NCBI GenBank assembly: GCA_050084985.1
Contig: JBITNC010000001.1
Coordinates: forward strand, 73,966,001 to 74,030,000
From: Nageia nagi
Taxonomy: Eukaryota > Plantae > Pinophyta
Length of the DNA stretch: 64,000 bases
Reading direction: 5' to 3'
The notes under the pieces were generated by a model that worked only from the letters and a program-made list of their open reading frames with translations, was not told the DNA's origin and ran no database searches. The position numbers and the translations under genes are program-made. Positions 1 to 64,000 of the stretch are shown here, in pieces (within the stretch, counting starts at the first letter, position 1; every line of letters begins with the position of its first letter).

Positions 1-2385
1 TAATTAGTTTTGATAAAAACCTAATATGAGCCTTTTCAAATACACTATTCATTCTATGAAGAAATCTACCTCATGATGGTTGTTTTTCAATTCTCTTTGG
101 AGATGTCTTCCCATCATTGGAAGACTAGTAAGTTGGGAAATACTCTCCTCATCAATCCTATAGGTCACCTTTCCTATGATGGATTTGTTCCCTTCTCATT
201 ATTGAACAAGTGTCTTAGATAAGGTCTCATCATATCCATGAAGATAATCAATGAATAAACATTATAATTGTATATTGTACTCCATAGTCTCCTATTCTCC
301 TTGTATCTCATATTAATTGCTAGTTCAATTTTTCTAGGATTCATTATGAGCTTCCTAAAAACACTTATATGCAAATTTCCAATCTTCTTGTATAGAGTTT
401 GGGTTAAATAGAGCATGCAAACAATTAATATAGATAGAGTAAAGATTAGTACACATGCATCAAGAACATTAATTGTATCATGAATCTTATCTTCTTGAGG
501 CTTTGACATGATAGTTTGCACCAAGTAAGCATGATAGCAAACTAAGCAAGGGTATATGAGCTAATGATGGTATATATTCAATACATTTCTAATAATCCTT
601 CTGTGTGCATTACCATTATACATTATCTAGAGTTAGATACCAAACCCAACTACTATGATTTCAAAGTTGCTCCACAATCTTATGTTTAGTAAAGTAATTA
701 ACATTGGATTGTTGAATTTAAAAAACCCCATTTTCCTACATGTCCATATTTTATGAATCTATTAGTCATGATTAAGATATTCTCCATGAATAAATTGATA
801 TCTTGCTAGAAAGTTTCCTTAGGCTTTGAGATGATCCCCTTAAATATGTGTGAGTTTCTCTCATGCCAAAGACTTCACCACACATGAGAAAGTAAAATGG
901 TATTCATATATTTTTGTTTCTTCAAATGATATAAAAAGTGTCATTGATCAAAGAGGTCTTGTCTATTACTTGGCATAACCCAAGCCATGTCAATGCTTTG
1001 AAGAACTAATCCCATGACTTGATAAGTAAATATGCAATGAAACAAAATATGGTTTTGGATCTCATCCACCTAGTGATAGAGGAAACATTTAACTTCTAAT
1101 TGAAATCCTTTATGATTGAGCACATCAATGGTTAAAATTGCTCAATGAGTAGTCATCCATAGGAAGACTACTAGTTTAGGAAGAAGACCCTTAGTCTAGA
1201 TCTTGTTCCATATCTTATTAACATAAACATTACTATGAAGCCAATTAATTACCTCCTTAATACTAAACCTAACTTTATTCACAATTCTACAATAAATTTG
1301 GTTTTCCATATTTGTATCATGAAGCTTATTTTTTTATACTTTTCAAAACTTGTTTAATTGACCATTAAAACTACTATTAATACTTCCTTTATGTTCCATT
1401 CTGCACTACAATCTTGAATTTTGATATAATTGTGTGCTTTAACACCTTGATGTATCATATCCTAGTTTTTCATAGTTTTAAATACCTTATAAGTGATGAG
1501 GAGACAATCTCTAACCCAAGTATCCTCTCAAAAGAAAACATGATTGCCATTTTTATTTCCCATCTAACATTTGGGAGAAGAATTTGTTTCATAGCTCTCA
1601 AACCATTTGAGAAGGCAAACCCAATAGGCATATTCTTAATTCAAATAAATAAATTGTAACCTTCTTAATATTTAGCTTTACATATACTCACCCAATTCAC
1701 ATTTTCTTCTATCTATAATTTTCAAGCCATCTTAGTTCTCATTGTCTTTCTTAAGTGTTTCATTCTCCTTAATCCTAGACCCCCCCTTTTTTATGGAAAA
1801 TCTTATCCCAAGCCATAAGGGACTATTTTCATTTTTCTTTAGTACTAGACTACATAAATTAATGACAAATGTGATCAATTTCATGGCATACTAAAATTGG
1901 AGTGTTGTTTTGATTAGCTGTAGTTTGCCTACATGAATCAAAATTGCCTCTTCCATCCTTGAAGCTTTGAGTTAATCTTAAAAATAACAAATTCCTAGAA
2001 TCCCTTCTTTAAGCTCCCAAAAAATGAAGGCATGCCCAGATACACTGATGGTAAGGTACCTTCCTTGCAATTGAAAATTTTATCTATTTTTTCCTATCTC
2101 TCCACTAGAGTATTGAAAAAGAAAATGTTATTTTTTTGAAAATTTACCTTTTTTGAAAAGCTTGTTCATAAAGTTTTAAAGCATTCATAAAACTTTGAGC
2201 CTCTCTCACTGATGCTTTACTAATCATTATTGTGTCATAAACAAATTGATGATGAGATATGGGCTCACAATTTGGAACAAGTTTCATACCATGAATATGA
2301 CCAAGTTTTCTCTTTTTACTTATCAACATCCCTAGAGCTTCAACCATTATAATGAAAAAAAAAGGGGAAATAGGATCACCTTAGT
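1..2385 (-). mobile_element. Degenerate L1-type LINE, 3' part of ORF2 (RT C-terminal half, zf-RVT, RNase H-like), 5'-truncated
   Basis: Minus strand at 2385 reads (Q)GDPISPFFFIIMVEALGMLI...ISHHQFVYDT, the plant LINE RT motifs QGDPLSP and HQQFADDT. Decayed downstream ORF2 residues continue toward position 1. Many stops. Confidence 0.85.
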
Positions 2386-3762
2386 GAGGTTTATATTCAT
2401 ATATGAATTTTCTACAAAATGTACATATATAGAAAATATGAATAATCATTACTTATGTAACAATACTAAGTTGTTTAATAATGTAAGAATTTGTTTAAAA
2501 TATGCAAAAAAATGATTATAATACTACATCATGCAATAATTATTTACCTTTAAATGAAATTATAGCAAAAAATTATTGTTAAACTTAATATTCTTTTATT
2601 TTCTAAACACTTCACAAATTCAACCCATGCATTTCTTTTGTTTGAAATAAATGCAAACATAGGAAAATAATAATAGTTTTGCCTTATACCATAAGTGAAG
2701 TAAATTTACAAATTTCGAATAATGATTCATGTAATTAAATAATGCAATTTCGTTCTTAACTTTTTATCAAGAAAATTCATGTGTACTAATCATTGTGAAC
2801 TATTAACTCATAGATACAATGATAATATAAATAATTGATTGAAATGGCATGAAAATGTTTCTAAACCCTTGGTTAACTGGTCATAAAATGAGTGAAGCAT
2901 AATGTCAAACATATGAAGTGAATAGTGATGAATAGCCAAAAGGAATGCAACATGTAACTATGAAGTACTATGATATTCCTTACAGATATGTACATTCATC
3001 AAAGGAGTTAAAATAATGTTGTTATAGATACAACACTTGAAATGCATATTTTAATAAAATTGGATTATGTACAACTAGATAGTATTCTATAATTTTGTAA
3101 GAATTATCATGATTGTAACCTTGAACTAATTTGAATAATTATAAGGCTTGTTCTTCCATATGTAAATAAATGTATGCTAAATGTTCATCATGTAGTCTTA
3201 TGAAGCAAATAAGATTATTTGATGTGTAATATTAAAAAATATTTTAAAGATACCTTTAATTAATTAGATAATTTACCAAAGTAATTTGTTCTAATGATTA
3301 GAATTCAAATAAGAAAACATGGCTTAATTAAATGGCCAATGTGAGCTTGGTACCTAATGTATCACATACTATAGATTAAGAAAAATTTAGAATTAAATAC
3401 ATTTACAATGTTGGATAGTGCAACATTCACACAAATAATACATTTATATCTATTGCAAAGCTTTTATCTAGTACTATGATTTGGTATTTAATGGTACTTT
3501 TATATCTAGTATTTATGCACCAATATTTTCCTATTTGGGGTTGGTTTAATTCAAGGGACTTTGCCATATAAAAATAGCTTTTAGCTAAATATATTTGCAA
3601 ATTTGCTATGCTCATATCATATACTGTAATAATCCTTGATATGCATTATTACTATTCTCTTAATGTTAAAAATATTTTTGCAATAGTATATATAAATATA
3701 TATATTACTCATTCCTCATTGAAAAAAATATTTCAACAAGGGAGAGTTTTTACCATTTTTAC

Positions 3763-3809
3763 CTGATAAGCAACTTTGTCTTTAACAAAATCATCTATGA
3801 ACTTGTACC
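3763..3809 (-). other. Candidate 47-nt exon of an unidentified gene (host or TE-borne)
   Basis: Minus strand ttattttgtag|GGTACAAG...GCTTATCAG|gtaaaa, with an open frame YKFIDDFVKDKVAYQ. Protein not recognised. Confidence 0.35.
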
Positions 3810-4159
3810 CTACAAAATAAAGTTCATCAATAGTATTATTATATTAATTGTGAGCAAGAATATAAAATAATCACATCCACATCCAAACATGATATAAAAT
3901 TACATCATTCATCCATCAAATCTAACTATTACAAAGCATGAGATAATATAATATCTTTGATATTCTTGGTACTATGGTCCTATTAGGTGGGCCATTACAA
4001 GAAAGCAAGGGAGAGGGTAAAAGAAAAAAATGGTAATATGTATTCTTTGCAAGAGAGAAGCAACTCTCCCTTAGAAGCTAATTGAGGAAAATATTTGGAA
4101 TAAACATTAGAAATGATTTGAAAATAAATAAATATTTTATTACGAAGGTGCAATGTTAT

Positions 4160-4720
4160 TAAATGAAATCAATCCATACTATATCAAAACATTTTATGAA
4201 AAGCAAGAATAAAAACATAGGTAAGGCATAAGAAATAAGTTTTCAAGAAAGACTTATGATTATAATTATGAATTTGTTATACATGTTTATATAGATATAT
4301 TAAGATTAATTTGTTTTCCAAAAGTAGTTGTAATTCTAAATATTCTTAATATTCCATTCATTCTAAATATACCTAGAGAATGAGTAGTTCATACATTATA
4401 TTATAGGAGAATAATACATCCAGTTAATGCTTTTAAATGCAATCAATCCATATTACATCAAAGAAGTTTTATGATAAGTAAGAATACAAATGTAGGTAAT
4501 CCATAAGAATTAGGTCATTAAGTAAGAGTTATAATTATGATTATGGATTTATTATAGATGTTTATATTGATCTATTAGCACCTATTTGTTATCCAAAAGT
4601 GGTTTGTATTATAAGTATTATCAATATTCTATTCATTGTATAGATACCTAGATAATGACTAATTCCTATAGATTACATATTGAGTTTAAATAATATTTTA
4701 GGAGAAAAATACATCAAGTA
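4160..4720. repeat. Old direct tandem duplication, about 275-bp unit, two copies
   Basis: aaatgaaatcaatccatactatatcaaa... at about 4161 and aaatgcaatcaatccatattacatcaaa... at about 4435 stay collinear through to ggagaa(t/a)aatacatc. Confidence 0.8.
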
Positions 4721-4899
4721 ATATTTCATTTAGCCCCATTGCATGCAATTGGATGGTTTAAACAATAAGATAAATAAGGGATACACATTATTGGAGAAGA
4801 TTTAAAAGGATAGTATTGGAAAGGATTGATAGAAATAACCTAGCCTTGTGCACTATCAAAATTATGGAAATTAGGAAATATACCTTTATCCATGATTAT

Positions 4900-7173
4900 A
4901 TTAGTGAATTAATAAGCATATTAAATTTTTAAGACATCTACACATAAATATATAAGTAATAGCATTCCAACATTGTCTCAATAAAGAAATTAAATCCAAA
5001 TTATATGTACAAGATCCAATGATATTAAAGGAGGTAAAAGAATTACATGTATAGTACAACCCAAGGTCTCTTAAAAAAAAGTTAAAGAAGATGATAATTA
5101 AGATATATGCATTTCTATATCACAAGTGGAAAAGAATAATTAGTAGGAATTCATCATAAATATAATAGAAAATATCTTGTGAAGCATTTCCCACCATTCC
5201 TAGGAACACAAAGCCTTGTGAAGCATGTATCCTAGGAAAGAACATCAAAGAACCTTTTATTGATTCTAAATTTAGAGCATGTAGAAAACTAGAACTCATA
5301 AACTTTAATTTATGTGGAATATTTATTTTCTCTTATACTTCTAGAAATAAAAATATTATTACTCTTACTTATGATTATATTAGGATGTGTTGCGTATATT
5401 TATTGAAAAATAAGTCTAAATATTTTGAAAAGTTTAAGCAATTTCATGTTATGATTAAGAAATTATCATACACTCATATTGGTACTCTTTATTATTATAA
5501 TGTTATTGAATACACATTAAATAAATTCAAAAACTATCTAAATCATATGAGTGGGCTATTGTTCATTATTTTTTAGCAATGCCATCACAGTATGCATGGA
5601 ATGTTACTAGATAGATGTGAAGACTTCTTTCTTGAATGATGATTTGAAAGAGAATATTACATGAAATAAATAAAAATATTTGCAATTAAGGGTCAAGAAG
5701 ACAATGCATGCAATCCCATAAGGTCCTTATGTGGCATTAAATAAGATCCTACATGGTAAGAAAATATTACTAAAAATTTCTTGAAGATTAATTTTGAATA
5801 CTTTAATATTGATGATGCAACTTTATTTATCATAAGTATTAGAAAAATTGTTGTATATCTTATGGTGTAAATAGATGATATTTTGATAACATATAAAATT
5901 GAAATTTAAATTATATTAATGAAAATTATAAAGAAAGTTTTTGAAATGATATATATGGGACATCTTCATTACTTCTTAGGCATTAAACTGACACAAAATT
6001 CAAGGTACATTGGATATTTACAAAATAGATTTGTTATGGAAGATTGTAATTCTTTTCTACTCTAATGGAATAAAATTTGAAGCTCAAATCTATTAAATGT
6101 CATACATTTTAGGATGCTACAAAGTATAGTTCACTTATAAGAAGTATTATTTATCTAACCATAACTAGATCAAATATTTCATTTATAGTTATAATTCTAT
6201 CTTAATTTATGCCAAAAACATGTAGAGGGCATTGGAATGTAGCATTGAAAAGAGTTAAAAAATATTTGAAATGGATATAATAATTAGGGCTCTAGTATTC
6301 TAAGGTGGGAGACTTCAAATCGATTGGATATATAGCTTCAAAATTTTGTGGAGATGAAGAAAATGGAGTTTCAACTTTAGGATATGTCATGAGTATTGGA
6401 TCAAATGCTATCTCTTGGAGATCATGAAGGAAATTCATTTTGAAATATTCCAATATATATGTAGTGTATATCACCACTACAAAGATAACAAAGGAGATTG
6501 TGTGGCTTAGAAAGATACTAGAAGATTTGTAGAAGGAATAGGTGCATCCAAATCTACTTCTAATTGATAATATATTTGAAATCTAATTAGATAAAAATCC
6601 TTAATTTCATGATCAAGAAAATAATATCAACACTAAGTATTATTTGATTTGATATCATTCAAAGTTCAAGACAATTAATTCAAGGGAGACATTATTCCAT
6701 ATATGATAAAGAAAATTTTGAGAAGTTCAAGAATATGATTGGACTTACAATTACATCTTCAAATTAAAGGGGTATTGTTGGAAACCTAATCCTTAGGGAT
6801 TATGGTATTTGTATTATAATACTAGCATTTACTATATTTAGTAAATTAGTAGCATAGAGTATAGTGTAATACTAAGAGTCATATGTTAATGAATAGGAAG
6901 ATTTCTTTAAGGATCTCAAAGGTCACCTAAGAAGGTGAATGCATACCATATTTTTACAATGTATTAACTCTCATTTCCAAGCTAATACAATATTTTTGAG
7001 CTTGATATAATGAATAACCTATCCCTTGTAGTCAAATAAAATTATCAAAAATAAACCTAAGTTGATCAACCACTTGTTATAAATTCTATGATTTTTACCC
7101 ATTTGTTAGCTACAAATCTTAATTATCATATGCATATATGATAAATCTCATCAGTTACCTAATTATACCAACA
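4900..7173 (+). mobile_element. Decayed Ty1/Copia fragment (integrase N-part, RT, RNase H, PPT, 3' LTR) with an internal deletion
   Basis: CEACILGK at about 5218; integrase ORF 5385-5576; jump into RT (DVKTSFLN-like at about 5615); RNase H remnants to about 6760; PPT aaagggg at about 6766; LTR TGTTG(6776)...CCAACA(7173). Confidence 0.85.
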
Positions 7174-8611
7174 ATGTATTAATTTTTTGCTCATTAAAAT
7201 TAAAACAAACTTCAAAATAGAGGGGAAAATAAAATAAATATCTATGTCAAATAGAGGATATGTGGTGATTAGCAGGAAGTGTTGGTTAACATATATTATC
7301 AACCATTATTGTATTTTCTCTAGCAAAATGGTGATTTAATAGTATGGTAAATGATAAGAAATTAACAAAATAACCATTGAAAGTGGGAAATACATAGAAA
7401 ATATCAAGATACTCTACTAATAATTAATTCATATTCCTCTATTGATACTTATTTAGTAGAAAGTCACTTAGAAATGTAAGGGTTATATGGAAATCAATGA
7501 TCAACTACACTAATGATAGACTCTCTATTATAATTTGATGAAGATCAATAAAGGGATATAAAATAAATGAAAACAAAGGTCAATATGGAAATATGTCATG
7601 CAAAAAGATAACCTATTAGATATTACTTACTTACCATAATTGATAATAATATGGTAGATGAATTAGTAAGTTAATATTTATTGGTGATAAGGGAATTAAT
7701 TCAACACATGTGAGAAATATCTAACATTCCACCAATCATTTTGCTTCCACTATGATTGTTCAAACCCTAACAAAAAGTAAATAAAACATGGCTAGCAAAA
7801 TATGGCTAAGGAAAATGTTAGAGATAAATATCATTAAATAAAATAGTATTCAATAGAGATCAATTAAATACCATTATCTTATTAAACCCATTAAAAGGAA
7901 CTTACAGATTATGAAAATTGCCAAGGAAAGATATCATAATAGTAAACATTTTTAATCAACCATTAGACCAAGCTGCTAATGAAGATAATTGGCAATATGA
8001 AAATAAAACTACCAAAAGTAGAATCATTTCATTATTTATTTGAACTAATGGCTAAGAATTTATTGCAAGAAAACTAAGTCAAAATTAAAAAGAAAAATAA
8101 CAAGTGATAAAACTAAAAATAACAATTAAATAAAAACTTATCATGTCATTAGCAAGGAGATCCTTGTAGTGTATCTAATGGATAACATTTAAATTACTTG
8201 GGATATGATTATATATATAATATAAATATTAATTAGTATGAATAAAATAGAATTTATAGGCTCTAGATGATTTATAATCTCAATCTTACTCTAAACCAAA
8301 GTCACTCATCTCATTTACTTAAGCTAGTGAAAGATAAATTATATGTTCCATGAAAGTTATAGAGGTATCACTCTAGCAAAAGGAAATGCAATAAGAAAGA
8401 AATTTTAAAGTTAATACTTTGATAAGAAAAACTAATTCTAAGGTGTATTTGTAACCTAATGCAAGTTCTCCTTCTTAGTAGAATAGTTTGAGAGCTATTG
8501 AAGAAAACACAATACTAAAGAGGCTTAAAGCAAATAACAATGTATTGATGTATAGAAGTACTCTAAAAATGTTGCATCTTTACCATATTGAATAGTTTCT
8601 TAAGGGTTTAC

Positions 8612-8874
8612 TAATTTTTAAACTGTAGTTTAAGAGTTTACTTTGGATCTCACACTTAATTTCTTTTAGTGCTCAAAGAAATAAATGCACACAAAAAAAT
8701 ACACAAAATGATGCACTATAATATTTTACCCAAGTTCACTTGATATGGGTTACATCCTATAATTGTGATACATTATAATAGGTAGCATGTTATAATATCA
8801 TTTGCATGATCTCCATTCTTCATCCTTTTAGCTTGTTGAAGCTAATTCACAACAACATTGTAGGTCTTTACTAA
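8612..8874 (-). repeat. Left part of the first LTR of the tandem non-autonomous LTR element, split by the Gypsy insertion
   Basis: Collinear with 49382-49640 and 52450-52710. The unit sequence resumes at 47514 after the Gypsy. Confidence 0.85.
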
Positions 8875-11800
8875 TTTCATGACCCTCAAAAGTACTCTTC
8901 TTATTCTTCCTACTAATCTTGAATTACTTGATTTGAAAAGCTTAAGCACCTATTTATTTTCATGAAGTGACAATTTGATGTTTTATCTCCATAGTTGTGA
9001 AGGTTTATGAAATCCCTATGTTGGACTAAAAATCCTATAGTGTATTTAGGTGTTAAAGTTATTAAATTATTATTTTAAATGATAAATGCCTTATAATACT
9101 ATGAGCTATATTTTTACTAGATATTATATATGTCTTGGCACTAACATAAGGGAGGTAAGTTTAATTAAAGCCACACTAATGGTTGATATGAGTTGGATGA
9201 AAATAATTTAAAAGGGATATAAATCTTATAGACAACTTAAAGAGTTTGTTAGACCTATCATATTTGAATTATCTAGCCTAACCTTTGTAATATAAGGTAT
9301 GGAACTTTTAGCTAAGAGTTTAATTAATAAGGAAGGAGGGGAATTTTTGAATGTAGAGAGTGTACATCTCTTTTACCACACATGGGTATTTGATTGATTG
9401 TTCTTCACTAACTTGGAAAACCCTAGAAGATTTAGTTTTTTCAATCATTCCTTGTATTGGGAATGCAATGATGGGGAAATGTGGTTTGCATCTTATCCTC
9501 TTTCCATAATAAGAGTTTTTTGAGGATGGTATAATGTTATTTAACATGTACATTTACCGTTATTTCTATGAGAGGGCCTTACATTGCAATGATATTTTTA
9601 TTTATCCTCTACAAATTTGTAGGGTTTAAAATAGAAGCCATGAGGCTTTCTCTAATATGGGAGACTTTTCTGGAGTCATGGGTAGTTATATATTGGTGGC
9701 TATTCACATGGGTGGGGAAGATAAACCCCTATATGAAGGAGCCTCTATAATTTCTATTGAGGAGATATTAGAAGCTAGATCTTGGTGTTTTGGAGAGGTG
9801 TTCATGTTCATATGGGTTCTTGAACAACATGACCTTATTATGTTTATGTGGAGGTTTGATTGGTTTCATCTCTACTTACTTGTAAGTGGGGTTTCACCTT
9901 TTGTTAGGGTTACAAAGTAGCCATAGCTTCTTTTTATATTCACATATCCTTTAGTAATGCATTATGATATGGGATTAATAGCTCAAAATCATAATAAAGA
10001 ATAAGGATTTTGGGCACATTCTTTTTTTCATTCAAAGCAAAAAATAAAATATTAATATTCATTTATTACATAATATTTCATTTTGGAAGAAAGCGTTAAA
10101 TTTAATAATAAAGATTTCATTATTATGCTACATCTTACATACATTCATATGAGATTCCTAACCGGTAGAATAATGTAAATCCAACAAGGAAATTGTGTGA
10201 CCTTGCTAACTCAATAAAGTGTTAAGAACACTATAAGAGATAGCAAACTTGACTGGTAATTTAAGTTAACTTATCCTTAGAATAGAGAGTCTTAACTTAG
10301 CCAAACTTGTAACTTGACCCAACTTGTAGGTTCGTATTGTAGTATATATTGTATTACTTACTTTATTTCATAAATGGAAGCTTTCATTCCATAGAGTATT
10401 TACTTCATTTAGCATAAATGGAATCTTGCATTATGTAGAGTGTTTCCTTAATTTATTATTATTGTTGTTATGTCACTTGTATAACTAACATGGGTGTAAA
10501 CACACTTACTAAGAATGCATTTCCCATGCCTCATATGTCTTTTTGAGAATAGGAACTAAACCCATGAACTAGGGTTGAAGAAGTAAACTATGGATTCTAT
10601 TGGCATCTTTTAACATAAATCTCATTTTTACATATAGGAGTCTATATTGTGGAGTGTTTCTAGATTATTTAAATTTTGGTTTGATTATAATGTAATTAAA
10701 AGATAGATGTTGTTTAGCATTAGCTTTCTGAGGTCCCTTGAGTGTTTAGTTAATTTATTATTATTATTGTTATGTCACTTGTATAACTAACATGGGTGTA
10801 AACACCCTTACTGAGAATGCATTTCTCATCCCTCATCTATGTTTTTGAGAATAGGAAATAAACCCTTGAACTAGGGTTGAAGAAGTAAACTATGGATTCT
10901 ATGGGCATCTTTTAACATAAATCTCATTTTTACATATAGGAGTCTATATTGTGGAGTGTTTCTAGATTGTTTAAATTTTGGTTTGATTATAATGTAATTA
11001 AAAGATAGATGTTGTTTAGCATTAGCTTTCTCATGTCCCTTAAGGCTGAATTTTGAAATGAAAGAATTAGACCATATGGATATAACATTTATGTAATGTT
11101 AATCTAGTTTATTAGACTTAGAAATATATACCTTAATTATGTTTAGTTTTTCACTTGATAACATACTAAAATGCATGTATGAATTATGTTTCAAAATGTT
11201 TCTTTGAGTAGTTACTTCCTATTAATCTCCTCTAAAATGAATTAAATAGTGAAACTATCATTGTATATGGATTTTAACTTGTAAATGCTAGTATAAACAT
11301 GTTATTTAGATGAGAGACCTTATCCAAAAATCATTTGTAATGATACACTAATTAGGAATAAAATGAATGATACCAATAAATTTGAGTTAGTGTTATGTAA
11401 AGTGAAATAAACTTGAAATGAGCTTTAATGTTTCTTTAAATAGGTAGGTTATTAATTGGAAAAAGAGGAGTTTAAAATCAATCTCCTTAGCTTAAACTCT
11501 AAATACATTCATCTATGCCATTTGTACAAATGTTTAACCATTGGAAAATCTTGAATAATGTGCTTACTACTTTATATTTAAATAAATGATCTATGAGAGA
11601 AGAGTGTTCCTAAAGTAAAATTATGTCAAACTATTATACTTAGATAAATGGGTTAGCACATGTCTAAATCCTTAAGCAAAAGTTTGAATGCATTTAGTAA
11701 AAATCTGAAATGTTTACAACCAATCCATATCATTACATCTTAGAATCTCAAAGTACAAAATTAGACAACCTTTACATACATTACAATTGTAGAATAAAAA

Positions 11801-12130
11801 ATGAACAATGAGGAAGGTAATAACTTGTGTAAAGTGTAATATGGTTCCCAATGAAGGTAATCAGAGAACAAAATCCATAGATGAATCATATTCTAAAAAT
11901 TTTCAAACCTAGGATAGGTTACAATCATTATGATTATCTAGTAGTAATGATTTTGCTAGAGGAAGTTTTCTATGTCTGTAACACTATCTTAAATGAAAAT
12001 GCAAACTTAGTTCTCACTATTTGTTGATATGAGTTATTTGCACAAAAATAAAAAAAAAAAACATTATGAAACCTTGATTAGTATGCAATTAAAAGATGTA
12101 AGCAAATAATATAAAATTGAGTATTTTACA
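8875..12130 (+). repeat. Gypsy 5' LTR (about 3.26 kb)
   Basis: Aligns along its length with 44593-47513; ends ...gagtattttaCA, followed by the PBS. Confidence 0.9.
10437..11040. repeat. About 300-bp tandem duplication inside the 5' LTR
   Basis: 10440-10740 and 10741-11040 are near identical; a single copy lies at about 46185-46490 in the 3' LTR. Confidence 0.9.
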
Positions 12131-12132
12131 AT

Positions 12133-12146
12133 TGGTATTAGAGACC
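12133..12146 (+). promoter_or_regulatory. Primer-binding site (tRNA-iMet) of the Gypsy
   Basis: tggtattagagacc, a decayed TGGTATCAGAGCC, 2 nt after the LTR end. Confidence 0.8.
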
Positions 12147-12201
12147 ATGATTTAAATCCTATTTTCTTAAGTCTTCATAACTATTTTTCTAATAGAAGAA
12201 A

Positions 12202-14185
12202 ATGGTTGAGAATCATACAAGAAAAGATGGGTTTAGGGTTCATGGTAGAGGAAGGGACAAAGGTAGGGGTAGAATAAATATTCCTCAACATAATGTCTCA
12301 AATTTTTATATTATTGAGTCTATTAATAGCCTAAGATTAAATCAACTTGATCAAGTCATACAACAAGGGAATGTTGATAATGATAAGGTTGATATTCATG
12401 TAGTAGTGTAAAAAATGAGAAAGCAACTTCATGAAAATCAATAATTGATTACCCAACTCTAAAACATCCAACCTAGGATGGAAATCAAGGGATGTTCTTC
12501 ATGATCCTTTATTACAATTGAGAGCTCTAGTTACTACTAAAATCACTAAGAACATGAGACACTTACGTACCTCTAAGATTAGTGGAAAAATTGTAGAGGA
12601 TGCTGAAGGATGGATAACAAAGTTAGAGTCTCATTTTTTGATAAAAGGATATGGTCTAAATACTAGGACCACTATGGTAGCTTTATGACTAACATAATCT
12701 ACATCTGAATGGTGGCATATCTTTTTGGTGAACCCAAATAGATAAATTACTAATGTAAATTAGAATGAGTTTGTCAAACTCTTCAAGAAGAGGTACTTAA
12801 CAAACTAGTATTACATAGAAAGGTAAAATTAATTTTTCAAGTTAGAATAGAAAACCTCTTGGTTGAAGCATACTATCAATAATTCATCAAACATTTGAAA
12901 TACATGACAACTTTTGAAAGGGATGAAAATTGAAGATAGATTTACTTTCATGCTTGAAACTAGAATTGAAATTGTTGTTAACCTTCATGAGCCTAATTCA
13001 GTTCAAAAATCCTTTAATCTTGTAAAAAGGGAGGAGCTAAATTTGGATTCAAGGAAGATAGCATCTAACTAATTTAGAGCTAATAATGTTGAATAGAATA
13101 GGAATGAAAATAAAAAGTGTCCCAAATAACTTTGTTAGTTTGAAAATTGAAAGAAAAATCCACCTATTGATGAAACAAAATAGGATAGAATGGTGCAAAA
13201 CTCATCTAATCATCAAAATAGAACTAGGAAGAACATTAGCATTATGAAGATTATAATAGAGATCCAAAAAGAAATAGGTCTAATGTAAATGGACCAAACT
13301 TTGAGTCAAACTCTAGGAACCAAAATAAATCTACCTTGCCAAAAGTAGGGTGTTACCACCGTGGAGGGAGGCATTTCCTTGGTCAATATCCCAAAAAGGA
13401 AGATTACAAAGGAGATAAACCAACTCCCAAGGAGAACCACCACATTTATGCTGATACCAATAAGTAGGACATGGGAAATCAAGTTTTAAGCATCATTCTT
13501 GAAGGTAATATTTATAACCATCATATCTCTATGTTAATTTACCATGGTTCTTTTGAAAGCTTTGTTTCTTTATATTTACTAGAGAGGTTATCTATTAAAC
13601 CTAAAAAATTTGCTAAGCCTTGGAATATAAAGTTTGCCTCTATTCAAATATGCAAGGTTAAATATTATTTATCTATTTTAAAAGTATCTTTACTAGGTTC
13701 TGAATCAAAATTACCTTTACATGTAATACCCCTACTTTCTTATGAAGTCATCTTGGGGATAGATTGGTTAACTCAATCTAATGTTAAAGTTAATTTTTTT
13801 GATAAAATAGTAAAAGTTTTAGATGAAAAAGGGAACAAATAAATTTTATCCAATATTAATAAAAACTTCAGCATTCACCCTCTTTTAGTCCTATAGTTTA
13901 TGATAGTAGTGAAGAAGAAATGTCAAAGTTTTGTTGTGCATATGCAACCTTCTAAACAAATTAAAAATCCATATTTTTTTTCAAAAGTTTCTTGTATTAA
14001 AAAATTTTAAGGATGTATTTTCAAAAGAATTATCATGTATTTTATTAGTAAGAAAATTTGATTTATCAATAGACTTGATCCCTAGAGCAGGACCTATCTC
14101 AAGAGCCCCTTATTGTCTGACTACTTTAGAGATGCAAGAATTAAAATTATAGTTACAAGAATTGTTAGAAAAAGGTTTGATACAA
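12202..14185 (+). pseudogene. Gypsy gag, aspartic protease and start of RT
   Basis: Zinc-knuckle remnant at about 13351-13390; protease LIYHGSFESF...YEVILGIDWL (13471-13842); FKDVF...DLSIDLIPRAGPISRAPY...LLEKGLIQ, cut at 14185. Confidence 0.9.
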
Positions 14186-14514
14186 CATTATGCATAGCGA
14201 GAAATATTTACCAATCAACTAACATAAGGTTTTTTAATATTTAAATATTTCAAAAATACAAACCTAGGATATTTCACCATTTAGCCCAAATTTTACAAAA
14301 CAAAAAAAAACAATGGGTTGGCTTGCCAATATTTTATAATTTTTTTATAATGATAAGTGCAAATAGTTGCCTATACCTCCCATATTTTTGCAAGCAATCA
14401 CCTTGAAAATTAAAAAAATTACTTTTTATCAATGAAATCACTAATTATACACCTTATATATATTTTATGAGATTCAATTAGATATACCAACATTTCAACT
14501 TTTCAAGTTCTCTA

Positions 14515-14953
14515 AGATGCTCATTTGTGAGTAATTATAGATGCTTGTTTGTGAGGTATTTTAGATGCTCAAAAATTAAGAAATCTAGATGCTCATATAT
14601 TAGTGATTACAAATTCTCATTTCTATGATATTGCAAATGCTCATCTTTGCATGATTACAAATGCTTATCTATGCAATATTGAAGATGCTCATCTATGAGG
14701 GATTGCAGACACTTATCTATGCAAGATTGCACACTCTCATGGGATTGTAAATAGTCATCCTTGTGAGATTATAAATGCTCATTCATGTGGGATTGTAGAT
14801 GCTCATCTATGTAAGATTCTAGATGCTTATCTATGCAGCATTACAGATGCTCATCTATACAATATTATAGACACTCATTTGTATGGTATTATAGATGCAC
14901 ATTTATGCGATATTACAAATGCTCATCTGTGAGGAATTGTAGATTCTCATTTG
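14515..14953. repeat. 24-bp-period array 1, about 19 units, quasi-palindromic core AGATGCTCATCT
   Basis: Cores start at 14515, 14539, 14563, 14587 and so on; further degenerate units occur to about 15150. Confidence 0.9.
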
Positions 14954-15370
14954 TTAAATAAATTATATTCTCATTAGTTAGAGTATTTCAAATTTAATAT
15001 GACCATCACCTAAGGAATAAGGATTGCAAATGCTTGTCATTATTTCATATTAGAAATTTAGAAGCTAATTTTTTTATTATAGATGCCCATTTCCAAGGGA
15101 TTAAAAACACCCATTTTTAAGGGATTAGAGATGATAATCTTTGAGGAATAATACCCATTGAAAAATTTAATGGAAAGAAGTATGATAATATTCCTATAAA
15201 AAAGAAAATTGGAAAATATTTCATACATAGGAAGGCATCGACATCCTAGGATAAGATAATTATATGTTCTTTTGTACAATCCTTTATTATTTTGGTTTTA
15301 TATATCAGTAGTTAAATTTTGGTTGATTCATCATATGATTACATATATATTTGTATGCAAAAACATAGTT

Positions 15371-15497
15371 GATCCCAATTTGCCACTACATGAGGATATT
15401 CTAGAAAATACTTTTGATCCTAATATGCCACTACTTGAAGATATTTTAGAAAACATTGTTCATCCTTATATGCCACCACTTGAAGATATTTTTGTTG
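15371..15497 (+). repeat. 45-bp coding tandem repeat, about 3 copies (DPNMP[LP]LEDILENIV)
   Basis: Visible in ORF 15272-15583, upstream of the transposase zinc finger. Confidence 0.75.
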
Positions 15498-15689
15498 ATG
15501 ATATACCTAGTAATGATAATATTGTGAACCATAACAAGATAGAACATACACATAAGGTGTCTATTGCAACTCCTAATACTTAAATAGAAGCTCATAATAT
15601 TGAATATAATAAAGAAAGAAAAAATCACCAAAAAATGAAATCTATAAGAAGTGCTTCTTAGAAATCTAACAAAAATTAAATTCATTGGA

Positions 15690-17800
15690 CTATTGTTAGG
15701 TCATTTAAGGAAGAATGGTCATCATAATTTCCATTTATTTTCCTATTGATTCCTAAGAATGGTGATCCACCAACATAATGTAAATATGATATGTGTTAAT
15801 AGAAATTAGAAAGGGAATAACATATGCAACTTAAATATGAAACAATTGAAAATATTATGGAAAGGCATATGTGAAAATAATAGACCCATATGGAATAGTT
15901 AGAAAAGTTCAACTCATAAAGGATAAGAATAAATATTTCTATAAGAAATAAAAAATTAAATATAACAAGATCATGGATGAAAAACAAATTTGTAAATAAA
16001 TAGGTGCCATAATTACAACATAATACAGAAAAACAAAAGGCAAAACTTTAGTTTTGAAAAGTTTACAATTTGCTATCATTTTTTATCTTCTATAATAAGG
16101 TAGGTCAATAACATATTTTTATGATCATAAAACACATTTTGATTTAGCAAGTGTGCAAGACTTTCCAAGTTCTCATTGGTGTGATCGAAGTGGTTGGAAA
16201 ATGGCAAAATATCTTGCATTAGTTGAAAGAGAAGTTTTCAAAGAAAGTGTTAAAAATTCAAGATTTATTTCTTTATCAATTGATGAGCTAACTATAGTAT
16301 ATAGTACATATTGGGTATGTATACATATTTATATATTCATATAACATGTTAGATAACCCCATTTGCTAATAATACATAGAAATAAAAAATCTTATAACTA
16401 AGAAAACCTCTTCAATCTTGTTGTAAATAGTTTGAAAGAGATTTTTAATATGAATGATGAAGAAATTGTAAGAAAGATAATATGTGTAGGTGTGAAGATG
16501 GTACTTTAGTAATGCAAGGAAATAAAAATGGATTTTGTGTTTGATTTCAAATATTAGTTTCTTTGTATATGATACCTATTCATTGTATGGCTCATAGATT
16601 GAACCTTGTGTACAAAATAGTAACAACACATACTTTTGTGGCCAAAGTGGAGGAATTGATAGATGAGATATATGCATACTTTTCAGAAAGCTCCTCAAAA
16701 AATTTCAAATTACAACAATTTGCACTCAAAAAATTTGATAAAAAGAAAATGTTGAAACATGTGGACACTAGATGGATTTCAAATTTTAAACCTCCAAAAA
16801 GAGTATTTGAACAATATAAATTTTTGATAGGTATTTTCTATCAAAATAGAAGAGTTGTTGATAGAGCCAAGGATTTATTATATCACATGAAAGAATTAGA
16901 AATACTATTAATATTATGTGTAATGATACAAATATTATATGAAATGAATAAATTGATCAAGATTGCTCAAGTAATATATATATATATATATAATTGATTT
17001 TGTAAGTGAAAGGAAATGAGTATGTTGGACTGTTGATAGGTTGTATGAAACCAAATTTATATAGTTATTATTTGAGAATTGGAATTCATTGATAAACATG
17101 AAAAATCCAAAAACAAATCTAAGATTAAATATTTTTTATAGACTTTGTATCACTATCAATGGAAATGATATTCCTCTCTATTTTTTTGAAAGATAAGATA
17201 CAGTGTCATCCATTGAAATTGAATTTGAGTAAGTTTCTATGATGCCTATCTTATTTGAAAGAATTTTGTAAGAATCAAGGATTAAGTTGAGAAGCATTAT
17301 AGATACATTCATAAGAGAAATTAGAAAAATATTTAATTCAATACAAGATAATTTTTTAATAAACATATGGAGAATATTATAACTCAATTTGGAAGAACTA
17401 TAGAAATCAATGTTATAGAGATAAAATGAATTCTAGATAAAAAGAATTTGATTCAATAGTTTGGAATTTTTAGCTTGATAATGGTTAGTTAGTTTATATA
17501 ATTAGTGAATCCATTAGAGCCTAGTTCTATAACATGATTGTTGAAAAAATTGTATCTTAGTAGTATTCTACTAGATTGAATGTTAGACTACTTTAAATTA
17601 TATTAACTATGTTAGATAATGATTTTGAATTCTATATATGATAAAAGGGTTTTAAATGCTTTGCAATATGTTAAATAAAAAACATGAAAAATATTAGAGA
17701 AAAATCTTGAAAGTTATTTGAGAATTTATGTCTCACATCATATAATGAAGTTCCTTATGATAGAGGAAAAATGTTATGACAATTATTGAGTAAGAGAAGG
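15690..17800 (+). pseudogene. hAT transposase (ZNF862-like)
   Basis: RSFKEEW.. TTF-type zinc-finger start at about 15697; RFISLSIDELT (first D); DG..VMQG (second D); HCMAHRLNL (CxxH); VDTRW; decayed hAT dimerisation motif at about 17620-17730. Confidence 0.88.
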
Positions 17801-18213
17801 GTAGTAAATCAAATAGAGGAAAATAATGATGATGATACCTTCATAGACCACATTGTGAATATTTCAAAAGATTTACATGCATGCACCAATGGAACTGGTT
17901 CTCTAATGAACATGTGCTAGGTACTGTAGTTATAATTTTATAAATATTTTTACTATGACCTATAGTGTAATTTCATAGGAGTTTCTTATATTATTCAATG
18001 CTTAAAATTTTGGATTATCTAATGTTTGAAAGGAATTGAATGTAATTTTTTTTAAAATATTATATAAACATTGTATTTGATATTTGTTAAGTTTGGGGAA
18101 ATTGATGAATGTTATTTTGTGATAAATATATAGATCTTGATTCTTATTAATAATTCAATACTTTTTAAAATTCTATAATTTATAAGATTTTGAATTTAGC
18201 TTATCAACAAATT

Positions 18214-18432
18214 AATGATCATCTAGGTCAAGACAATGATGGTCATCTTTGTTAAGACATTGATGATCATCGAATTTTATATGCTAAAAATCATATAAGT
18301 TTATAAGTTGATGGTTGTTAAGGATTATAAATTGATGATCATTTTCATTTATACAATGATTATCATCTACATTTATACACACTTTCATGTACCAATCAGT
18401 AGATATCCCTTTTAGGTTGATGATCATCTATG
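18214..18432. repeat. 24-bp-period array 2, core GATGATCATC
   Basis: Cores at 18214, 18238, 18262 and so on; about 7-8 degenerate units. Confidence 0.8.
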
Positions 18433-21400
18433 TTTGTACAATACTTGCACATGCTATCATTAGAAGAAATTACTTGCCCAAACATTCAATGATTAGAAAA
18501 ATATGCCTCTATATAAATAAATAACCATTCTAATAGTTTTATCAAACATGTAATGATTCTAAAAATATATACTTGCTTACAACATTATATAATTAAATCA
18601 CCATTCAAATAGTTCAAAACATTGAACATAGTTGCTAATGCTATCATTCAAAATACATACTTATGCAAACATTAAATGATTCAAAACATACTTATGTAGA
18701 CCTAAAAGTATGTAATTAATGAATAAATACATAAATAAATAAATTTTCTATGAATATAATGATTATACAATGATATGCTCTATATCAGATATGCAATGAA
18801 TGCATAAGAAATATATAAACTTGATATAGAGTGGGCAAGTATTCAATTTGCTTAAAATACTCAAAATAAGGATAAGAATTAATATTTATAGGATTTAAAT
18901 TGCACTTCAAATGAACTCATAATGAATATTCATTATAATGGAACCATGAGTCATTCCCCAAAATATGGACCTCCCAATCTAAAAGATGCATGTTGTTGGC
19001 TACATGGGAATGATATGTCATTGGCTATGTGGAACTTAATGTTTCATGTTGTACATAAATAAGAAATAATAGATCGTAGAGAACATAACCAATTTCTTAA
19101 GATAGGTGGTGTTAAGAGACATCGTAAGTTTGATGTTTGGGATAACCACTTATCAAAGAGATCTGATAGGGATGTTAACCTTCACCTCCTATATTTATAA
19201 CCTGTAAGGAAATAGAGAGGAGTGAAATTTGACACATATAAATAATAATAATCTTTTATATATTCAATATAATTTAAAATATAAAACCATGGTTTATGAT
19301 ATTGCATTGGTCCTAGAACATGGTATTGCATTGTAATAACAATTTATCTTTATTTATGTATTACTACTAATTAATCATTTAATGAGTCTAAATATAATTA
19401 GTAAATAAATAATAAATCATTTTTAGGCATTAAAAATTTTCCCCTCTTTGGATATGTAATTAAAAGCATTAAAATTGCATAGTCCAAAGAAGTTTAGAGA
19501 AGGGAAGAAAATTATCAATAATAAATATGACTTTCCTATTTTGATCAATATGTTGAGTATGTTATGTTGATTGGCCCCTTTTGGTCTTAGTTTCCCATAG
19601 CTTATGTTGCATTTAGTAAGAAAGCCAAAAATAGGATTCCTTGTATGAGGTGAGCAGTCTATGTGAATCCTATTCACCTTGGAAATGCTTATAGAACAAA
19701 GTAACATATACCTACATAGATCACATCCATGAAAGAATAAGCAATGTAAATAGCAAGGATGGAATAAATATAATATGTAGTGTATCACTATGGTTGAAGT
19801 GAATCATAGTATTATAAATAATGATATATAGACTACTCTAATAGAAAAATCATAGTGTATGAAGAACAAGTGAATGAGGTACTCATTAATGCCCTAGGCT
19901 TGTATTATCTATAATGTATAGAATAATGTGATAGACAACTTATAGTCTATAGGTGCAAATATGATGATAAAATTTAATGAATCAACTTTATAATAATGAT
20001 AATTATCAAGTTGATGAGGAATTTTAATGACTCAAGCTTGGAATAATCCTGTAATTGATAGAAAATATTGCTCATAGAGTGATCATGGCTTTGAAAACAT
20101 TTATTAGTAGAATAATGATTGATAGCATTCAATGTTTGTAAGTGTATCAAATATTTAATATTCAATGGTATTACATTTCAATACTTCAATTTGTATAAAT
20201 TTTCAATGTGAATACATATAATTAGAAGCATGGTATGCCTAAACTTTTCCAATCATGTCTTCAACAAATGTGATCAAATTCAATAAACCATTGTAAATAT
20301 ATGAAATAATCATAACAATGAACATATATTCAATGAAATTTTAGTATGCCCCAATTACAAATAATTTATAGCAATTGTCTACCATTGGTAGTATTAGTTT
20401 TATCATATGAAGTGTAAAACTTCATAATATATTTAATTCATGATCATCCATATCATTTTGCATCATGTCAATTTTGAAACAACATTGCCATTTGTCATAA
20501 CATTTTGAAGATACCACATGAATTAGCAACATTTAATCATATCATAAATCTAATTGTACCATGTTCATAGAATTAAAATATACATCATTTTGAGCCCTAG
20601 AAACTATTAATTTCTAATATATATTTTAAAGCACACACAATTATATTATTTTCATGCCACTAGCAGCACATGAATGAATGATTTAATATTTAGGAAAAAG
20701 AGTTCATTCAATTGGAAATGAGACATGAATTTTTAGGTGTATATCATTGAAAAACCAAGTATATTTTTAGAAATGAAAATTTGGCAAACAATTTTAATTA
20801 AAGTGAATTTTAGAAATAAAACATTACCACTTGCAATAATCCAATATTGAAAATGGTCGACTAATAAAATCATGACAATGAAAATTAAAGTAGTGTATTT
20901 AAAAATTTTAGTAGTTTGACTCAATCCATGCCATTGGAGACATATATTTAATATAGATAAATTTAAATAATGCAAATGAATAATTAAAAATTGAATACTT
21001 TGAATTAGGCAAAGGCACTATTTTACCATTTGTGATTGACAATCATTAAATTGATGACCAATTTGAAAAAAAGGACACCACTGGTAGCATGGAATCAACA
21101 AAATTTGTTTTGAAAAAAGAAATCATAACCTTGTAAAATATTTTCAAGTCCATTAGATAGGAAAAATAATACTTTCAAGAAACATAGAGCCAAAAAGAGA
21201 GAGGCCTAGGGTTTAGTGTAAAAGAGAAAATATAAAAGGTGATTGTTGACTTTTTTCTCATTTCATTCTTTTCTTCTATCATTTTTAGTGTTATGCTAAA
21301 TCTGACCCCTTGATAGCTAGAAGCCTATTTACTTGGCAAATATTCATGACTCTATCCATCTTTATGACCATAATACATGCCCATAATGTTGAGGAGCATT

Positions 21401-21716
21401 CTTTTCTTTGGGACCCCTATTTTTGAATGCTAGTTGATATTTTGATCATCTTATTTAGCTGTTCACTTTTGTCCTCATGATCAATATTGATTGGAGGGGA
21501 TTGGACATCCTATTACTATATGTAGTGGCCATATAGTAGAGTACATCCATTGCATTCTATTTGATCATACTTTAATCCCTTTTCATTTCCATTTCACCTC
21601 CTAGTTTCATTCAAATTTGTATTCTATTCTCTTCTTGCACATTAGTCTATTTATTTCTAAATTAAAATGTTTAATGCATTAATTTTGGTTTTAATATATT
21701 AATTTTCCCCTTGTAG

Positions 21717-23500
21717 GAATGCAAGGTATTAATTAGGTGTTGGCCAATGTTTATGGTCATACTGCAACTAGGATGTGGCCCAAGATAAATCATTCAAATA
21801 ATATTCTTTCTCAATGTGGGTTAGTAGATTTGGCTATCACTAGGCATGCCCAATATGATCTACCATTATTAATATCTTTAGTAGAGTGCTAGGACCCAAA
21901 TAGCAACACATTTTACCTACCTCCAAGTGAAATGATAGCCACATTGCTAGATGTGTATCAGATATAAGGGGTTCCTATCTAAGGACATTGGTACATCAAA
22001 TGGAGGTGTTTGATAATAACACCTAGGAGTAGTTTGCCTTATAGTTGACTCAAGACACTGAATATGATTGGGAGCATCATGTGGAAAGGTTATTATAGGT
22101 ATTCCAATTTGAAAAATTTGATTAACACCTCATATTATTCATAGATTTGATTATCTCAACTTACCTAAATCCATATAAGAGTAGCTTAGCTTTTCCACTT
22201 ACACTAGTGTGGGTTGTGCAAGAGATGTGTATGAGAGATAGATAGTTTGAATGGGACCAATTAGTATTGGTGAAATTGTATAAAGATATTTACAATTTTA
22301 TCAATGTTGATAAGTTCAACATGATGGTGGCACACATGGATCTTCTCCACATTTGGGCTTGTGAGAATATTGTAATCATCATACCAATTATTTTGTAGAG
22401 GGATCAGGAAGACCCAAGAGATGTTATGATGACATGTTAGGTTTCAAGAACCCATGGGTCAAGGTATGCACACTCCTTGGAGGTGTGAAGGAGAGAGATA
22501 TATGTATTGCATGTGGAGGACTTGGTATGGATATCTTATGCTAATTTTGTATAGGATGATGATGCTCATTAGTTAGCATGGGTTCATCAAGACTATTTCC
22601 TCCATAATAGGAGGAAGGTGGTGGAGCCATACTATCCTCACAAAGTGTTGAGATAGTTTGGGATCTAGCAGGGGATCCTACTAGTTCCTATATGCTATCA
22701 TCAATACATGGTAGAGAGAGACACACCTATAGGATTGTAGGTTATCCTAGCTTAGAGTCTCACATGGGAAGATTCAAGAGTACATGATATAGAAGTTGAT
22801 GTTTCCATGGAACCAAGAGTGGTTCAAGGATAGGCCACATGGTTATAAGGAGTGCATCCAATCAGATTAAGCATGGATGAGTATTAAGAGGGAGAGAATG
22901 TGAAAGTCATTGAGGGGTCCTTTGAGGATGACCCCTACTAGGTTAACAATCTAATGCATGATATTGTTATGTAGGAGGGAGGAGTAGCACAAGGATTGGT
23001 TGCATTAGCTAATGCTATGGTACCAAGTAAAAAGACTAACTACATACATAATTTTACAATTTAATATATGATTATATGACTAACAATACATACATTATTT
23101 ATAGGAGAGATAAAGACATGGATGGTGTTCGTAAAGGTAGAGAATGAGAGGCTCAAGCCTCTTAAGGGATAGGTGGTAACCTTATAGGCCACACTTGAAT
23201 CTCAAGATTCACATATTGCTACACTAGAGAAATTTGTGAAGAGGTTGTAGGATAGTTTTGATTAGCCTCCACCTAATGAGCAATGGGATTTCATGGATTA
23301 GATTGAGTGGAAGGAGGGTGAGGTATCCATACTCTAAGGGACATATGAGAGGGTTAAGGTTATATTATCAAGTAAAAGTATCAACACTAATGTTGTGTCT
23401 TGAGGAGTGTCATTATCAAGAGCTAGCAGTAGTAGCTGCCAATTTAGGTAGAGGATGGAGGATACTTCCACTAGTGGTAGTAGTTCTCATCAATAGCCTA
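21717..23500 (+). pseudogene. Plant Mobile Domain (aminotransferase-like, PF10536; MAIN/MAIL-like) gene with C-terminal coiled coil
   Basis: YDLPLLISLVEC*DPNSNTFYLPPSEMIATLLDVYQI*GVPI; FEW..LVL.KLYKDI; LLHIWACENI; VEPYYPHKVLR*FGI*QGI, all matching PMD consensus blocks. Candidate intron 23027-23104. Confidence 0.88.
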
Positions 23501-24379
23501 GGCCATAGATTTTGGTTTAAACCCCATATAATTTTTGCTTCAAACTTGTGTAAAAATGTGTTTGGTATAGTTTATTTACTTTATAAATGAAATATGAATG
23601 GTTCAATTTTATTATTGCATAATGTGTTTGATAAAACATGTAATCTCACAAAGTACAAGTTTAAGCAATGAACCAAACACTAAAATATCATGTATACAAT
23701 GTTTAAGTCTTAATTAATCCAAACAATATACTTCAATATATATTAATGTAATATCTCATAATCAAGTACTTAAAATTATCAATCATTAATGGAAGAAATA
23801 AGCCAACCTTATAGCTAGGTTTTGAAATACCAAATGATAAACATGTTTGAGTTTTTCCTTGTTAACAATATTAAATTTATTTTTTCATTACTTAAATCAA
23901 TTAGAAATGTATTAAGCATCAATTATATACTATTTATTTAATTCTATTTCAAGAAATGCACATTGTTAATAGCTTAAAAATAGGTGAAACACTACTAGCA
24001 GCATGGATTTTAGGTTAGAGAATACAAATTTTAAAGAATAGTGAAAAATAGATTAACCATGGAATGAAAAAGTCAATAAACATATGCATACAATAAATAA
24101 TAATTCATAATGGTTGGACAAAGAAACAACCTAGCTAATGTACACTATAGTTATAATTTTTTATATTTAAAGTAATAGCTTTATGTACCTAGGGATTTTT
24201 TGCAACCCAAACACATTTTGTAGAGGTAGGAACAAAGAGAGGCACCTTTGTTTTTACTTGCATTGAAGTTCATTATTTGTCCATTATTCTTTAATTTTTC
24301 ATTGCTGCATCTATGTTTATTAGCAAAATAATAATTCAAACCATGTAAAGTACTTACCATACCAATACAACATCTAGGT

Positions 24380-25400
24380 TGTGAAGGAGGTAAGGGATTT
24401 GTAAACACCCTTAATTATCCATTATCAGGGTGCACAAGTGCATCATCCATATTAGTATGATCATCCATCTTGATTACTTTCTTGTTAATGAAATCCTAAA
24501 TATTATGCCTCAGATTCCTACAATTTCTTATTAGATGTCTAGGTACTTTGTGATAATTGCAAAATTCCACATATGAAAATTTTTTAGGCACACCATTAGG
24601 GAATTTAGGTTCAACAATAAGTGGAAGTTCAATAAGGTCCTCTTTCAACAACATGTTAAGAATATTGTCAACAGTATCAATCAACTTTATAAATTTCCTT
24701 TAAGGTTTATTATGTCTTTCAGGAGTATTCTTTTTATGTTCTTGAGTTGTATGATTATTATTATCAACATTATTTACTTCAAATTTCTTATTTATTTTAG
24801 GAGTATTTTCCTTCTTATCATATGTTTGAGGTTTGTTACTATGCATAGCATATAGTTTTTTAGTACAAGCCTCTTTTTTAAATAAAATATCCATCATTTC
24901 ACCCAATATCATATCACAATTAGAGATAACTAATAATTTATACATAGGAAATAATGCATTTGCAAATGTATCTTTCAAATCTTGCTTAGGTATTGTAATC
25001 TTGTTAGCAATTCGTTTCCTTTTTTCACAAAATTAACCAAACATTGGTTAGGCAATTTCTTAATTTTACACAAATATTTAAAATTATATTTTTCAAAAAA
25101 TATTGTATTTAAAGTTTTATGGAAATTTATGAATAAAATCCTCATACTCATCAATACTCTTTTTCAAGAAGAAGAAAGTATCATTTCAATGCATCATCTT
25201 TCAAACTCTATGAAAATAATTTAACAAGCAAATCTTTATCATGCATATATTCCATAGCTTCTTCTTGAAATTTTCTAACATGCATCTTAGGATCTTGCAA
25301 AATATAAAAATTTTTAAATTTAATATTCTTTTTCCCATTGAGAACTTTAGAGATAATTGAAGCAAAAGAAGAAATCATCAGTGTCATCATTAAGCAATTC
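24380..25400 (-). pseudogene. Tat/Ogre-type gag remnant
   Basis: QDPKMHVRKF...DLLVKLF (retrotransposon gag start); FCNYHKVPRHLIRNCRNLRHNI (Tat-type CxYH..GH...C knuckle); FTNPLP. Confidence 0.75.
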
Positions 25401-27499
25401 CTTTTTCAATTTCTTTATCCTTTCCTTAGTTGGTTTTGAAACTACAATAGATAGATATTGAAAAATAGGTATATCATATATTGGGTGTGGTGGAGGGGTT
25501 TAAGGTGGAATTGTTAAATTTCTAAGCTCATTCTCTTTAAGTATAATAAATGGTCCAATTCTATTAACTCTTTCATCTTCTAGTTTATTAAGTAATTTCA
25601 TCATAAACTATAATTGTTGTCTATAAGGATCCAGATGAAAGGGGATAGTTTCCTAAATATCATGAAGGATATTAATTTTGATATTATTATCCTCTAATGA
25701 CTAATCAAGTTTTTTCTTATAAGCATCATTAGCAAGATTTGCAACTTGTACTTGATGTTGAGCATCATGATCATCATCTTGTACAATATGCTTACCTTTA
25801 AGAAGCATACCTAATTTACAATGATCAAGATTGAGAATCAAGTAGTTATAATATTCATCTTCACTTCCCTCTCCATCATTTTTAATAGTTACTTAACCTA
25901 GGGGATTTGAAACATCTTCATTACCTTTAGGAGTAAGTTTTATCTTAGCTTCATTCATGCTAGTGGCGACATGTTCACAATATGACACACTGTTAGTGGC
26001 ATCAATATTGATAGTTGAAACCCTCCTTCATGTTGAATCTACATTTTCATATGAAAAATAACTATCCAATGATTATGAAGCTATAAAGGTATCAACTAAT
26101 AGCACATAATTTGTTAGAATATCAATAACAATTTCAACATTATGAGTAAGAAAATATTCCAACTTCTCTCTATCAGATAGCAATTCCTTAATAGATCAAA
26201 TATGGCTAGGAATTGTATCTAATTGTTCAATGTTAGCATTATCAAAAGAATTATCCTCATGACTATTCAAAGTTACAATTTTAAATTTTAATTGTTTAAT
26301 ATTTATATTAAATCTATGAGGAATTTCACTAATAATATTCATTTTCTTACTAGAGTTTGTATATTCAGAGTCATTACAAGTATCATAGTTACCAAGGTGA
26401 GGTTCTTGTATTGGTAGGTTAGGCTTATGCCTAACACTTCTTCAAATATCATTAAAATTGTAAGTTGCTTTATGTTTAAATCTATTTTTAAAAAATAGGT
26501 AGAAAAAACCCAAGTTTTATCATTTTCTCTAGCTCTATTTGAAGAGCTTTAGGTAGCGGGATGAATAATAATGAAGATGGATTCATGAATTTTTAGAATG
26601 AATGCCTTAGGTGAAGACCTAGGTGTGGAAGAATTTCAAGTTCAGTAAAATGTAGACCAAAAAAATGTAATTAATGAATAAATACATAAATAAATAAATA
26701 GTCTATGAATACAATGATTATACAATGATATGCTCTATATCAAATATGCAATAAATATACATAGAACATATAAACCTGATATAGAGTGGGCAAGTGGCCA
26801 ATTTGTGTACAATCTTCAAAAGAACAATAATGAAACTTCAAAGTATTATAATTAGAATTCAAATGAAATCTCAATGAATATTTGCTAGAATGAAACCACA
26901 AGTTGTTCCCTAAAATATTGACCTCTTGATCTAAAAGTTACACCTAGCTAGCTACATGGGAATAATATATTATTGGTTGCATGGAAATTGATGTTTTATG
27001 TTACATAAAAAGCAGAGATAATGGATCTTATAGAGTATAACAAATTTCTCAAGATAGGGGACATTAAGAGACACTATAAGTTTAATGTTTGGGACAACCA
27101 CCTATTAGAGAGATCTGATAGGGATGTCAACCTTCACCTACCTTATTTATAACCTACAAAGAAATATAAGGGAGGAAAATCCAACACATAGCAATAACAA
27201 TAATCTTTTCTATATTTAAGATAATTTAAAATATAAAACCATGGTATATGATATTGTATTGGTCCTAACACATGGTATTGCATTGTAATGACACTTTATC
27301 TTGATTTATGTATTATTTTTAATTAATCATTTAACGAGTCTAAATATGATTTATAAAATAAATAATAAATCTTTTTTAAGTATTACAATTTCTTTATACC
27401 CAAAACACACTTGCTCATGAGTCATAAGCATTCCTTTTCATTTCAATTGTTTAATGTCTTACAACATAAGTAATGATTCAAAAATAGAAAAAACTTTCT

Positions 27500-28839
27500 T
27501 ATAACTTCTACAATGGCATAAAATCATAAAATGTAAAACCAGCCTTTCTAAAATTAAAAATACCATCTACAATAGTATTTGAAAAGTTCTCCACTAAAAT
27601 TCAATATATCATAACCACAAATTTGGTTAAATAACCATAAATTCTTATGAAAAAAGTTCTAAGCTTCCCATTGAATGTCTAAAGCTTAAATTCTATCTTT
27701 TCAAGAATTTCTTCAACATTATCCTCAATCTCATCCTCATAAGTAGCATCTTTAGGAATGTTAGTTCATATATTAAACCCAACTCTACTACTATCAATAC
27801 TCCTCTTTATGCAGTATCCAATATTTTAACTAAGCTTCTCATCTTTTTCCCTCCATCCTCCTTGGTATCTCCATAGCTTGAGTCTCCTTTTCTTTTTGCT
27901 TCATTAGAATGTGGTATCACATATTATGCTCCTTTATGATTAATTTTAATTTATTATTATCTTTCAAAGGTTTTAGGAGCTTCTCCTTCACCATGGATGC
28001 ATTTAATAAGTTCTTTATTACTTTTCCAACTTGAACAACCATGTTGTTCACTTATTTTTTTAAGTTATTAAAGTTGGACTAAAAAATATAGCAAAAGAGC
28101 ATAATTAGACATGATAACATAAATTTGAAAAAAAATATTCAAATAAAACTACAACATACATTGTACATACACTAAATTACATTCAAAATTCTTACTTCCA
28201 CTACATCTTTTATAGCTTCAACAATTTCAACCTTCTACATGTCAATGGCCCAAGTGTCATAATAGTATTGGGCCTTGGCATTTAAATTTTTTAACTTGTT
28301 CAAAATGAGATTAACATCAACATATATATATATATAGAGAATCAAATTATATCCTTCTTGATGTCACCACTTTAAAATGTACCACAAGATTATCTGAAGA
28401 ATTTTCCTTTTTTGAAAATATCCTTTTACTCTCCTCATAGTTTGGAAATCTTGCATTAATCTCTTTGAACAATAATTTTGCATGAAATTCCCATATCTTT
28501 GCACTCAAAATATCATGAAGAACACAATTCCTAATTGTTGTATCCACATTTGAGAAAATTAGGCTCTCAACTATAATAGATGGATCTAAATCTTTTTCCT
28601 CTACTTCTATAGCTATAGTTCCAATCGGTATGTTGTGTTACTAGTTGTGGAGGCTTGTGGCTTGTAGAAACTTGATGTTGATTCTCTTCCCCTATGCCAT
28701 CACCATGCATGGGACCTTTCTCTTCTACCATTTCTTGTAGGTAATCCTCATCAAGTTTTGGTGTACAAAGAGCTATTATGTTACATGTCACTAGGGTTAT
28801 TCCTAAGGGTTGATCCCAAAAAAAACTTAGAGAAACCAA
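27500..28839 (-). pseudogene. hAT cargo gene A: unknown protein with a SAP-like motif
   Basis: ORF pieces 28567-28839 and 28347-28547; GT-AG intron 28195 to 28079; next exon, with a 1-nt homopolymer shift, reads SNFNNLKKISEQHGCSSWKSNKELIKCI, which has SAP spacing. Confidence 0.5.
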
Positions 28840-30104
28840 GTTGAATTAGTTTCAAAATTTAGCAAAAATGGTCCAAATTTGTATAGCAACCTTGGAGAAA
28901 TAATCATTGTTTAAAAATTTACATGTAGAGTAAAAGGAAAATTTGTATGAAATCTTAAAAAAGATTAGAAAATCAAGGCAAAATGAACTTATTGTTAGTT
29001 TCAAAATATAGCCTTCAAAATAAAAGGTATGAAAGGAAAAATGAATCTTCGTCATGTTAAATGTAATGTATAAAAGGTATGAATGCTATGATGTAAAAAT
29101 ATTTATGCATTCATATATATTAATAATATTTAATTTTATTTTTATCATTATTATGGTACTTAACATAATTAACTAAATATTTTATTAAATTTTCACTTAA
29201 TACAATATATAATGAGGAACTTATCTATTATAATTACAAAAATGTTCTTAATTTTTTTTTAATATTTTATATATGTAATTCATACGAAGGAAAAATTGGT
29301 GGTATTTATAATTTTTTTTAATAATTTGAAGGTGAATAGCTATGAAAGTAAAGGTCAAATATATAGGAAAATCATAATTAGAATTTAAAAATGAGATTAA
29401 ATTTGTGGTGATTTGATACATAAAATTAATACCCACAAATAATTTTAAGGTGAATGGATCCTCTTATTGGGTTCCAAATATTAGCCAATTTCAAAATCTT
29501 AAAATCCTAATTTTCACTTGCAAGAGTTGATTAGCCACTAGGAAAAACACTACATGTCACTAAATTTATATTTGATAATTTGAAATTGGGTATGTTGCTA
29601 ATTGCTAGAATGTTATATAGGCCAAGATCTTTCAATATGATTTTTCTTTTTCTTCTCCCTCTTCAACTCAATGTAGCCTTGCCACTAGCTAAAACATTCC
29701 ATAAAATATTTGGTGGAATATGTTTGCCTTTTGGTTGTACTTGTACCTAGCCTCTCATTGGTGGAATCAAGGGAGGAAGTACTTATCACAAAATGATGGG
29801 TTGCTATTAAGAAATTGAAATATTCAACAACCCTCCTTCAAAATTTTATATTTATATGTGATTAATTATTACATATTGCAATGCAAATAATAAGAAATAG
29901 AAAATAGTTTAAAAGTATTCATGTAAAAATACTTTTCTTATCTTTTGGCTCCAAGACTTATGTGGAAGGGAGTTGTTCCTATGTTACTTGAACTGGTGGT
30001 GGTGGACCCATATTTGTATCTATAATCAATCAATTATTCCAAAAAATATCTAAAAACTAGAAAGGTTAAATCAAAATGAATAAATGACTATGTTTTTTGA
30101 CAAA

Positions 30105-30290
30105 TAGGCAATCATCTATGCAATGACACTCACATTTTTTTTGTGAGATTGCATAAATGATCATCAGTAAGATTGCACTAATGATCATCTATTTCATTAC
30201 ATAGAGTATCATCAATGTAATTGCATAGATAATCATATATGTCACTATATAGGCAATCATGTATATGTACATTGAGTTTGACCATCTATC
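30105..30290. repeat. 24-bp-period array 3, core (G/A)ATGATCATC
   Basis: Cores at 30156, 30180, 30204, 30228, 30252. Confidence 0.75.
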
Positions 30291-30299
30291 CAAAAACTT

Positions 30300-31619
30300 C
30301 TCTAAGGTATTTTATGTTATTCAAAGAAAGAATGATTACTTGAGGAAGACGTATTGTATTATGGTGATTGTTCAACTTCATTATCATCATCATAAATATT
30401 GATTTGATTATTTTATTTATTTAAAGGATATAGGCTATTAATGTGGTATGACAAAAAAGAATTTTTTGTATAATTGAAGATGACTTATGCATTTTTCCTA
30501 AGGTGAACCGAATTTCCCCTTGGGAATCTCCCATATCTTTAGGCTATTTTCCTCTAATTGCATATTGTCTACAAAAGGTTGAATTTGTTGCTTTTCTTTA
30601 CATTAAAGATAAATAAAAATTTTAATGAAACAAAAATCATTTTAGTTAGATTCTTCAATTCAATAATACAATTAACATATAAATTAAAATAAAGAAAAAT
30701 ATATTCAATTACCTACACTTCCTCTTCAATAAGTGCCAATGATTTCAACTAACTATGAGAAATTATTAGAGGTGGAGTATTTTGCAAGCTATAAAAAGCA
30801 TCATAGTATAATGCAAGCAAATAATTACAACTAGACAAGTATACATTTTGAGAGCTTGATATATTTTATAATGGAAATATCAACTCTAATCCTATTTAAA
30901 ATGTAGGAGCTCTAATCAAATTTTTTATACTCAATACATCAAAAAATGTAATAAATACCCCAAAATGAAATATCCAAAGCTCTACCTAGTAGAACTAGCC
31001 TAAAAGAATTATATGAAAACCTTCATTAAAGGGTTCTGAACATCTTGCATACAAAGGCCTCTTCTTAAGGGATTGTGGCCAACTATACAAAATCATACTA
31101 CATCATGAATTATGCTAGGAAACTAAGGAAAATTATAAAATAGATATTAAAAATTAAGAGTACGTGTTAAAATCATAATAAATTAAAATGAGACTTGATA
31201 AACTAAAACCCTTTCACCTATCAAACATTTCACCTAGATACCATAGTTTGTTTCCATATGTATTTTATTTTTATCATTTAAAAGAGTCACCTTTGTATTG
31301 ATAGGCTCCTCAACATTCTTTAATAATAGACATGTCAACCTATGTACATTAGAGGGTCTAACAAAGAATAAATAAGATTTACCATGTACCATCATTGTTA
31401 CAATTGAATTTAATTATTAAACATGTTAACAATCATATCCAAAAGAGGAATATCATTTGAAAACATGCCCATTGAAACCAATAGCATAAGGCTAGATTCT
31501 TGCAACCAACTTAAGTCATATCTAGCAATGGTCTAAATCTCTAAAATTTGAGAGAAAATAATATTCTTGTAACTATACAATGCTAGTTGAGCTAAGGTGG
31601 CAACATTGGATGTTGACAT
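30300..31619 (-). pseudogene. hAT cargo gene B: decayed multi-exon gene with a PMD-like N-terminus
   Basis: TATAAAT at about 31663-31657; ATG at 31619; MSTSNV...WLQESSLMLLVSMGMFSNDIPLLDMIVNMF; donor-like gtaaatc at about 31382 and gtaattg at about 30712. Confidence 0.45.
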
Positions 31620-31876
31620 AGTGGTCCTATGTAGTGAGGAATTGAGGAAAGGGAGGATTTATAATGTAGGAGGGCAAGGAAAAATTTGAAAAGTTGCATG
31701 GGGAAAGGAGGGACAAGGGGGTATAGAGGGAACTAGAAATCTAGAGATTTAGAGCATTGAAATGAGGTGAAAATGACCCATAGAAGGCATTTTATAATAC
31801 TTGATAAGTGTTAATATTTATTATGTACAATTACATTTAGTTCCTTTTTTCAATGAGTCATTTTATTTGGAACACA

Positions 31877-32345
31877 GATGATCGATAATGCAAATATGTT
31901 GATGATCATTTGCATAAAAGTGCAAATGATCATCTGTATAAAAGTGTAGATGGTTGTTTACACTTTTATACATATGATCATCTGCACTTTTATATGAACT
32001 ATCATCTATACTTTTATATAGATCATCATTTGTAAAAAAGTACAGATGATCATTTATATAAAAGTGTAGATGATAGTTTACACTTTTATACAAATGATCA
32101 TCTATACTTTTCTACAAATGATTATTTTCACTCTTATGTAAATGATTATTAGTGCCAACATGCTAATAATCATTTGCATAAAAGTTTATATGATCATCTC
32201 TAGCAATGTGCAAATGATCATCTACCCTTTTATTTAGATAATTATCTGCACTAATGTGTTGATGATCATCTACATTTGTGTGCAATTAATCATATTTATG
32301 AAATATTAAACAATCATCACCATAGATGAGATATGAATCATCTAT
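31877..32345. repeat. 24-bp-period array 4: 16-bp palindrome GCAGATGATCATCTGC plus 8-bp spacer in both orientations
   Basis: Exact 24-bp phase from 31877 to 32261 (17 units); spacers ATAAAAGT or ACTTTTAT. Confidence 0.92.
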
Positions 32346-32551
32346 CTTTAAGAATCAATTGTCATTATTTCATAAAACTAAAAAATAATATATATTGCAA
32401 AAAATTTACAACTTTTTTAAAAAATAATTGATTTTGCCACTTACCCTTCATGATTTTCAAAAACTTTTCACTATAACTTTGAATAATGTTCACCAAATTT
32501 TGAAAAAAACATTTCTCCATTGTTCATTATCATAATTCTAGTTTTATCTAA

Positions 32552-34453
32552 CCAAGTGTGTCCCTATAGGGTGTATTAGTCCTATTTGTTAACAAGAAAG
32601 ATGGTATAGTGAGGTTGTGTATTGACTACCATATTTTGAATAAATTGAGAATAAAAAATTATTATCCTCTTGCATGAATCAATGATCTGTTTAATCAATT
32701 GAAAGATGCATGTATGTTTTAAAAGATTTATCTTAGTTTTGGCTATCATAAGTTAAATATTAAGGACCATGATACTTTTAAAATAGCATTCCAAACTAGG
32801 TATGGGCACTTTGAATTCACTATCTTACCTTTTAGCTTAACAAATTCTCCAACAACTTTCATGAATATGATGAATAGAATCTTTAATGATTTTCTAGATA
32901 CATTTGTATTAGTATTTCTAGATAATATATTGATATATTTAAATAACAAAGAGTAACATGATAGAAACCTAAATTTAGTTCTCCAAGTTCTAAGGAACAT
33001 TAGCTTTATTGTAAGATATAGAAATGTGAATTTTATACCCCTTAAATTCAATATATTGGGCATATTATATCTATATGGGGTCTAATTATTGATCCCAAAC
33101 ATGTGAATTTGTTATGGATTATGGATAAAATTCATAATCTCATGAGGCTTGTTGGATACTATCAAAAAATTGTTACAAATTTTTTGAAGGTAGCATATCC
33201 CATAACTCAACTTTAGAGAAAAGGGAATAAGTTTTTATGGATTGATAAGTGTCAATAAACTTTTGTTCTTTTGAAATATAAATTGAATTCAACTCCAATA
33301 CTTAATCTTCCAAATCTATAGAAAAAATTCACTATGTGTATGGTTACATGTATGGAGGGGTTAGGTGGTGTGCTTACACTAGAATGATTGATCATTGCCT
33401 ATGAGTCTCAGAAACTTAAATATCATAAGAAAAAATACCCTAATCATAACTTAGGGTTAGCAACTATTATTGATTATCTTAAAATATGGAAACATTATCT
33501 CTTAATATGATCCTTATTTCTAAATACATATCATCTTAGCCTTTAATATCTATTTACCTAGCCTACCCTAAATACTAGTAAATATTATTAGATGGAGTTC
33601 TTTGTGGAGTATGATATGCAAATAGATAATATAAAGGGAAAGGAAAATAAATTTGTTGATGATTTGAGTAGAAAAAGGCATACTTTGAATTCTATATATA
33701 GATACAAATTAGATTTGGAAGATAGGATCTTCAAATATCAAAGAAAATATATCTTATGTTTAAACTAAAGGGAAATAATTCAACATAGGAAGCATAAAGG
33801 TTTTCTAGTTAGGGAAGATGGATTGCTTTATTTCGGTAAGAGATTAGTTATTTCTCTACAAGAAAATTGAAGAAATAAAATCATGTATGAGTTTTGCTTC
33901 ACTCCCTTTCTATTCACCCCTAAATAAACAAAATAAGGGAAAATATTAAGAAACATTACTACAGACATGGTATGAAAAGATACATTATGGAGTATATAGT
34001 TATATGTCTTAAATTTAAGAGGGTAAAAACCAAAAAAAATTAGCCATGCAAGTAGATTTCATCCCCATAAAAGGTTCCAATTTAGAGTGATAGTTTATTA
34101 GCATGGATTTTATCATAGGGTTACCAAGAACCAAATTTCAGGATGACTCTATCTTTGTGATTATTGATAGACTCACATAAGTAGCTTATTTTATACCTGA
34201 TAATACTACATATGATGCTATTATGATTAATAAAAAGTTTGAGGGAGATTTTTTGGTTGTATGGAATTCTTGAAAAAATAGTATCTAATTATGATAATAA
34301 ATTTACCTCATAATTATAGAAAACTATCCATAAGAATGTTGGAACTAAATTAAACTTTAGCTCAGCTTACAGTCCTAAGACTGATGACCAAAATGAAAGG
34401 GTTAATCAAATACTTAAGAATATGCTTTGGATGTATTGCATGAATATTCCTAA
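32552..34453 (+). pseudogene. Gypsy RT, RNase H and integrase (resumed)
   Basis: [21 protein letters not shown]; FVLVFLDNILIY; IAYESQKL; ISMDFIIGLPRT; PKTD.QNERVNQILKNML..YCM. Confidence 0.92.
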
Positions 34454-35420
34454 TGAAGGAATTAGACCTACTCTAATTCTCAAGGTCCAAGACTAGGAAA
34501 CTCAATCATTCAACATAACACCATTCACACAAGATAACACAAATATAATGTGGTTCCTCCCTCCTTTGGAGTACATCCATAACTAGTTCTCTATTCTCAA
34601 TCTATGCACCTCTTACTACAATTCTCTTCCTCTCCTACACAAACTAGTAGAGTAATCTTACTCCAAAAACTTAGTTGTGTTACAAGAGGAGAGGCCCTCT
34701 ATTTATAGCTTGAGAGCACCTCCCTAACCTCCCTTTAACCCAAGGGTAAGGTTAGGGTTACAATAAATGTATCACCTAACTTTAACCTACCAACTAACCC
34801 CATGGTAAGGTTAAAGTCCACACATAATAAAGAATTCAATTAATCCCTTAAGGTATCTACATATCCTTTAAGTGATTAATTGAATTTACAAAGAGTTTAG
34901 ATATTCACAATATTTCATTACAAATTCTAACACTCCCCCTTAATGCAATATTGGGATAGAGCTTAGAAGAGAGAAGAGAGAGAGTAAGAGAGAGTTCTCC
35001 TCCATAGAGATACAAGTGGAGATGAGAACATTTACATATTTGAGAATCTTTTTGAGAACTAGTATGAGACTCACTACATTACCATTTGACAAAATGGTTT
35101 ACAATACAATCATTAACCACAACTAGTTTCACTGTACATAGTAGTCGATCAACTTTAAGCTGACATGTGAGTCTCCATGAGCTTGCTTACATAAGGTGAG
35201 TAACCTACATTTTTGAAGAAGATCCTGCATGCTACAAGCAACTCATGAATAAAATTAGTTAGATGCATCATATATTCAAATAAGAGAATCAAATAATGCC
35301 ATCTTATAAATAACTAATCAATGGTGCACTATAAGTCATCACAGAGATGCCAAGCCATCACTCATAGTCACCTGTTGTATATAAACATGTGTTGATTATT
35401 AATAGAGCATAAAAATTATA

Positions 35421-35915
35421 TGAGTTTCTCATGCAGAGTAAACTCACAATGGAGGTATAGAATGTACAACAAGTTCCTCACATAGAGCGAACTTACCATG
35501 GAGGTATATTAATTATATGCTCAAAAAATTGTACAACAAGTTTGTCACGTAGAGCAAACTTACCACGAAGGTGTAAAATGTACAAGTTTGTCATGTAGAG
35601 CAAACTTACCATAGAGGTGTAAACTGTATAACAAGTTTGTCATGCAGAGCAAACTTACCACGGAGGTATAAAATGTACAAGTTTGTCACGTAGAGCAAAC
35701 TTACCATGGAGGTATAAAAATGTACAACAAGTTTGTCATGTAGAGAAAACTTACCATGAAGGTATAAAATGTACAAAAAGTTTGTCACATAGAGCAAACT
35801 TACCATGGAGGTATAAAAATGTACAACAAGTTTGTCACGCAGAGCAAACTTACCATGGAGGTATAAAAATGTACAACAAGTTTGTCACGTAGAGCAAACT
35901 TACCACGGAGGTATA
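35421..35915. repeat. 46-50-bp tandem array (about 10 copies) in the Copia 3' UTR
   Basis: Unit gtacaacAAGTTTGtcacgtagagCAAACTTaccatggaggtataaaat, repeated at 35531, 35580, 35626, 35675, 35722, 35771, 35821, 35871 and elsewhere. Confidence 0.95.
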
Positions 35916-35989
35916 TCATAATCAACACATGCTATACAACAACAACAAAAGAGCCTCTTAGAGGTGAAGTTTTCATCACTAACAAAAGT

Positions 35990-38900
35990 TCAAACTTCAC
36001 TCCCCCTTGAGGGCAACTTCACCAACCCGAGAGAATCCCTAAGCTTGCTAAACTGAGCTTCAGGAAGGGGCTTGGTGAATAAATCAATAGAGTTTTCAAT
36101 AGATGGACAATACTCCAAGTGTATGATGTCATCTAGAACCTTCTCTCTGATAAAATGGGCTTGGATTTCCACATGTTTGGTTCTCTGATGGAACACAGGA
36201 TTCTTAGCTAAAGAGATAGCTAATTGATTGTTTGAAGAAATAAGAGATGGGCTATTTTGCTTATACCCGATTTCATTCAGAAGATGCCTCAGCCAAATAG
36301 CTTCTTTGGTGGCAACAAACATGGCTTGATATTCAGCTTTAGTGGTAGAAAGAGTCACAGTAGGTTACTTCTTGGAAGTCCAAGAGATAGCACATGAACC
36401 AATGCTGAACACATATGTAGAGGTTGATTTTCTGTCATTTCTATCTCCCCCATAATCAAAATCTAAGAACCCAAAGAGAATAATTGAGGGCACTTTGGAA
36501 TACTTAAGAGCAAGATCCTTTGTCCCTGCCACATACGTCAAGATTTGCTTAATAGCATTGAGGTGTTCAACATATGGTTTTTGCATGAATTGTGCCATCA
36601 AATTCACTGCAAAGGCAATATCAGGTCAAGAGATAGTCAGATATAGAAGACTACCAATCAATTACCTATAAGCTGTAGCATCAGCCAACTAAGAATCTGA
36701 GCTCAGAGATACAATGATTCTAGGAGAAATAGGTATTGCAGCATATCTACACTCCTCCATTCCAAACTTTTGCAAGATGTCTGATATATACTTAGATTGA
36801 CTAAGATAAGTACAATCTTTGTGTTGGTATACTTGCATCCCAAGATAGTAATGCAATAGACCTAAATCAGTCATTTCAAATGTTACCTTTAGTTTGGATA
36901 TGCACTCTTGGATGATTTCAATATTATTTCTAGTTATGAGAAGATCATCCACATAAAGGAGAATTAAGACCATGTCTTTTCCTTGATTGAGTACATAGAG
37001 ATTGAGTTAGAGAAGCACTTGGAAAAACCAATATCTGCAAAGAATCCTAAAATTTTCTTGTACCATGCTCTAGGTGCTTACTTAAGTCCATACAATGACT
37101 TCTTTAGCTTGCACACAAGAGACTCTTTTCCTTCTGGAATAAATCCTTCTGGTTGATTCATGTAGATTTCTACATCCAAGTCACCATTGAGAAATGCACT
37201 CTTGACATCAAGTTGAAAAAATTTCCATCCTTGAGCTGTAGAAAGAGTAAGGATTATCCTAACAGTAGGCATCTTGGCCACAAGAGCAAAGGTTTCCTCA
37301 TAATCAATACCATATTTCTGAGTGAATCCTTTGGCCACGAACCTTGCTTTGTATTTTTCAATTTCTCCATCAAAATTGTACTTGACCTTGTATATCCATT
37401 TAGTTCCAATCACATTTTTCTTATTGGGATAAGGAACCAAATCCCAAGTTTCATTTTTCATGAGTGCCTCATACTCAACTTTCATAGCTTCCATCCAACA
37501 CTCTTACTTGGAAGCTTCTTTGAAGGTTGATGGCTCATTCGTATTATCAATTTTGGCAAATAAGGATTTATTCAAGGTCATACTCCTTGTAATTCTTTGA
37601 GCTGGAGAATTTTGCTCTTGTGGTGACTTCCTTACATGATCATACAACTAGTTAGGTGCATGTGAAGAATCATCTAAATCAGACACCTCAGCATGAGAAG
37701 TCATATCCTCAGGAAGTTCATTGAACTTGACATCCCTAGAAATAAAGATTGTTTTATGGGATGAGGAGTAGAGCCTATAACCACTATGCTGATTATCATA
37801 CCCCACAAAGATGCATTTTTCTGATCTTTTATCTAGCTTCTTTCTTTTCTCTGAGGTAATGAAGGCAAATGCATCACAACTGAAGACCCTAAAGTGTGAT
37901 ATGTTAGGTTTCTTTCCTGTCCATGCTTCATATAGAGTTTTACCTTCAATTGCTTTAGTAGGAAACCTATTTAGGGTGTGAATAGCAGTGTGAATAGCTT
38001 CTCCCCATAAGAAACTAGGAAGGTTACCCAACATGCATCTTGCCATTTCCATAATGGTGCGATTCTTCCTTTCAGCAACTCCATTTTGCTGAGGGGTGTA
38101 AGGGATTGTGAATTGCCACTTGCTCCCATGTTTAACACAATAGTCAGTAAACTCATTGCTATTATACTCACCCCCATTATCAGATCTCAGCATCTTGATC
38201 TTAAAATCAATTTGATTTTCAACAAGAGCCTTGAAGTATTTAAACCTATCAAAAGTTTGATCCTTGTGCTCAAGTAGATAACCAAATGTCATCCTACTGA
38301 AGTCATCAATGAAGGTCAAAACATAAGAAGCTCCCCCTAGAGACATAGTCTGAAACGGACCCATCAAATTTGAATGCACAAGCTGAAGAGGATGAGTAGC
38401 CTGAGTTGCCTTATCTTTTTCAAACTTTTGCCTATTCATCTTTCCTAGAATGCACCATAAGTTCTTGATTTTTCATATCTTGAATACTCTTGTGGTTAAG
38501 GTGCCCTAATCGTTGATGCCAAAGATTACCCTATAAACAAACATTTGCAGCAAGACACATCTTTGAAGGTACTTGATCCATAATATAAAGGTCATCCTTT
38601 ACTGATCTTTTCATCAAGGTGGCAAGTCCTTTCTTAAAACACCAGGATTGTGAGGTAAACTCAAATGAGTATCCTTTCCTTGTAATTTGAATTACGGAGA
38701 TAAGATTCATCCTTAGTTTAGGCACATAAAAGACATTATCAAGAGCCTTTCCATGAATCTTCACACTCCATATTCCTTGAACATCAAGGATTGTATTATC
38801 ACCTATTACAACTGTATCCTTCTTGTACTTATGAAAGTTTTCAAACTTATCCTTTTCATAACACATGGGATTAGTGCATCCTGAATCAACAATCCAATCA

Positions 38901-39841
38901 TTTGAAATAGTTTGAGTCATTGAGTAGTAGGCAACAGTAGCAACATGCTTGTTCTTCTTTTTATTATTGAAATTTCTCACATTTGCATTTCCCTTACCTT
39001 TTTGAGCAAATTTCTTTTTACGACAATCATACTCTTTGTGCCCAAAGATGCCATAGAAGTTACAATTTCTATTAAACTTTTCTTGAGGTGTTGGATTGCT
39101 TGATCCAGCTTTGTCATTCCTTTGCTTGAAGTTGCCATGCTTCCTGATGGTAGATGAGGATTTGTTATCTTTGAATTTATAATGTTTGAACTTCTTCTTG
39201 AAAGGAGTTTTGGTTGCTCTTAGAGAAATGCTATTATCCTTTGGAGAAAAGTTCAACATTTTCTTGATCAAAGTTTCCTCATGCTTCAAAAGGAGTCTAG
39301 AAAGGTTGTCAAGAGAGATGACATCTTCTTCATCATCGAGCCTAGTCTCCATAATTATGACAAAGTTACTAAACTTTGTATAAAGGCTTTGAAGAATGAT
39401 GAAGACCATGAACTCATCATTGATCCAGTTGCACCCACAGCCAACCAGTTGTGTCCTAAGGTTAATGATTTTGTTCAAGTAGATAGAAGCACTTTCATCT
39501 TCACCTTAACAATATTGCAACAACTTTTGTAAAATGGTGAACCTCCTTGAAAATTTTGACCCAAGGTAAATTTTCTTCAGCCTATCCCAAGCTTCCTTTG
39601 CTGATGTTGAAGAAGAGATCATGAGAAGGATGTCATCTGAGACTGCACGATAGATCATTGAAGTTGCTAACTCATTCTTTGAGTTGTAGATTTCAAGAGT
39701 CTTCTCATCTGTAGGAGTGACCATATCTTCATTAACTATCTACCATAGCTTCCTTGCTTGTAACTCAGCTCTCATACGAGGTTCCCATATGTCAAAGTTG
39801 GAACCATCGAGTATATGCTTGGGTATGAAGGTTTGAACCAT
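35990..39841 (-). pseudogene. Copia gag-pol (UBN2 gag, zinc knuckle, protease, integrase, RT, RNase H), broken by a few stops and frameshifts
   Basis: WIVDSGCTNPM; TFIDDFSR, SDNGGEY, PQQNGVAERKNR; DVKSAFLNG; LYVDDLL; HQRTKHVE in the ORF track. Confidence 0.96.
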
Positions 39842-42102
39842 TGCTACACAAAAGTAAATATGCAATAAGTATGAAAATTTTTACAATTTACCATCTATAC
39901 AAATCAAACATAAGTAAACATGTCCCACATGTGCAAACTTATAAACCAAGATTCGTAGAAGGATAAAGTTGGGGTTGTTTTCTTATATAGAATTAGGCCT
40001 TCACCTGGATGCCTGCAAGGTGGAGCCTAGGTACTACCAGTCTTCAACCAGTTCACCTTGGTCAGTAATATACTCTCACAAGGAGAAGTACCAACTATTT
40101 TCCAAGGATTTGACGTATCTTGGACCGGCCATTTTAATTATCTTTTTAAGGTTTTTAGTTTTCCTCCTAGTTTATCAGGATAATCCCTAAATAGATGTGC
40201 AGACATGTGGTATCACTACACACATGCCTATCCACCTAATAGAGTTATGTCCAATGAAATAGAGGTCTTAGGGGCAATTAAGATGGACTTACCACCACTT
40301 GGCTCTTCGGACTAAAAGGGCTCTAGTCTACCCTATCCTCCCCTTATGGCTCCCCAAATAAGTCATGTTGTGGAAAAGTACGTGCAGATGTGTTCATTTT
40401 AGGGGTTACTTCCAATATTTGCATTTTGCAAGTATAAAGCAATTGTGCAAAAATATAAAGTAAAGTAAAAATACATCATCCACACAAACTTGAAAAATCT
40501 TAAAAATCCAATGGGTTTTGTACTAACCCCTAAAGGACATTTTACATTTTGCATACTTTGCTCAATTTCATAAATTCATTCAATCATTTTAATGAATTTT
40601 AAAGAAAGACTAAGTCCTACTTAGCATTAATCCATAACTTAAACATGCATTATTCCATGACTTAAAATTAAGTAATAAATATGCATCATGCATTATTTAA
40701 CTTAAAATTTTAAGTACTAAGCATGCTTTATTCCTCAAACAAGATTAAGAGGCATGCATTACAAGTTTAGCATGCAAGATCTAGATAAAGTTTTAAGTAA
40801 AAATTATACAAATTCCCCCCTTTTCACTTAAATTTTTATCCCTAAAAACCTGTATGCTAAAAATTGTCTTTTAAGTATGCATTTTAAGTAAAAAATTCCC
40901 TTATTTACTTAAAAAATTGCATGTGCACCTTAAAAATGCAATTTTGAATATAAAAAAAATAACATACTTAGATTACCTTAGCAAATTTTTACTAAGAATG
41001 TTTTACCTAAGTAAATTACCATGCTAAGAGGTTGGCATTCTAGAAATTGCTTGTGCACCTTCGTAAATTAAACATACAATATTAAAAATATTCTAAGCAT
41101 TTTTAAAAGGTAAGCTAAGTTTAACTTATTTTTGACCTTATTGTAGAAATAAGTTAAAAATATTCACTACTTACCAAGTCTCCAAGAATTAAATGGAAAA
41201 AGAAGGAGACCCATACCCCTACTTCATGCATATTTAATGCTTCTTTTATTTCAAGCACTCCAAAATACTTCAAGTCAAAAAAAATAAATGCATATAGGTA
41301 AAGTAGTGATGGCTACCCTTCCCTTACCAAGAAGGAGTATACGTTGCCTCTTAGGAGTAATTAAACAAGGACATAAAAATAAAACTCCCTCCTTAGTTGG
41401 TAAAAAAAATTAAATGCATGTTTGTACTTAAAAGGATGACCCCCCCTTTTTTCTTCTACCAAGAAGAGCATACATTGCTTCTTTGAAAGTGCATTTAGTC
41501 AACAAAAAATTAATGTTCAAGGGGTTTGGTTGGGTCCTTAAGACTTAGGTGGTAAAACAAGGAAAAAATCAAATCCCCTTTCTAGTTGGTAAAACAAAAT
41601 TGTATGCTCAACAACTACTATGGAAAAAAAAATGGAAAGGTGGCGTGAGTAGAAGGGAGGTGATGGTGGCCATGTGTAGAAGCATAGGCAATGGAGGCGG
41701 TAAGTCCAAGGTCTATAATGATAGGGCCATCTTTTCTCAAAGCATTTCAAATTTCTAGAACTCCTCCAAGAGTGACAAGCTACCAAAGAACAGGAGATAT
41801 TGCTTGAGGAAGAACTTGTATATATTTTTTTAATGTTATTAATGCTAGCTATATATCTAACAAATGATGCATGCACCAAATATACAGGCCAACTAAAGAT
41901 CTAGCCCAAGCAACGTGAGTGGAGGGAGAAGGGAAAGGAGGTGCTTGCATAGAAAGTGATGATGGTCTAGACTCAGAGGCCTGGTGAATGTTCAGGGTTT
42001 GAAACCTGGCAACGATCTAGTAGCAAAGTAGACATGTGGGGAAGTTTTACAGGATGCAGGTTATAGCTGTTGGGATGTCAAAAAGCAACTATCATGGGTG
42101 AA

Positions 42103-42274
42103 CTTATCTTTGCCATGCACATCAGTTTTCACAAGATTTGAATAGAACTCTTTAAAAACCTTTGCCATCCTTGAGGGTTTCAAGAATGTCAATGAAAGCA
42201 ACTCTAAGTGCCTCATTCCTCTGCATCAAAAGTGCAATGTCAGCAGCCTCTGGTTTATGCTATTCTTTCTATTT
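42103..42274 (-). pseudogene. Captured fragment of a callose synthase gene (CalS9/CalS10, GSL10/GSL8-like)
   Basis: K*KE*HKPEAADIALLMQRNEALRVAFIDILETLKDGK/FKEFYSNLVKTDVHGKDK, which matches the glucan-synthase segment KPEA.DIALLMQRNEALR.A.ID...YSKLVKAD..GKDK; one frameshift. Confidence 0.9.
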
Positions 42275-42660
42275 GAAGGATGGAGATGAGACAAGGCATT
42301 TGACCCAATAGTTTGAGTGTCATGCTTTATAAAGTGGAGGGCACTGAATGAGGTTGGCTTCATAGAGAAATGACAACCTCCTCCCACTCCTTCTAGTAGA
42401 AAGACAACATGCTGCAAATGATGTGGAAGTATGAGGCATTATGGGTAGAGGCTCCCCTAGTTGAGGTGGACAGAACGGTCGAGATCCTCTACCATGTGGC
42501 TAAGTGGGAAATGTGAGCAATGTGTATAGGAGCTTCTAAAGCATGACTCAGCTCGTGTGGTTGGGGGCTTTCGGCCTTTGTACAACATTCTTGATGTGTC
42601 CATTTTGGAGAGCGAAGGAGGGAGAGAGAGAGAGACATGGTCGTGGAGTAACATGAGAGA

Positions 42661-42773
42661 TTTGATGAGGCATTTTGTCAAACAATTTATATACCCTTTC
42701 AATGTATCCAATTTTGTACATATTCATTGACCATTACAGTCCATTAGATTGCATTTCAGCATGGCATTTTGTG
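42661..42773 (-). pseudogene. Captured fragment of a PLS-class PPR gene
   Basis: KMPC*NAI*WTVMVNEYVQN/GYIERVYKLFDKMPHQ, which matches PPR consensus KMP.RN.ISWTAMI.GY.QNG..E.A..LFDKMP. Confidence 0.8.
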
Positions 42774-43865
42774 TTCCACATTATTAAAAATGTTTATTAA
42801 ACTTTGTAAAAAAAAATATTGTGCCCCTTTCCCTTTTTTTAATATGTTACATCTTTAAAATATTTCCCCCATATTTGCTTTAAATAAATTGCCTCTAAAA
42901 ATTATTTCCCTCTATTTGCATTAAACTTTTTGCAAAAATAAAAAAATTTAGAGAAGAAATAAAGTATTATGTAAATATTACACCTTGGCAATGCTTGTAA
43001 TAGAGTTATTAATCAATGCTACTAACAAACAAAATGTTAGTAAAAAAAATTTGCATTACATAGTATCCTCTTAAAAGGTATATCATGTATTAAGCATTTT
43101 GCAAAAAACATGCTACTAACATAAGAGGTTAGCAAAAAAAAAATTGCTTGCATTGCCATTTTGATCATATTTTGCAAAAAAAATAAGCTCCAATATCTCA
43201 TAAAATATGTTAGTATCTAATGCAATAATCCATAAGATAACCAAATGAGGAGGAAATTTATACCTTCTTTTAGTTTTACCTCACCAATGGGGTGTAAGAT
43301 GAGGAATGAAGAAGGATGAAGAACCAAGATGTAGAAGAAGAGCTTCCACACCAAAAAGAGCTTCCACACCAAGCTCTGATACCAATTGAATGAATTAGAC
43401 CTACTCTAATTCTCAAGGTCCAAGACTAGGAAACTCAATCATTCAAAATAACACCATTCACACAAGATAACACAAATATAATGGGGTTCCTCACTCCTTG
43501 GGAGTACATCCACAACTAGTTCTCTATTCTCAATCTATGCACCTCTTACTACAATTCTCTTCCTCTCCTACACAAACTAGTAGAGTAATCTTACTCCAAA
43601 AACTTAGTTGTGTTACAAGAGGAGAGGCCCTCTATTTATAGCTTGAGAGAACCTCCCTAACCTTCCTTTAACCCAAGGGTAAGGTTAGGGTTACAATAAA
43701 TGTATTACCTAACTTTAAGCTACCAACTAACCCCATGGTAAGGTCAAAGTCCACACATAATAAAGAATTCAATTAATCCCTTAAGGTATCTACATATCCT
43801 TTAAGTGATTAATTGAATTTACAAGGAGTTTAGATATTCACAATATTTCATTACAAATTCTAACA

Positions 43866-44545
43866 CCTAATAAGTGGGAATAATTCTTACACCTTGTTGA
43901 GTTTGCCTATATTAATACTTCTTAGAAATTCTATGGTATGACACCCTTGACACACTTTATGGGCAAAAGTGTAGAATTCCTAGTTGATGGGACAATGTTG
44001 ATGATAGGGTTTCTATTGAACCAAACCTATTATATGATATGGAGATAAAACTAAACAACATTTATATTAATTTAAAAGAGTATTTAGATAATCATAAGAG
44101 TTTTGTTGACCTTAATAGGATCCCTTAGGTATTCTAGGTAGGGAACAATGTATTATTAGAGTAAAACTAGGAAAGAGTGCAATTAAATATTCCAAACTAG
44201 ATGCAATGTATGTTGGATCCTTCTCCATAGTATATAATATTAATCATGTTTCTTATATATTGGAACTCCTAGATAACCTAGAAAAAATGCACAATGTCTT
44301 CCATGTTTCACTTTTAAAGAAGTATTTGCCTAATTCATCACATGTATGGGATGTAGAGAAAGTACAATTGGTATATCCTTTATTTTTGGAGGTTAAGCCA
44401 ATTAAAATTCTATAATTTTATAATAGGATTATCATAAATCATAAAATTAAGGAATGTAAATCCCAATTGGATATGTACATAGAAAGCAATACTACTTAGG
44501 AGTATGTCAAATCTATGAGACTTCAACTTCCTAACCTATTCATTA
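43866..44545 (+). pseudogene. Gypsy integrase C-terminus and chromodomain
   Basis: NKWE.FLHLVEFAY; MHNVFHVSLLKKY; EVKPIKIL...T*EY..M...PNLF. PPT gagggag at about 44582. Confidence 0.88.
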
Positions 44546-44592
44546 ATAAGGACTCTAAATCTAGGATGATGTTTAAGCAATGAGGGAGCGTA

Positions 44593-47513
44593 TATATTGA
44601 ACCTTGAAAGTACTCTTATTATTCTTACTATTAATCCTAAACTACTTGATTTGAAAAGCTTAAGCACCTATTTATTTAGTAAAGTGATATTATGACATTT
44701 TGTCTGCAAAGTTGTGAAGGTCTAAGAAATCCTTGTGTTGGACTAAATATCCTACCAAGTATTTAGGTAATAAAGTTATAAAATTATTATTCTAAAGGAT
44801 AAATCCATTAAAATATTATGAGCTATGTTTAAACTAAATATTATATATGTTTTGGTACTAACATAAGGTAGGTTTTGGCATAGTTTAATGAAAACCACAC
44901 TAATGGTTGATGTGAATTGCAATGATAATAATTCAAAAGGGCTTTCAATCCTCTAAGTGTTTTGAATATTTTGTTATACCTATCATATTCATTCACATTT
45001 AAATCTATCCTAACCTTTGTAATATAAGTTTTGGCATTTTTGGCTAAGTGTTTTATTAAGGAGGAAGGGGGAATTTTTCAAATGTAGTAAGTGGACATCT
45101 CTTTGAACACCATGTGTAAAATTTGATCCACCATTTCTCACATGCTTGGAAAACTCTATAAGTATTAGTTTTTTCAATCATTCCTTGTATTGGGAATGCA
45201 ATGATGGGGCAATGTGTTTGTTAATGTGGTATGCATCTTCTCCTCTTGCCTCCATGAGAGTTCATTAAGGATGGTGGAATGTTGTTTAACATATACATTC
45301 AACATCATTTCTATGAGAGGGAATTACATTGTAAAGGTAGTTGTATTTATTATATACAAATTTATAAGGTTTAAAATTTAATATGTAAGGCTTCCTTAAA
45401 TAAGAGAGACATTTTTGTAATCATGGGTAGTTATCTATCTATGGCAATTTGTATAGGTGTGGGAGGTGAACCCCTATTTGAAGGAGCCTCCATGAATTTT
45501 GTTAAAGCAATGTTAGAATTTGAATCTTGGTATTTTGGATTAGTGTGCATATTCATATGGGTTTATGGATAATGTGATCTTATTTTGACTATGTAGGGTT
45601 TTAATTGGTTTCATCTCTACTTAGTTGTAAGTGGGTTTTCACTTCTTATTAAGGTTACAAGGTATCCATAGATTTGTTTTACATTCATATGTGAATCCAT
45701 AATGGATTATGATTTGGCCTTAATATCTCAAACTCCTAAGAAAGAATAGGGATTCTAGGTGCATTCTATTTTTCATTTAAAGCATACAAGAAATTCTTAA
45801 TGTTCGTTTACTTACAAAATATTTCTTTATGGAAGAAAGGGTTACATGTAATAATAAATATTTCATTATTCTATTACATCCTACATACATTCGTATGAGC
45901 TTCCTAACCTATAGAATAATATGATTCCAACAAGGAATTTGTGTGACCTTTCTAACTTAACAAAGTGTTAAGAGGACTAACAAAGATAACAAACTTGAAT
46001 GGTAATTTAATTTACCCTAGCCTTAGAATGAAAACTCTTAACTTAGCCAAACTTGTAACTCAACCCAACCTATATATTACCATTGGATTATCTATTCTAT
46101 TATTTAATTTAATTGTATAAATGGAAACTTACATTGTGTAGAGTATTTAATTCATTTAGTATAATTGAAGCTTGCATTGTGTAGAGTGTTTACTTCATTT
46201 ATAATTACCATTATCATGTCACTTGTATAAATAACATGCATGTAAACCTCCTAACTAAGAATGTATTTCTTATACCTCATATATCTTTTTGAGAACAAGG
46301 ATTGAACCTATGAACTAGGGTTGAAGAAGTAAACTATGGATTCTATTGGTCGCTTTTGAAAGAAATCTCAATTTTACATATAGGAGTCTATACTATGAAG
46401 TCATTTCTAGATTGTTTAAATTTTATTTTGATTATAATGTAATTAAAAGATAGATGATGTTTAGCATTCACTTTCTCATGTCCTTGGAGGGTGAATTTTG
46501 AAATGAAGACTCACATCATATGGATATATTATTGATGTAATGTTAATCTATTTTATCAAATATAGAAATATATACCTAAATTATGTTTTATTTTTCACTA
46601 GATAGCATACTAGGAATGCATATATGAATTATGTTTCAAAATGTTTCTTTTAGTAGTTACTTCCTATTAATCTCCTCTACAATGAATCGAATAGTGAAAC
46701 TATCATTGTATTTGGGATTTTAACTTGTAAATGCTAATATAAACCTATTATTTGAATAAGAAACCTTCTCCAAAAATTATCTATAATGATATACTAATTA
46801 GGAATAAAATTAATGATATCAATAAATTCAAGTTAGTGTTATGCAAAGTAAAATGAACTTGAAATAAGCTTGAATGTTCCTTTAAATCTATAGGGGCTTG
46901 ATTGGAGAAAAAGGAGTGTAAAAGCCACCTAACTTTGAAAGCATTCACTTGTACCATTTGTATGAATTTTGAACCATTAGAAAATGTTGAATAATGTGCT
47001 TACTACTTTATGTTTAAACAAATGATGTATGAGAGTAGAGTGTTCCTAAAGTAAAATTATGACAAACTATTATACTTAGATAAATGGGTTAGGATGTGTC
47101 TAAATCCTTAAGAAAAAGTTTGAATGCATTCAATAAAAAAATTAAAATGTTTAAAACCAATCCATAATGTTACACCTTAGAACTCAAACTACAAAATATG
47201 ACAACCTTTACATCTATTATAATTGTAAAGCAAATGATAAGTAACTAGTAAGGTAATAACTTGTGTAAAATGTACTATGGTTCTCGATGAAGGGTATAAG
47301 AGAAAAAACTCCATACATGAACCATATTATATTAATTTTTGAACCTAATATGGGTTGCAATCATTATGATGACTTTAAAAGTTGATCTAGTAGTAACAAT
47401 TCTACTAGATGAAGATTTTTATGTCTGCATAAAAATTAAAAAACATTTATGAAACCTTGATTAGTGTGCAATTAGAAGGTGTAATATAATAACATAAAAT
47501 TGAGTATAGTAAA
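44593..47513 (+). repeat. Gypsy 3' LTR (about 2.92 kb)
   Basis: Collinear with 8875-12130; lacks the 300-bp duplication and about 60 bp near its end. Confidence 0.9.
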
Positions 47514-49819
47514 CCTAAATATCCTTCTTGGAATATGACTCTCTTCTCATTAAGATTCCATAAGCATAGTCCCATGTATTTATTCCATGGTTGATATGTT
47601 CATAACTACTCCTTGCCTCCTCCTTTCCCTCATCATGTGGATTATATAATCCACTTCTTGTTCTTTTCTCCATGAAAATGATCTCTTGCATACTTTTTAT
47701 TTTTTATAGTAATGATTTCATCCATGCCTACATGTAGATTTTAGAATGCAACTCCATCCTTACTAACATGGTGATAATGTTTTTCATAGAGTTTACAAAG
47801 CTATGGATTTTTCACACACTCTAAACTCTTCTCCCTCTTAGGAAGAAAATCCATGAAATGGGAATTAACCTTTCCATTCTCCAAAAGCCTTATTTTATAA
47901 TGTATTAGTGGACTAATAATGGACTATTAAGACTATCACTCATTCCCTCAACAATAATCTCCTTTATTTTTACATTTACATGGCCTTCTATCTCCTTTAA
48001 TTTAGGTCCTACATTGGATTTATTCAACATAATATTTTAAATAGTAAATGTTATTTAATATTTTAAATATTTTCTAAGCTATTTTAATATCATTTAACAA
48101 TATCTTGCACTTAGCAAATACCATACCATAATATCCCATCATGTTAGTAGGTGGCTACTATCTATCTATGCCACTTGAAAAAAAAACCCAATTTAGGAAA
48201 GGTTAAATGCCCATTTTATCAGTGCTCCTCCATAATCCCATGTGCTACTCCTTTGTACAAGTGATAGATAGCATTCTTGTGATGGTTCCACTTGGCATTA
48301 CTTATATCACAAAAGAGAGAGTCAAATCCTCTTGATTGTGATATCTACATCACATTAACCACCATTTCAAGGCTCTTTAGTTGGCAATTTCTCCAAGGTT
48401 ATTGGTGGTTTAGCCTTGAGTGATTATGGTAGCTAATATTTTATGATAAGAAATTTGAAGTTCAATTATTGGTGATGAATACATCATAGTATTTCAAGTA
48501 CATAGTAGAATCCCTTATTGATGGGAAAACTATGAATATTTGGTTGATTAAATATTCTCCAACTACCAATTTGTCCCCATGTAATCTCTCTTGTCAATGT
48601 TGTTATGTTCCACATATGCATGGGTTACTATACCAACATTGATGTCACCTTGGACTCATTGAGTTCCACTGATTAAGATTTAAAATTATGTTGAAATATT
48701 TTTATTTTCCTTTTGAATTTAAAAAAGAATAATATTTAATTGTTATTTTTTTTTTTCAAAACTTCAAAGAGGGATATTTTTCAAACCATAACTCCATTTG
48801 TATCTTCATTCAAAATGTTAGGATCCTAGAGATGAGAAATTTGACATAGAGCATTGAGATCTTAAAAAATTGAAATCTCATTTTTCACCTTTAAAATAAT
48901 CTTGTAATCCATTTTGGATCACTCATCCTATTTTAGGGGGTTTTGTTTCTACAAAAGCCTTAGAATTCCCTTCTTGTTTGAATTTCTTCCTTATGGATCT
49001 TCAATTTGCTTGGCATCTCAGGTACATCACTTTGTATTCTAAGTGAATATTTAAGCAAAATATTTTTTCAACCAAACATGATTTTATTAGTATTCAAAAC
49101 TACCAAGAAGATGACTTCTTTTCATCCCACTAGAATTCATGTCAAGATAAATATTGCAAAGGAAATATTTTATCAATTGTTAATGAAAAATTACTAACTT
49201 CAAAATTGAAATTAAACCTCAACATTTCAAGCTTCTAAACCATGAGTCCAACTTTATTCTTCCATAAGATATGGTTCTCTAGACTCCAAAGTAGGCATAA
49301 ATTTTGAATTCCAAGGCACCCATTCTATTTTTTGAATGGGTTCAATTAGTTATTAGTAAAAGAACTTATTTGATACCAACTTGATCCTTAACCCTAGTTT
49401 AAGAGTTTACTTTGGATCTCATACTTTATTTCTTTTACTATTTATGGAAATAAATCCACACCAAAATAAACACACAAAATGATGCAATCTAATATTTTAT
49501 CTATTTTCACCTAAAGTGGGCTACATCCTCTAATTGTGATCCATTATTGTAGGTATCATATTACAATATCATTTGCATGATATTTTTTCTTCATCCTTTG
49601 AGTTTGTTGAAGCTAAATCATATTAACATTGTAGGCCTCTATTGAATCTCCTTTTTGTAAGATGTATTTATCCCATGATCATCATGTTTAGAACTACTCT
49701 TGGTCTCTTTATTCCCATAATCATGGTGATTATATCATCCACTTATTTTCTCTATGGAAATAATCTCATCCATGCTTTTTGCTTTCCATGGTAGTGATGT
49801 CATCAATGCTTACATGTAG

Positions 49820-50057
49820 TCCCTAAAGACACTATGGTGGAAAAGTGATTCAAATCAATGGGAGGAGGTCATATGTTTGAATCCCCTTGATGGATCCCAA
49901 GTGGTACTATGTGGTTGTATTTTGGACATATTTTAGATGTATTATGACTAATTTATGGGGCCTAGATAAAAACCCTCATGTAAAAAGTCCCACCTAGGTA
50001 AAAAACCTATGATTTACCCTTTGTTGTGTGATTAGTGTGAAGGATCATGGTTCCAAG
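49820..50057 (+). mobile_element. Probable tRNA-derived SINE inserted in one LTR copy
   Basis: Absent from the other two LTR copies; A-box-like tatggtgg at about 49833; B-box-like gtttgaatcc at 49875-49884. No clear poly(A) tail or TSD. Confidence 0.55.
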
Positions 50058-51349
50058 GTTTTAGAATGCAACTCCATCCTTACTCACATGGTCATAGTAT
50101 TTTCCATAGAGTTTTCAAAGCTATGAAATTTTCACACTCTCTACACTATTTTCCCTCTTGGGAGGAAAACCCATGAAATAGGGATTAACCTTTACACTAT
50201 TCACAAACCCTATTTTATAATGTATTAATGGAATAATAATGGAGTTTAAGTGGTTACAATGAAATAATCCCAAATTATAACATTTTCCTCTTTAAAAATA
50301 TTCTCACTAATTCTCTCAATAATAGTATCCTTTATCTTGACATTCTATTAGGCTTCCATTTCCTTGAATTTAAGGCCTACATTGTATTTGGTCAACAACA
50401 TATTTTGAATAGTAAATTTTTTTTACCATTTCAGATACTATATTAGGTATTTTAATACCATTTAACAATACCCCTACACTTATCAAATATCATACCATAA
50501 TATCCTATCAAATAAGTGGGTGGCTTTAATCAAACTATGCCACTTGGCACAACAAAGCCAATTTAGGGAAGGTTAAATCCTCATTTGATCAATGCTTCTT
50601 CAACCCCATGAAATCCTCCTTCATACAATAAATAGTATATTTATTTATGGTGGTTCTTCTTGGCATATATTGTATAACAAAATAGGGATTCAAATCTCCT
50701 TGACTACATTATCTCCATCCCATTAATTGGTGCTTCAAAGATCATTAGGTGGAGGTTTCTCTAAGGTTGCTAGTAGCTTGGACCTTAGTAGTTATGGTGG
50801 ATAATGTTTTATGATAGGTGCTTTAGAGGTATATTATTGGTAATGAATACATCATATGCTTTCATGTATGTGGAAGAATCCCTTCTCTATGAGTGGACTA
50901 TGCATAATGGGTTGGTTCCATATGTTCTAACTATCAGTTTCTCAATGGATATACAATGCATTATGGGACACAAAGTGAAGATAACATGCATTATTTGGGA
51001 TCTTTGTTTTGAGTTCTTGGTCTATTATGTTGTACCAACTATATATTTGATGACATTTTAGCTTCTATTTTTGATCAAATCTTATTCATGTGGATTTGTA
51101 ACTCTCTAATCTTACTTTCTTTGGAGGCTCTTCAACTCTTCATTTGTAGATGTTCATTTGCAATTATTTCTACATATTTGTACCAAATTTCTTATTTCTC
51201 TCTTTTAATGTTGGATTTTTTCCATAGGATTTTCTCCTTTTCTTTGTTATGAGAGATTTTGTATTGTTCATAGGTACCTCAGTAGGCCATCTTTCCTAGA
51301 CCCATATTGTATTGGCATGTTTTTATGTCTAATACCTTCTAGCCTCACT

Positions 51350-51651
51350 TAAAGGGGGGTGTTGGATTTAATTAATCTTGCTAGGTTAGGGTATCTAACT
51401 TTAGTGTTACTAAGTTAGTTGATAACATGCATGATTTTTCATTCTTATCCTTATCCTAGTTTGTTATGTTTGGATGAATGAGATGATTCCATCTATCTAC
51501 TCATCCTATGGTTGTAATTATTCATTCTTGTCTATTTAATAAAGGATTTTCATTGTAATAATATCAATTTTTCTATTTCCTTTCACTCCCAACATCATCT
51601 ATCTTCTCACTATTTTGATTTTTTATGTATGTGTGAGTTACCCTACCAACA
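51350..51651 (+). repeat. PPT plus short LTR (about 290 bp) of another element embedded in the array's internal domain
   Basis: aaagggggg followed by TGTTGG(51360)...CCAACA(51651). Confidence 0.6.
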
Positions 51652-54646
51652 TGGATGCTACCTTGGACTTGTCAAGTCCCACCGATTTACATTTAAAATG
51701 GTGTTCAAATATTTTTATTTCCCTTTTTAATTAAAAAAATAATAATATTTAATTATTATTATTTTTTAAAATTTTAATAAGGGATATTGTTTAAATCATA
51801 ACTCTAATTTTATCATCATTCAAAGCATCAAGATCCTAGATACAACATCTTTGACATAGAGCATTGAGATATTCAAAAAGGGAGACTTCATTTTTCACCT
51901 TCAAAATGACCCTATAATCTATTTTGGATCATTCATCCCTTTTTAAGGTCTTTTTTTTTCCACAAAAGACTTGGGATCAAAATAGTGAGAAAAATAATCT
52001 ATATACATAAATCTAGATCTACCCCTTCTTGGAATCATCTTTTTGTCTCATTTTCCTCCTTGTGTATCTTGACTTCACTTAGAATATTAGGTACATAATT
52101 TTGAATTCTCATATAAACATTAAGAAAAACAAATTTTCAAAACAATACAACTTCCTTAGTCTTCAAAACTATTGAGAAGATAAGCTCTTTTCTTCCTACT
52201 AAAATTCATGTTGAGATAAATATTACAAAAGAAAGATTTTATCAATTGTTAATGAAAAATTGATGACTTCAAAAGTGAAAATTTACCTCAACATTTTAAG
52301 CTTAAAACTATGAGTCCAAATTTATTCTTCCACAAGATCATATTCTTTTGACTCCAAAGAAGGCATAAATTTTGAATCCCAAAGTAGACATTCCATTTTT
52401 TGAACAGGTTCCATCACTTCCTAGCAAAAGAATTTCTCTTTTATGAACTTGACCAATAAACTTTAGTTTAAGATTTTACTTTAGATCTCGCTTTAATTTC
52501 TTTTAGTTCTTATGAAAATAAATACACATAAAATAACCAAAAAAAATGATGCACATCAATATTTTACCCAGGTTCACCTGATGTGGGCTACATCCTAAAA
52601 TCATGATCCATTATTGTAGGTACCATATTATAAGGTCATTTACATGATATTTTTACTTCATCTTGTTGGATTACTAAAGCCAAGTCACACAAATATTGTA
52701 GGCCTCTACCAAATATCCTTTTTGGAAGATGACTCTCTTCTCAACAAGAGTACATAAGCATAGTTTCATATTTTTATCTTGTGGTTGATATGTTCATAAC
52801 TACTCATTATCTCTTTTTTTCCATCATCATGGCGATTATGCCATATACTTCTTCTTCTTGTCTCCATGTTAATGATATTGTCCATGCCTTTTCTTTTCCA
52901 TGGTAATGATATCATCCATGCCTCCATTTAGATTTTAGAATGAAACTTCATCCTTACTCATATGGCCATAATTTTTTCTATAAAATTTACAAAGCTATGG
53001 AGTATGATCACTCTCTAAACTCTTCTCCCTCTTTAGAGGAAACCCCATGAAATGGGAATTAATCTTTTCATTCTCCACAATCCTTTTTTATAATGTATTA
53101 ATGGAGTTTAAGTGGTTACATTGGAATAATACCAAATTACAATATTTTCCTCTTTGCAAATATTCTTACTCATACCCTCAATAATAATCTCTTTTATTTT
53201 AATATTCATGTAGCCTTCCATCTTCTTGATTTTAGGTCCTACATTGGATTTGTTTAATAGCATATTTTAAATAGTAAATTTCATTTATTATTTCAAAAAT
53301 TTTCTAAGCTATTTTAATACCATTTAACAATACCCTACACTTATCAAACATTATACCATAATATCCCATCACATTAGTGGGTGGCTACTATAAAAATATG
53401 CCACTTGATAAAAAAAAAAAACCAATTTAGGGAAGGTTAAATCCTCATTTGATCAATGCTCCTCCATAATTCCATGAACTCCTACTTTGTACAAGTGATA
53501 GGTGACTTACTTATGGTTGTGCCAATTGGCACATATTGTATCATAAAATAAGTAGTCAAATCCCTTTGACTATGTTATCTCCATCCATTAATTGATGTTT
53601 CAAGGCTCATCATGTGGTAGTTTTTCCAAGGTTACTAGTGGTGTGGTATTGATTACTTATGGTAGCTAATATTTTATGATAAGAATTTTGGAGATTAGTG
53701 ATTGGTTATTAATACACAATAGGCTTTCACATACATGAAAGACTCCCTTATTGATAGGTGGACTTCACTTATTATATTGATCCCATATGATGTAACTATT
53801 AGTTTCTCCACATGTTATGTGTCTTATTTATATTTTCATTTATGACATATGCACATGTTACCCTACAAATATGGATTTGGCCTTTGACTCGTTGGGTACA
53901 ACTAATTAGGATTTAAAATGGTGTTGAAATAGTTTTATTTGCATTTTGAATTTAAAAAATAATAATATTCAATTATTCTTTTTTGAAAACTTCAAGGAGG
54001 GATTTTTTTTGAACCATAACTTTTTTTTTTATTATCATTTGAAATGTTAGGATCCTAGAGACAAGAGCTTTGACATAGAGTATTGAGATTTTCAAAAGAG
54101 AGACTTCATTTTTTACCTTTAAAATAATCTTATGATCCATTTCGGATCACTAATCCTATTTTAAGAGATTTTGGTCCCATAAAAGCCTTGGGATCAAAAT
54201 AAAGAGGTGAACAATCCCATCAAATAAATTCAAATCAACCCCTTCTTGCAATCACCTTCTTATCTAATTTTATTCCTTTTGGATCTCGATTTCTCTTAGC
54301 ATCTTAGGTATATCAATTTGTATTCTTAATGAATCATTTAGAAAAATATTTTTTCAACCCAACACAACTTCCTCTATATTATAAACTACTAAGAAGATGA
54401 GCTCTTTTCTTCCCACCAAAATTTACATTAATATAAATATTACAATGGAAAGATTTTATCAATTGTTAATGAAAATTACAAACTTCAAAAGTGAAATTTT
54501 ACCTCAACCTTTCAAGATTCTAAATCATGAGTCCAATTTTATTCTTCCATAAGATTTGGTTCTCTTGAATTCTAAGTTGGTAGAAATTTTGAATCCCAAA
54601 GCATCCATTCCATTTTTTGAATAGGCACATAAGTTCCTAGTAAAAG

Positions 54647-57070
54647 TGATGGATATTTAAAATAATATAATCAAAGGCATTATTGTAGTAAATATTGACT
54701 ACCTAGAAAAATGTTAGCCAAATGGAGACTATGATACTCTATTACTCTTAATATCCTCAACAACAATTACATAAATATGTATACATAAATATGAAGTGGT
54801 TCCTCTTAGTTATGAGTGTACATTCACTATAACAAGATGATATATTAATCTCTAGTATTGAATATTACAACAATTGATAACTCTCTTCATTAGAAATACT
54901 TTCTTACTTAAGACTTACTTAAGATATCTCTACTCTATGCTACTACAATGCTCACTATGAGATAGGCTCTCAAAAATCTATCTAAATGCTACATGAATAA
55001 TCACATGCACTTGAATTGCATGTTACTTCTCATTATAATACTATAGCTAAATTGATGTATTTATAGACAAGATAGCCCACTTTGATTGCTAGTCAATACC
55101 TAGCCAATACAATTACACATTGATTTATTTTATTACATAAGTGGGATCATGTTCCTTTTTAATATTAGGTATCTATAAGATATATATGTTCTTATTTTAA
55201 ATATTAAGAACTACATATACCCAAGTAAAAATTACAAATATTCCAACACTCTCCCTTAAGGTTTACTTGGGGATATGGATTGCAATTACTGGATGATTCA
55301 AATAAAAATTCTCCCCCTTAACAAATAATTGGGGATGATTGAGAGTAATATGTACATCATCTTGCAAAAGAGATATCTTTTAGAAGAGAGATAACCTATT
55401 GTAAATTGCAACAATCACAATTGCCAAGTGGGCTTGAAGATTACGAGTAAGCAAGAATTTTTTTTGTAGTAACGAGTAGAGATATTAGTGACAAAATACT
55501 TGAGTTAGATTTTATAAATTTTGCATTAATCATAAAGAGTATTGGATAGTTAGAGTGCATCAATTTGCAAATTTAAAAAATTATAATTCTCATGGTATAC
55601 GTTAACATTTAAAAAATAAAAACTGCTAATACTTCAATAATCTATTTAATAATAATAACTAGCACTTAATTTTTGCAATAAGTAAAAATTCACTTAGTAG
55701 CTAAATAACATATATAAAATAATATCAATTTATTTCAAAAAATACCAAATAGTACCAAGTTTATCATGTGCACATGACAAATATCAAAACAAAATATGTT
55801 CAACTGGGAATGATGATATGACCACACTTATCCAATCTCATAGATGCCAAAATTCATTCAGCTAAGAAGGAGGTGTCATCAAACTCAACCACTCCCCCTT
55901 GAGGATAGCTCCACTACACCAAGCTTTTTATAAAGCTTCACAAACTATAATTTAGGTAAGGGCTTGGTAAAAATATCAACATAATTTTCTTCACTTAGAT
56001 AATATTCTAAAAATAAAGTTATGTATAATACTTTATCCATCACAAAATATGCTTATAGCTCAAATGATGGACTAGATTTTTCTCCAAGATAATACCTAAT
56101 TGGTTATTAGAGATAATATTAATTTTATAATACTATTTTAATCCAATCTCATCAAGCAAATGAGAAAGCCAAACAACTTCATATGATGTAATTCATTGCT
56201 CTATATTTTTATTCTATAGAGGATAAAGTAGACATTGGTTGTTTCTTAGATACCCATGAAATAGTAGCTAAACCAATATTGAAAATATAAACACTTATTA
56301 ATTTTCTATCCTCAAATTCTCCATCATAGCTTGCATTTGAACAACCAACCAATTCAAAAGATTGTAATGATGAATAATTCAAACCTAAATTCCTTATTCT
56401 AGAAATATACCTCAAAATTCTTTTTACTACATTAAGATGCTTCATATATGGATTTTACATGTATCTAGCTAAGTAATTTACACCAAAGGTAATATATAGC
56501 CTTGTTATTGTAAAATATAACAAGATAGCAATTAATTATCTATATGTAGTAATATTAGTAAGAACATATTTCAAAGTGATATTAAATTTTATGCCTTGAA
56601 CCATGGGTGTTTCAATTGGTTTATAATTAGCTATATTAAACTTGTTCAAAATATCAGATATATATTTGGATTGATTGAGTAATGTACAATTCTCATACTG
56701 ATAAACTTGCATCCCAATATAGTAATGAAGTACACCCATATCATTCATTTCATATTGAGATTTCAATTTGCTAATACAATTGTTGATGATTTGTACATTA
56801 TTTCTAGTAATGAGTAGATCATCAACATATAGTAAAATAAAAATTAGATTATTTTCTTTATTAAAAATATATAAATCAGTATAACATCTTGAGATCTAAA
56901 GGATCTAAAACAATACAAAATTTTCTCATATTAAGCTCTTGGAGCTTGCTTTAAATCATAAAGAGATTTTCTCAATTTGCACACAAAAGTTTCTTTTTCT
57001 TTGACTATGAACCCTTCTAGATGATGCATATACAATTCTACATCCAAATTTTCATTTAAGAATGCAGACT
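54647..57070 (-). mobile_element. Older Copia (3' LTR 54647-55248, long 3' UTR, RNase H and RT), related to the 34454 element, interrupted at 57070
   Basis: TG...ccaaCA plus rc PPT ctctccctt; RT/RH ORFs 56209-56445 and 56536-56766; pol end GVVELSSRGS resembles GLVKLPSRGS. Confidence 0.88.
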
Positions 57071-60000
57071 TGAAAAGTAGTGATCTTATGGGTACATGTC
57101 TACTTTATTAGTATTTCTATTTTTTGGGTCTCCTACAATTCCGCTACCTCTACATTGAATGATATGTTGTTTTTGGTATATTAATTGTATATTTAATTTT
57201 TGTAAAAATGATAGCCTCTTTTAGTTTTTGTAACTACAAAAGCATATTTTTAAAGCCTTTTTAGAAAATGTTTTAAATAAGGTAGTATAGGTGAGAGGAA
57301 AATATAGGATACTCTCCATTTTGTAATATTTTGCATGCCATTGTATGAGATTGTACTATTCTCTTCTTGTATTGTAGCTATGTTTTTTTACTTGCTAGAG
57401 TCAATCATCCTCCTTATGTAATTGATTTTGGAATGTATATTTCTCTCTACATTGAATAAAATATTGTGTGGTAGTTTCATAAATTTGGTATTTCTTCATT
57501 ATTGGCTTGTTACACTTGGATTTGGTTTATTGTTGTGTAATCTCCTTTATTTTGAAGTATAAATCTTTATTTGGTATTAGAGCCAATTGATTTTTTTTGG
57601 GTTAAATGAATTCAAAAAATGGAAATACCTTACAGTTTCATATCCCTATTTTCAATAGAGAGCACTATGAATATTGGAGCATTTGAATACGAACTTCTTA
57701 GTTTCTCTAGAATTATGAAATCTAGTTTCAAAAGGATTTACTGATGTAGATACTACTACTTTTGCAATCTTTGGTGCTAATGAGAAGAAGGAGCTTCTAG
57801 AGAACCATAGAAAGGATGCAAAGAATTTGTTTGCCATCCAATTTGGTATATATATTTCTATTTTTCCTAAGATTACAAAATGTAAGACTTCTAAGGAGGC
57901 TTGGGCTATTCTTGAATCTACATACAAAGGATTAAGCAAAGTGAGAGTTGCAAAATTGCAAATGTTATGTAGAGATTTTGAGTCTCTTTTTTATGTCAAA
58001 GAATGAAACCATTGAATGTTTTTTTGTAAAGGTATAAGAGGTTGTTAATGGGAATAATTCTTATGGAGAATATCTTAACAATAATAGAATCATGGAAAAG
58101 ATCTTGAGGATTCTCCATATGGGGTTCTATTGTCTTATACTATGCTATTGAAGAAGCTAAAGATTTGTCTCAACTTACTCTCATTGAATTGCTAGGTAGT
58201 TTGACCACATATAAGCACAAACTCAAGGACTACTTTGAAATCCTTGATCAAGCATTTCAAGGTAAGTTGCAATTTAATAAATGTTCATTTGATAAAAATA
58301 CTTCTTCATCATCTTCACATGGAAGAGGAAGGTTTGGGCATGGAAAAGCCCATGGTAGAGGTAGAGGAAAGTTTAGGCATGGAAAAGCCCATGGTAGAGG
58401 CAAAGGAGGTCAGTCTACTGGTGATAGATCTAAGAGTGATTATTCTCACCATTGTGACTATTGTGAGAAGGATGATCATACAAAGTAATAATAATAGAAT
58501 AAAAAGAAGAAAAATCAAGCTTCCTTGGAGGAAAATTATTAGGATGAAGCTTCTAACTACATTGAAGATGAAGGTGATATCAATGTTTGTTTACTTTGTC
58601 ATAATTTTGAGGTAATAGAGGATTGTATTTCATATTTAGATAGTGGGTATTCTAATCATATATATGGAAATAAAGATTTATTTGTCCAACTATAAGAATC
58701 CCTATTTTTCCATGTAAAATTTAGAGATAATAACAAGGTAGAGATTGTTGGAAAAGGGACCATTGCTTTCAAAGCAAGATCTAGTCATATCATGCATATG
58801 CATGAGACTTATTATGTCCCTAGCCTTAAACACAACCTTAGTAGCATTGGAAAATTATGTCTTCATAATTACAAGCTTGTGTTTGAAAAGAGAAGCTACA
58901 AGATCACTAATAATACAAGAAATTATGTGATGGATACTATTCTCATGTATGAGATCAGAATGTATATGTTGAGGATGCAACTTTCTACACATTGCATGAA
59001 ATCCACTGATGATCTTACTTGGTTATGGTACAAACATTTTGGGCATGTCAACTTCAAATCCCTAAATAGTTTGTAGAAGCTATTTAGAGGTTTTACCACC
59101 TTTTCCTACCCTCTACTACTTTATATAAGAGATGCATTGTTGGTAAGCAACACAAAGATTCTTTTCCCAAGAATTCTTTTAGAGCAAAGTCTCCTCTTGA
59201 GCTATTTTATGCTAATCTCTATGAGCCACAATAGACTCCAACTCTTGAAAATAAGAGTAAATACATGCTTCTCTTCACTAATAATTACTCCAAGATGAGT
59301 TGGTGCTACCTACTACAATGTAAGTTTGATGATTTTGTTATTTTCAAAGGTTTAAAGCACTTGTATAAAAGTAATATAGTTTTTTTTATCAAAAATACTA
59401 AAACTTGTAGAGGGGAAGAGTTTATTTCAAATGAATTTAAATATTTTTATAGAAAACATGGTGTTAAAAGCTAGTATACCACTACTTATACCCCCCAACA
59501 AAATGGTATTGTTGAATAAAAAAATAGAATTGTTATGGTGATGACTCAATGCATGCTAAATCTTTAGAACTATATATAGGAAGAGGCTATTGTTACTATT
59601 AGTTACATTATTAATTGTAGTCCTACTTAAGTGCTTTCACATACTACTCCCTATGAGGCTTGGTTTGGCTAGAAACCAAGTATTTCACACCTTCATATCT
59701 TTGGATCCACTTGTTATGTTTACATTCCCAAGGAGAATAAGAAGAAACTTGATGAGAAACCAATCAAGTGCATCTTTGTGGGATACTCAAATGAGTCTAA
59801 AGCTTATAGATGTCTTGATCCTATTACTAGCAAGATTCACAATAGTAAAGATGTGATTTTTAATGAAGGGGGAGTTTATAAGAAGTGTGAAGATATTGTT
59901 GTAGATAATCCTCCTACATTTACACATGATAAAGATTTTTCTACTGATTATACTAATTTGACTTCTCAACCTCAACCTTAATCACCTCCCAAATAGGCCA

Positions 60001-61131
60001 TCACCTCACCACAATAATCTCAACCAAATAGTACACTTGTTGCTTCTACATTCTCACCTAATTTTGCTTTACAAGATAAGAATAAATAGATTAGTGAGCA
60101 GTATCATACTCCATCAATAATTATGGATTAAGAACTCAATAAGAGAGTGACTCAATCTTAAATTAGAGGGGGTAATCAAGAGGTAAACATCACTTGTGCA
60201 CTTATGTCTCAAGTACTTTTTGATCCTTTATCTTTTCAATAAGATGCTGCTCATGATGTGTGGAAAAAGGCAATGGAAGATGAGCTTGGTCAGATTCAAA
60301 AGAATGATTCTTGAAAACTTATTGATTCTTGTAGGGATAGAAAAATCATTAGTGTGAAATGGATTTATAATACCTAACACAATACTAATGGATCCATTGC
60401 CAAACATACAAAGAGACTTTTTTCCAAAGGTTATGCATAGAAAGAGGGCCTTGACTATGATGAGACCTTTACACCCATAACTAGATTGCAAACTATAAGA
60501 TCTCTCTTAGCACTTCATTCTCATTTTAGTTTGAAATTTTATCAAATGGATGTAATGTATACTTTTCTCAATGGATAATTGCAAGAGGAGATGTATATTT
60601 ATGATCCTAAAGATTTCATAGTGGCTAGCCATGAGCACATGGTCTATCGATTGAATGAGGAACTCTATGGTTTGAAGCAACCCCCTTGGGCTTAGTATGC
60701 TTAGATTGATGGCTATTTTAGGAAACATGGTTATAAAAGATGCACAATGGAGAGAAATATGTATACCAAGGTTTTAGGTAATAATTTCATCATTATTATG
60801 TTGATGATATTATCTTTGTAAGCTCTATTGACTTTGCATTATATGAGTGTAAAAGTACCATGGTTAATGAATTTGAGATGAGTGACTTAGAGGAGATGAG
60901 ATATTTTCTTATCATGCAATTTCAACAATCCTATTTTGGAAATTTCATTTCATATTCCATGTATGTTGAAGATATGCTTACTAAGTTTGGCATGAGAGAA
61001 TGTCACTCTATTGATACTCCTCTTATTATTGGTCATATACAAATGAAAGAGGATCCCTCTCCTCTTGTTGATGCCACTTTGTAAATATATTTAGTTGGTA
61101 TTTTTGTGTACTTGACTCCCATAAGGCCTAA
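57071..61131 (+). mobile_element. Decayed Copia (5' LTR about 57071-57569, PBS at 57572, gag-pol) inserted into the RT of the previous Copia; truncated by the gap
   Basis: PBS tggtattagagcc; UBN2 gag; YLDSG; YVPSLKHNL; PQQNG; GYSNESKAYR; FEMSDL. Confidence 0.9.
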
Positions 61132-61231
61132 NNNNNNNNNNNNNNNNNNNNNNNNNNNNNNNNNNNNNNNNNNNNNNNNNNNNNNNNNNNNNNNNNNNNN
61201 NNNNNNNNNNNNNNNNNNNNNNNNNNNNNNN
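61132..61231. other. Assembly gap (100 N)
   Basis: Run of N. Confidence 1.
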
Positions 61232-62641
61232 TTGGTGGGGGGTGTTTTTGGTCCCACTAAAAACCCCCCAGTAGATGAAAAAAAGATGGGGATTTTTTGT
61301 GGCAGGGCAACTAGAGGCGGGGGAAAAATTCATTTTGGTAGCAGGGGATGTGGTTTCCCCCCAATTAAGAGGGGAGGATAGGCTACAAAACTGGAATTAT
61401 GAAAAAAAGCTATGCGGGGAAACGCGTGGCAATTTCATGAGATAGTGCATTGGAGTAGGCCCATCGATAAGTCCTCGATAGTGTCTGTGAGGGGGATCTT
61501 TCCCGTGGCGGGACTCCCCTAGGTCGAGGTTTGGAATGGGCTAAGAAAGGGTTCGTCTCTTGTAACACGGTTTTCAATTGGATAGTAAGGTGAAAGGGGC
61601 CCCACTTTTGGTTGATAGGGGTAGTGTGGCCCCTTGCAGTTTTTTCCCATCTTGCCATTGAAGGAGCCCCTTTCCAGGCAATGGGGTGGGTTAGTGCAAG
61701 TTATTGGTACTGGTAGTTAAAAAAAGGGGTAGAAAAAAAAGTGGGGCCCCTAGGCACTGTGCCACGGATCTAAGCGGATACAATTTTGGGTTTTCTCTCT
61801 CCGATTTACCAACTTCAGCCAGGGAAAGGGACCCCCTAGTTGGTCGAAACCCCTTTAGGAGCTTACTCTGTGAGCTTGCTAAAAGGGCTTTCCCCCCTGG
61901 ATTTCTGGTTTTCCGAGATTTTGGGAAGCTTGCTTGGTCTTCCAAGGCTGGAAAAAAGAAAAGTTTTCCTTGGGCCCCTCGTTACATGATAAATTTTTAT
62001 GGGGGAAAAAATACCCCATCGAGGATGGCCTGAGATCCCAATGTTCATGTGTGGAAAACCCCCGGTAGGCCCCTCATTCCCCCTGCCCTGTGAGTTTTGT
62101 ATTTGGGAAAACTTTTTTTTCTTGTTTTTGATGTCCAATGGGTTATCCCCCAGACGTGGGGGCCTTTTACTTTTGGCATCCCCCCTCCCCTGCGATTTCC
62201 CCAGGGGGTTGGTCAGCTTTGGGAAAATGCCCTATGGAATGTGTGGCTGAGGAAATAAAAAGAGTGTTTTTGGGTTTTCCCAAAGTCCGTTGGAGAGGAT
62301 TGGAGAAAGGTTAGGCGTCCAATAAAGATCTTTGGGCTGGCGGGGGTAAAACCCCCGGCCCAGTTGTCGGGCTTCTTTGGCGGTGGCGTAGTGTATTTTC
62401 GTAGACAGTCTGGATCATAGTCAAGGTTACTCCGAAGATGCCCCACCCCTGGACACAGTGTCATTGTGTGGTCCCCAGAAGAGCTTTCCCCCCAGAGATC
62501 TCTCTATGGGTGTCCGCAACTAGTTGATTAGAATGAGACGCTGACCCTGTTGTTTTGCTTTTGCTTTGCTGTTCTATTTGTCTTAAGTGTAACTGACCTC
62601 TTGTTAATAGAATGTTTTTTAATCCTAAAAAAAAAAAAAAA
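61232..62641 (+). mobile_element. Probable LINE 3' end with poly(A) tail, low-quality sequence
   Basis: GC-rich with many homopolymer runs; frame-broken WNGLRKG...NWIV...HFW.D (LINE ORF2 C-terminal pattern); 15-A tail at 62627-62641. Confidence 0.5.
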
Positions 62642-64000
62642 TAGTGCTAAATGTTATAAATGTTACCTCCATCATATGTTTGGTTCTTTGTTGGTATTCT
62701 GGTCCTCACATTGAAATGTCCCAAGAGCTCATCAAGATCTCTTCTTAAAAGACTTCACAAGAATACTCTTAACTGATCAATGTCTAAAACAACTCACAAA
62801 ATTGTTTATTGGTCCTAACTAAAACCCTAGGGTTTTAGCACAACTACTTATGTTTCATGTTAGGTTCACCAAAGTGTTTACAAATAAAAGTGTGATCAAG
62901 AATGCAAATAATTAAAATATCCATAGTCCCAAAAGATACATATATCTATTTGTAAATTTTGAGCTAACAGATAGCAATTTATAACAAGATAAGTTGATAT
63001 AGAAGATAACAAATAACTAGAATCAAAATGATATTACCAAATAAGATTGAATTTATGTACTTAACTCATAGAGCATACCTAATATGTATGAATGGAAGAT
63101 ATTGATGAAGCCTCAATAATGAATGGAGTCTACACCCATAGTTATAAAGTAAGATGATCCAAAAATAGGGTCGTGGGTAGTCTATTTCATGCTCAAAAGG
63201 AGCATTGATGGTATGCTTTCATCTACAAGGAATGCCAACTATCTTTGTTAGATTATAATTTATTTCAAATTGAATCTATGCCTCCACACAAAATCTCAAT
63301 TTGATACTGAAATGAGCTTAGAATTGTCAAGATGCTCGCATAAGGAAGTACACAAACCTAGCCTTGAATGGCAATGTCAAGAGACACCTAAAGGATTACC
63401 ATCATTAACACTAGATATGGGATCATGTATCTCCTTGATGTGGAATTACTATTAGATCCCTATTTATATAGATAGTAATATGACCTACTCCTTAGGTCGA
63501 CATGTACCTACATAAACAAGAATATAGTAAGCTAATGATATATATTGATCATATACAAAATAACATTAATATTCTTGAACTAGATATATGAGTGCAAGCA
63601 CGTATTTTCTAATGTATTAAATTAAATGCATAAAATAATTTAAATTAAATGCATAAATTAAAAAATCAGTTATGGCTCATCCTTGATCCATTAACTTATT
63701 TACTTGGGTGCTTGTTTTTTCTATTTTTTTTCCTATATTTTTTATTTATAGGATTGCTAGCGATTACCCATTGGGTGCTAGAGATCAAGTATGATCATTG
63801 ATGATTATTCTGAATCACTAGCAATTAAAAGATAATAAAAAACTTTAATGTTTGCCTAAAATTTTATTCCCTCTTTCATTTATTGAAAGAAGGGTTATTT
63901 TTACATGTCTACATTTTCCATCTTTTTTGAAATATCCAACATTTTATAGGTGGAGATTATTTCAAAAAAGTAAGCCTATTAGAAAGGGGGTGCAATCAAG

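Follow-up and report, generated by a model that had tools for sequence, protein, structure and literature searches.

The window, i.e. the whole stretch of 64,000 nucleotides analysed here, harbours one ancient and dead copy of a three-gene hAT-type DNA transposon and not a pile of independent elements (Table 1). The insert (14186-32543) breaks the RT of a Ty3/gypsy element, the frame of which ends at 14185 (..GLIQ) and is picked up again at 32552. Its components follow in the order terminal inverted repeat (TIR), array 1, transposase gene (plus strand), array 2, gene A (minus strand), array 3, gene B (minus strand), array 4 and second TIR. This order had been read correctly in the original prediction, and six related copies, which come from public metagenome contigs, show collinearity with it; the end given there, 32551, includes the right target-site duplication (TSD). 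Two later insertions, a nested LTR retroelement and one of 758 bp, bring the element to 18.4 kb, and once both are taken out it measures 8.9 kb. The LTRs of the nested element are 81% identical to each other, and three related copies (L001, L002 and L003) are continuous across its insertion site and lack it. The 758-bp insertion, which splits gene A, had previously been overlooked.

Table 1. Features of the transposon copy and of the later insertions it carries (positions in the window).
Feature	Position	Strand	Remarks
Putative 8-bp TSD, left copy TGATACAA	14178-14185	.	last bases of the host Ty3/gypsy RT
Left TIR, CA(from CG)TTATGCATAG	14186-14197	+	L001 and L002 alignable from exactly here; inverse of L007 right end ..CTTATGCATAACG
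Array 1, ~19 units of 24 bp, C-type core AGATGCTCATCT (ATGCTCAT), single orientation	14515-14970	+	remnants to 15156
Three 45-bp tandem repeats, coding for a 15-aa repeat near the transposase N-terminus	15360-15494	+	same repeat peptide in L007 30-344
hAT-type transposase gene, many stops and frameshifts	15380-18000 (approximate ends)	+	P0001, P0002 70-73% identical
Array 2, ~7-9 units of 24 bp, A-type core GATGATCATC	18209-18430	.	between convergent 3' ends of transposase and gene A
Nested LTR retroelement, later insertion	18695-27387	.	LTRs 18694-19438 and 26650-27391
Gene A, unclassified, largely helical or coiled-coil protein	27777-29870	-	tblastn with L007 exons; start not defined
Gene A, exon 3 remains	28087-27777	-	
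Gene A, exon 2 remains	28550-28184	-	
Gene A, exon 1 remains (split by insertion)	29662-29543 + 28800-28633	-	
758-bp insertion in gene A exon 1	~28795-29550	.	missing from L007; 12-bp duplication TACATGTCACTA on flanks
Array 3, ~5 units of 24 bp, A-type core	30150-30265	.	between gene A 5' side and gene B 3' end
Gene B, DUF1985/PMD-like protein (weakly indicated)	30915-31619	-	homologues P0007-P0021
Gene B, exon 2 remains	31092-30915	-	
Gene B, exon 1	31619-31237	-	ATG at 31619 (MSTSN..); in-frame stop 31535-31533; frameshift near 31413
Array 4, ~17 units of 24 bp, A-type palindromic core ATGATCAT	31880-32290	.	L007 equivalent 7413-7630
Right TIR, TTAT-CATAATT, decayed from TTATGCATAACG	32527-32537	-	alignment with L007 7773-7784
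Putative 8-bp TSD, right copy TTATCTAA	32544-32551	.	host RT frame resumes at 32552

The left end (14186-14188) was set by homology, since this is precisely where two copies (L001 and L002) part from the window, and the right TIR ends at 32537 in the alignment with L007. Altogether the termini rest on three independent left and two right ends, and the family TIR reads CGTTATGCATA. The TIRs and the 8-bp TSD that the original prediction wished to see defined are unequally preserved: TIRs could be located at both ends, whereas the two putative TSD copies, located as expected, are degenerate and agree at only five of eight bases. Six bases (32538-32543) between the right TIR and the right duplication are without explanation.

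Pfam recognises neither the transposase nor the proteins of genes A and B. The assignment of the transposase as hAT-type is thus based on motifs seen by eye (SIDE, DGAS, CxxH, TRWIS and ERVF..L..IKSK.RNRL). In the window these correspond to SIDE.., DG.., IHCMAHRLNLV with its CxxH, TRWIS and a C-terminal ..RV..ALQYVK.K, besides a Zn-finger-like N-terminus. Classical hATs (Ac, Tam3, hobo, Hermes, Tol2) likewise have CxxH after the second D, RW and a C-terminal ERxF(S/N).L..IK..R.RL, as well as short TIRs, and the target duplication found here is compatible with their 8 bp. Classical hATs are not known to encode more than the transposase, whereas the present element carries two further conserved genes, and its regular arrays occupy both internal and subterminal positions. 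Also its TIR departs from the common YARNG start; a sister family has CAGGGATC/TAGGGATC.

All three genes are decayed in the window and every copy seen is pseudogenised, so that the models of genes A and B are drawn from decayed copies only. Selection on genes A and B is readable from dN/dS. For the transposase dN/dS is mostly 0.18-0.51 (a single comparison of 46 codons gives 1.04), and genes A (0.16-0.34; homologues P0003-P0005) and B (0.31-0.49; its homologues include a hypothetical protein from Taxus chinensis) resemble these values. Gene A has no Pfam match above the cut-off; its exon 2 matches a phage-integrase SAM-like domain below threshold (E 0.042, 14.5 bits vs a cut-off of 22.6, over 25 residues). 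For gene B, without a Pfam domain as well, profile searches reached no named family. In an Atlas search DUF1985 accounted for 17 of the 30 nearest named clusters (score 0.93, 181-185 shared features), and the nearest structure cluster was PMD (TM 0.60/0.72). Gene B thereby looks weakly DUF1985/PMD-like, as judged from a single source of embeddings and predicted structures; its AF2 model is poor and Foldseek gave no match in the PDB. Among 1.84 billion representatives no host-gene relatives of A or B were found but only short TE-like fragments; multi-stretch matches to long proteins look spurious, one of them being a PKD-domain repeat protein and none a plant host gene. Genes A and B are conserved, selected and element-specific (dN/dS 0.16-0.49). 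That they are captured, exchangeable modules, as the proposed words “cargo” and “cassettes” would have it, is not supported.

Two of the related copies (L001, L002) reach from the left end across gene A, and in L007 the transposase is accompanied by gene A, array 3, gene B, array 4 and a right TIR. A PPR-like plant gene lies in the flank of L007. Compared with the window copy, L007 is 66-71% identical in genes A and B and 77-82% in the transposase; L002 shows no such drop. An apparent inversion in L002 was rejected as a real rearrangement, as identical flanks on both sides reveal a fold-back contig artefact. A sister family (L005, L006 and L008) has a transposase about 45% identical and is no longer alignable with the first family on the DNA level outside this gene. 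At the protein level A and B are 30-39% identical between the two families (E 1e-11 to 1e-15, dN/dS 0.29-0.49), with the gene A homologue again on the minus strand adjoining the transposase (L006 13242-12859; 30% identity, E 1e-15). The sister order is TIR, array, gene B, array and gene A upstream region, and its array motif is a different one (29 bp, CCAT..GATAGCA), changed together at all arrays. Since the same gene order is kept with a different motif, A and B do not represent elements in their own right; neither has termini or TSDs of its own. Sequence comparison supports a family of multi-gene hAT-type transposons with arrays at conserved positions between the genes, as had been foreseen, with a size without later insertions of about 8.9 kb.

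A 24-bp period and the core AGATG(A/C)TCATCT are common to the four arrays, as had been noticed before. Allowing at most one mismatch, GATGMTCATCT occurs 40 times against 3.45 expected (largest shuffle 9), and 38 of these matches fall inside the arrays. Overlooked so far was that the central base of the core in array 1 is consistently unlike that in arrays 2-4, and this split into C-type and A-type arrays is common to L001, L002, L003 and L007. In arrays 2-4 the site is AGACGATCGTCT, a 12-bp, CpG-containing, perfect palindrome, and in array 1 it is the asymmetric AGACGCTCGTCT, present in one orientation. Both forms can be read in the less decayed L007 and L001. The suspected origin of the window core from AGACG(A/C)TCGTCT by CpG decay is confirmed by comparison, because these relatives keep the latter sequence: the CpG is retained in 8/22 half-sites of L007 and 8/18 of L001 but in 0/44 of the window.

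It is literally true that each gene is bracketed by arrays. Each of the three genes has one of arrays 1, 3 and 4 a few hundred bp upstream, whereas array 2 adjoins 3' ends and no promoter. Array 1, located upstream of the transposase at roughly 230-400 bp from its start, has counterparts with the C-type core in L001 (7970-8210) and L002 (599-935). Array 2 is variable in size, with about 13 units in L003 (10360-10670), two in L001 and about three in L007 (2975-3040). The equivalent of array 3 in L007 (5643-5786) contains the intact palindrome. Array 4 has its 12-bp spacer in both orientations and is self-complementary; it lies upstream of gene B, at about 270 bp from the ATG, and its distance to the right end is 250-660 bp.

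That the arrays act as binding platforms, as the original prediction had considered, is plausible by analogy, and we take it to be probable, with clear reservations, that in this three-gene hAT lineage they would serve element-encoded proteins in a VANC-like manner. A rather unlikely reading takes all four arrays as classical hAT transposase-binding sites, of which arrays 1 and 4 would be the working subterminal repeats and arrays 2 and 3 internal duplicates or reserve ends, with genes A and B unrelated to them. Classical hATs need subterminal repeats beyond their TIRs (PMC3285750, PMC10368747), and hAT transposases bind these via an N-terminal zinc finger and cooperatively on palindromic pairs, as the BED domains of Hermes do (PMC10368747). 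The window transposase has a fitting Cys/His-rich N-terminus, and arrays 1 and 4 occupy subterminal positions at 250-780 bp from the ends, but arrays 2 and 3 are situated 3-4 kb into the element without an adjoining TIR and are yet kept in diverged copies, and one internal array, placed between genes B and A, is retained in the sister family. An asymmetric C-type array on the left and a palindromic A-type array on the right could mark left versus right as in Hermes; known hAT subterminal repeats, however, are short and irregularly spaced and not strict 24-bp arrays, and the location of three of the four arrays upstream of a gene points to a regulatory role.

It is improbable that A and B are host-gene fragments captured by Pack-type transduplication, or else what is left of other elements inserted here, and that the arrays are functionless, selfish microsatellite-like expansions. 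Capture of host fragments is common among plant DNA transposons, and pseudogenised copies without Pfam domains would agree with such an origin, but the protein conservation across two families, the solely TE-like relatives and the lack of separate termini or TSDs of A and B speak against it, as do arrays that keep position and core type across copies and change their motif together in the sister family. Hardly credible is a role of the arrays, likewise considered in the original prediction, as recombination or exchange sites for gene gain, loss, inversion or swap with a lox/FRT- or integron-like logic: although they flank each gene, both orientations of the spacer occur in array 4, exon 2 of gene A has a sub-threshold match to an integrase domain and the lower A/B identity of L007 (~10 points, with no drop in L002) could hint at module exchange, gene order and orientation are constant in every covering copy and in the sister family, in no copy has a gene been gained, lost or exchanged at an array (array copy number alone varies), the sole “inversion” is the fold-back contig, L006 represents two tail-to-tail copies with their own terminus each, no recombinase was found (the integrase match is short and below threshold), and lower A/B identity is expected from weaker constraint plus introns.

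For the preferred reading, binding of the arrays by element-encoded proteins, the closest model are the Arabidopsis Mutator-like elements VANDAL21 and VANDAL6 (Hiun), which encode VANA (the transposase), VANB and the anti-silencing protein VANC with DUF1985 and DUF287, and in which a short motif, differing between related families, is piled up in variable copy number as tandemly repeated units within non-coding stretches near genes (PMC5735166). Both systems are three-gene DNA transposons, both have a tandem motif near genes that differs between related families in arrays of variable copy number, and a DUF1985-kind accessory protein may occur here as well, the clusters closest to gene B being those of DUF1985/PMD. 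In contrast with VANDAL (Mutator, 9-bp TSD, 9-bp non-palindromic motif, Arabidopsis as host) the present element has a hAT-type transposase, short TIRs, a TSD of approximately 8 bp and a 12-bp CpG palindrome at strict 24-bp spacing in a gymnosperm-like genome; its gene A has no recognised counterpart, and binding and demethylation would be assumed here by analogy. Accessory proteins are also encoded beside the transposase in MuDR (mudrA/mudrB), En/Spm (TNPA/TNPD) and PIF/Harbinger (ORF1 and transposase), and TNPA of En/Spm binds subterminal repeat arrays, but these are other superfamilies with unrelated accessory proteins and arrays at the ends only. The layout described here is real, recurs in related copies and has no known earlier description for hAT elements.

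The element would move by hAT cut-and-paste, and its arrays would represent high-density binding platforms for one or more element-encoded, probably dimeric, sequence-specific proteins. The two subterminal arrays may serve the transposase in the manner of hAT subterminal repeats. The DUF1985/PMD-like protein encoded by gene B may also, or alternatively, bind all four arrays; it would then keep the three promoters of the element active and free of methylation, which is the part that VANC plays in VANDAL Mutator elements. Once the element was silenced, methylated CpGs of these sites would have decayed to TG/CA, leaving the core AGATG(A/C)TCATCT.

The inserted element is a three-gene hAT-type transposon, laid out as TIR, array 1, transposase (+ strand), array 2, gene A (- strand), array 3, gene B (- strand), array 4 and TIR. 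It lies in an AT-rich region (about 25-33% GC) that is crowded with plant retroelements. Ty3/gypsy pol is read immediately to its left (..LIPRAGPISRAPY..ELQELLEKGLIQ) and the RT frame, once broken, restarts at 32552 (PSVS.. VLFVNKKDG .. YHKLNIKDHDTFKIAFQTRYGHFEF; Pfam RVT_1 match, E 1e-9). Since the same RT frame is present left of 14186 and from 32552 onwards, the segment 14186-32551 is an insertion into a retroelement RT, as the original prediction had stated.

Related copies were collected with a 150-aa piece of the transposase (16545-16994) as protein query. It returned two homologous proteins, P0001 and P0002 (70-73% identical), and a scan of public metagenome contigs with the alignment of these two returned nine loci. 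Six of them (66-86% DNA identity) represent the family of the window, and the remaining three (L005, L006 and L008) a sister family with a transposase of about 45% identity. All copies examined are decayed and the relatives are drawn from metagenome contigs. One flank of locus L007 (9571-9813) encodes a PPR-like peptide (..NTVSWTAMIASYTKYENG..), which identifies these “metagenome” contigs as plant nuclear DNA. L007 is collinear with the window through the transposase, gene A (27770-28792), array 3, gene B (30511-31847), array 4 and the right end.

The left terminus is placed at 14186-14188 because the alignability of L001 and L002 with the window begins exactly there (blastn). At the left end, the window and L001 have (C/T)(G/A)TTATGCATAG and L002 has CGCTATGCATGG; at the right end, L007 has CTTATGCATAACG and the window TTAT-CATAATT, with 32537 as the last base. 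The string CGTTATGCATA(G/A) thus occupies the left end in the window, L001 and L002 and, as its inverse, the right end in L007 and in the window, which gives a TIR of about 11-12 bp, CGTTATGCATA. Across the insertion site the host frame calls for ...ATACAA|CCAAGT..., and a putative 8-bp TSD is formed by TGATACAA just before 14186 and TTATCTAA just before 32552, with 5 of 8 bases matching in this one old copy. The position of the duplication is compatible with the geometry of an 8-bp TSD that is degenerate here; 6 bp (32538-43) between the right TIR and the putative TSD copy have no explanation. A second TTATGCATAG at 60431 was considered as another element end and rejected as a chance match inside a Copia RT.

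Without two later insertions the element measures 8,896 bp. The first is the nested LTR retroelement at 18695-27387, with an LTR pair (18694-19438 / 26650-27391) that is 81% identical. In blastn maps L001, L002 and L003 pass directly from 18693 to 27392, so the LTR element must have been inserted later. The second is an AT-rich stretch of 758 bp at about 28795-29550 in exon 1 of gene A of the window, which L007 lacks and which has a direct duplication of 12 bp, TACATGTCACTA (28783-94 / 29553-64), on its two sides. The length of this duplication suggests a small non-autonomous Mutator-like element; clear TIRs of this insertion were not seen. The site that the nested LTR element entered is a second AT-rich degenerate repeat (AATGATTCAAAA..), found at 18440-18694 and 27392-27570 in the window and at 3326-3889 in L007 (there with 43-bp units), that fills the gap separating array 2 from the 3' end of gene A. 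L003 carries an insertion of its own (2257-10186, 7.9 kb) in the 3' portion of the transposase region, corresponding to window 18068-18072. The alignments on its two sides overlap by 5 bp, which suggests that it is an LTR retroelement with a TSD of that length.

Coordinates of the four arrays in the window and of gene A in the collinear locus L007
Feature	Coordinates	Period	Strand	Found with
Array 1 (window)	14515-14970, remnants to 15156	24 bp		Tandem Repeats Finder and repeat finder
Array 2 (window)	18209-18430	24 bp		Tandem Repeats Finder and repeat finder
Array 3 (window)	30150-30265	24 bp		Tandem Repeats Finder and repeat finder
Array 4 (window)	31880-32290	24 bp		Tandem Repeats Finder and repeat finder
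Gene A, exon-like ORFs (L007)	5344-5006, 4976-4506, 4522-4202		-

With at most one mismatch the motif GATGMTCATCT has 40 matches in the 64-kb window, compared with 3.45 expected and a maximum of 9 in shuffled sequence. Since 38 of the 40 fall in the four arrays, these are real, related to each other as had been proposed for the four repeats of common period, and, within the 64-kb window, confined to the insert. The core is not uniform. In array 1 its centre is always C (ATGCTCAT, eight exact copies in one orientation and none inverted); in arrays 2-4 the centre is A, which makes ATGATCAT a perfect palindrome. Array 4 additionally has its 12-bp spacer in both orientations, so that the whole array is self-complementary. 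The transposase, gene A and gene B each have an array about 250-500 bp upstream (arrays 1, 3 and 4, respectively), and array 2 sits between the convergent 3' ends of the transposase and gene A. Among the copies, array 1 with the C-type core occurs in L001 and L002, the units of the A-type array 2 number about 13 (L003), 2 (L001) and about 3 (L007), and arrays 3 and 4 are found in L007; array positions and core types are kept and copy numbers are fluid. In the sister family the motif has been replaced at all arrays seen, together: a 29-bp period with the motif CCAT..GATAGCA is present at all three places seen. A short family-specific motif, tandemly repeated in non-coding regions and different in a related family, is also a feature of the system of VANC, the anti-silencing protein (DUF1985 + DUF287) of the VANDAL Mutator-like elements (PMC5735166).

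The proposed decay of the core from AGACG(A/C)TCGTCT can be read directly in the relatives. Less decayed copies show AGACGCTCGTCT in array 1 and AGACGATCGTCT in arrays 3 and 4, and CpG is retained in 8 of 18 half-sites of L001 and 8 of 22 of L007, compared with none of 44 in the window. The ratio of observed to expected CpG is 0.06 in the element of the window (composite 14186-32537) versus 0.49-0.54 in L007 and L001. This near-total loss of CpG fits a very long methylated residence of the window copy. Extreme poverty in GC together with loss of CpG would also fit Welwitschia (PMC8275611), as no more than a guess at the source.

Gene searches were run exon by exon or piece by piece with the exons unjoined. 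In the product of gene A an acidic linker precedes long stretches that are helical or coiled-coil. The protein database contains three close relatives of it, Pfam gives no family, and an Atlas search with exon 2 of the window gene gave no usable match. Gene B consists of two exons on the - strand with an MSTSN.. start (ATG at 31619 in the window). Its relatives among 1.84 billion representatives are 13 short plant proteins; matches to long repeat proteins look spurious. A hypothetical protein of Taxus chinensis is likewise a homologue. For one of its homologues, P0013, the Atlas reports DUF1985 in 17 of the 30 nearest named clusters (score 0.93, 181-185 shared features), and by predicted structure the protein adjoins a PMD cluster (TM 0.60/0.72). 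This one Atlas line of evidence gives soft support to a DUF1985/PMD-like nature of gene B. Pfam gave no match to gene B even at E 10, profile searches reached no named protein, and DUF287 was not seen in these searches. The AF2 model (pLDDT 55) is too poor to use and Foldseek returned no match from the PDB. Within the window the gene B profile matched nothing else, the nested retroelement included.

On present evidence both genes appear to be part of the element, and the suggestion of a multi-gene hAT is preferred to that of independent elements lying side by side. Every copy that extends far enough has them collinear with the transposase (for gene A these are the window, L001, L002 and L007, for gene B the window and L007); separate termini around either gene were not found. 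The sister family possesses a gene A homologue as well (L006, 13242-12859, - strand, directly downstream of the transposase; 30% identity, E 1e-15). Rough NG86 estimates of dN/dS against L007, in which HSP selection biases all three genes downwards alike, are 0.16-0.34 for gene A, 0.31-0.49 for gene B and 0.18-0.51 for the transposase, with a single comparison of 46 codons at 1.04. These values argue for functional genes of the lineage and not for captured debris. Pack-type capture of host gene fragments is rejected since both families conserve A and B under selection and these genes have no host parents: among the 1.84 billion representatives there are 17 relatives, the real ones short and TE-like, and no host gene.

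The further proposal that cassettes are exchanged at the arrays did not hold. Gene order is invariant in all copies, none of which has a gene more or less at an array. An integron- or lox/FRT-like system is dismissed because there is no recombinase and, in the copies compared, no gain, loss or inversion of a cassette at the sites; Pfam found no recombinase, a phage-integrase SAM-like match being sub-threshold (E 0.042). Both apparent rearrangements are mundane, one a contig artefact and the other two separate copies. L002 (Ga0139313_100472, 1-6931) looked like an element with a left end at both ends, but its last 1.8 kb are the reverse complement of its first 1.8 kb, the flank of the transposon end included. 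Identical sequence, inverted, thus lies outside the terminus on both sides, which makes the contig a fold-back, probably a chimera that arose in assembly or amplification. L006 looked like an inversion of the gene B cassette but contains two tail-to-tail copies; the second has a terminus of its own at 15477, TAGGGATCATTTTA, that corresponds to CAGGGATCATTTTA at 7921. From this terminus the second copy reads array, gene B, array and a 115-bp stretch from upstream of gene A, which is the order of the window read from the opposite end. The first copy ends at 13936, followed by about 1.5 kb of other sequence before the terminus at 15477. The two 115-bp stretches upstream of gene A (13822-13936 / 18446-18560) are 97% identical, so the L006 copies are much younger than that of the window.

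Relative to the window copy, identity in genes A and B is 6-10 points below that in the transposase for L007 (about 10 points) and L001, a drop that is absent from L002. In gene A the synonymous divergence of the window, L001 and L002 from L007 is about 0.8-1.3, versus 0.16-0.6 in the transposase, and it is somewhat raised in gene B of the window (0.58-0.74). For L007, weaker constraint is the simplest explanation of the reduced identity in A and B. Their higher divergence could also reflect saturation noise or an exchange of modules between lineages.

The transposase itself is badly decayed in the window and better kept in L007 and L006. Its N-terminus is rich in Cys and His, and SIDE(L/V)T, DGASVMQG, IHCMAHRLNL(V/A) and TRWIS are read in the window, P0001, P0002, L007 and L006, so that CxxH and RW are both present. 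The CxxH motif is a hallmark of hAT transposases (PMC3285750). The third catalytic residue was not located, and the C-terminus LW.KLYPS...ERVF(N/S)AL.(Y/F)(I/V)KSK.(R/Q)N(R/K)L...L...(I/L)R(I/L)YV by eye resembles the conserved core of the hAT dimerisation region. Pfam did not report the latter (PF05699) in L007 2336-2590 or L006 11000-11431, nor any meaningful family when about 45 stop-free pieces from all three genes were searched. A PDB sequence search with the transposase found nothing, transposase profile A1 had no PDB relative, and the AF2 model of the core (L007 938-1411; alignment of 7 rows) is unusable at pLDDT 35. With Pfam and PDB blank and no usable model the assignment stays at the level of motifs, where the protein appears to be of hAT type, with backing from the short TIRs and from a TSD that is compatible with 8 bp. 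In the transposase's N-terminal region, tandem repeats coding for a peptide repeat occur in the window (15360-15494) and in L007 (30-344). VANC proteins have tandem peptide repeats in their variable regions (PMC5735166).

By analogy with known systems, the arrays are moderately likely to be dense binding platforms for element-encoded, probably dimeric, proteins. A narrower and rather improbable explanation is that they serve the transposase only. In Hermes the N-terminal zinc finger of the hAT transposase binds subterminal repeats, cooperatively on palindromic pairs (PMC10368747), and this precedent fits arrays 1 and 4 and the asymmetry between C-type (left) and A-type (right) cores. The other precedent is VANC, which removes methylation and differs between families together with its motif (PMC5735166). 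It agrees with all four arrays, with CpG in the sites, with the co-variation of motif and family and with a DUF1985/PMD-like gene B. Within the reading of the arrays as platforms for element-encoded proteins, a VANC-like anti-silencing role of gene B is possible but tentative. A DUF1985/PMD-like gene B protein, perhaps with that of gene A, would bind as a dimer to the arrays of the CpG palindrome AGACGATCGTCT, and the bound arrays upstream of each of the three genes would keep these genes unmethylated. Motif, period and protein would then have co-evolved between the sister families, with 24 bp and AGACGATCGTCT in one and 29 bp and CCAT..GATAGCA in the other. That this gymnosperm hAT lineage has such a sequence-specific anti-silencing system of its own, with all these steps, is a speculative proposal that we put forward with some doubt; the element would be a hAT transposon with a VANDAL-like logic of design.

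hAT elements are textbook single-gene DNA transposons. In the full-text literature, of which coverage is incomplete, we found no description of a hAT with a DUF1985/PMD-type or other conserved accessory gene, and a 2025 survey of active plant TIR elements treats accessory proteins and PMD for MULEs only (PMC12973397). The family of the window has two further conserved and selected genes and regular arrays of CpG palindromes before each gene. It extends the design of transposase, accessory protein and motif array from Mutator (VANDAL) and CACTA to hAT, and this design thereby reaches a non-angiosperm lineage. Annotation pipelines that assume one ORF per hAT will mis-split such elements and call A and B “hypothetical proteins” of the host, as has already happened with the Taxus chinensis entry. 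Should the DUF1985/PMD-like protein prove to target the arrays, the family would be an independent case in which to test how sequence-specific escape from DNA methylation evolves in transposons, with a directly testable pair of a 12-bp palindromic site and a protein. If the anti-silencing reading is true, VANC-type counter-defence would be recurrent across DNA-transposon superfamilies and far older than the Brassicaceae.
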